From positions 90,001 through 122,000 of the forward strand of contig NC_013201.1 of NCBI RefSeq assembly GCF_000023965.1: a DNA stretch of 32,000 bases, given 5' to 3'. The notes under the pieces were generated by a model. That model made no database searches. It was not told the origin of the DNA and saw only the letters and a list, made by a program, of their open reading frames with translations. Each line of letters opens with the position of its first letter. Positions within the stretch are counted from its first letter, which is position 1. A program made the position numbers and the translations under genes. Below, one piece after another: positions 1 through 32,000 of this stretch. Origin of the DNA: Halomicrobium mukohataei DSM 12286 (lineage in GTDB: Archaea; Halobacteriota; Halobacteria; Halobacteriales; Haloarculaceae).

Positions 1-240
1 TGTACGTCGGCAGCCACGACAAGCGCGTGTACGCGCTGGACGCCGAGACCGGAGCCGAGCGGTGGGTGGCCGAAACGGACGGGATGGTCGACGCTGCGCC
101 CGCGGTGGTCGACGGGACGGTGTACGTCGGCAGCTACGACAAGCACGTGTACGCGCTGGACGCCGCGACCGGGGCCGAGCGGTGGGTCGTCGAGACCGAC
201 GGCAAGACCGGCGCGGTCCCCACCGTCGTCGACGGGACGG
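1..240 (+). repeat. Two tandem 120-nt propeller-blade units with high nucleotide identity
   Basis: Bases 1-60 and 121-180 differ at only 4 positions. Bases 61-120 and 181-240 are more diverged but end in the same gtcgacgggacgg. The 120-nt period equals one 40-aa blade. Confidence 0.75.
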
Positions 241-770
241 TGTACGCCTCCTGTGGAACCGGCGTCCTCGCCGCGCTGGACGCCGACTCCGGCGAGCGCC
301 TGTGGCGCTACCCCACCGGTGGACCGGCGATGTCGACGCCAGCGGTCTCTGACGGCGTCCTCTACGCGGGCACCAACGACGGGCGCGTCGTGGCACTCGA
401 CGCCGACACGGGCACCGAGCGCTGGACGTTCGACGCCGGTGGGAACGGCCGGTCGGCACCGGCGATCTGCGGTGACACCGTGTACGCGGGCAGCATCGAC
501 GGCTACGTTCTCGCGATCGACGCGGACAGCGGCACCGAACGCTGGCGCTACGACACGGCGGGACAGATCAACGGTGCGCCGGTCGCCGCCGACGACACGC
601 TCCTGGTCGGGAGCTGGGACGAGTGTCTGTACGCGCTGGACGCCGCGACCGGCGACGAGCGGTGGCACTACCGGACCGGCAGTCTCATCGACGGATCGCC
701 GGCAGTGGCAGACGGGACGGCGTACGTCGCCACGCACGACGGCGTCGTGTCCGCGCTCGGCGAGGAGTGA
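1..770 (+). CDS. PQQ-like (BamB-type) beta-propeller repeat protein, C-terminal part; 5' end lies outside the window
   Basis: The frame is open from base 3 (YVGSHDKRVYALDAETGAERW...), so the ORF-track start at 27 is not a real start. There are several ~40-aa blades with the recurring motif DGTVYVGSxDxxVYALDAxTGxERW, and the stop is at 768-770. The same blade motif occurs in the C-terminal half of the kinase fusion at 8790..11177. Confidence 0.8.
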   Translation, partial: YVGSHDKRVYALDAETGAERWVAETDGMVDAAPAVVDGTVYVGSYDKHVYALDAATGAERWVVETDGKTGAVPTVVDGTVYASCGTGVLAALDADSGERLWRYPTGGPAMSTPAVSDGVLYAGTNDGRVVALDADTGTERWTFDAGGNGRSAPAICGDTVYAGSIDGYVLAIDADSGTERWRYDTAGQINGAPVAADDTLLVGSWDECLYALDAATGDERWHYRTGSLIDGSPAVADGTAYVATHDGVVSALGEE

Positions 771-826
771 ACCACGGTCGCTGTCGTCGCCAAGCTTGAT
801 GTAGCTCTCTGGCCAACACCTGGCCA

Positions 827-2446
827 ATGACTGATCCTCGGATTCCCGACCGCTCGGCGGTCGCGAGTCCGCCGCGTCGGGACCTCGATTACCGGACGGT
901 CGACGCCGCGAAGTCCCCGCTCGACGCCGGTGGACAGGCGCTCGTCTACGAGGCGGCCGTCCCGGACGACGAGCCGCCGGATCGGATCGCTCTCAAGGAG
1001 CCCGCAGACCCCGGAACGCTGACCGGTGACGTGGTCGAGACGTTCCTGGAAGAGGCCCGTACCTGGGAGCTGGTCGACCGCCGCGAGCGCGAGAAGCACC
1101 GGTGGGCGGACTCCGAGCACGTCGTCGGCGTGATCGACACCGGCGAGCGCCTGCCCTGGATCGCGATGGAGTACATGGACGGCGGCGACCTCGCCGAGCG
1201 CCTCGACGGCACCGACGGGCTGGCACTGGACGAGGCCCTGTGGGTCGGCGAGTGTGTCTGTCGCGGGATCGAACTCGCCCACAACTACGGGGTCGTCCAC
1301 CTCGACGTCAAACCGTCGAACGTGCTGTTTCGAACCACGCCGGGCGACGCCTGGGACGTGCCGAAGATCGCCGACTGGGGGCTCGCGCGCTCGCTCTCGG
1401 AACGCACGCGAACGATGGAGGGGCTCTCGGTCACCTACGCCGCACCCGAACAGTTCGAACCCGACGAGTTCGGCGATCCGGACATGCTGACCGACGTGTA
1501 CCAGGTCGGAGCACTGGTCTACGCGCTGCTCACCGGTCGCCCGCCCTACGTCGGCAACCGGATGAGCGTCATGCACGATGTCGTGTACGGTGATCCGCCA
1601 GCACCGCCGAGCGCGCACCGCGACGACGCGTCTCCGGCACTCGACGCCGTCGTCTCGACCGCCCTCGAAACGAGCAAGCGCGACCGCTACGACGCCGTTC
1701 AGATCTTCAGGCAGGCACTCAGGGCGGCCCGGACGGATCGCGCGCTCCCGCCGATCGTCGCCGACCGCCTCTCGGCAGACGACCGCTCGCCCCGTGTCGA
1801 CGCGGCCGAGAGCGCCTCCACGGACACTGGTTCGACCGACGCTGCCTCCAGCGACGGCGACTCGACAGACGCCGACACCGGCGACCCCGACGAGGACCTG
1901 ACGTTCAGGGAGCGCGTCGAGCAGATCAGGGCGGAGCGATCCGAGGACGACGGGTCTCCGGCAGACGACGACACGACGAACACCTCTGTGGCGGACGAGT
2001 CTGAGGAGCTGACCTTCAGAGAACGCGTCGAGCAGATCAGGGCGGAGCGGTCCGAGGACGGCGAATCTCCGACGGACGACGATTCGGGGGACAGCGCCGA
2101 AGCGGACGAGAGCGAGCTGGAAGACCTGACCTTCAGGGAACGCGTCGAGCAGATCAGGGAGGAACGCTCCGAGGACGGCGAGTCTACTTCGGACGGTAGT
2201 TCGAACGACAGCGCCGAGACAGACGGGGACACGTCCGGGGACGACGCTGGGGGGAGTGGCGCTGCGCGGACCGACGGCTGGTTCGATCCGGCTGCGTTCC
2301 CCGAGGGCAGCGAGCGGGATCTCGCGGCGGCAATCGCCGGGATCGAGTCCGGTACCGCCGAGCTGTCACTCGCCGACGCGATCGCCAGGTGCGACGATCG
2401 ATCCCTCGCGGCGGCGCTGGCCGCGATGGACGCCCCCGATCACTGA
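827..2446 (+). CDS. Hanks-type Ser/Thr protein kinase with long acidic C-terminal tail
   Basis: Kinase motifs are present: glycine loop GGQALVYEA, IALKEP (VAIK-like Lys), WIAMEYMDGG, catalytic loop HLDVKPSNVLF (from 1298), DWGLAR in the DFG position, and YAAPEQ (APE). The C-terminal ~190 aa is Asp/Glu/Ser-rich with three tandem repeats. Confidence 0.85.
   Translation: MTDPRIPDRSAVASPPRRDLDYRTVDAAKSPLDAGGQALVYEAAVPDDEPPDRIALKEPADPGTLTGDVVETFLEEARTWELVDRREREKHRWADSEHVVGVIDTGERLPWIAMEYMDGGDLAERLDGTDGLALDEALWVGECVCRGIELAHNYGVVHLDVKPSNVLFRTTPGDAWDVPKIADWGLARSLSERTRTMEGLSVTYAAPEQFEPDEFGDPDMLTDVYQVGALVYALLTGRPPYVGNRMSVMHDVVYGDPPAPPSAHRDDASPALDAVVSTALETSKRDRYDAVQIFRQALRAARTDRALPPIVADRLSADDRSPRVDAAESASTDTGSTDAASSDGDSTDADTGDPDEDLTFRERVEQIRAERSEDDGSPADDDTTNTSVADESEELTFRERVEQIRAERSEDGESPTDDDSGDSAEADESELEDLTFRERVEQIREERSEDGESTSDGSSNDSAETDGDTSGDDAGGSGAARTDGWFDPAAFPEGSERDLAAAIAGIESGTAELSLADAIARCDDRSLAAALAAMDAPDH
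1895..2235 (+). repeat. Three tandem coding repeats (periods 111 and 117 nt) inside the kinase tail
   Basis: The unit (D/E)LTFRERVEQIR(A/E)ERSEDG followed by an acidic spacer occurs three times. The Leu codons of the unit sit at 1898, 2009 and 2126. The nucleotide core ttcag(g/a)ga(g/a)cgcgtcgagcagatcaggg is nearly identical in all three. Confidence 0.85.
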
Positions 2447-3276
2447 TCTCGCTCGGCGAGAACCGCCTCGATCCGCAGCATTCGGGCCTCGTCTCGCTCG
2501 ACGCTGACGATCAGAGACGTGGCGACCAGTGCGTCGACCACGTATCGGAGGACGTAGTTCTTCGTCTGGGTCTCCTCGGTCTCCCGCATCGATTCGATCG
2601 TTCCCCGATCGGAGAAGCCGCGTACGAACGGCTCGCTGTCGGTCTCGTATCGGGATCGGAGGTCGACGGCCCCGTCGATCGGGTCGATCCCTTTCTCGCT
2701 GGCGTGGAATCTGACGAGGTCGAACAGCGCGTCGGAGGCGGCCTCGACGACGAGTTGCTGGCGGCCCGCGACGCTGTGTGCGAAGTCGGCCACCCGCTGG
2801 CTGAGCGCCATCGCCGTGGCACCGTTGCCCGGCACCCGGCCGTCGTCGTCGAACTGCTCCGCGATGTCTGCGAGCTGGTCGACGATCTCGCCTTCCACCA
2901 CGTCGAGCCCGTCGGTGATCTCCTGGCGCGTCACGCCGTAAGCCCAGAGCTCGGCGCAGTTGTGCAGGAGTCGCTGGGTCAGGACTCTCGTCTCGCGCGT
3001 GTCGAGGAACGCCGCCACCAGGTCGGGATACTCGTCGGAGAGTGCCTCTGGCTGCTGGTCCGCGATCGCCAGTATCGTCCGCTGAACGTCGTCTCTGACC
3101 ATCATCTCGTCGCGGCTGTAGCCCGCAGCTTCCAGGAGCTTTCGCAGCCGCGGCAGGTACGTGGCGACGACCGCCGGGTCGGACCGGGCCCGCGTCTTGA
3201 ACTGGTCGGCCTCCGCCCGTAACTCCGATGTCGACTTGTCGAAACGGCGCTCCATCTCCGAGTCGAGTCCTGCCAT
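2440..3276 (-). CDS. Hypothetical acidic protein (no family recognised)
   Basis: This is a long ORF with halophile-like acidic composition, whereas overlapping ORFs in other frames are Arg/Pro-rich shadows. The ORF opens at 3303, but the ATG at 3276 (MAGLDSEMERR) is the more plausible start. The 3' end overlaps the convergent kinase gene by 7 nt. Confidence 0.55.
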   Translation of the reverse strand: MAGLDSEMERRFDKSTSELRAEADQFKTRARSDPAVVATYLPRLRKLLEAAGYSRDEMMVRDDVQRTILAIADQQPEALSDEYPDLVAAFLDTRETRVLTQRLLHNCAELWAYGVTRQEITDGLDVVEGEIVDQLADIAEQFDDDGRVPGNGATAMALSQRVADFAHSVAGRQQLVVEAASDALFDLVRFHASEKGIDPIDGAVDLRSRYETDSEPFVRGFSDRGTIESMRETEETQTKNYVLRYVVDALVATSLIVSVERDEARMLRIEAVLAERDQ

Positions 3277-3397
3277 GTGGCCACGACGGCACGCCAGCGT
3301 CAAAACTGTTGAGTCTGCCCGCCTCCGCGGGGTCGCGAATATCTCGAAACAGCGATAGCCGACAGTATAAGCGCCAGTGGGTCGAACGGGACACTCG

Positions 3398-3481
3398 ATG
3401 CCCAGTGCAGCGGACCCTCACGACCTACAGCGCTTCGTCGAGGCACAGGAATCGGTCATCGGGACGGTCAAGCGGGAACTT
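3398..3481 (+). pseudogene. DUF1810-family gene, N-terminal fragment (interrupted by IS element)
   Basis: The ATG at 3398 is preceded by a TATA-like gtataa at 3364-3369. The translation MPSAADPHDLQRFVEAQESVIGTVKREL matches the conserved DUF1810 N-terminus as I recall it (DLQRFV(D/E)AQ ... EL). After 3481 the frame runs into unrelated sequence and stops at 3530-3532. Confidence 0.65.
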
Positions 3482-3578
3482 CCTTATTCAGCGAGGGAGT
3501 CCCGCCGTTCACGGCGGGCGGGAATCGCGTAAGCTCTAGTGACTATCCACCGTTCAATTCCCGGCCTACTCCCAATTA

Positions 3579-3588
3579 TTTATATATA
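3579..3588 (+). promoter_or_regulatory. TATA box for tnpB
   Basis: The sequence tttatatata ends 25 nt upstream of the tnpB ATG at 3613, which is the typical haloarchaeal spacing for a short or leaderless 5' end. Confidence 0.5.
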
Positions 3589-3612
3589 GTTAGTCCCACA
3601 TGTGATGTGTAG

Positions 3613-4830
3613 ATGGAGATTCAGCGTACTGCTGTCGTCAAACTTTCCGTCCCCGACCAGCGGCGCGACGACCTGAAACGAACGATGAACACGTTTCGGG
3701 ACGCTGCACAGCGGTTTGCCGACCGGGGATGGGAAAGAGATGACAATGGGTACGTGATAACGTCGCGCTCTCGACTACAACCGCTCGTCTACGACGACAT
3801 ACGGGACGACACCGGCCTTCACTCAGACTTGACCGTGGCCGCCGTCAACCATGCTGCCGACGCGCTTACCGGCTGTGTAGACAAAATGAAAGCTGGCGAA
3901 CGAACCTCAAAACCTGTGTTCACGTCGAACACGACCGTCTACAACACCAGTGCAATCAGTTACTTCGACGGATACTGTTCGCTGGCCGCTTACGGAAGTG
4001 GGCGTGTTCATGCTGCATACGTCTACCCAGACGACTCGCTCCAGGCCGAATACATGGAGAGTAGCGAGTGGACCAAACAAGGCGCGAAACTCCGATACGA
4101 CCATCAGACCGATACCTACTACTTGCACGTTTCCGTCAAACAGGAACGCGAAGATTCGTTGGAAGAGGCCGAGAGCCGAACAGTTCTCGGCGTAGACCGG
4201 AACGTCGACGGGTATCTTGCTGTCACCAGTACAGGAGCATTCATCGGCAACGCTGACCTACTGAACCACAAGCGCCGCGAGTATGAACGTCGTCGCGCCC
4301 GACTACAACAACAGGGGACGCGAAGCGCACACCTCACGATTCAGTCAATCGGTGACACCTTCGCTAACTGGTCCGAGGACTTTCTACACCAAACGTCGAA
4401 ACGACTGGTGAAAGAAGCCATGTCACGGGGCTGTTCGGTAATCGTGTTCGAGGACTTGGAACAGATACGAGAACGTATCTCGAACGCCTCGAAATTCCAG
4501 CAGTGGGCGTTCCGCGAGTTGAAGCGCCAGACGACATACAAAGCCCGTGCCGAAGGAATCGCTGTCGAATCAGTCCATCCGGCCTACACCAGCCAGCGGT
4601 GTAGTCACGCCGACTGTGGCTTCACTCACGAGGACAACCGCGACAGCGACCAGTTCACCTGCCAGAAGTGCGGCAAAGAGCTACACGCCGACTACAACGC
4701 GGCACGCAACGTTGCACACAGATTCATCCAGAATCGGCTCAAGTCTGGTTCTGGAGGGGCGACCCATCACCTCGCCCTGAAGTCGGGGACAATGAACGGG
4801 AACGGCGACTACTCGCCTTCCACAGTATAG
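3613..4830 (+). CDS. tnpB: TnpB (IS1341-type OrfB), RNA-guided endonuclease family, apparently intact
   Basis: The 405-aa product has RuvC-like triad contexts LGVDRNVDGYLAV (D), VIVFEDLEQIR (E) and HADYNAARNVA (D). A zinc finger CSHADC...CQKCG lies between RuvC-II and RuvC-III. The ORF is uninterrupted. Confidence 0.9.
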   Translation: MEIQRTAVVKLSVPDQRRDDLKRTMNTFRDAAQRFADRGWERDDNGYVITSRSRLQPLVYDDIRDDTGLHSDLTVAAVNHAADALTGCVDKMKAGERTSKPVFTSNTTVYNTSAISYFDGYCSLAAYGSGRVHAAYVYPDDSLQAEYMESSEWTKQGAKLRYDHQTDTYYLHVSVKQEREDSLEEAESRTVLGVDRNVDGYLAVTSTGAFIGNADLLNHKRREYERRRARLQQQGTRSAHLTIQSIGDTFANWSEDFLHQTSKRLVKEAMSRGCSVIVFEDLEQIRERISNASKFQQWAFRELKRQTTYKARAEGIAVESVHPAYTSQRCSHADCGFTHEDNRDSDQFTCQKCGKELHADYNAARNVAHRFIQNRLKSGSGGATHHLALKSGTMNGNGDYSPSTV

Positions 4831-4881
4831 TGGACAGACCGGGAGTCCACCGACAAACCTCGCCGTGAACGGCGAGGTAGG
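4700..4881 (+). ncRNA. Predicted TnpB omega-RNA (reRNA) scaffold plus guide
   Basis: This is placed by analogy only. Characterised TnpB guide RNAs derive from the 3' end of tnpB through the right end, with the guide read from the adjacent flank. The hairpin 4830..4850 and the flank GCCGTGAACGGCGAGGTAGG (4862..4881) would be scaffold end and guide. The 5' boundary is a guess. Confidence 0.35.
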
Positions 4882-5215
4882 TGATTGGATGTGGTTCGTG
4901 TTCCCCCAGGTCGCCGGGCTCGGCCGGAGTGAGATGGCGCAGCGATTCGCCATCGCCTCGCGAGCGGAAGCCGACGCCTACCTGCGCCATCCCACTCTCG
5001 GACCGCGATTGCGTGAGTGTACGGCGATCGTCAACGCCCTCGACGGGCGCTCAGCGAACGACATCTTCGGCTCGCCGGACGATCTGAAGTTCCGGTCGTC
5101 CATGACGCTGTTCGAGACGGTCGCCGACGATCCGACGCCGTTCGCCACGGCACTGGAGCGGTACTACGACGGCGACCGCGATCAAAAGACGCTCGATCTG
5201 CTGGACGACAGCTGA
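4862..5215 (+). pseudogene. DUF1810-family gene, C-terminal fragment
   Basis: AVNGEVGDWMWFVFPQVAGLGRSEMAQRFAI...HPTLGPRLRECT...IFGSPDDLKFRSSMTLF...YYDGDRDQKTLDLL carries the family hallmarks as I recall them (WMWF(I/V)FPQ, GLG, LGxRL, D..K..SS.TLF). The ORF-track start at 4865 is only a GTG inside the frame. Confidence 0.7.
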
Positions 5216-5351
5216 ACGCTGCCTGTGGTGGCAATCTCCGCTCGGAACTGCACGCTGCTCCTTCCTTCGAAGGTAGAACCGGGCACCGACCAGAACGGTG
5301 TGACGGCGCTATGTGGACGTTTTATGCGCACACGGTCGCATACCTTCGGCA

Positions 5352-6392
5352 ATGTTCGATTCGGTTGCGAGAGCTGTCGAGACCCTGACGGCCGAGTACG
5401 CGGCCCACTCTGCCGTCGAGCCCGCCTTCGACCTCGCGGAGTTTTTCGAACCCGCGCTCGACGACACCGAGCCACGCGAGACCGTCGGACAGCACCGCAA
5501 ACGACGCTTTCGCTCGACGATCGAACGCGGACAGACGTTGTCCGAGCAGGAGGCCGTCTCACTGCCCACCGAGGCGATCAGCGAACGACTCGTCGACGTG
5601 GCCAACGACCAGTCGATCGAAGCGCGCCGCCGCGCCGCGCTTCTCGACTACTGTGACGCCCTCTTCGCGTTCGGCGCGCTGGCGTTCGAACTCCAGGAGC
5701 GCTATCCCAGTGCGCCGGTCGAGACGGCCGTCGATCGACTCCGCGATGCCGGGGACGCCGCCGTCGCGGACGATCTGAGCGACGGTCTCTCGTCGATCCG
5801 GTCGGCCGCCCAGGAGCTGTACCGCACCGCCGTGGTCGTCCGTCGCGCCGATCAGCTGTTCGCCGCGCTGTCGGCCGTCGGCGAACCACAGCTCGGACGC
5901 GCCGAGGCCACCCTCGGCGGGACACTGGACGAGGCCATCGCCGAGCGCGACACGGACCGCATCGACACCGTCGCCGAGCGGCTGAACGCCGCCACCGACG
6001 GCGAGTGGACCACCGACGATCTGCTGTCCTGTTCACACCGCGAGTTCGAGGTCCTGATCGCGGACCTCTGGCGAGAGGGCGGGTTCGACGCCCGGACCAC
6101 GAAGTACGTCCAGGACTACAACATCGACGTCATCGCCCAGGCCGATGGCACGCGCGAACTGATCCAGGCCAAACAGTACGAGCCGGGCAACACGGTCGGG
6201 GTGCGAACGGTCCAGCGGACCGCCGGACTGCTCGTCGAGTTCGACGCCGACTCCGTCGCCGTCGTCACCAGTTCGAGCTTCACCGAGAACGCCAGAGAGA
6301 GCGTCGAGCGGATGAGCGAACAGGTCCGCCTCGTCGACGGTGAGCGGCTCTGTGAGCTGCTGACCCGCTCCCAGCTCGTCCCGTCGCTGTAG
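5352..6392 (+). CDS. Mrr-cat (restriction endonuclease type IV-like) domain protein with uncharacterised helical N-terminal domain
   Basis: The C-terminal ~120 aa reads FEVLIADLWREGGFDARTT...YNIDVIAQADGTRELIQAKQY...TVGVRTVQRTAGLL...AVVTSSSFTENA, which is the D...(E/Q)xK core pattern of Mrr_cat nucleases. I preferred the ATG at 5352 over 5313 because a TATA-like ttttat at 5321-5326 lies ~26 nt upstream. Confidence 0.7.
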   Translation: MFDSVARAVETLTAEYAAHSAVEPAFDLAEFFEPALDDTEPRETVGQHRKRRFRSTIERGQTLSEQEAVSLPTEAISERLVDVANDQSIEARRRAALLDYCDALFAFGALAFELQERYPSAPVETAVDRLRDAGDAAVADDLSDGLSSIRSAAQELYRTAVVVRRADQLFAALSAVGEPQLGRAEATLGGTLDEAIAERDTDRIDTVAERLNAATDGEWTTDDLLSCSHREFEVLIADLWREGGFDARTTKYVQDYNIDVIAQADGTRELIQAKQYEPGNTVGVRTVQRTAGLLVEFDADSVAVVTSSSFTENARESVERMSEQVRLVDGERLCELLTRSQLVPSL

Positions 6393-6592
6393 GGCAGCTA
6401 CTCGAAGCTCCTCCCTGCTGTCAGCCTCTCCGGGTTCGAGGGCGACGCCGTTTCAGCGGTGCTGGAGACCCGTTGCTCCAGGGATATCCTCACCGGGAAC
6501 CAGTTTCTATTAATAGATCAGTCGGGCTCGTGAACGAGAGTTACCCGCTGAAACCAGTAATTGAATACGTCCATCGGTAGTAGTCGGGTGTG

Positions 6593-7147
6593 ATGACTGA
6601 GGGATCAGACCCGATCAACTATCTCTCTACAGACGATATCCTTGCCATCCACGAACTGATCGTCGAGTCGAACGAGGACACGGAGAGTGGTGTCTCTTCG
6701 CCCGGCGATGTCGAGTACGCTACCGAAGATATTCGCGAGGGCCACTTCGGTCGCGTTCCCGAATCAGTCGACGAGAAGGCGTTCCAGTTGCTCCGATTGA
6801 TAGTCGCCAATCATCCGTTCGTCGACGGAAACAAGCGAACAGCACTCATGTCGACCCGTATCTTCTATGCGTTGAACGGACTGGAATTCGCGTACGATCG
6901 GCGCATCAAAGACATTCTGAAACGGGTAGCGACAGACGAAACGAGTGTCGAGAAAGAGGTGGTTCTGTCGTATCTCGACGACCACACTGAGCCACTTGAG
7001 CCAGAGTACAGAACCACGATCGAACTGTGGCTGTCACGAATTGCCGACGCTGACAGGATTCCAGAAAATATCGTCTCCGATCCGCCTGAGGGTGAGAACC
7101 ACAGTAAACCGAACGATTATGACGCCGAATCGCGTAGTGAAGAATAA
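6593..7147 (+). CDS. doc: Doc (death-on-curing) / Fic-family toxin with ~60-aa acidic C-terminal extension
   Basis: The Doc-type active-site motif HPFVDGNKRTAL is encoded at 6812..6847. The N-terminus LSTDDILAIHELIV is typical of Doc. I preferred the ATG at 6593 to the GTG at 6590. GC content is visibly lower than in neighbouring genes. Confidence 0.8.
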   Translation: MTEGSDPINYLSTDDILAIHELIVESNEDTESGVSSPGDVEYATEDIREGHFGRVPESVDEKAFQLLRLIVANHPFVDGNKRTALMSTRIFYALNGLEFAYDRRIKDILKRVATDETSVEKEVVLSYLDDHTEPLEPEYRTTIELWLSRIADADRIPENIVSDPPEGENHSKPNDYDAESRSEE

Positions 7148-7149
7148 GG

Positions 7150-7287
7150 ATGGGTACGGAACGTGACCACCCCGAGGTGCCAGAGAACATGTCGGCCGAA
7201 GAGGCCAGACGGTATCTGATTCGGTTTCTCGGGAAACAGGATCTCGACGAACACGAAGATATCTACGACGAACTCGCGTACGAGTGA
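7150..7287 (+). CDS. 45-codon acidic ORF immediately downstream of doc (candidate antitoxin or partner; speculative)
   Basis: The ATG at 7150 lies 3 nt after the doc stop. The translation is MGTERDHPEVPENMSAEEARRYLIRFLGKQDLDEHEDIYDELAYE, with the stop at 7285-7287. The ORF is below the size cut-off of the ORF track and I recognised no family. Confidence 0.3.
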   Translation: MGTERDHPEVPENMSAEEARRYLIRFLGKQDLDEHEDIYDELAYE

Positions 7288-7435
7288 GCGCTCCGAGGTT
7301 TGATAGACGAATTTTTCAGCAGTGACGGGGTACCGGCTACTGGTGGTAGTGACGAGCAGTTACCCCCACCCAGACCCACTCGTGTGACGGTAGGCACCTT
7401 TATTAGCGTCATGTAGCAACCAATCCGTAACTGCG

Positions 7436-7867
7436 ATGGGCCGACTCAGCACGTCCACACAATCCGTCGCCTTTCTCGTGATCTTCGCTGCCAGTCTCAT
7501 TATCGGGTTCTTCGTCGCGATGGCGGTCGACGTTCTCGGCCTCTCGCTCGGTCCCGCACAGACCAGTCTGGCTGGCGCGATCACCAGTGTCGTTCTCGTC
7601 AGCGCCACGTTGGTCGCGCTCTACGGAATCCCACCGTGGCGTTCCGAGCGTCCGACTCCCGACGTCGATATCGACGAGTTCGAGACAGCGGCTGGGAGTA
7701 CAGCGGCGACCGACGAAGCGACTGAGACTCCCCAGTCTATCACCTGTCCCAACTGCGGGACGGAGTTCGACCCGTCGGCCGCGTCGGTCGGCGACCGCTG
7801 TGAGGCGTGTGGCGACGGCTACCTGACGAGAGCCGGCGACAGGGTGGTGCTCGATGACGCCGAGTGA
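7436..7867 (+). CDS. Small membrane protein: two predicted TM helices plus C-terminal zinc ribbon
   Basis: Two hydrophobic stretches are present: VAFLVIFAASLIIGFFVAMAVDVLGL and LAGAITSVVLVSATLVALYGI. They are followed by an acidic linker and CPNCG...CEACG (Cys codons at 7745, 7799 and 7808). A TATA-like tttatta lies ~30 nt upstream. The 3' end overlaps the next gene by 14 nt. Confidence 0.65.
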   Translation: MGRLSTSTQSVAFLVIFAASLIIGFFVAMAVDVLGLSLGPAQTSLAGAITSVVLVSATLVALYGIPPWRSERPTPDVDIDEFETAAGSTAATDEATETPQSITCPNCGTEFDPSAASVGDRCEACGDGYLTRAGDRVVLDDAE

Positions 7868-8738
7868 CTCTGTCCCGGAGCGGATCCCGGACGTGCCGCC
7901 GATCTCCGTCGACCTCTCGGCGGAGCTCGACGTGCTGTCGTTCGAGCTCGCAGACAGGATTGCGACGGGAGCCAACGGCGAGGTGTACCGCCAGTCGCTC
8001 TCCGATGGCACCGCGATCGCCGTCAAGGTGCCCGATAGCTCGGGGACGATCACCGACGGACGGATCGATCGCATCCTCGACGAAGCGGAGGACTGGGCCG
8101 AGTTCGAGGCCAACGAGTACGTCGTCAGCCTCGTCGACTACGGGATCGACGACGGCCAGCCCTGGATCGCCATGGAGTACATGGATCGAGGCCATCTCGG
8201 CGACTTCCTCGATCGGGGCGGGGTCCAGTCGCTCTGTCACGGGCTCTGGATCGCTCGGTGTATCGCGAGCGGCATCGAGGAGGCCCACTACCGCGGCACC
8301 GCTCACAGGGACATCAAACCACAGAACGTCCTCTTTCGGACCGTCGAGAACGGCTGGAACGTCCCGAAGGTCGGCGACTGGGGGACCGCCAGCACGCTCC
8401 GCAGTTCGAGTGAGACGATCGGTGAGTACACGCCGCGCTACGCCGCGCCGGAACAGCACGCCCGGCAGGTCGAGACGCGCAACCAGAAGATGGTCGATGT
8501 CTTCCAGTTCGGCATCGTGCTCTTCTTGCTCTTTACCGGGAAGCACCCGTACGGACGGACGACGAAACGGGCCGGCGACGCCGAGCCACCGCACCCCTCG
8601 GAGGTCCGCCCCGGCATCCCGCGGGCGCTCGAAGAGGTGATCCGCCGGTGTCTGAATCCGGAGCCCGAGGACCGATACGAGGACATCAGGCCGGTCTTGC
8701 ACCGTCTCGACGAGTTCTGGGACGCGCTGTGTGGCTAG
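7854..8738 (+). CDS. Short Hanks-type Ser/Thr protein kinase (kinase domain only)
   Basis: Kinase motifs are GANGEVY (Gly loop), IAVKV, WIAMEYMDRG, HRDIKPQNVLF, DWGTAS and YAAPEQ. The start ATG lies inside the end of the upstream membrane-protein gene. Confidence 0.85.
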   Translation: MTPSDSVPERIPDVPPISVDLSAELDVLSFELADRIATGANGEVYRQSLSDGTAIAVKVPDSSGTITDGRIDRILDEAEDWAEFEANEYVVSLVDYGIDDGQPWIAMEYMDRGHLGDFLDRGGVQSLCHGLWIARCIASGIEEAHYRGTAHRDIKPQNVLFRTVENGWNVPKVGDWGTASTLRSSSETIGEYTPRYAAPEQHARQVETRNQKMVDVFQFGIVLFLLFTGKHPYGRTTKRAGDAEPPHPSEVRPGIPRALEEVIRRCLNPEPEDRYEDIRPVLHRLDEFWDALCG

Positions 8739-8789
8739 GCGCGCCTGTGTGCAGTTTTATGGTCGCCGACGCGCATCGTTGGGTCGTCT

Positions 8790-11177
8790 ATGGGTGATCG
8801 AGAGCCGACGCTCGACCGCGTCCGGAGTCCGCCCCGGCGGGACCTCTCTGCGGATCTCGTTCGGTCCGGTGAACTGATCGACCGGGGCGGCAACGCGCTC
8901 GTCTCCGTTGCTGCCCTCTCGGACGAACGGTCGCCCGACCGGATCGCGGTCAAAGAACCGCTGGCTCCGGGGACGCTCGAAAACGACGAGATCGAGCGGT
9001 TCCTCTCGCAGGCCGAGACGTGGGAGACGGTCGACCGCATCGAGCGAGAACGCCCGCGATGGCGGGACTCGGAGCACGTCGTCGGCGTCGTCGACACCGG
9101 CGAGCGCCTGCCCTGGATCGCGATGGAGTACATGGACGGCGGCACGCTCGCGGACCGCCTGGCGGCCGTGGACGGCGGGCTCCCGACCCTAGAGGTGCTG
9201 TGGATCGGCGAGTGTGTCTGTCGCGGCGTCGCGGTCGCTCACAGCCTGGGGATCGCACATCTCGATCTCAAGCCGGCGAACGTTCTCTTTCGCTCGACGC
9301 CCGACGGCGTCTGGGACGTTCCGAAGGTCGCCGATTGGGGACTCGCCCGCGTGCTGGCCGATCAGACCGGCACGGTCGAGGGGCTCTCGCCCGCCTACGC
9401 CGCGCCCGAGCAGTTCGAGCCCGGGGAGTTCGGCGAGCCCGACACGCTGACGGACATCTACCAGGTCGGGACGATCCTGTACGAGCTCCTGACCGGGACA
9501 CCGATCGCGCCCGAGAGCCGCTTCCAGGCCATGCAGGTTGCGATGTCCTCAGACCCCGTGTCGCCTCCCAGCGCCGAACGGCCCGCGCTCTCTCCGGCGG
9601 TCGACGCCGTCGTGTCGAGCGCGCTCGAACGGGACAAGACGGATCGCTACAGCGCGATTCCGGTGATGGCAGACGCGCTCCGGGCCGTCCGTACCGGCGG
9701 CGACCTGCCACCGATCGTCGGCGACCGTCTCGACGGCCGGTCAGAACGAACCGGGGACGCCCGCCCGGAGCGAACAGACACGTCGACGCCGCCAGCCCCG
9801 GAGCGCGACGACGAGCGGGCGGCGACGAACGACGGGGGTGCCGGCGACCCGGAACTGGTCGAGCGAGTGACCGACTACGACAACTACGGGTCGTACTCCG
9901 CCTCGCCCGGCGATCACGACGGCGTCACGACTGGGCGGTCCGACGGGCACGCGGACGACGAAGCGTCGTCGGACGACCCGCGAACCCATCCGGCCTCAGA
10001 AAGCGAATCGATGGCCGACCGCGTCGCCGCCTACGAGAACCACCGCTCGGTCAACGCCTCGCCCGGCGACCACACCGCCGTCGCTGCCGAGTCGACGAAC
10101 GGCGCTCGCGAACCTCGGGCGGCGTCCGGTCTGCCCCCTCGGACCGCTGGGTGGCCAACACTCGGTGGGAACTTCGCACGGACGGGAACGAGCGGCGATC
10201 CCGACGGCCCGGAGAGCGCGGTGTCGGTCGCCTGGACGCACTCGACGCCGGATCTCGTCAAGGTCGCGCCGGCCGTCAGCGACGGGATCGTCTACGCCGG
10301 ACCGGAACGGGGGACTCTGCGCGCACTGGACGCACAGACGGGAGAGACCGTCTGGACGAGCGGACGCCTCCTGGAGACGGCCTCGGCACCGGCCGTCGCC
10401 GACGGGCAGGTCTTTGCCGGCAGCTGGTCCGGTGACCTGTACGCCGTCGATGCTGTGACCGGTGACACGCAGTGGACGTTCGAGACCGGGAGTCACGTGT
10501 ACGGTCCTCCGACGGTCGCTGACGGGACGGTGTACTTCGGCGGCCGAGGCGGCACACTGTACGCGGTCGCGGCCGACTCCGGCGAGCAGCGCTGGCGTGT
10601 CGACTGTGGCGCGATCAAATCGGCACCGACCGTCTCCGGTGGGACCGTCTACGTCGGCACCAAAGCCGAGACCGTCCACGCCGTTGATGCTCACAGCGGT
10701 GAGACCGTGTGGACGTACCAGACGGAGCGACCGGTCTGGTCGTCGCCCGCTGTGGTGGATGGATCCGTGTACGTCGGCTGCTGGGACGATTCGCTGTACG
10801 CGCTCGACCGGTCTACCGGCGACCTCGACTGGCAGTTCGACACCGAGCGTTCGATTCCCGGATCGGTGGCTGTCAGAGACGACTCCTTGTTCGTCGGGAA
10901 CAACGCCAACAACGTGTACGCACTCGATCCCACCAGCGGGGAGAGTCGCTGGCAACAGTCACTCAGCGGGTCGGTCCGGACCGCAGTGGCTGTCCTCGGG
11001 GAGACGCTCATCGCAGGCTGTGCCGACGGCACACTCACCGCGCTCTCGACCACGACTGGCCACCGGCGATGGTCAGTCGATGTCGGTAGCAGTATTCACG
11101 CGTCTCCGGCGGTGGCTGCTGGAACCGTCTATCTCGGGACGGCGGACGGCGTTTACGCGCTGGCGGGCGACGAGTGA
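8790..11177 (+). CDS. Ser/Thr protein kinase fused to a C-terminal PQQ-like beta-propeller
   Basis: The N-terminal kinase has GGNALVSVA, IAVKEP, WIAMEYMDGG, HLDLKPANVLF, DWGLAR and YAAPEQ, and is a close paralogue of 827..2446. It is followed by a ~170-aa acidic linker with no hydrophobic segment. From about residue 450 (WPTLGGNFARTG) there are ~8 blades with VYxGxxxGxLYAxDAxTGExxW. A TATA-like ttttat lies ~30 nt upstream. Confidence 0.9.
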   Translation: MGDREPTLDRVRSPPRRDLSADLVRSGELIDRGGNALVSVAALSDERSPDRIAVKEPLAPGTLENDEIERFLSQAETWETVDRIERERPRWRDSEHVVGVVDTGERLPWIAMEYMDGGTLADRLAAVDGGLPTLEVLWIGECVCRGVAVAHSLGIAHLDLKPANVLFRSTPDGVWDVPKVADWGLARVLADQTGTVEGLSPAYAAPEQFEPGEFGEPDTLTDIYQVGTILYELLTGTPIAPESRFQAMQVAMSSDPVSPPSAERPALSPAVDAVVSSALERDKTDRYSAIPVMADALRAVRTGGDLPPIVGDRLDGRSERTGDARPERTDTSTPPAPERDDERAATNDGGAGDPELVERVTDYDNYGSYSASPGDHDGVTTGRSDGHADDEASSDDPRTHPASESESMADRVAAYENHRSVNASPGDHTAVAAESTNGAREPRAASGLPPRTAGWPTLGGNFARTGTSGDPDGPESAVSVAWTHSTPDLVKVAPAVSDGIVYAGPERGTLRALDAQTGETVWTSGRLLETASAPAVADGQVFAGSWSGDLYAVDAVTGDTQWTFETGSHVYGPPTVADGTVYFGGRGGTLYAVAADSGEQRWRVDCGAIKSAPTVSGGTVYVGTKAETVHAVDAHSGETVWTYQTERPVWSSPAVVDGSVYVGCWDDSLYALDRSTGDLDWQFDTERSIPGSVAVRDDSLFVGNNANNVYALDPTSGESRWQQSLSGSVRTAVAVLGETLIAGCADGTLTALSTTTGHRRWSVDVGSSIHASPAVAAGTVYLGTADGVYALAGDE

Positions 11178-11268
11178 GCGGACGCCTGTCTTCGCTCCGA
11201 TCATTCTGACGCTCGTAACGAACGCGCACAGAGACTGCGCTCCCACTCCGGAGTCGACGGGACGAGCT

Positions 11269-11298
11269 AACTGGAGTCGCTAGCGAGTCGCTCCAGTT
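11269..11298. other. Compound palindrome / hairpin downstream of the kinase-PQQ gene
   Basis: AACTGGAG-TCGCTAGCGA-GTCG-CTCCAGTT has 8-bp outer arms enclosing a perfect 10-bp palindrome (TCGCTAGCGA). It could be a terminator or a protein-binding site. Confidence 0.35.
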
Positions 11299-11299
11299 G

Positions 11300-11466
11300 G
11301 CTTGCTCATGCTGCTGGCCCGTGTGGCTGAGTCTCCCAGCTGGCTGGATTAACTATCTAGATTAGCTAGCTCACTCAGCTGGCTGGCTTAGCTGAGTGAC
11401 TTAGCTGGCTTAGTTGGCCGAGTCGTCTGACTGAGTTTTATAGCTGAGGCGCTCGACTGGGTAGCT
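11300..11466. repeat. Iteron-like short repeat cluster upstream of parA (candidate centromere/operator) including TATA box
   Basis: GCTGGC occurs about seven times (e.g. at 11313, 11339, 11378, 11382 and 11404, plus 11469 just inside parA). AGCTGGCTGG occurs twice, 39 nt apart (11338 and 11377). TAGCTG or TAGCTA occurs at 11363, 11389, 11402, 11441 and 11462. The palindrome ATCTAGAT lies near 11355. The TATA-like ttttata at 11435-11441 is 26 nt before the ATG. Confidence 0.5.
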
Positions 11467-12306
11467 ATGCTGGCTTACACAGTGTACTCGGAAGCCGGCG
11501 GGGTCGGAAAGACGACCCTCGCCGCGAACCTCGCGAAGGCCGAGGTTCGGGCCGGTCGGCGCGTCCTCGTCGTCGATCTCGACACGCAGGAGGCGTCGCT
11601 GTCACATCTGCTCGACGTGGCCGACGATCGGAACAACGATCAGGTAGACAGCCTCTTGCGTCACATGATCGACCGTCCGCGAGGGGACTTCTCGGATCTC
11701 GTCCGGACGAGCGAGGGCATCGACATCGTACCGGCTCACAACATTCTCGAATACGCCTCGAAGCACCTGCGCCGACGCGAGGAGGAGGCCGCGGACTTCG
11801 GGGAGTCGTGGAACCCGAACAAGCAACTCCTCCGGGTCCTGCGGGAGGCCGGCGTCCACGAGACGTACGACACGCTGATCGTCGACCCGCCCGCCAGCGC
11901 CGACATCAAACTCCACAACGCGATCCACGCGACGCGCCACGTCGTCATCCCCTTCGAACCCAGCGGCAAGGGGTACGAGTCCGTGCAGGGACTCGACCAG
12001 CTGGTCGGCGGGCTCGAAGACCAGCTGGACATCGAGGTCGGCGTCCTCGCGGTCGTCCCGAACCGCTACAAGGGGATGAACGACCAGGATCGGTTCCTCG
12101 ACGAGCTGGCGGCCGACGGCTGGGAGCTGCCGATCAAGTTCCGCGAGCGGTCCTCGCTGCTGGAGGGGTGCTGGGCCGAACAATGTACCGCATTCCGCTA
12201 TATCGATGTCCACCGGGAGCGCGAACGCGACCACGAACTGGACACCCTCGAAAAGTACGACGAGCTGGCGGCACACATCCGCGAGATGCGGGCGGTGGAA
12301 GCATGA
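11467..12306 (+). CDS. parA: ParA/Soj-family P-loop ATPase (variant Walker A)
   Basis: The N-terminus MLAYTVYSEAGGVGKTTLAANLA carries the Walker A motif. VLVVDLDTQ and LIVDPPAS (Walker B-like) follow, and the size and layout are typical of small partition ATPases. The signature Lys of KGGxGKT is replaced by Ala (codon 11494-11496). Confidence 0.8.
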   Translation: MLAYTVYSEAGGVGKTTLAANLAKAEVRAGRRVLVVDLDTQEASLSHLLDVADDRNNDQVDSLLRHMIDRPRGDFSDLVRTSEGIDIVPAHNILEYASKHLRRREEEAADFGESWNPNKQLLRVLREAGVHETYDTLIVDPPASADIKLHNAIHATRHVVIPFEPSGKGYESVQGLDQLVGGLEDQLDIEVGVLAVVPNRYKGMNDQDRFLDELAADGWELPIKFRERSSLLEGCWAEQCTAFRYIDVHRERERDHELDTLEKYDELAAHIREMRAVEA

Positions 12307-12764
12307 AGCAGGGTTCGACTGACGATCCGTTCGCCGACGACCCCGACGCCGAGCGAGCGGACACGGCCGACGAACCGACCGACGTAGCGGAAGGCGGCGC
12401 TGCCGACCAGTCGTCGTCGAGCGATCTCGGGAACGACGGACGGACGGGCTCGTCACTCGACCCCGAGCCGTCGAGCCAGCAAAGCGGCCAGCAGTCCGCG
12501 GATCGCCAGTCCGAGGATCAGCACCGCCACTCGCTGCCCTACATCCACGCCCGGGACGGGGTCAAGGACGGCCGGACCCAGCGCCCGGTCTTTCTCAGAG
12601 ACGACGTCGAGGCGGGCATCGACGAACTCGTCGCCACGGTGGAAGCCGAGTTCGGCGAGGACGTGTACAAGACCGACGTGACCGAGGCCGCGATGGTCGT
12701 CGCCCAGGAACACCCGGAGCTCGTCGTCGCGGAACTCGAAGCGTGGGGCTACGGCTGGGACTGA
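12303..12764 (+). CDS. Acidic protein translationally coupled to parA; putative centromere-binding partner
   Basis: The ATG at 12303 overlaps the parA stop (ATGA). The N-terminal ~75 aa is a disordered acidic Ser/Gln-rich region. The C-terminal ~75 aa (RPVFLRDDVEAGIDELVATVEAEFGEDVY...) looks like a strand-helix-helix. The ORF-track entry 11808..12764 is the same frame extended upstream through parA and is Arg/Pro-rich there. Confidence 0.6.
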   Translation: MKQGSTDDPFADDPDAERADTADEPTDVAEGGAADQSSSSDLGNDGRTGSSLDPEPSSQQSGQQSADRQSEDQHRHSLPYIHARDGVKDGRTQRPVFLRDDVEAGIDELVATVEAEFGEDVYKTDVTEAAMVVAQEHPELVVAELEAWGYGWD

Positions 12765-12837
12765 CACTGCTGGCTGTCGCTTCGCTGGGGCGGCGCGTCT
12801 CTCTGACGGCCGACAGTAAGCGCCGACGCTCTCGGGC

Positions 12838-14145
12838 TCACTCCAGCGCCTCGACGGTCTGCTTGCACGCTGGCGGCACGGCCCGCGCGCCGGCCGTCGC
12901 GCGCACGTATCCCTCGACGACGTCGTCGAGGCGCTCGGGCCGAACGTCGCGATCGAACCGAGCGAGCCGCCAGTCCGCGCTCGTCACCTCCCGGGACACG
13001 TCGCTGATGACGGTCCGGGCGAGCGCGGCGTCGCGACCCGTTTCGAGCGCGGTATCGAGCGCGTCGTAGGCCGTCGTCCGCAGTGCTCGCAGTTCGTCGG
13101 CGCTCTCGACGCCGCCGATCTCGCCGGCATCGATCCGTTCTTCGATCCGCTCCAGCGCTCGAAATCTCGCGATGCGGCCGGTCGCGTCGATGACGGCGCT
13201 GGCCGGTCCGCTCGCTTCCTCGACGGTCGTCGGTCCGGCGTCGACCGTCCGACGGAGGTCGCTGACGACGTTTTCGGCGACGCCCCACTCCTCCGGGGTG
13301 GGTTCCGGTGGGAGGTCGGAGCGGCGCGAGCGAACGTCGGCCAGCAGCGTCTCGGCACCGCTGGTGAGCGCGTCCTCGACGTTGCCGGCGTCGGCGGGCA
13401 GCGACTCGGCGAACTGGCTGTCGAGGTGGCGGGCGTCGTCGAGATCGACCCGCGCCGACTCGACGGTCTTGCCCCACTCGGCGACGGTCAGCAGTTCGCC
13501 GTCGCCGTGGATCCGTGGCCCGTCCATCCGGGCGAGCCGATCGAACGCGTCCTCGATCCGGGCGTGTACCAGCGCCGCTCGGACGGGGTCGGTCCCGAGG
13601 TACGTGTGCTCGTCCCAGAACGCGTGGGCGTTCGAGACGATCTCACCGTGCTCGCTGCGGAGGCGTTCGACCGTCAGTCCTCCGTCGGCCATCGCCCAGC
13701 CGGCGGCCGCGTATCTGGCTCGTTCGCGCGCCTCGCCCAGCGCCGTCAGCGCTTCCAGCTCCGTCCGGGCAGTGCGTGCGTCGTCGAGCGCGTCCGTCGC
13801 GTCGCTGGCGCTGTCGGTCAGGCGCTCGCGGACGTACCCGTTGGGGATGTCGTCGGGTCCCATCGGCGTCGGGAGTTCGCCGAGCAACGCGTCGACGCGC
13901 TCGCGGGCCGTCGTGAGGTGCGACGGCGCGATGTCGACGGGCACCGACGGGGCGACGACCGGCGACGGGATCGACTCCCGGTCGAGGTCGGGGAGCTCGT
14001 ACACGCTGATCTGCTCGTCTGTGTCGTCGCTCAGCCCGCCGATCGATTGGCAGCCGGCGACGGCACCCGTCGCGGCCACGGCGAGCAGCCCGCGACGCGT
14101 CAGGCGCTGTCGGTCTGCTGTGCTCCGTGCGTCCTCGCCCATCAC
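12838..14145 (-). CDS. Tat-signal lipoprotein, helical, function unknown
   Basis: The N-terminus reads DRQRLTRRGLLAVAATGAVAGCQS (twin-Arg plus lipobox Cys). The composition is acidic and halophile-like. The start overlaps the stop of the upstream gene by 4 nt. Confidence 0.7.
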   Translation of the reverse strand: MMGEDARSTADRQRLTRRGLLAVAATGAVAGCQSIGGLSDDTDEQISVYELPDLDRESIPSPVVAPSVPVDIAPSHLTTARERVDALLGELPTPMGPDDIPNGYVRERLTDSASDATDALDDARTARTELEALTALGEARERARYAAAGWAMADGGLTVERLRSEHGEIVSNAHAFWDEHTYLGTDPVRAALVHARIEDAFDRLARMDGPRIHGDGELLTVAEWGKTVESARVDLDDARHLDSQFAESLPADAGNVEDALTSGAETLLADVRSRRSDLPPEPTPEEWGVAENVVSDLRRTVDAGPTTVEEASGPASAVIDATGRIARFRALERIEERIDAGEIGGVESADELRALRTTAYDALDTALETGRDAALARTVISDVSREVTSADWRLARFDRDVRPERLDDVVEGYVRATAGARAVPPACKQTVEALE

Positions 14146-14855
14146 CGGTCACCTCCAGTCGACGTGGCTGTGGCGGTTCGTGTCTCACCGTCACTCCCGG
14201 CGCTCGATCCCCCGCCGCTCTCGGCCGCGGCCCGATTCCGTCTCTGACAGCCGGCCGTGCCGATCGACGAGCCGTAGCCACGCACCTCGTCGGCCGAGAG
14301 GCTGTCCGGAATGCGGATGAGTCGCGCTTCGAAGACGTGGTCGTCGACCTCACAGCGCGTATCGTAGGGGAGCTGGGTGCGCGCGTAGTCCGTCGACACC
14401 TCGTCGGGCTGCCACTCGATCCGACACAGTGCCAGCTCGAAGCAGGCTCGGACCTCGACGCTCTCCAGATACAGCGTCTGGCCGTCGAGGTCCGTCTCCG
14501 ACAGGAACGAGTCGAGCCCGTCGGCGTCGACGCCGTCGGCGACCCTGAGCCGTTCCGCCCGGGCCGGCGTGTCGACGACGCTCCGCGAGTGTCGACGCCG
14601 CTCGCGGTGGGACCCGCGCTCTCGCTCGGTCTCGCCGTCTTGATCGGCGAGCCAGAGCGGTGCCTGATCGGTCGCCTCGCGAACGCGGACCATCTCGGGA
14701 TCCGTCGCGGACCCGGTCCCCGGCGCGTCCGTGTCCATTCCGCCCTCGGCCCCTCTCGTTGCCGTCGACTCGCTGGTCGCGCTGCCGTACCCGCTACAGC
14801 CGGCCAGCGCGGCGGCGACCCCCGCGAACGCGGCGAGGGACTCTCGTCTGTTCAT
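14142..14855 (-). CDS. Tat-signal lipoprotein, function unknown
   Basis: The internal ATG at 14855 gives MNRRESLAAFAGVAAALAGCSGYGS (twin-Arg plus lipobox). The ORF-track extension to 15032 overlaps the kinase gene and is Arg-rich, so I rejected it. Confidence 0.65.
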   Translation of the reverse strand: MNRRESLAAFAGVAAALAGCSGYGSATSESTATRGAEGGMDTDAPGTGSATDPEMVRVREATDQAPLWLADQDGETERERGSHRERRRHSRSVVDTPARAERLRVADGVDADGLDSFLSETDLDGQTLYLESVEVRACFELALCRIEWQPDEVSTDYARTQLPYDTRCEVDDHVFEARLIRIPDSLSADEVRGYGSSIGTAGCQRRNRAAAESGGGSSAGSDGETRTATATSTGGDR

Positions 14856-14919
14856 GCAGTCGCTTGCAGTAACCGACACAAGAGAGCGGCGGTGACTCCA
14901 ATCTCGCTTTGAGCGACGC

Positions 14920-17454
14920 TCACCACTGGTCGGCCAGCACGTCACGGACCCGAGCGGCCGTTTCCGGACGCGCCGCTGGATCCGGATCCAGCGCGGTACG
15001 GAGCAGATCGTCGACGGCTGGAGGGACGCCATCGCGAACGTCTCCCGGCGGGGCAGGGGACCGCTCTCTTTTCTGTACTGCCTGCTCGACGGCGAACGGC
15101 TTCTCTCCCGTCAGGAGTTCGTAGACCAGCGTCGCGAGCTGGTAGATGTCCGTCTTGGCGGGTGGCACTTCACGCGCCCGTTCGCTTTCCGGACGCTGTT
15201 CGGGCGCTCCGTACCCAGGCGTGTACTGCTTGTCTCCGCGGCTCAGTTCGTGTCTCTTCCGTGCGGTCCCCCAGTCGGCCAACTTCGGCATCGACCACCC
15301 GCGACGACGCTGGAGGAGGACGTTCGCCGGTGTGATGTCCCGGTGGTAGATCCCGTGTGAGTGGGCGTGCTGTAGTGCGTCGGCGATACAGACGCCGATC
15401 CAGAGCACCTGTGACACGGGCAGCGATCGCGCCTCGGCGAACGCTCCCAGTTCTCCCTCGTCGAGGTACTCCATCGCGATCCAGGGCTGGGGCTGGGCTC
15501 CCCAGCCGAAGATCGTCACGATGTTGGGGTGGTCGTGGACTCGGCCCCACTTCTGGGCTTCCTCGATGTACGCCGAGAGATCGGCCACGGTCCGACCGGC
15601 CGGTTCCAGTGGCCGCTTGAGCGCGATCGTTCGTGGCGCTTCCGTAGACGCGTTCGCCGGTGGATGCAGCGACGCTTTATGCACAGTCCCCGTTCCCCCG
15701 TGCTGGATCCGGTGATGGGCTTCGATATCGCCGTAGTCGATCGTCTCTGTGAGCCACGGCGTGTAGGCTGTCGCGGACACGACCGGCAACGCAGTCGGTG
15801 CGAGCGGGTGATCCTTGCCGGCGTGTGTCACCGTCGACGGTCCGCTGTGTTCGAGTGCGGCGTCGATGGCCGTCGACACGTCTGGTCTCGACTCGGTCAC
15901 CGCCGTCTCGGCGAGCGCACGACGGGTCGACGGCGTCGACGCTGCCCCCAGCGCCTGTGCGAGCAGTCGCCGCACTCGTGGTACCGACTCGGTCGCGAGG
16001 CGTTCTTCCAGCACCGACGTGACCCGGTCGGGGGTGGTCGTTTCGGAGCGGACGAGCGACAGCAGGCCAGTGACGGCGTCGGCCCGTTCCGTCGATGTCG
16101 CACTCTCACCGGCTCGTCGACAGAGCCAGTCGACGCTCTCGTCGTGTGCTGTGACCTGTTCGGGGAACGCCCGGCTCATCGTCGCCAGTGCCTCGGTCCG
16201 GAGCGGTCCGAAAGCCGTTCGCTCCCCGGTCCGGACCTCCGTGAGGTACTCCAGCGCCGTCGCCACCGCCGACTCGGAGAGTGGTTCGTCACTCGACAGG
16301 CGGGTCAGGAGCCACACCGCGTATCCTCGTGCCCTCGTGTGGCGCTTCGTCGTCGTCTTCGACTCACGTTCCGCGGCCAGATACGAACGGACCTCTTCGG
16401 TGGTGTCGGCAGTGTCGAGCACGTCACCGTGCGCCTCGTGGACCCGTCCGAGCAGTCGTACGACACGGTGGATCGATTCGTCGCGCTGCTCGAGCAGGTC
16501 CACACACTGTTCGACGGCGGCCTCCGAGACCTGTTCGGGGTGGTCGCGAGCGAGCTGGGCGAGTGCCATCGCAGCGTTCGACCGCACGTACCTGGCGTGC
16601 TTTGCCAACGCTCCGGTGTCTTTCGACAGGTGAGCCGCGTCTTTCGCGTCTGCCTCCGTATAGCTCAGTAGCGCTTCGAGTTCGTCTCGGACCGGGACGA
16701 CGACTGACGGATGTGTTCTGCCGATCTGCCAGAGCGATCTGACTGCGCGGTTGACGTTCCGGGGCCGATTCCCGTGGTCGGCCACGACGGCGTGGAGTTC
16801 TGTCGCCGGTAACGCGGCCTCGGGTTCGGAGAGCCCCATGAATCCGAGTGCCCTGAGACCGACGCTTTGCAAGAGGTCGTCGTCGGCCGACGCGAACTCG
16901 CGCAGGCTGTCGGCCGCCGTCGCCATCTCTGCTCGTACGGCGGCCCGCCCCTCGTGATCGTAGTGCCCGAGGTTCGTCAGGGCGAGCACTGCCCGTCGCT
17001 TTCGAATCGCCTTTTGACCCGTCTGCAGCAGGTCGAGGAGCCGTTCGACGACGGTCTCAGTGACGACACTGTCGACGTCGTTCGATGCGAGTCGACTGAT
17101 TACGAGTGCGCCACGAGACCGGACACGTCCGGGATTCGACTCCCCGATCCGTTCTGTGGCGACTTCGGCGATCCGCTCTATGTAGGTCCGATCGGCGTCT
17201 GTCGTGGTGAGCGTCGTCAGTTCGGTCGTGACAGCGCCGTCTTTGACCAGTCGACTCAGCGCCTTCGTTCCGTTGTAGGCAACCGCCGGATCGTCGGCGG
17301 TCGCTGCCTCGATCGCCAGATCAAACGGCTCCGTCTCTCCGTCCGCCGGATCGAACGAGCGATCGCTCGCCAGTGTCGCGAGTGTCTCTGCTCCGGTCAG
17401 TCGCGTCTCCGGATCGTCGCCGTCGAGTTGCGCGTTGATCTCTTCGAGTGACAT
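14920..17454 (-). CDS. HEAT/ARM-like repeat protein with C-terminal Ser/Thr kinase domain (atypical catalytic loop)
   Basis: The N-terminal ~560 aa is helical-repeat-like (DPETRLTGAETLATLA, VRSRGALVISRLA, VRSNAAMALAQLA, VRRLLAQALG). The C-terminal kinase has GGTGTVHKA, IALKRP, WIAMEYLDEG, HRDITPANVLL (encoded 15345..15322), DWGTAR and YGAPEQ. I saw no TM segment. Confidence 0.85.
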   Translation of the reverse strand: MSLEEINAQLDGDDPETRLTGAETLATLASDRSFDPADGETEPFDLAIEAATADDPAVAYNGTKALSRLVKDGAVTTELTTLTTTDADRTYIERIAEVATERIGESNPGRVRSRGALVISRLASNDVDSVVTETVVERLLDLLQTGQKAIRKRRAVLALTNLGHYDHEGRAAVRAEMATAADSLREFASADDDLLQSVGLRALGFMGLSEPEAALPATELHAVVADHGNRPRNVNRAVRSLWQIGRTHPSVVVPVRDELEALLSYTEADAKDAAHLSKDTGALAKHARYVRSNAAMALAQLARDHPEQVSEAAVEQCVDLLEQRDESIHRVVRLLGRVHEAHGDVLDTADTTEEVRSYLAAERESKTTTKRHTRARGYAVWLLTRLSSDEPLSESAVATALEYLTEVRTGERTAFGPLRTEALATMSRAFPEQVTAHDESVDWLCRRAGESATSTERADAVTGLLSLVRSETTTPDRVTSVLEERLATESVPRVRRLLAQALGAASTPSTRRALAETAVTESRPDVSTAIDAALEHSGPSTVTHAGKDHPLAPTALPVVSATAYTPWLTETIDYGDIEAHHRIQHGGTGTVHKASLHPPANASTEAPRTIALKRPLEPAGRTVADLSAYIEEAQKWGRVHDHPNIVTIFGWGAQPQPWIAMEYLDEGELGAFAEARSLPVSQVLWIGVCIADALQHAHSHGIYHRDITPANVLLQRRRGWSMPKLADWGTARKRHELSRGDKQYTPGYGAPEQRPESERAREVPPAKTDIYQLATLVYELLTGEKPFAVEQAVQKRERSPAPPGDVRDGVPPAVDDLLRTALDPDPAARPETAARVRDVLADQW

Positions 17455-17458
17455 TGGC

Positions 17459-17836
17459 TCAGTCGGTGATCCGGTCGTCGGTCACGTCGACTAACAGTTC
17501 GAGTTCGGACAGCAAATCCGCTCCGACGAGCATCTCTCCGGTGTAGGCCGACCGGTCGCTGACGTCGACTTCGACGACCCTCGCTTCGTCGGACACGTCG
17601 AGCAGATCGACACAGACACAGACGATCTCGCGCGTTTCGGCCGCCGAACCCGACCGCGTCGTCACGTCGCCGACGGTACCGGTCTCGCCGATCGAGGACA
17701 GGACGCTCTCGTCGATCGTACTCCGGTCGGAGCCCGTATCGATCTTTGCAGTCACTCGCTGTTGACCCGTGGTACCAGTCACCTCGACGCGCTCGTATCG
17801 CCCGATCACCGTCCGGTCGCCAGCAGTGTCGGCCAT
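17459..17836 (-). CDS. Retropepsin-like aspartic protease (PF05618 'ATP-dependent zinc protease'/RimB-like family)
   Basis: The 125-aa product has VIGRYERVEV...AKIDTGSDRSTID (D-T-G active-site signature) and a C-terminal SDRSAYTGEMLVGADLL...LLVDV, which matches the family pattern as I recall it. Its stop lies 4 nt before the kinase start. Confidence 0.7.
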   Translation of the reverse strand: MADTAGDRTVIGRYERVEVTGTTGQQRVTAKIDTGSDRSTIDESVLSSIGETGTVGDVTTRSGSAAETREIVCVCVDLLDVSDEARVVEVDVSDRSAYTGEMLVGADLLSELELLVDVTDDRITD

Positions 17837-18140
17837 CTCTACGAGATACGTAGCGACGCCCCGGAATCAATCTGTGGATCACTACTGTACTGTAGCGCGT
17901 CTTCCCGACGTTCGGCCGGCGGACGCTCGGGGGACTCGTTCAAGACGAGCTGCCCGACCGAGAGGAACGCCCGGCAGTGATCGACGGGCAACGAGACGCG
18001 TTCGCTCGGGACCCGTTTCTGGCCCTCGACGAGATGGAGGGGACCGTCACCGACGGAATCGAGTGACGCCGCGAGACGACGCGTCTACTTTCACTCCGAG
18101 GCGAGCAGCTTTAGGGCACAACTGCGCTTCTCTCACAGGT

Positions 18141-20213
18141 ATGGACGACGCTGCCGTCTCCGCTCGACGCTGTTCGCCCACGGTCCACGTCCACGACGTG
18201 CAGTCCCTCCTGGAACGTCCCCAGCGAGCCCGCGACCCGATCGACATCGTGATGACGCCCGAGCAGCTCCACCAGCGCAACTGCAAGCGGGCGCTCGCAC
18301 AGCGCAGCCGGCCCCGTTCGTCGGTCCTGTTTCGGACGCCGATCGACGTGGCGTCGCGGGTCCTCTCGACCCACGAGGGCCGAGCGGTCGAGACGCTCGA
18401 CCGGCTCGACCGGCTCCGGCTGTTCCGGACGCTCCTCGACGAGCCGCCCGCGGGCGTCGGGGCGCTCACCACCGTCTACGGCACGGCACTGACCGAGCAC
18501 GCCGAGTCGATCGAGGTCGCTCGCGAGGAGCTCCAGCTCCTGACCGGCGGGCGAGCCGACCGGGCGGAGGCGCTCGACGACGTTCGCTCGTCGCTGTCGG
18601 CGGCTGCCAGTGCCGACACGCGCGCGCTCCGTACCGGGGTGGGTGCTCTCGTCGACGCTCTCGACGAGCGTGTCGCGGCCGCTCCAGCTCCCGGCGCTGT
18701 CTTTCGGGCCTGTGCGAGCGCGATCGAGGAGACCGACGGCGCAGTGTGGTCGGCGACGTTCCCGACGATCGAGCGGATCGATCTCGCTGGCGTCAGCACG
18801 CTCGGCGCGCCGATCCGAGACTTTCTCACGGCGGTCGAGGCGGCGACCGACGTCGCCGTCCACTACTACCTCCGGGCCGGGACCGGTCCCCGGATCGCCC
18901 GTCGGCTGGCTGCCCGGTCCGGGATCGCCGACACCGCCCCGGACCGCGTCGATCCGTCGCCCGACCGCCGGCTCGACCAGCCGCCGCGAACGACCGAGAT
19001 CGCGGTCGAGACGAGACACGACGAGGCCCGCACCGCGGCGGCGATCGTCGACGGGGCGCTCGAAGCGGGTGCCGGCGTCGACGACGTCGCGCTCGTCGCT
19101 CGGGACGTCGATCGCTACGAGCGGCCGGTCCGGCGCGCGCTGTCGACGTACGGACGGCATCCGTCGGTCTGGACGCAGCTCCCGCTGACCCGGACGCTCC
19201 CCTACCGGCTCGTCGCCGCCGTCTGTGAGCTGCTGGGGGCGGCCGCGGCCGACGACATCGCCGCCGACACGCTGGTGGAACCGCTCGCGCTCCAGTGGAT
19301 CGCACCGCGCGGCCGTCGCGACCGCCCGACGCCACCGTCGACGATACACGCGCTCGATCGTGCGCTCGACGGCGCGTCTCGCTCGCGGGTCGGGTGGCTC
19401 ACGGCCGTCGGGAAACTCGACGGCGTCGATACGACCGCACGCGAAGCGGCGGCCGGCCTGCTGAACTGGATCGGCCAGCAGCCCGCCGAGCCCGCGCCAG
19501 CCGACATCTGTTCCGTTCTGGAGCCCGTCGTCGACGCGTTCGAGGAGGGCGTCCTGCCCCGGCGGGCCGCGTCCGACGGGCCGGACTACACCGAGACCGC
19601 CCAGACCGCCCGCGCCGTCGAGCGGGTCGCCGGCACGGACGACGGCGATCACCTCCTTCGCGAGACGCGCGCGAAGTACGCCGACTGGCTCGAACGGGGC
19701 CACCTCGATCCGTCGTGGGACACCGTCCTGACGGTCCTCGACGCGCTCGCGACCGCCCGGCCCGGCCGGCGCGAACACGCCAACGCCGAGCGCATCGACG
19801 TGCTCGACGCGACGGACGCCTGGCTCCGGACGTACTCGCTCGTGATCGCGCTGGGGTTCGTCGACGGCGAGTGGCCACAGCGCCCCCACGGCGAGTTGCC
19901 GGCCGAACTGCGGGCGGCCATCGTCCGGGGCCAGACACGGTCGGCCCGTCAGTTCCCCGTCCGGGGGGCCTGGTCGACAGAGCGCGACCTCGATCACTTC
20001 GCCGACGCGGTCCGGGCCGCCACCGATCACCTCGTCGTCACTCGCTACACCCGTGACGTGGACGGCGTCCGCTACGATCGGTCGCCGCTGCTTGCCCACC
20101 TGGACGCCAACCGCCTCGCGCCCGAGCGGGTCCGTCGATTGCGGGCCGGCGACGCCTCGACGCTCCACGACTGGATCGACGACGGCACGAGCGTGGGGGG
20201 TGGCGGCCGGTGA
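18141..20213 (+). CDS. AddB/RexB-like helicase-nuclease accessory subunit lacking Walker A and nuclease domain (tentative)
   Basis: This is a 690-aa acidic ORF. I preferred the ATG at 18141 (MDDAAV) because the ORF-track start at 17769 overlaps the divergent protease gene and is Arg-rich. The C-terminal HLVVTRYTRDVDGVRYDRSPLL resembles the end of the AddB helicase-like module. I found no GxGKT and no C-terminal PD-(D/E)XK motif. Its stop overlaps the GTG start of the next gene (GTGA at 20210-20213). Confidence 0.5.
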   Translation: MDDAAVSARRCSPTVHVHDVQSLLERPQRARDPIDIVMTPEQLHQRNCKRALAQRSRPRSSVLFRTPIDVASRVLSTHEGRAVETLDRLDRLRLFRTLLDEPPAGVGALTTVYGTALTEHAESIEVAREELQLLTGGRADRAEALDDVRSSLSAAASADTRALRTGVGALVDALDERVAAAPAPGAVFRACASAIEETDGAVWSATFPTIERIDLAGVSTLGAPIRDFLTAVEAATDVAVHYYLRAGTGPRIARRLAARSGIADTAPDRVDPSPDRRLDQPPRTTEIAVETRHDEARTAAAIVDGALEAGAGVDDVALVARDVDRYERPVRRALSTYGRHPSVWTQLPLTRTLPYRLVAAVCELLGAAAADDIAADTLVEPLALQWIAPRGRRDRPTPPSTIHALDRALDGASRSRVGWLTAVGKLDGVDTTAREAAAGLLNWIGQQPAEPAPADICSVLEPVVDAFEEGVLPRRAASDGPDYTETAQTARAVERVAGTDDGDHLLRETRAKYADWLERGHLDPSWDTVLTVLDALATARPGRREHANAERIDVLDATDAWLRTYSLVIALGFVDGEWPQRPHGELPAELRAAIVRGQTRSARQFPVRGAWSTERDLDHFADAVRAATDHLVVTRYTRDVDGVRYDRSPLLAHLDANRLAPERVRRLRAGDASTLHDWIDDGTSVGGGGR

Positions 20214-23200
20214 CCGACGGCGTCCCGCCCCTGGAGGGCGCACAGGACCGGATTCGCGACGCGTTCCTCGCTCACGACCGGGGGCTGTTCGTCCTCGACT
20301 GTACGGCGGGCTTTGGCAAGTCGACGACCGTCGAGCGCGTCGCCGCCGAGGCGCTGGTCGAAGCGGGCGCGCAAGCGGCCGCTCCCGAACGGGGGCTCTG
20401 CGTCGTCTCGTTCTCCCGCGAGGACGCTGCCGGTATCGTTCCGGGGATCACTGCCGCGCTGGCCGCGTTCGCCGACGACGAGCAGCCGACGGCGACCACT
20501 ATCAGCCCCGAGCGTTCACGGCGGCTCCAGGAGCGGGTCCGCCACGCCGACCACGTCGGGACCATCGACAGCATCTTTCGCACCGTCTTCACGGAGATTC
20601 ACGCCGAGTACGGCTTCGAGCAGATGCCGACGGTCGGCAACGACGCGCGACTCTCCTCGCTCCGAGAAGCGGCGCTGGACGCCCTGCGTGGTCGCGAGTC
20701 ACTGACGGCCCGGTTCGACCGTCTCGACGAGGCCTACGGCGACGAGACGGCCAGCGACGGACGGGGGGCCGACGGGCGCACGCTGGACACGCTGCTCGAA
20801 ACGGCCCGCTCGGCCAAGCGCGCCCGCAGGCTCTCCGACGAGCAGTTCCGCGACAGACTCCTGGGCGCGATCGACGAGGCCTTTCCGGACGGTCGCCCGG
20901 CCACGTTCGACGCCGTGGTCCGTGACGTGGCGCGGTTCTTCGACGAGGAGACCGCCGCGGCGTTCCGGCGACGCCACGACGACGAGGCGGCGGTCACGGC
21001 CCAGTCCCGGGCGTGTTTCGACCGCTGGCGTGCGCGCGTCGAGGAGTTCTGTTCGCTCGTGGTCGCCTACGAGACCGAGTACGACCGCCGGTGTCGCGAG
21101 CGCGGCGTGCTCGCCCACCAGGACGTGGCGTACTGGGTCGCCGACTTCTTCGACGAGTCCGGCGACGCCGACGACTCGTTCCGCGAGCGGGTCCGACAGC
21201 GCCACGCTCACGCCCTCCAGACCCTCGTCATCGACGAGGCCCAGGACGTGTCCGTCGCACAGCACGACGCGCTCGCGCCGCTGGTCCCCGACGACGCCCG
21301 CGTCCTGCTTGCCGGGGACACCGACCAGTGTATCTACGCCTGGCGCGACGCCCGGCCGGCGCTGTTCACGCGAGCGTTCGACGAGGGGACGTACTTCGGG
21401 CGCTCCTGGACGCCCCACGAGCGGGCCGACGCCGCACGGACCTATCGGATGCGACCGGACGTCTCGGCGGCCGTCGACGCCGTCTTCGAGACGGTCTTTA
21501 CCGATCCCGCACGCGGTGCCGTACACCGGACCGGCGACGGCTACGCGCCCGTCGAGACCGACCGCGAGGCGACGAGCGAGCCGGCGGTCCACGTCGCGAG
21601 CTACCGGGCGCGGGGCTCTCCGGGGACGACCACGTGGTTCGAGGAGAGCGAAGCAGCGCCGCTCTCGAACTACCTCCACGGTGCGCTGGCCGACGACGGC
21701 TTCGCGGGCCGAGACGCCGACGGCCCGGTGGAGGTCCTCTTTCCGACGCGGACGAACATGCGCTCGCTCGCCGCTCGTCTGGAAGCGAAGGGGCTGTCCG
21801 TCGCCGACGCCAGCGAACTGCTGTTCGAGACCCCGCTCGTCGAACTCGTCGTCGGCGTCGTCGAGTGGCTCGTCGATCCGTTCGACCCGGAGCGAACGCG
21901 CGCGCTCTTCGACGGCGCGGTTCCGGCGGTGACCTGCGACGACGGGTCGACCGTCCGAGAGATCGCTGCCGCAGCCGACTATCGCCTCGACGAGATCGGG
22001 GCCGACGATCGACTCCCGGCCCGCGTCGAGACGTTCCTCGACGACCTCGCCGAACTCCGCGGGCGGCTCGCGCGACGGACGGCCGATCCGGGGGCGCTCG
22101 TCGTCGCGACCGTCGTCGAGACGCTGGCCCTGGGGACCGACCCGTTCGACCAGGTCGACGATCCGCGGCGCTGTCTCGCCGTCCTCGATACGCTCGTCGA
22201 GACCGTCGAGTCGTGGGAGGGGACCGACCGCTACTCGCTGTCCGAGCTGGCCGGCGTCCTCCAGCGGTACCGCGCGTCCCCGTCTCACGGGCCGCTCGTC
22301 CCGGTGCCCGACGACAGCGACTACGACGTGGTGTTCCGGACGATCCACAACGCGAAAGGCGACGAGGCCGATATCGTCTGCCTGGCCGACCTGAGCCGAC
22401 CACTCGGGGTCCACGGCCCACATCGCGATTCGTTCGTGGCCCGCGGTGAGACGCTCGCGCTCGCACCGCCAGCGACCGCGCCGTCGGTTCCCGTCGACGA
22501 ACCCAGCGCTCACGGCGTCGAGTCGGTGCCGCGGCTCCGCTGGGCGACGAACCGCTGGGTCGGGGACGAGCAGCCGCGACTCGGCGGACCGCCGGTGTTC
22601 AGCGAGCTCGCCGCCGCACACCGCGCGGACCGCTGGCGGACGCTGTACGTCGCCATGACGCGGGCCCGGGACCACCTCGTCCTCTCGGTGCCACGGGACG
22701 CGACGAGCCACGGAACGCCGCCACAGGACAGCTGGGTGACGACGATCCGGCGGGCACTCGCTCTCCCCGACTCGCTGGAGCGCGGCCGGATCGACACCGC
22801 GCTCCAGCGACCGACCGGGGAGTACCCGCTGGCGATCGGCTGTCTCGACGTGGCCTACGACGCCAGCGTCTCGCAGTCGAGTCGCCCGACGCCGCGGACT
22901 GCGCTCGCGCCGTCGCCGACTCGGACGGGCCGGACGCCCCGCTTCGTCAACGGCAGTACGCTCTACCCGCTGGCGACGGGACTGGACGAGCACTGGCTCG
23001 CCCACCTCAAGGGGGCCCCGCTCCACAGCGACCGTCCCGCTCCCGACGACGGCCTCCCGCTGGCCTTCGACGCGGTCGGCCCCGACGACCTCGGGACGAT
23101 CGCACACGACGTGCTCACGACCGCCGTCGATCGAGGCGTCTCGACCGCGACGCTGGAAGACTGTGCCGAACCGCTCGCGGGGCGGCTCGACGCCGCTATC

Positions 23201-23638
23201 GACGAGCAGTGCCGCGACGTTGGCGGCCGTGAGCGCCAGCAGGTGGCGAGCTACGTCCGCGAGACCGTCTGCCCGCAGTTCGCCTCGACCGGCGTCTGGG
23301 AGCGCTTGCAGTCGAGCGCCGTCTACGTCGAGGAGCCACTCGACGCCGTGCTTCCCGTGGCCGACCACACCATCGAGACCCGGAACCACGCCGACATCGT
23401 CTCGCGCGCTCCGGACGGCACGTGGTACGTCGACGACATCAAGCTCGTCCTCGCCGACACCGACGCCACCCGGGACCGATACGCGCTCCAGACCGCCTTC
23501 TACGCCTGGCTGCTCGAACGCCAGCTCGACGACGCGACGGTCCGGGGGCGCATCACGTGCGTGGGCGAGCGCGTCGACTCGACGGCCGGCACTGCGCCGG
23601 TCGACGACATCGAGTCGTGGCTCGCGCGGTTCGCGTGA
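20210..23638 (+). CDS. UvrD/Rep superfamily-1 helicase with C-terminal PD-(D/E)XK (RecB-type) nuclease; AddA-like
   Basis: SF1 motifs are present: I AGFGKST (20306..20326), Ia VVSFSREDAAG, II LVIDEAQDVS, III LLAGDTDQCIYAWRDA, V FRTIHNAKGDEADIV and VI LYVAMTRARDHLVLS. The C-terminal nuclease has GTIAHDVL, ADIVSRAPDGTWYVDDIKL (D...DxK, about 23429..23443) and YALQTAFYAWLL (QxxxY). Confidence 0.85.
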   Translation: MTDGVPPLEGAQDRIRDAFLAHDRGLFVLDCTAGFGKSTTVERVAAEALVEAGAQAAAPERGLCVVSFSREDAAGIVPGITAALAAFADDEQPTATTISPERSRRLQERVRHADHVGTIDSIFRTVFTEIHAEYGFEQMPTVGNDARLSSLREAALDALRGRESLTARFDRLDEAYGDETASDGRGADGRTLDTLLETARSAKRARRLSDEQFRDRLLGAIDEAFPDGRPATFDAVVRDVARFFDEETAAAFRRRHDDEAAVTAQSRACFDRWRARVEEFCSLVVAYETEYDRRCRERGVLAHQDVAYWVADFFDESGDADDSFRERVRQRHAHALQTLVIDEAQDVSVAQHDALAPLVPDDARVLLAGDTDQCIYAWRDARPALFTRAFDEGTYFGRSWTPHERADAARTYRMRPDVSAAVDAVFETVFTDPARGAVHRTGDGYAPVETDREATSEPAVHVASYRARGSPGTTTWFEESEAAPLSNYLHGALADDGFAGRDADGPVEVLFPTRTNMRSLAARLEAKGLSVADASELLFETPLVELVVGVVEWLVDPFDPERTRALFDGAVPAVTCDDGSTVREIAAAADYRLDEIGADDRLPARVETFLDDLAELRGRLARRTADPGALVVATVVETLALGTDPFDQVDDPRRCLAVLDTLVETVESWEGTDRYSLSELAGVLQRYRASPSHGPLVPVPDDSDYDVVFRTIHNAKGDEADIVCLADLSRPLGVHGPHRDSFVARGETLALAPPATAPSVPVDEPSAHGVESVPRLRWATNRWVGDEQPRLGGPPVFSELAAAHRADRWRTLYVAMTRARDHLVLSVPRDATSHGTPPQDSWVTTIRRALALPDSLERGRIDTALQRPTGEYPLAIGCLDVAYDASVSQSSRPTPRTALAPSPTRTGRTPRFVNGSTLYPLATGLDEHWLAHLKGAPLHSDRPAPDDGLPLAFDAVGPDDLGTIAHDVLTTAVDRGVSTATLEDCAEPLAGRLDAAIDEQCRDVGGRERQQVASYVRETVCPQFASTGVWERLQSSAVYVEEPLDAVLPVADHTIETRNHADIVSRAPDGTWYVDDIKLVLADTDATRDRYALQTAFYAWLLERQLDDATVRGRITCVGERVDSTAGTAPVDDIESWLARFA

Positions 23639-23692
23639 GCCCCCATCCTCCGGCTGTAACTGTTTCAAGATATTCGCGATACGGGGTCGCAA

Positions 23693-23706
23693 AATCTGTA
23701 CAGATT
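23693..23706. terminator. Perfect 14-bp palindrome between convergent genes (candidate bidirectional terminator)
   Basis: AATCTGTACAGATT lies between the helicase stop (23638) and the binding-protein stop (23720), and is preceded by an A-run. Confidence 0.35.
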
Positions 23707-23719
23707 CCGGCCGGCAGTA

Positions 23720-24979
23720 TCAGAAATCGCCGGTCGCGATCTCCGCCAGCCGTTGTCTGTCGAACAGCTGTTCGTCCGCCGACAGCTCCCCGTAGCCCGG
23801 ATACGCTCCGAACTCCTCGGGGTAGAGCTGCTTTGCGGCCATCTCGGTCTGGAACATGTTGATGATCGGCCCCTGGTAGGGCGTGCCCCCGACGAACAGG
23901 TCCCCGTTGTCGACCGCGGTCACCCTGCTTCCGACGGGGTGGTCTTCGAGCAACTCCCGTTGCTGCTGGATGTAGTTCGTGCCGTCGAACGCTCGGTAGG
24001 TGATCCCGAAGTTGAAGATGATCACGTCCGGATCGTACTCCAGCAGCCCCTCGTGGTCGACGGTCACCGACGACTGGCCGTCGTAGGCCCCGTCGAACGC
24101 GTCGACGACGCCCAGGTCTCGATACTGCTTTTTCCCCCACGTCGCTTCGACTTCGGAGTTCGGATTGTAGACGACCCATCCGTCCCGGTTCTCGGGGTTG
24201 TACCGGCCGTTGATCAGCGCCATCGACCGCCGGTCTTCTCTGGGCGGTAATCGGTCAGTGACCGACTCGACGAACGGTTCGTACAGCTCCAGCAGTGCGT
24301 TTCCGCGTTCCTGTTCACCGAACAGCGCCGCGTACTTCGGAATGTACTCGGGAAGCGAGAGGTAGTCGTAGGGCTCTCCGACCGGCCAGTGTGTCCAGCC
24401 GTCGAAGCGCTTTCGCCTGCTCTCGTTGCCGAACCAGGGGGCGACGTCCGCTTGGATCCGGCGCGCCCCCGCTTCGTCGAGTCCGTAGATCCCCATCAGG
24501 GCGTTCGGGTCGACCGCCATGAGGTCCGGGTCCAGCTCGTACACCATTTCGATGTCCGTCTCGCGGTCTTCGGTCGTGATCTGGGTGAGTTCGTCCTCCG
24601 ATGGTGCGGTCACGCCGTCGAGGAAGTCGTAGAACCCGGTGTACCAGAAGCTCGGGTCGACCATCCCGACCGCGCCGTCCGCCTGCCCGAGCGCCGTCAG
24701 TACGTCGGCAGTGAACCCGAGCCCGCCGATCCACGACGACGGCGGCTCTTCGAGAGTCACCTCGCCGACGGGCGGCATCGTCGCCGTGTACGACTGCTCG
24801 GGAGTGGGCGTGTCCTCCTTCGACGCCGTCGCCGTCGGCTCGGGGGTCGGCGTCGCCGTCTCGGTCACGTCCGAACCCGAACTCTCCTGATCGGTACAGC
24901 CAGCCAGCAGGCCCGATGTGGCGACGGTGAACCCGTATTTGATCGCGTCACGTCGAGTCGATGTCTCGTCTTCGACCAT
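23720..24979 (-). CDS. ABC-transporter substrate-binding lipoprotein, iron-siderophore/cobalamin class (PF01497-like)
   Basis: The N-terminus is a Tat/lipobox signal, TRRDAIKYGFTVATSGLLAGC, followed by a Thr/Pro/Glu-rich linker. Class hallmarks are ELDPDLMAVDP and YDPDVIIFNFG. No permease or ATPase gene is adjacent. Confidence 0.7.
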   Translation of the reverse strand: MVEDETSTRRDAIKYGFTVATSGLLAGCTDQESSGSDVTETATPTPEPTATASKEDTPTPEQSYTATMPPVGEVTLEEPPSSWIGGLGFTADVLTALGQADGAVGMVDPSFWYTGFYDFLDGVTAPSEDELTQITTEDRETDIEMVYELDPDLMAVDPNALMGIYGLDEAGARRIQADVAPWFGNESRRKRFDGWTHWPVGEPYDYLSLPEYIPKYAALFGEQERGNALLELYEPFVESVTDRLPPREDRRSMALINGRYNPENRDGWVVYNPNSEVEATWGKKQYRDLGVVDAFDGAYDGQSSVTVDHEGLLEYDPDVIIFNFGITYRAFDGTNYIQQQRELLEDHPVGSRVTAVDNGDLFVGGTPYQGPIINMFQTEMAAKQLYPEEFGAYPGYGELSADEQLFDRQRLAEIATGDF

Positions 24980-24997
24980 GATTTTAGGCTAACCTAA
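24979..24997. promoter_or_regulatory. DtxR/IdeR-type iron box overlapping the start of the binding-protein gene
   Basis: TGATTTTAGGCTAACCTAA matches the DtxR consensus TWAGGTTAGSCTAACCTWA at 16 of 19 positions, with the right half-site perfect. On the coding (minus) strand it lies between the TATA (TTTATAT, about 25001-25007) and the ATG (24979-24977). Confidence 0.5.
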
Positions 24998-25164
24998 TAA
25001 TATAAATGGGCTGTGGTTTAGGACGGCCAAATACTTTTGCCGGCACCTTCAGCGCGACTCGCACGTCCGTTGCTGTTCGCCGTCGGATCCGGTGGCACCG
25101 CTGTACGACATCGGATCTCGTGGGGTGGAGATATCCGTGATATAGTAACAATTGAAACGATTTA

Positions 25165-25215
25165 CACACCGATCGCACTGCAGTCATGCGATCGGGTGTG
25201 CATTGATTTTCAATG
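25165..25215 (-). terminator. Two adjacent hairpins downstream of the histidine kinase gene
   Basis: CACACCGATCGCA-loop-TGCGATCGGGTGTG (25165..25200) has a ~13-bp stem with one bulge. It is followed by CATTGA-TTT-TCAATG (25201..25215). Both lie 3' of the stop at 25243 on the minus strand. Confidence 0.35.
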
Positions 25216-25242
25216 GCTACTATAGACAGACTGCCGGCAGTG

Positions 25243-28200
25243 TCACGGGGTCATCTCGATCTCGAACCGCGCTCCACCCGTCGTCCCGCTGGTGGCACTG
25301 ACCGTCCAGCCGTGGGCCTTCGCGATGTCTTCGACGATCGAGAGTCCGAAGCCGGTGCCACCCTCGTTCGTGGTGGTGCCGTGTTCGAACACAGTCGTTC
25401 GCTTCTCTGGCGGAATCCCGACACCGTTGTCTTCGACGTAGAATCCGTCCGCTTCCGTCAGTCGTCCCACGTTCACCGAAACCTCCTCGCCACCGTGTTC
25501 GACTGCGTTTCGGAAGAGATTCTCGAACAGTTGGGTCAAGCGACCACTGTCGCCCGCGACGACCGGGACAGATTCGACCGTCAACGTCGCCTCACTCGTG
25601 TCGACGTACCCCCACGCTTCCGTCGCAATCGTTTCGAGGTCGATCTCTTCGGTCTCGGTCACGGTCGACTCGCCACGTGCGAGCGTGAGCAGGTCGTCGA
25701 TCAGACGCTCGATGCGCTCGTGTGCGGTCTCGACCTTCTCGAAGTGTGCCGGATCCTGTGTCTGCTGGACGATATCGGTGAACCCGATCGCGACGCTGAG
25801 TGGGTTCCTGAGGTCGTGGGCAACGACGCTCGCAAACTGGTCCAGCCGTTCGTTCTGGCGCTGTAGCTTCGCCTCTCTGTTCGCCCGACCGAAGGCGGCT
25901 TCGACGGTCGCACCGAGGATGCGAAACAGGTCCACATCCGTCTCGGAGAACCCTCGTTCGTTCGAGGTCCCGACGCCGACGAGTCCGTACTCACCCAGCG
26001 GGACGAACAGCCCACTCGTCGGCAATGCGGCTGCGTCGTCGATTCCCGGTTCCTCCTGAAGATTGTCGTACGTCCGCAGCTCCGAGGACTCGAACGCCTC
26101 CCAGGCCAGATTCTCATCTGGTTGGAGCCGTGGCAACTCGCCGAGCAGGTCCCGGACGGCCGCACTCGACGCCAGCGGAACGAGTTCGTCCGCTCGCTGG
26201 TCGGACTCCCAGATTCCTGTGAGCTCGAAGCCGAGAATCTCGACGGCTGCCTCGATGGCGATTTCCCCGATCTCACTGCCAGACTGTGCCCTGCTGAGCC
26301 GCTGGGACGTCTCCTGTAGCGAGCGCAGTTTCGCCTCCAGCTCTTTTTGCTCGGTGATGTCTTCGAGCACTGCGAGGATACTCGTTACCTCGCCGTCGGG
26401 ATCACTGATCGGGGCGACCGACAGGAGCAGGTCCAGTTCGTCGCCGTCCTTGGTCTTTCGTCGTATCTCCTCGCCGCGGATCCGCTCGCCGCTCATGGCT
26501 CGCTGTCGATGCTCGTCGAACTCGGCCTGCCTGTCTTGGGGGATCATCGGGTTCGGCTCACCGAGCACCTCCGCTCGCGACCAGCCGAACATCTTCTCTG
26601 CCTCGTCGTTCCAGCGAGTGACGATGCCGTCACGGTCGATCTCCATCACGGTGAGTGGCGTCGCTTCGATGAGCGATTCGAGCCGCTGGTTCGTCGCTTC
26701 GAGATTCCGCTCGCGTTCGACCTGTTCGGTGACGTTGCGTGCGATGCCGACGATCTTGACGATCTCCCCGTCGATTATCACCGGTGCGAGGCTCGTCTCC
26801 CAGAACCGTGCACCGTCATCGATGGCCAGCTCCTCTCGGTACGAGATCGGCTCTCGTTGCTCGACACAGCGGCCGTAGTTCGCTTCGAGCTCTGCGCCGC
26901 GTTTCGCTCCGAACACCTCGCTCGGCGTCTGATGTCGAACGTCTTCGGTCGTCAGCCCGGTCTGGGTTTCGTACCCCGGGCTGAGCCGGGAGAACTCGAA
27001 TGCCGGATCCGCGTCGGTCGTGTCGACGTTCAGCAGGAAGATCGCGTCACCGGACGTTTCCAGCAGTGCCTCGTACTCCTCTGCGAGTTCTCGGTGGTCG
27101 CGCTCCTGGGTCTTCCGCTCGGTGATATCTTGAAACACGCCACGGAGCACGGTCGTGTCGTTGGGTGTGTTGTCGACGCGTTCGCCCCACACGCGCACGT
27201 CGCGGATCTCGCCGTCGGCTCGAACGATCCGGAGATCGAGGTCGTAGGCCTCCCCGTGTTCGAGTGTCTGCTCGACCGCAGTCGCGATCGTTTCCCTGTC
27301 GTCGGGATGGTAGAAGTCGATCGCGTCTTCGAGTGACGGGTCGTAGTCGTCCTCGACACCGTGGATTCGACGGACCCCGTCGGACCATTCGAGATCGCCC
27401 GTCGATGGGAAGTACTCCCAGACACCGATCTCCGCGATGTCCTGTACCCGCTCGAAGAGGAAGTCCTGCCGTTCGAGTTCGGTCTGGTCGCGGTTGCGGG
27501 ATATCTCGGTGCTCACCAGTTCCGACAACAGTTCGACGAACGTCTGTTCGAGTGGGCCAAAGGGCGTGACTCGTGTGCTCGGGCTCGAGAAGTTGATCGT
27601 TCCGTAGCGCTCACCGTCGACGACGAGTGGCGCACCGATGTACGACTCCAGTCCGAGCTCGCGATAGGCTGGATGGGTTCGCTTTCCGTCGGCGACCGCA
27701 TCGGTGAACGCACAGACTCCGTCATCGTCGATGACCTCTGCACAGTACGTCGCTTCGAGTTCGAACTGTGCTCCCGGTTCGATGTCGGTTTCCGGTGCGT
27801 GGACTGCCTCGACGGTGTAGTCGCTGCCGCGGACGCGCGAAGCGATCCCGATCTCTAGGTCCAGCGTCCGACAGCCGACTGCCAGCAGTTCCCGGAGCCG
27901 GGTCTCGCCCGAGACGTCGCTCTTTGCCATGATGCCCTGGAGCTCTCGGAGCGCGTCCCGTTCTCGTTGTGCTCGTCGCTTGACTTCGCTCTGTTCCGTG
28001 ATGTCCCGGGCGACGACGAGGACCTGCTCGCCGGTGCCACTTCGGAACGGCGTTACGCGGATGTCGAAGGTCCGTTCGTCGTTCCCGATCGCCATCTCGA
28101 CCTGTAGATCCGAGTCGTACAGGCCGGTCAGGCCACCGTCGCCCTCTGGTCCGTCGAGCGCGGCGTCGATGACGCTTCGTAGCTGCTCTGCCTCCTCCTC

Positions 28201-29145
28201 GGAGAGTCGCTCCTCGACGACCGCGTCGAGCTGTCGCCGGTTGACTGTCGTCGACTGGTTTCCCCCGACCAAGCGTTTGCCGGCTCCGTTCGCGAACCTC
28301 ACGACGCCGTCCTCGTCGACGACGAACACGATGTCGTGGATGTTTTCGAGGATCGCCGCGCTGCGCTCCAGTTCTCGTTCTCGCTCCCGTTCGTCCGTGG
28401 TCTCACGCGAGAAGACGGTCAGGCCGTCGTCGTCGGGAAATGCCCGCACCTCGACCCAGTACTCGAAGGGGTCGCCGAGGCGCTGCTCGAACGACACCGG
28501 CTCGCCGGTCTCCATGGCAGTGCGATACCGCTCTTCGAGTTCTGTGCCGACGATCGAGGGGAACTCGTCCCAGATTCTGCTGCCGACGATGCTCTCCGGG
28601 TCCCTGTCGATCCGGTCGGCCATCTTCTCGTTCATGTACTCGATCCGCCAGTCGTTATCCACCGCGTATATCGCGTCGGTGGCACGTTCGAGCGTCCGCT
28701 GGAATCGATCGGAGAGCCGCTGTGCGATGGCCGCTTTGCGTGCCGCTTCGACCAGCGTGTGGATGCGACGTGCGAGTAGCTCGAAGTTGTGCTGGTCTGC
28801 CCGCAGCGGGATGTAATCTGAGACACCCGCCTGCGTCGCCTCGCTGGCGATCCGCTCGTTGCCTCTGCCGGTAAACAGGATCGTCGGCAACTCGGTGTCC
28901 GCTGATCGAATCTGCTCTATGAGCTCGATTCCCGTTCCGTCCGGCAGCGAGTAGGAAGTGACGACACAATCGATGGCCGCCGTCTCGATCTGGTCACGGG
29001 CGGCTGCGACTGTGCCAGCAGTCGAAATCTCGAATGCCGAAGAGTGACTCTGGAGTTTGGCACGTGCCAGGTCGACGAAGTCGGTGTCGTCGTTCACATA
29101 CAGAAGGCGAATCTCCTCCGACGTGGCGTTCTCTGTATAATTCAT
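25243..29145 (-). CDS. Hybrid sensor histidine kinase: N-terminal receiver, multiple PAS/PAC and GAF modules, HisKA, HATPase_c
   Basis: The receiver domain reads IRLLYVNDDTDFVDLA...DCVVTSYSLPDGTGIEL. PAS-end signatures recur: SRETTDERERE, ARDITEQSEVK, FQDITERKTQE, ARNVTEQVERE and LEDITEQKELE. Core kinase boxes are the H-box VVAHDLRNPLSVA, N-box FRNAVEHGG, and G-boxes VEDNGVGIP and GGTGFGLSIV. I preferred the ATG at 29145 (MNYTENAT); the ORF opens at 29175. Confidence 0.9.
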   Translation of the reverse strand: MNYTENATSEEIRLLYVNDDTDFVDLARAKLQSHSSAFEISTAGTVAAARDQIETAAIDCVVTSYSLPDGTGIELIEQIRSADTELPTILFTGRGNERIASEATQAGVSDYIPLRADQHNFELLARRIHTLVEAARKAAIAQRLSDRFQRTLERATDAIYAVDNDWRIEYMNEKMADRIDRDPESIVGSRIWDEFPSIVGTELEERYRTAMETGEPVSFEQRLGDPFEYWVEVRAFPDDDGLTVFSRETTDERERERELERSAAILENIHDIVFVVDEDGVVRFANGAGKRLVGGNQSTTVNRRQLDAVVEERLSEEEAEQLRSVIDAALDGPEGDGGLTGLYDSDLQVEMAIGNDERTFDIRVTPFRSGTGEQVLVVARDITEQSEVKRRAQRERDALRELQGIMAKSDVSGETRLRELLAVGCRTLDLEIGIASRVRGSDYTVEAVHAPETDIEPGAQFELEATYCAEVIDDDGVCAFTDAVADGKRTHPAYRELGLESYIGAPLVVDGERYGTINFSSPSTRVTPFGPLEQTFVELLSELVSTEISRNRDQTELERQDFLFERVQDIAEIGVWEYFPSTGDLEWSDGVRRIHGVEDDYDPSLEDAIDFYHPDDRETIATAVEQTLEHGEAYDLDLRIVRADGEIRDVRVWGERVDNTPNDTTVLRGVFQDITERKTQERDHRELAEEYEALLETSGDAIFLLNVDTTDADPAFEFSRLSPGYETQTGLTTEDVRHQTPSEVFGAKRGAELEANYGRCVEQREPISYREELAIDDGARFWETSLAPVIIDGEIVKIVGIARNVTEQVERERNLEATNQRLESLIEATPLTVMEIDRDGIVTRWNDEAEKMFGWSRAEVLGEPNPMIPQDRQAEFDEHRQRAMSGERIRGEEIRRKTKDGDELDLLLSVAPISDPDGEVTSILAVLEDITEQKELEAKLRSLQETSQRLSRAQSGSEIGEIAIEAAVEILGFELTGIWESDQRADELVPLASSAAVRDLLGELPRLQPDENLAWEAFESSELRTYDNLQEEPGIDDAAALPTSGLFVPLGEYGLVGVGTSNERGFSETDVDLFRILGATVEAAFGRANREAKLQRQNERLDQFASVVAHDLRNPLSVAIGFTDIVQQTQDPAHFEKVETAHERIERLIDDLLTLARGESTVTETEEIDLETIATEAWGYVDTSEATLTVESVPVVAGDSGRLTQLFENLFRNAVEHGGEEVSVNVGRLTEADGFYVEDNGVGIPPEKRTTVFEHGTTTNEGGTGFGLSIVEDIAKAHGWTVSATSGTTGGARFEIEMTP

Positions 29146-29264
29146 TACTGTACAAAGGCAGTGCTGTTTAATCAATCACATGTGCCAATTCTCTTTCGTG
29201 ATAGTCGAAGGTCCCGGCCGAGTCGACGCCGACGGCCGTGTCTCTCGGACCGTCCTGAGTACGC

Positions 29265-29647
29265 TCAGTGATCCCCGATGATGACGTCTGCGACCCGCTG
29301 TCGGTCGAACAGCGTGAGCGAAGCCTCTCGAAGTGTCTCTATCCCGTTCCACTCGCCGAACGCCTCGGGGCTGTCGGCTTTACCCAGGGCGATACCCATG
29401 TCGCCGTACGTACTGAGGTAGCTCACCCAGCGCTCGGGGGGCGCGTCGAACTCGACGGTGCCCATCGGTTCCATCGTTACCGAGTAACTGGTGTCGGCGT
29501 CGGTTTCTGTCACCGTCTCTGTGGCCTCCGACGTTGGGGTCCCGGCGTCCGTCGACTCGGGGTCTCCGCCGGACCCGCTATCGCCCGTACAGCCGGCGAG
29601 CAATCTCGTCGCGTCGGTGGCTCCCAGCCGCTGCTGTGGCCTTCCAT
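29265..29647 (-). pseudogene. Decayed paralogue of the 23720..24979 substrate-binding protein gene
   Basis: SYSVTMEPMGTVEFDAPPERWVSYLSTYGDMGIALGKADS aligns with SYTATMPPVGEVTLEEPPSSWIGGLGFTADVLTALGQADG of the paralogue. It then jumps directly to PEAFGEWNGIETLREASLTLFDRQRVADVIIGDH, which aligns with PEEFGAYPGYGELSADEQLFDRQRLAEIATGDF, so about 270 codons are missing. The ATG at 29647 gives MEGHSSGWEPPTRRD in a different frame from LLAGCTGD, meaning the signal-peptide core is deleted and frameshifted. The upstream tttaggccagcctactata resembles the paralogue's promoter and box. Confidence 0.6.
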
Positions 29648-29821
29648 GAGTTTTAGGCCAGCCTACTATATGGAAAGCGTCCCGGTACTTCGCTGGTACG
29701 GACGGTCGTAGGAATGTTCTGGTGAGCGTCGCCACGGGGGAGACGCTCACCGGTACGCAACGACAACCGCCCGTACGAGTCGCTGCCAGCGACATCTCGG
29801 CGAAGGAATCTGCGACCGTGA

Positions 29822-29837
29822 ATTAGACTAGTCTAAT
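29822..29837. promoter_or_regulatory. Perfect 16-bp palindrome upstream of the ZnuA-like gene (candidate metalloregulator operator)
   Basis: ATTAGACTAGTCTAAT is perfectly self-complementary, sits in an AT-rich intergenic region and ends 56 nt upstream of the ATG at 29893. It shares the TTAG...CTAA arms of DtxR-family sites. A TATA-like ctatatt lies about 29-23 nt upstream of the ATG. Confidence 0.45.
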
Positions 29838-29892
29838 CTTTAGCTTTGATAGAAACTACTATATTCTTCGACCCATCTCTAGCTAGTCGACG

Positions 29893-30981
29893 ATGGACGA
29901 CACACCGCAGTCTCGAACGCGGGACAGATTCTCACGCAGGAGAGCCATTACTGCCGGTGCAGGACTTCTCGCCACCGGCCTCGCCGGATGCACGAACAGC
30001 GTCGGTAGCAGCGATACCACGCCCGCGAGCGACGCGGGCGGCGCGAACGGAGACGGCCCCACTGTCGCAGTCGCCTCCTTTTTCAGCTTCTACGACTTCG
30101 CACGGAACGTCGTCGACGGGACACCGCTTCGAGTGAAAAACCTCGTCCCGACCGGACTGCACGGTCACGGGTGGGAGCCGAATGCGAGCGTCACGAAAGA
30201 GATCGTCGAAGCCGACGCGTTTCTCCACGTCGGTCCGGGGTTCCAGCCGTGGGCCGACCGCGCGATTCAGACGCTCGAAGACGACGCCGTCGACACACAG
30301 TTGATCAACGCCCGTGAGGGCGTCGAAATGGTCGATCTCGCCGCGACGCTGGACCCCGAGGAAGAGGGGGTCGGAAAGCAGCAAGGGAAGGACCCACACT
30401 TCTGGCTCGATCCCGACCGCGCGAAGAAATCGGTAGACAACATCGCCGACGGGCTCGCGAAACTCGCGCCCGACCAAGCCAACACTCTCCGAACGAACGC
30501 CGAGACGTACAAATCCGACACCCTCGAACGGATCGACCGGGACTACCGGGCCATCTTCGATGCCGCCGACCGAAACGTCGTGCAGCTCGCGGCGCACAAC
30601 GCCTTCCAGTACATCGGCGTCAAATACGACGCCGAGATGGTCCCCCTCGTTACGAACCTCGCAGCCAGCGGTGACGTCAAGCCCTCGGACATCACCGAGG
30701 CGAAGGCGGTCATCGAGCGAAACGACATCGACTACATCGCAAACGGCGTCTTCGAGTCACGGAAGCCGGCGAAGCAACTGCTCGACGAAACGCGAGTCGC
30801 CGGCTATCTCCCCGTCACCCCCTACGCGGGGGTCCGGGAAGACTGGGTCGAGAACGACTGGGGCTACGAGGAGATCGCCTACAACATCAACATGCCCACG
30901 TTCGAGGTCGTCCTCGGCAACAAACGACCCGAGGAAGCCGGACCCGACGGCTGGGCCGACGAGTGGCTGAACTTCGAGTGA
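29893..30981 (+). CDS. znuA: Metal (Zn/Mn) ABC transporter substrate-binding lipoprotein, ZnuA/TroA family
   Basis: The N-terminus is a Tat/lipobox signal, SRRRAITAGAGLLATGLAGC. Family hallmarks are FFSFYDFARNV, HGHGWEP, DPHFWLDP and AAHNAFQYIG. Confidence 0.85.
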   Translation: MDDTPQSRTRDRFSRRRAITAGAGLLATGLAGCTNSVGSSDTTPASDAGGANGDGPTVAVASFFSFYDFARNVVDGTPLRVKNLVPTGLHGHGWEPNASVTKEIVEADAFLHVGPGFQPWADRAIQTLEDDAVDTQLINAREGVEMVDLAATLDPEEEGVGKQQGKDPHFWLDPDRAKKSVDNIADGLAKLAPDQANTLRTNAETYKSDTLERIDRDYRAIFDAADRNVVQLAAHNAFQYIGVKYDAEMVPLVTNLAASGDVKPSDITEAKAVIERNDIDYIANGVFESRKPAKQLLDETRVAGYLPVTPYAGVREDWVENDWGYEEIAYNINMPTFEVVLGNKRPEEAGPDGWADEWLNFE

Positions 30982-30987
30982 CCGCCA

Positions 30988-31776
30988 ATGAGCACACACT
31001 CCCCCGAGAACACCACGAGCTCGGAATCGACCGACAGTACCGAGCCGATCATCGAACTGTCCGGCGTCGACTTCGGATACACGTCTACCCCAGTCGTCGC
31101 CGACGTCTCGCTTCGGATCGACCCCGGTGAGTACGTTGCGGTCGTTGGTCCGAACGGGTCGGGAAAGTCGACGCTGATGAAGTTGATGCTGGGGCTGGTT
31201 CGACCGGACGAGGGCGTTGCTCGGCTCTTCGGCGAACCTTCCCACGAGTTCGACGACGGCTCCCGTCTCGGCTACGTCGCCCAGCACGCCAGCGCGTCCA
31301 AAGAGATGCCGATCACCGTCCGCGAAGTCGTAAAGATGGGTCGGTTCCCACACGTCGGCTTCGGTCGTCTCTCCAGTGCGGACTGGGGCATCGTAGACGA
31401 GGCGCTTGCCACCGTCGGCATGACGGCGTTCGCCGATCGCCGCGTGACACAGCTGTCGGGCGGTCAGCGCCAGCGGGCATTCATCGCCCGCGCGCTCGCC
31501 GGCGAGGCCGACCTGCTCGTGCTCGACGAGCCGACCGTCGGCGTCGACATGGAGTCCGTCGAGGCGTTCTACGATCTCCTGGATTCGCTGAACGGCAACG
31601 GTATCACAGTCTTACTCATCGAGCACGATCTGGGTGCGGTCACCGAACACGCCGAACGCGTCGTCTGTCTCAACCGAGAGGTCTACTTCGACGGACCGGC
31701 CACCGAGTTCGTCGAGAGCGACTCTCTGGCTCGCGCATTCGGCACCAGCGCGAACCTGCTGGGTGGGTCTCGATGA
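30988..31776 (+). CDS. znuC: Metal ABC transporter ATP-binding protein (ZnuC-like)
   Basis: Motifs are Walker A GPNGSGKSTL, signature LSGGQRQRAFIARAL, Walker B LLVLDEPTVGVD and H-loop LLIEHDL. Confidence 0.9.
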   Translation: MSTHSPENTTSSESTDSTEPIIELSGVDFGYTSTPVVADVSLRIDPGEYVAVVGPNGSGKSTLMKLMLGLVRPDEGVARLFGEPSHEFDDGSRLGYVAQHASASKEMPITVREVVKMGRFPHVGFGRLSSADWGIVDEALATVGMTAFADRRVTQLSGGQRQRAFIARALAGEADLLVLDEPTVGVDMESVEAFYDLLDSLNGNGITVLLIEHDLGAVTEHAERVVCLNREVYFDGPATEFVESDSLARAFGTSANLLGGSR

Positions 31777-32000
31777 TTCACCTCGCTGCCCTGCCGCTTC
31801 GAGTGGGACTGCTCGACCCCGTGTTCGAGCCGCTGTACTGGATTCTGGCGTCCTGGTCGGAGGTTCTGTCGTGGCTCGCCGGCCAGACAGGCCTCGAAAT
31901 CCTGCGGTACGGGTTCATGCATCGGGCGATCCTGGTCGGGCTCTGCATTGGCGTGATGGCACCGCTGATCGGGACGTTTCTGGTCCACCGCCAGCTCGCG
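31773..32000 (+). CDS. znuB: Metal ABC transporter permease (ZnuB/ABC-3 family), 5' part; continues beyond window
   Basis: The start overlaps the ATPase gene stop (ATGA). The hydrophobic N-terminus includes FMHRAILVGLCIGVMAPLIGTFLVHRQLA, typical of ABC-3 permeases. The frame is open to the end of the window. Confidence 0.8.
   Translation, partial: MIHLAALPLRVGLLDPVFEPLYWILASWSEVLSWLAGQTGLEILRYGFMHRAILVGLCIGVMAPLIGTFLVHRQLA

Follow-up and report, generated by a model that had tools for sequence, protein, structure and literature searches.

The insertion sequences IS608 from Helicobacter pylori and ISDra2 from Deinococcus radiodurans carry subterminal hairpins in place of inverted repeats and insert 3' of a short specific motif, TTAC or TTGAT, without duplication. 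Their cleavage sites are paired with guide sequences located just 5' of the hairpins, and it is by this base pairing that the TnpA transposase of IS608 reads the cleavage site (PMC3201880). In IS608, cleavage on the left takes place outside the element, 19 nt 5' of the hairpin, while the right cleavage site is part of the element and is found 10 nt 3' of the hairpin. A downstream tnpB gene with a guide-RNA scaffold at its 3' side completes the arrangement (PMC8612924). The IS1341-type elements of Halobacterium salinarum consist of a stand-alone tnpB gene, a structured RNA over its 3' end and a right-end hairpin, and the haloarchaeal RNAs at the 3' end of tnpB have been described as omega RNAs or sotRNAs (PMC4615843, PMC12558985). 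When the guide is taken from the flank next to the element, TnpB can be used to cut empty donor sites, an arrangement connected with homing and retention (10.1101/2023.03.14.532601).

An element of this kind is present in the window, i.e., the stretch of 32,000 nt from Halomicrobium mukohataei DSM 12286 that was analysed here. It shares with IS608 and ISDra2 the hairpins, the mode of insertion, the pairing of cleavage site and guide, and the downstream tnpB gene with a predicted 3' RNA scaffold; the IS608-like geometry of the ends proposed in a preliminary description of the locus was thus recovered. With the H. salinarum elements it has the order of tnpB, predicted structured RNA and right-end hairpin in common. 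It differs from IS608 and ISDra2 by its archaeal host, by the lack of tnpA and by its target motif (general form C-Y-A-Y; GCCAC in its own lineage). In addition, the copy in the window has lost its left cleavage motif together with 23 nt of flank, a situation not predicted by the textbook seamless mechanism. Judged by its ends and its coding capacity, the element is a TnpB-only member of the IS200/IS605 group (IS1341-type) inserted in a co-oriented DUF1810 gene, and it is non-autonomous because no Y1 TnpA is encoded within it. The features of the locus are listed in Table 1.

Table 1. Features of the interrupted DUF1810 gene and the inserted element (window coordinates)
Feature	Position	Strand	Basis
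DUF1810 5' fragment, 28 codons (M...KREL) and one base	3398..3482	+	ORF list, sequence, orthologue alignment
Left junction, place of the missing 23 nt	3482..3483	.	alignment to pLC1Hm-01 and G002
TnpB-only IS200/IS605 (IS1341-type) element	3483..4885	+	second copy; empty site of that copy
GGAG guide of the left end, immediately before the left hairpin	3496..3499	+	covariation in 33 related left ends
Subterminal hairpin of the left end (stem CCCGCCG/CGGCGGG, loop TTCA)	3501..3518	+	sequence, fold
TATA-box-like sequence TTTATATA	3580..3587	+	start codon of tnpB about 26 nt downstream; seen in both copies
tnpB, 405 aa	3613..4830	+	open frame, RuvC D/E/D motifs, zinc ribbon
Predicted conserved structured RNA, omega-RNA-like scaffold	4712..4885	+	RNAalifold; overlaps the 3' end of tnpB and reaches the right end
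Right-end subterminal hairpin	4858..4877	+	DNA fold z -4.25; conserved in related copies
Right cleavage sequence TGAT, last bases of the element	4882..4885	+	related right ends
DUF1810 3' fragment, WMWFVFPQ... to stop	4886..5215	+	PF08837 profile; orthologue identity
Right flank, putative omega-RNA guide template	4886..4905	+	match to intact DUF1810 alleles 3' of GCCAC

The boundaries of the element, which comprises 1403 nt, were derived from another copy that the genome contains and from more than 15 related right ends. The sister copy (G000:C1:1599645-1601047) is 98% identical over exactly the same span. Its empty site is contiguous in two genomes of the same genus, G002 and G003, so that the insert is exactly CTTATT...GGTGAT, situated after ...GCGCCAC without duplication. 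The sister copy and all related right ends continue through ...GGTAGGTGAT; the related ends invariably finish with TGAT or TGAC, and their flanks diverge beyond. These comparisons place the right junction at 4885|4886 and fix both ends of the element with single-base precision. The preliminary description had assigned the insert to 3482..4861 (about 1.38 kb), but the element extends 24 bases further on the right, and other copies end at the position corresponding to 4885. Its statement that terminal inverted repeats and a target duplication are absent was confirmed. The sequence TTAT (3484-3487) was considered as a target motif with the element starting at 3488, and it was excluded since the sister empty site puts CTTAT inside the insert. 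A further copy with 87% identity was detected in G074. In relatives, homology to the flank of this copy ends about 100 nt short of the element and runs into another repeat, and the comparison was uninformative with respect to a third empty site.

The hairpin at the left end (DNA fold z = -2.4) is about 90% conserved in many related elements and begins 18 nt inside the left junction, close to the approximately 19 nt given previously. Among 33 related left ends, the flanking motif is C-Y-A-Y, with the A at position 3 missing in two of them. The first and the last base of the guide covary with motif positions 2 and 4, respectively; the bases are Watson-Crick compatible in 31/33 and 32/33 cases, and all four combinations occur. 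As judged from this covariation, the motif and the left guide form a guide/cleavage-site pair of the IS608 type. At the left cleavage site of the window copy, the flank reads CTTC compared to CCAC in the relatives. This flank still agrees with the motif at positions 1 and 4 and could form a wobble pair at position 2, and the window copy might remain cleavable.

At the right end, the hairpin stops 8 nt short of the true end of the element. The preliminary description had reported a hairpin about 10 nt before its right junction, but the structure in question (4830-4850; z -1.26) folds only weakly and differs from the pairing supported by covariation. The left and the right hairpin have a common core, CGCCGTnnACGGCG, and both are kept across related copies. 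The terminal T or C of the related right ends covaries with A or G at 4857, ahead of the hairpin, a pattern that may go back to one evolutionary event. In the window copy, the loop (4866-4869) has the sequence TGAA, whereas the sister copy and the closest relatives have its reverse complement, TTCA; by this comparison, it is the loop of the window copy that is flipped.

The tnpB gene is an open frame in the same orientation as DUF1810, in agreement with its earlier characterization as intact-looking. Its product contains the RuvC motifs (D194/E280/D360) and a zinc ribbon, and 396 of 405 residues are identical to those of the protein from the sister copy. Scores of 76 bits for PF07282 (cut-off 26.3) and 176 bits for NF040570 (guided_TnpB, cut-off 100) were obtained, and PF01385 remained under its cut-off (26.8, cut-off 30.5). 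The top matches among solved structures were Cas12f/TnpB proteins, and the alignment spans GVDRN, FEDL and HADYNAARN as well as four Cys residues. The TATA-like sequence upstream of tnpB is likely the element's own archaeal promoter, and with such a box within the element, read-through transcription from DUF1810 would be unnecessary for tnpB expression. Applying RNAalifold to 15 related right ends, 50 pairs were predicted for the 3' structure, 23 of which show compensatory changes. An Rfam search of 3300-5300 yielded no relevant family, the lone hit being a chance match to a lncRNA (E 0.64). Compared to the omega RNAs or sotRNAs of H. salinarum, the RNA of the window element is a predicted one. 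Taken together, tnpB, the TATA-like promoter and the omega-RNA-like structure appear intact.

From TnpB biology (PMC8612924), the right flank adjoining the element would template the guide part of the omega RNA. As in TnpB homing and retention, the flank past 4885 would guide the protein to intact DUF1810 alleles, 3' of GCCAC. The locus differs from that scheme since the motif is gone in this genome and an excision scar would not be recognisable here. With the motif lost, TnpB could be directed only against intact alleles of foreign or ancestral origin.

No tnpA gene was detected by a PF01797 search in the window, as had been noted before, or elsewhere on the replicon. The element would thus need a transposase supplied in trans, which had also been anticipated. 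Three Y1 tnpA genes are present on the chromosome according to the same profile, and the one at C1:2535659 is intact, with the HUH motif and a catalytic-type Tyr. The element containing this gene has a left end about 90% identical to that of the window element and the same hairpin core.

The interrupted gene was compared to its orthologues from the same genus. Positions 3398..3481 encode the DUF1810 N-terminus MPSAADPHDLQRFVEAQESVIGTVKREL, as previously recognized; these orthologues, including the intact genes L006 and L007, deviate from it by one residue at most. The reading frame of the 5' fragment continues into the element up to a stop at 3530-3532. The remainder of the gene had been assigned to 4862..5215. 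This assignment is valid for 4886..5215, which matches PF08837 with 156.8 bits (profile positions 30-136) and is 94-97% identical to the orthologues, whereas 4862..4885 belongs to the hairpin and tail of the element. When 3483..4885 was removed and the window aligned to pLC1Hm-01 and G002, a single gap of 23 nt became apparent. In the orthologues, the missing stretch is GGTCGGGACGGAAACGGAGCCAC (alternatively, this sequence displaced by 1 nt), and it includes the GCCAC target motif, which in the intact gene represents the His codon just before WMWF. There, GCCAC directly precedes TGGATGTGG, exactly the base following 4885, and the subsequent orthologue sequence, TGGATGTGGTTCGTGTT, matches the right flank in the window at 17/17 positions, followed by one mismatch. 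The eight lost codons, specifying RSGRKRSH, are present in five out of five orthologues. The microhomology at the deletion is 1 nt only. Since position 3481 is T compared to C in both close orthologues, the endpoints of the deletion are ambiguous by 1-2 nt.

A single open frame across the whole DUF1810 domain is absent, the gene being split by 1403 nt with 23 nt missing. Removal of the element in silico resulted in a frameshift and an early stop in DUF1810. Excision cannot restore the gene, because the 23 nt are gone beside the element. Judged from these alignments, the locus is a pseudogene in two pieces and a dead gene even after precise excision. An error in the assembly could be excluded, since the JP60 plasmid, an independent assembly, has the same sequence (100% identity) throughout 2401 bp spanning the locus.

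The preliminary description had offered another picture, in which DUF1810 is cleanly split by an element at 3482..4861, AVNGEVG is the native linker, and excision restores the frame. The length of 1380 nt is indeed compatible with the frame, and the seven residues between EL and (H/D)WMWF do correspond to the spacing of the family. Yet the residues AVNGEVGD are encoded by the right-end hairpin (4858-4877), which is conserved, and the adjoining tail of the element and not by DUF1810; the Pfam profile leaves AVNGEVG unaligned, and the linker in five intact orthologues is KREL-RSG(R/Q/H)KR(S/T)H-WMWF, with D replacing the first S in one of them. The sister copy and all related right ends reach 4885, and the joined sequence does not match the intact orthologues across the junction, so that the picture is refuted on both counts that the preliminary description itself had named. 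The apparent in-frame join arises solely from 1403-23 = 1380. A clean split can be dismissed with near certainty. Instead, it is quite probable that a canonical insertion 3' of GCCAC was followed by loss of 23 nt from the left flank. The element would have entered DUF1810 directly 3' of GCCAC by single-strand 'peel-and-paste' insertion, and at this step or later the 23 nt, including the motif and the eight conserved codons, would have been lost. The loss would then stop at the left-end cleavage point of the Y1 transposase or 1 nt away from it. Genome and metagenome collections were searched with a 24-nt exact right-junction pattern, and no strain or metagenome turned up in which this insertion is present next to a complete left flank.

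The reverse order would imply that the element entered 3' of the weak sequence CT(C/T)C at 3482 and that the 23 nt on its right were removed later, for example if TnpA linked the right end with the perfect GCCAC that comes next, 23 nt downstream. The present left flank, CTTC, fits the C-Y-N-C skeleton of the motif, the deleted block is flanked by a pseudo-site on one side and a perfect site on the other, and in normal integration, too, the right-end 3'-OH is linked to DNA that has been cut 3' of the target motif (PMC3201880). However, the likeness of CTTC is weak evidence with C-Y-N-C occurring at about 4% of genome positions, and the first insertion would have taken place at a motif without the A present in 31/33 natural left flanks, to be followed by a second event. 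One canonical insertion with a 5/5 match to the GCCAC of the lineage, a sequence found at a frequency of 0.0017 of genome positions, is the simpler reading, and the reverse order is considered unlikely. Even less credit, only a slight chance, is given to a deletion older than the element, which then would have landed exactly on the scar of a gene already inactivated. Direct support for such a history was not obtained. It demands an insertion point coinciding to the base with the earlier deletion junction as well as insertion beside a non-consensus motif, and the remaining gene, 94-97% identical to intact orthologues without other lesions, argues for recent inactivation.

Several causes of the deletion were considered. 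Replication slippage is disfavoured by the microhomology of just 1 nt. TnpB cleavage was rejected by reasoning, because TnpB cuts the guide side of an empty site, i.e., the right flank, and the left flank would not be removed by repair on a sister copy either. That the loss is a footprint of the Y1 transposase itself is a tentative idea, to which we assign a rather low probability. Such a footprint could have been produced by abortive cleavage at the left end, trimming of the freed 3' end of the flank, and resealing to the protected 5' end of the element. Alternatively, the pseudo-site CT(C/T)C and the real GCCAC site may have been joined by TnpA. The window copy is probably poorly mobilisable or immobile, because CTTC replaces CCAC and the loop of the right hairpin is flipped.

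The locus, on a megaplasmid of Halomicrobium mukohataei, is a pseudogene of the usual kind, apart from one minor peculiarity of mechanism. Its annotation should show a DUF1810 pseudogene in two parts and a TnpB element of 1403 nt, and the claim of reversion by excision should be dropped. The sequence-derived target motif for this haloarchaeal TnpB lineage, C-Y-A-Y in general form and GCCAC in the lineage itself, is supported by its natural covariation with the left-end guide and could inform a TAM assay. The flank deletion at the cleavage point and the flipped loop suggest routes to immobilisation, as a single anecdotal case known from sequence. If the deletion were indeed a footprint of TnpA, IS200/IS605 transposition, usually called scarless, could yield adjacent deletions, and by removing its own target motif the element would have locked a still-armed TnpB/guide pair in place.

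The two replicons of Halomicrobium mukohataei DSM 12286 comprise 3,110,487 and 221,862 bp, and the window covers positions 90001-122000 of replicon C2. A plasmid record of H. mukohataei JP60 is 100% identical to the locus across 2401 bp, and its gene list contains only tnpB, the TCP-1 fragment and the restriction endonuclease there. The preliminary description had correctly recognised an IS200/IS605-type insertion in a DUF1810 gene; Pfam assigned the 3' fragment to DUF1810 (PF08837, 156.8 bits, profile positions 30-136). The TCP-1-related protein matches the TCP-1/cpn60 chaperonin profile at positions 349-473 only. Both Halomicrobium plasmids carry it, conserved and with an annotation, and it resembles a free-standing thermosome fragment more than a gene recently inactivated.

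Features of the DUF1810 locus (window coordinates)
Feature	Position	Strand	Remarks
TCP-1-related gene	2440-3303	-	~280-aa protein
DUF1810 5' fragment	3398..3481	+	encodes MPSAADPHDLQRFVEAQESVIGTVKREL
R-G-A-R tetranucleotide	3496-3499		GGAG, one base 5' of left hairpin foot
tnpB	3613..4830	+	405 codons
DUF1810 3' fragment	4886..5215	+	WMWFVFPQ... through stop

The ends of the element were defined by a sister copy on the minus strand of the chromosome (C1:1599645-1601047), which is 98% identical (26 differences) and spans exactly window 3483..4885; the flanks of the two copies are unrelated on both sides. The sister copy interrupts a universal-stress-protein-like gene, and in two same-genus genomes the flanks of its empty site are contiguous (1497|1498). 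Therefore, the insert is exactly CTTATTCAG...GGTAGGTGAT, located 3' of ...GCGCCAC with zero duplication and zero loss. The right ends of related elements in other genera of the family, more than 15 in all, read ...TGAT or ...TGAC, with flanks diverging beyond. Together with the span of the sister copy, these ends place the previously proposed right junction, 4861|4862, inside the element, 24 nt short of its end; the left junction had been correct to within 1 nt, although not exact. The bases coding for AVNGEVGD constitute the right-end hairpin (4858-4877; 8-bp stem, z -4.25 in the DNA fold) and an 8-nt tail. The hairpin at 4830-4850, formerly regarded as the right-hand one, is weak (z -1.26), and the same bases are paired otherwise in the covariation model.

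Five DUF1810 orthologues, two of them from the same genus and 94-97% identical, were compared with the locus. Their proteins read ...VKREL-RSG(R/Q/H)KR(S/T)H-WMWFVFPQ..., with D replacing the first S in one. On the syntenic plasmid pLC1Hm-01, an intact annotated DUF1810 gene of 145 aa is flanked by the same TCP-1 fragment and restriction endonuclease. The orthologue DNA is GGGAACTCC-GGTCGGGACGGAAACGGAGCCAC-TGGATGTGG, and the window contains GGGAACTTC, the element and TGGATGTGG at the same place. Alignment of the window lacking 3483..4885 with both relatives revealed a single 23-nt gap and near-identity elsewhere. Excision, previously proposed to restore an in-frame gene, would yield a frameshifted product, KRELLDVVRVPPGRRARPE followed by a stop, and the 23 nt carried by the orthologues are lost from the window. 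The apparent in-frame insert of 1380 nt is explained by 1403 minus 23; misplacing the right junction by 24 nt thus led to the wrong inference on reversibility. The locus is an irreversible pseudogene made by an ordinary IS200/IS605-type insertion.

Among 33 distinct related left ends, C-Y-A-Y follows a variable flank and directly precedes the element start, CT(T/A)...; the target motif in the lineage of the window element is (G/C)CCAC. Motif positions 2 and 4 covary with bases 1 and 4 of the R-G-A-R tetranucleotide, the two pairs being Watson-Crick compatible in 31/33 and 32/33 cases with all four combinations seen. At the right end, A/G at 4857, before the hairpin, covaries with the final T/C, which may represent a single evolutionary event. 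In IS608, cleavage sites are recognised via guides lying 5' to the foot of the hairpin, the left site being outside and the right site inside the element, at distances of 19 and 10 nt (PMC3201880). The window element shows the same arrangement, but with distances of 18 and 8 nt. In the intact DUF1810 allele, GCCAC, found at 0.17% of positions in the genome, directly abuts the sequence that is now the right flank, so that the right joint is canonical.

The simplest history of the locus is that the element inserted canonically 3' of GCCAC and that 23 nt of the left flank were lost then or later. The deletion takes out the target motif, shows microhomology of 1 nt only, and ends at the left cleavage point or 1 nt away, a coincidence suggesting that a Y1 transposase took part. 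Cleavage at the left end may have been abortive, with the freed 3' end of the flank trimmed and then resealed, or a pseudo-site CT(C/T)C may have been joined to the real site. The mirror-image order, in which the element entered at a weak CT(C/T)C site and the right flank was later lost as far as GCCAC, is possible but less parsimonious than canonical insertion. Searches of the genome and metagenome collections yielded no intermediate allele.

The middle gene belongs to TnpB/Cas12f nuclease families (Pfam) and the RNA-guided endonuclease TnpB family (NCBIfam). TnpB is full length, with D194, E280 and D360 in conserved motifs and four zinc-ribbon cysteines, and a TTTATATA box is located ~26 nt upstream of its ATG. 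Relative to the sister copy, 12 synonymous and 11 non-synonymous coding differences (23 in total, nine residues altered) give no clear signal of selection. Seven derived substitutions in the sister copy cluster within 21 nt of tnpB (equivalent of window 4668-4688), in the conserved RuvC-III motif region, the other 19 differences being spread across ~1380 nt; the cluster resembles a short tract of gene conversion from a different tnpB. The last ~170 nt of the element have a conserved fold in which 23 pairs show compensatory changes across 15 relatives. No Rfam model matched this structure, which fits the omega RNAs or sotRNAs reported for haloarchaeal tnpB genes (PMC4615843, PMC12558985). The flank beyond 4885 would provide a guide matching intact DUF1810 alleles beside their GCCAC, the geometry with which TnpB cuts empty sites (PMC8612924; 10.1101/2023.03.14.532601).

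As proposed earlier, mobility would need a transposase in trans; no Y1 gene is present on the replicon of the window, and three are on the chromosome. The protein encoded at C1:2535659 is a match to the IS200/IS605 transposase model; it contains the HUH motif as DHVHILF and, C-terminally, a Tyr motif. Its tnpA+tnpB element has a left end ~90% identical to that of the window element, and the right hairpins have the core CGCCGTTCACGGCG in common. This TnpA is the obvious candidate for mobilising the window element. This tnpA+tnpB element (C1:2535485-2537120) and a tnpB-only one (C1:1856023-1857380) share a TnpB lineage only ~30% identical to the window TnpB, yet their left ends are ~90% identical to that of the window element; a single transposase may thus serve several TnpB lineages.

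The left cleavage motif of the window copy is now CTTC. Its right-hairpin loop (4866-4869) is TGAA, a derived state and the exact reverse complement of TTCA, which is found in the sister copy (L002:1517-1520) and the closest relatives. As the stem is perfectly palindromic, the two-base change equals an exact loop inversion, suggesting hairpin-mediated template switching. The TGAA loop may impair TnpA binding, and together with CTTC it suggests reduced mobility. Loops also vary in other elements: one (L014, genome G057; 1435-1560 and 2864-2928) has the same ~45-nt two-hairpin insert within the loops of both end hairpins, and left ends of other lineages (L013, L017, L024) contain different 50-70-nt inserts at the same left-hairpin loop position. 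The left flank of an 87%-identical copy in genome G074 (L012:1405-1438) includes a 34-nt stretch also present, at 85-91% identity, across many genomes from several families; this stretch is probably a small repeat or one end of a different mobile element.

The element is an ordinary IS200/IS605-type insertion, and the flank deletion and flipped loop are no evidence for a new kind of system. As minor curiosities, the loss of flank at the cleavage site and the inverted loop merit a systematic survey.

What the first reader, a model, noticed from the sequence alone, without database searches (positions are those of the whole stretch)
12838..17836. Candidate undescribed module: retropepsin-like protease, HEAT-repeat kinase and two Tat lipoproteins in one gene string
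Four co-directional genes are tightly packed on the minus strand. The protease stop is 4 nt from the kinase start. There is a 64-nt gap with no obvious TATA to the first lipoprotein, and a 4-nt overlap between the two lipoproteins.

The string combines three kinds of component. A cytoplasmic DTG aspartic protease of the RimB/PF05618 type is first. An 844-aa protein follows, in which a ~560-aa HEAT/ARM-like solenoid precedes a Hanks kinase. Two secreted, lipid-anchored proteins of unknown fold complete it.

I know of no described system with this composition. A protease next to a scaffold-kinase suggests proteolytic activation or substrate processing. The exported pair suggests a link to the cell surface.
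Basis: partly seen in the sequence, partly recalled or inferred. Interest (0 to 1): 0.7.

Follow-up and report, generated by a model that had tools for sequence, protein, structure and literature searches.

The report
Protease-kinase pair beside unrelated lipoprotein cassette
The four tightly packed genes are real, but they are two separate units placed side by side on a Halomicrobium megaplasmid: a rare small-protease plus scaffold-kinase pair that recurs in distant salt-loving archaea, and a widespread pair of secreted lipoproteins that normally occurs without any kinase or protease.

Summary
The window is part of Halomicrobium mukohataei JP60 plasmid NZ_CP039376.1. All four genes exist as described:
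- a 125-aa DTG retropepsin-like peptidase;
- an 844-aa protein with an alpha-solenoid and a Hanks kinase domain;
- two Tat-signal, lipobox proteins.

The four-gene "module" is not conserved.

**Lipoprotein pair.** The small protein has no Pfam family; the large one is DUF8262+DUF8264.
- It is a self-standing two-gene cassette found on chromosomes and plasmids across Halobacteria. In 25 of 25 plasmid records with the small gene, the large gene lies directly downstream.
- Only the two Halomicrobium plasmids among those records also carry the kinase and protease.
- A conserved promoter-like upstream element fills the 64-nt gap. The same element is present in kinase-less loci.
- In one close relative the cassette is decayed while protease and kinase stay intact.

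**Protease and solenoid-kinase.** This adjacency does recur.
- The solenoid family is very rare: 8 clusters among 1.84 billion representative proteins.
- Context was obtained for 4 diverged lineages (34-100% identity, 43-66% GC). In 3 of them a retropepsin-like gene lies directly next to the family member, in different orientations. A second, STK539-type kinase is often adjacent too.

**Verdict.** The string is a composite. An undescribed protease-kinase pair of unknown function sits next to an unrelated lipoprotein cassette in a kinase-rich variable island.

The parts
17459..17836 (-). Unit A, gene 1: cytoplasmic retropepsin-like (clan AA) aspartic peptidase, 125 aa. It is a single lobe with a DTGS motif at residues 33-36 and a C-terminal VGADLL motif.
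   Evidence: ORF. PF13650 scores 35.3 bits, above its cut-off. D33/T34/G35 are invariant and G105/D107/L109 nearly invariant. The profile hits 9g58/9g59, 2pma and Ddi1 RVP domains.
17863..17877 (-). Conserved upstream element CCACAGATTGATTCC, 27-41 nt before the protease ATG. It is a candidate promoter (TATA-like TTGATT) for the protease-kinase bicistron.
   Evidence...CACA(G/T)TTGATTC... lies at the same distance in LC1Hm, L010, L012 and L018, although the upstream genes differ. Its function is inferred, not shown.
15859..17454 (-). Unit A, gene 2, N-terminal part: degenerate HEAT/ARM-like alpha-solenoid (aa 1-532) of the 844-aa kinase.
   Evidence: AF2 predicts about 30 helices, mostly at pLDDT >85. 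Foldseek hits the designed armadillo protein 4rv1. HEAT_2 scores 27.8 bits. BLASTP to the canonical HEAT repeats of the L007 1185-aa kinase gives E 1e-5. The family is rare: 8 clusters in 1.84e9.
15784..15858 (-). Predicted disordered linker (aa 533-557) between solenoid and kinase. It is a candidate processing site.
   Evidence: pLDDT is below 50 for residues 533-557. Cleavage here is pure inference.
14920..15732 (-). Unit A, gene 2, C-terminal part: Hanks-type Ser/Thr kinase domain (aa 575-844) plus stop codon.
   Evidence: PF00069 scores 93.5 bits. K613, D706, N711 and D727 are invariant. Foldseek to PknB gives TM 0.82.
14856..14919 (-). 64-nt spacer. It carries the lipoprotein cassette's own conserved upstream element: CTCAAAG..GATTGGAGTCACC..CTCTTGTG, the last part being TATA-like in relatives (ATATTGTA).
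   Evidence: Alignment of 8 loci, including three that have no kinase upstream (L036, L031, L033).
14142..14855 (-). Unit B, gene 1: small Tat-signal lipobox protein (lipoS, 237 aa) with four conserved Cys. It has no Pfam family.
   Evidence: R3, R4, C20, C138, C144, C168 and C203 are conserved. In 25 of 25 plasmid records it lies directly upstream of a lipoL homologue.
12838..14145 (-). Unit B, gene 2: large Tat-signal lipobox protein (lipoL, 434/435 aa), DUF8262+DUF8264, with an all-alpha mature domain.
   Evidence: Precomputed PF26790/PF26793 on the identical protein and on 120 homologues. AF2 pLDDT is 87.5 with 12 long helices. No PDB fold match: best E 0.07, TM below 0.2.

Best explanation
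The string is a lineage-specific juxtaposition of two independent units in a variable, kinase-rich island of a Halomicrobium megaplasmid.

**Unit A (17836-14920).** This is a bicistron with its own upstream element.
- The first gene encodes a homodimer-type retropepsin-like aspartic peptidase.
- The second, separated by 4 nt and probably translationally coupled, encodes a cytoplasmic kinase. A ~530-aa HEAT/ARM-like solenoid is tethered by a ~25-aa disordered linker to a catalytically competent Hanks kinase domain.
- The pairing is a conserved functional association. Often a second kinase of the STK539/PQQ type is part of it.
- Most likely mechanism (inferred, not shown): the solenoid is a protein-binding platform that recruits a ligand or substrate. 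The peptidase acts on the same complex, either cleaving the kinase at the exposed linker to release or activate the catalytic domain, or cleaving a solenoid-bound, phosphorylated client. Proteolysis and phosphorylation would then be coupled in one signalling or conflict response.

**Unit B (14919-12838).** This is a separate cassette with its own promoter-like element.
- It has two translationally coupled genes. One encodes a Cys-rich small Tat lipoprotein, the other an all-helical large Tat lipoprotein (DUF8262+DUF8264).
- Both would be exported folded and lipid-anchored on the outer face of the membrane.
- The pair is conserved throughout Halobacteria and most likely forms a heterodimeric cell-envelope complex. 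Nothing links it specifically to kinases.
For: **Unit B is independent.**
- tblastn against plasmids found lipoL in 29 records and lipoS in 25. In all 25 the pair is adjacent and co-directional.
- The HEAT region was found in only 2 records and the protease in 3.
- Neighbours of the pair are unrelated from locus to locus: RdfA/SMC-like, the hut operon, HiPIP/P-type ATPase, 4HBT thioesterase, an ABC sugar transporter, ParA-DUF7970.
- The upstream element is shared with kinase-less loci.
- In L012/L013/L042 lipoS is frameshifted and lipoL is deleted, while the protease (125 aa) and kinase (845 aa) are intact.

**Unit A is a real pair.**
- The 4-nt gap is kept in JP60, LC1Hm, L010 and L012-14 even though the upstream flanks differ.
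- Distant family members show the same association. In L040 the order is STK315, then a 114-aa protease overlapping an 839-aa solenoid-kinase. In L038/L044 a 119-aa DTGA protein followed by a 610-aa kinase lies divergent from an 847-aa solenoid-kinase.
- The 62% protease orthologue in L015 sits between a cpn60-like fragment and an STK539-type kinase.
- GC content ranges from 43 to 66% across these loci.
- As a control, 127 kb of lipoprotein loci contain no retropepsin hit.

**Catalytic competence.**
Against: - The 51% orthologue of the kinase (L007) has no directly adjacent protease. The nearest retropepsin-like gene is 5.4 kb away. It is co-oriented with an IetA-like AAA ATPase and convergent with a different, canonical HEAT-kinase.
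- Protease relatives in Natrinema, Halorarius and Nitrososphaerales have no kinase within 10 kb. The link is therefore a property of the solenoid-kinase family, not of the protease family.
- Context was obtained for only 4 diverged lineages of the kinase family. Five further clusters (P0129, P0130, P0132-P0134) could not be examined.
- There is no oligo-T terminator between the kinase and lipoS, and the TATA-like box is degenerate in the window (CTCTTGTG). Read-through into the cassette cannot be excluded.
- The catalytic loop reads HRDITPAN. It lacks the Lys of HRDLKPxN, so activity is not guaranteed.
- No expression, interaction or cleavage data exist.
Confidence: 0.72

Rival explanations
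1. One reading: all four genes form one operon-encoded system. A protease-regulated scaffold-kinase is functionally coupled to a surface-exposed lipoprotein pair, for example for envelope sensing or for phosphorylation-controlled export.
For: The genes are co-directional with tight spacing, and no oligo-T terminator lies in the 64-nt gap. The kinase-lipoS junction (59-64 nt) is retained in all relatives at 70% identity or above, even though the outer flanks differ.
Against: - The junction is seen only within one shallow clade, which fits a single ancestral juxtaposition.
- More than 30 lipoS-lipoL loci outside that clade lack the kinase and protease.
- Kinase homologues at 34-51% identity lack the lipoproteins.
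- The cassette is decayed in L012/L013.
- The cassette's own upstream element is conserved in the gap.
Confidence: 0.08
2. Unit A is an anti-virus or anti-plasmid defence (conflict) module. The solenoid would sense an invader protein, and kinase and protease would act as effectors, in the manner of single-gene kinase defences (PD-T4-6, Stk2) or ATPase-protease pairs (IetAS).
For: - The pair sits in a variable island with a restriction endonuclease, Fic, TnpB and an AddB-like/UvrD-like pair. LC1Hm has an integrase inserted beside it.
- Relatives lie beside IetA-like AAA ATPases, with E 1e-32 to 1e-37.
- The family is patchy and rare, with shuffled gene order.
- The kinase domain matches PD-T4-6 and MAD6 models at 105-135 bits.
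Against: - The PADLOC and NCBIfam hits cover only the generic kinase domain and are far below the equivalog cut-offs (105 bits against 460).
- The other kinases in the window score equally well.
- The solenoid has no PADLOC hit, and the protease has only E 1e-3 to PDC-M08B.
- No infection data exist.
Confidence: 0.22
3. There is no functional link at all. Protease and kinase are neighbours only because kinase-rich islands shuffle a small pool of genes, and every adjacency is historical accident.
For: L007 breaks the adjacency. Protease relatives elsewhere have no kinases nearby. Gene order in the islands is clearly fluid.
Against: Adjacency is seen in three deeply diverged lineages, in different orientations, with overlap or a 4-nt gap in two of them. 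Retropepsin genes are otherwise absent from 127 kb of control loci.
Confidence: 0.15

Closest known systems
Bacterial retropepsin-like peptidases of the RimB/Rlo type (PF05618; P. aeruginosa RloA/RloA2, PMC12239564; structures 9g58/9g59) and the Ddi1 RVP domain
   Same: All are single-lobe DTG aspartic peptidases of about 110-130 aa with a C-terminal hhGxDxL motif. These are the best PDB and NCBIfam hits.
   Different: The window protein is below the PF05618 and RloA cut-offs. It has no signal peptide, whereas the Rlo enzymes are secreted. It has no RimK ATP-grasp partner. Its partner here is a solenoid-kinase.
Hanks-type Ser/Thr kinases with repeat sensor domains (M. tuberculosis PknB, PknD beta-propeller, PknG TPR; the PQQ-propeller kinases in this same window)
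   Same: The kinase fold matches PknB with TM 0.82 and the catalytic K/D/N/D residues are present. The plan is the same: a repeat domain plus a kinase domain.
   Different: The repeat domain is N-terminal and is a cytoplasmic, degenerate HEAT/ARM solenoid belonging to a very rare family. There is no transmembrane segment. The catalytic loop is HRDITPAN. The kinase is paired with a protease.
Kinase or protease anti-phage systems (PD-T4-6, MADS MAD6, IetAS)
   Same: The setting is a variable island. The kinase domain is similar to PD-T4-6 and MAD6. IetA-like ATPases lie beside relatives, and in L007 one sits directly upstream of a retropepsin gene.
   Different: No defining partner genes are present in the window. 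All scores are generic kinase-domain similarity, and defence activity is untested.
Haloarchaeal Tat lipoproteins (general class; own knowledge of Haloferax Tat/lipobox substrates) and Pfam DUF8262/DUF8264
   Same: The twin-arginine motif and lipobox Cys are present. lipoL is a member of DUF8262+DUF8264.
   Different: No function or structure is known for this pair. The lipoL model has no PDB fold match.

Membership tests
Clan AA retropepsin-like aspartic peptidase (PF13650) | Pfam score above the gathering threshold | tested here: met
   35.3 bits against a cut-off of 24.3
Clan AA retropepsin-like aspartic peptidase (PF13650) | Catalytic D-T/S-G motif and C-terminal hydrophobic-Gly-x-D-x-L motif in a ~100-130-aa single lobe | tested here: met
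   D33-T34-G35 are invariant and G105/D107/L109 nearly invariant in 11 sequences
Clan AA retropepsin-like aspartic peptidase (PF13650) | Homodimerisation and proteolytic activity | not testable with these tools
   Needs biochemistry
RimB/Rlo family (PF05618; NF052262/NF052263) | Score above the curated cut-off | tested here: not met
   PF05618 scores 21.2 against 27. RloA2 scores 33 against 250. Only the C-terminal half aligns.
Hanks-type (eukaryote-like) Ser/Thr protein kinase | Pkinase domain with catalytic Lys, the HRD Asp, the catalytic-loop Asn and the DFG-type Asp | tested here: met
   PF00069 scores 93.5 bits. K613, D706, N711 and D727 are invariant. Foldseek to PknB gives TM 0.82. Deviations: DWG replaces DFG, and Thr replaces the Lys of HRDLKPxN.
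HEAT/ARM alpha-solenoid | Tandem helical-hairpin repeats forming a superhelix | tested here: met
   HEAT_2 is marginal at 27.8 against 27.7. The AF2 model is all-helical over residues 1-532. Foldseek hits a designed armadillo protein over 527 columns. BLASTP to canonical HEAT repeats gives E 1e-5.
Tat-exported lipoproteins | Twin-arginine motif, hydrophobic stretch and lipobox Cys | tested here: met
   lipoS has NRRESL...LAGC and lipoL has TRRGLL...VAGC. The RR pair and the Cys are invariant. Export and lipidation were not tested.
DUF8262 + DUF8264 (PF26790, PF26793) | Pfam assignment for lipoL | tested here: met
   Precomputed hits on the 100%-identical protein P0008 and on all 120 listed homologues. 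These families are absent from the local Pfam copy.
   The four occur together only in relatives at 70% identity or above.
Protease + solenoid-kinase gene pair | Adjacency retained in diverged lineages | tested here: met
   3 of 4 lineages show direct adjacency (window clade, L038/L044, L040). L007 shows it only at 5.4 kb.
Known defence systems (PD-T4-6, MADS, IetAS) | Specific model hits beyond the generic domain, plus the defining partner genes | tested here: inconclusive
   Only kinase-domain similarity was found. The solenoid has no hit. No partner genes lie in the window.

The most novel reading that the evidence does not exclude
Retropepsin-like peptidase plus HEAT/ARM-solenoid Hanks kinase is the core of a previously undescribed archaeal system. 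It often comes with a second STK539/PQQ-type kinase and a thermosome (cpn60)-like fragment. In this system regulated proteolysis and phosphorylation would be coupled. It could be an invader-sensing conflict system carried on haloarchaeal megaplasmids and variable islands.
Probability: 0.3. Interest if true: 0.7.

Novelty: new variant of a known kind. Interest (0 to 1): 0.4.

Why it matters
Hanks-type kinases are abundant but almost unstudied in haloarchaea, and retropepsin-like peptidases in prokaryotes have only just begun to be characterised. A conserved, translationally coupled protease-kinase pair would be a compact, testable case of proteolysis-gated phospho-signalling, or of immunity, in archaea.

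The negative result matters as well. Tight spacing and shared orientation alone wrongly suggested a four-component system. The lipoprotein pair should be studied as a separate, pan-haloarchaeal envelope cassette.

Tried and rejected
1. The word-indexed protein search with the solenoid gave only 3 clusters. With the protease it gave only 4. This was too shallow, so it was supplemented by the exhaustive HMMER search.
2. The genome-contig scan with the protease alignment returned only 11 loci, found with one pattern. None had kinases.
3. The metagenome scan with the solenoid alignment returned only 4 loci. Three were already known.
5. The fold search of lipoL against the PDB gave no meaningful match.
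lipoS therefore has no model.
7. PADLOC, NCBIfam and Pfam gave nothing for lipoS or for the solenoid.
8. Literature searches for DUF8262/8264, for haloarchaeal HEAT-kinases and for protease-kinase conflict systems found nothing specific.
9. Rfam found nothing in the window.
10. The sigma-70 promoter and terminator scan is uninformative for an archaeon.
11. I considered that the genes upstream of the protease in relatives (222 aa + 407 aa) might be a second lipoprotein pair, and rejected it. The 407-aa protein is a PQQ beta-propeller.
Full report
**Source and observation**

The window matches Halomicrobium mukohataei JP60 plasmid unnamed1 (NZ_CP039376.1, 221,861 bp) at 100% identity. It matches plasmid pLC1Hm-01 of Halomicrobium sp. 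LC1Hm at 92%. RefSeq annotates the same four minus-strand CDS: an aspartyl protease family protein, a serine/threonine-protein kinase and two hypothetical proteins.

The ORFs are at 17459-17836, 14920-17454, 14142-14855 and 12838-14145. The spacings are:
- 4 nt between the protease stop and the kinase ATG;
- 64 nt between the kinase stop and the lipoS ATG;
- a GTGATG junction between lipoS and lipoL. This is a 4-nt overlap from the GTG, or a 1-nt overlap from the ATG. The ATG is what homologues and RefSeq use.

**What the four proteins are**

*Protease.*
- It passes PF13650 but not PF05618.
- D33-T34-G35 is invariant and the C-terminal Gly-x-Asp-x-Leu motif is nearly invariant.
- A profile of it and its relatives hits PF05618-type structures (9g58/9g59, 2pma) and Ddi1 retropepsin domains.
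- It has no signal peptide.

*Kinase.*
- The 844-aa protein has a Pkinase domain of 93.5 bits.
- K613, D706, N711 and D727 are invariant in nine family members.
- Its catalytic loop reads HRDITPAN and its DFG equivalent is DWG.
- The AlphaFold2 model (9-sequence alignment, pLDDT 83.3) gives about 30 helices over residues 1-532, a disordered linker at 533-557 and a kinase domain from 575.
- Foldseek matches the kinase to PknB (TM 0.82) and the N-terminal part to a designed armadillo-repeat protein.
- The sequence-level HEAT signal is marginal. It is supported by a BLASTP match to canonical HEAT repeats of a neighbouring kinase in L007.

*Lipoproteins.*
- Both downstream proteins have twin-arginine motifs and a lipobox Cys that are invariant across homologues.
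- lipoL is DUF8262+DUF8264 according to the precomputed Pfam hits.
- Its model (pLDDT 87.5) is an all-helical bundle with no PDB match.
- lipoS has four conserved Cys and no family.

**The lipoprotein pair is an independent cassette**

tblastn against 72,556 plasmids finds lipoL in 29 records and lipoS in 25 records. The genera are Haloarcula, Haloferax, Halorussus, Halolamina, Halarchaeum, Haloprofundus, Haloplanus and Halomicrobium. In all 25 records with lipoS, a lipoL hit lies directly downstream on the same strand. The solenoid region is found only in the two Halomicrobium plasmids. The protease is found only in those two plus one Natrinema record.

Annotated neighbourhoods of the pair are unrelated to one another:
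- RdfA and an SMC-like protein in Haloarcula pHH406 and pNG700;
- the hut operon and a second, paralogous pair in Halolamina;
- HiPIP and a P-type ATPase in Haloferax volcanii pHV4.

The large database gives 183 lipoL homologues, many on chromosomes of 2-3.5 Mb. In three further contexts the ~240-aa partner precedes lipoL with a 1-nt overlap, and no kinase or protease is near. In L036/L037 the pair (59% identity) lies beside ParA-DUF7970, as in the window, but again without kinase or protease.

The about 65 nt upstream of lipoS is conserved in both kinase-linked and kinase-less loci. It reads CTCAAAAC, then about 8 nt, then (A/G)GTCATCAC, then a TATA-like ATATTGTA about 25-32 nt before the ATG. 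In the window this element fills the 64-nt gap right up to the kinase stop codon. The cassette therefore brought its own control region. The window's TATA-like box is degenerate (CTCTTGTG) and there is no oligo-T terminator, so some read-through cannot be excluded.

**How far the four-gene string extends**

The solenoid region has three clusters in the word-indexed search, at 91, 70 and 51% identity. In the exhaustive search of 1.84 billion representatives it has eight clusters with E below 1e-30.

Relatives at 70% identity or above keep protease, kinase, lipoS and, where the contig reaches far enough, lipoL. These are LC1Hm, L010, and L035 with L018/L019. The same 59-64-nt junction is present in each. 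This fits a single ancestral juxtaposition.

Within that same clade, L012/L013/L042 have a frameshifted lipoS and have lost lipoL, DUF7970 and ParA. Protease and kinase are intact there. At 51% identity (L007) and at 34-37% identity (L038, L040) no lipoproteins are present.

**The protease-kinase link survives the test**

- In L040 (63% GC) the order is a 315-aa kinase, then a 114-aa PF13650 protease, then an 839-aa solenoid-kinase. The protease and the solenoid-kinase overlap by 8 nt.
- In L038/L039/L044 (43% GC) a 119-aa protein with KTDTGARRT and IGRDVL motifs lies 102 nt from an 847-aa solenoid-kinase, in the divergent orientation. A 610-aa kinase with wHTH domains follows it.
- In L015 (51% GC) the 62% protease orthologue lies between a cpn60-like fragment and an STK539-type kinase. 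The STK539 / cpn60-fragment pair also exists in the window at 827-3276.
- L007 (48% GC) is the exception. The 51% kinase orthologue has no adjacent protease. A retropepsin-like gene lies 5.4 kb away. It is downstream of an IetA-like AAA ATPase and convergent with a 1185-aa canonical HEAT-kinase.

Two observations bound the link. Protease relatives in Natrinema, Halorarius and Nitrososphaerales have no kinases within 10 kb. And 127 kb of lipoprotein loci contain no retropepsin gene at all. Adjacency in three of four deeply diverged lineages, in different orientations, is therefore unlikely to be chance or mere descent.

A conserved CACA(G/T)TTGATTC element lies 27-41 nt upstream of the protease ATG in the close relatives, despite different upstream genes. 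It is a candidate promoter for the bicistron.

**Mechanism**

*Shown:*
- the domain content;
- intact catalytic motifs;
- a cytoplasmic location for Unit A, from the absence of signal peptides;
- export signals on Unit B;
- the gene-order statistics above.

*Inferred:*
- Protease and kinase are co-translated and act together.
- The solenoid is the recognition or scaffold surface.
- The exposed 25-residue linker is the most obvious place for regulatory cleavage. Alternatively, both enzymes act on a solenoid-bound client.

*Setting.* The neighbourhood contains five Hanks kinases, a cpn60 fragment, a restriction endonuclease, Fic, TnpB and an AddB-like/UvrD-like pair. LC1Hm carries an integrase at the same spot, and relatives lie beside IetA-like ATPases. 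This is compatible with a conflict or defence role. However, the PADLOC and NCBIfam hits are generic kinase-domain similarity, so this remains a minority reading.

*Unit B.* The most economical reading is a heterodimeric, lipid-anchored envelope complex of unknown activity.

**Comparison and novelty**

No paper in the held library describes DUF8262/DUF8264, haloarchaeal HEAT-kinases or a retropepsin-kinase pair. RloA-type retropepsins are secreted Pseudomonas enzymes and are only distant relatives.

The four-gene module as proposed is not a real unit. What remains is a new association of known domain families, namely a rare solenoid-kinase with a retropepsin partner. That is worth a modest score.

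**Verdict**

- Observation: confirmed.
- Interpretation: partly supported (protease-kinase yes; lipoproteins no).
- Interest: 0.4.

Noticed in passing
window 1-11177 (STK cut at the window start; STK539 827-2446; STK294 7854-8738; STK-PQQ 8790-11177) plus 14920-17454: There are five Hanks-type kinase genes within about 17 kb, two of them fused to PQQ beta-propellers. The sub-unit hyp143-STK294-STK_PQQ795 is kept in the metagenomic relative L012. Gene content is conserved across relatives but gene order is shuffled.
   Followed up: partly
window 2440-3276 (-), overlapping the end of STK539 (827-2446, +): A 278-aa thermosome/cpn60-like fragment (PF00118, C-terminal part only) is convergent with a kinase and overlaps it. 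The same kinase/cpn60-fragment pair lies next to the protease orthologue in L015.
   Followed up: partly
L007 8670-11024 (-) and L040 6802-8777 (-): IetA-like AAA ATPases (PADLOC E 1e-32 to 1e-37, 46% identical to each other) lie beside distant solenoid-kinase loci. In L007 the ATPase sits directly upstream of a retropepsin-like gene. This is an ATPase + protease arrangement reminiscent of IetAS, but with a different protease.
   Followed up: partly
window 18141-23638 (+): A 690-aa protein with no family hit is followed by a 1142-aa UvrD/AddA-like helicase, with a 4-nt overlap. The pair is divergent from the protease. In LC1Hm a phage-type integrase is inserted between this pair and the protease, which marks a recombination hot spot.
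   Followed up: no
window 3613-4830 (+), 5352-6392 (+), 6593-7147 (+): Genes for a TnpB family RNA-guided endonuclease, a restriction endonuclease and a Fic family protein lie between the kinase genes. TnpB and Fic are absent from the LC1Hm plasmid at this position.
   Followed up: no
P0129 and P0130 (no locus fetched): Two members of the solenoid family (583 and 597 aa) lack the kinase domain and end instead in a CxxC...CxxC zinc-ribbon-like motif. The solenoid is therefore a mobile module in its own right.
   Followed up: no
L004 9198-11107 (-), Halolamina pCBA1230-01: A second, diverged lipoS-lipoL-like pair (427 aa + 209 aa; 33% identity to lipoL) lies convergent to the first pair. The cassette duplicates within replicons.
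   Followed up: no
window 11467-12764 (+) and L036 8567-9819: ParA plus a DUF7970 protein (a partition-like pair) lies next to the lipoprotein cassette, both in the window and in a 59%-identity relative that lacks the kinase. The lipoprotein cassette may therefore belong to the plasmid backbone near the partition locus.
   Followed up: partly
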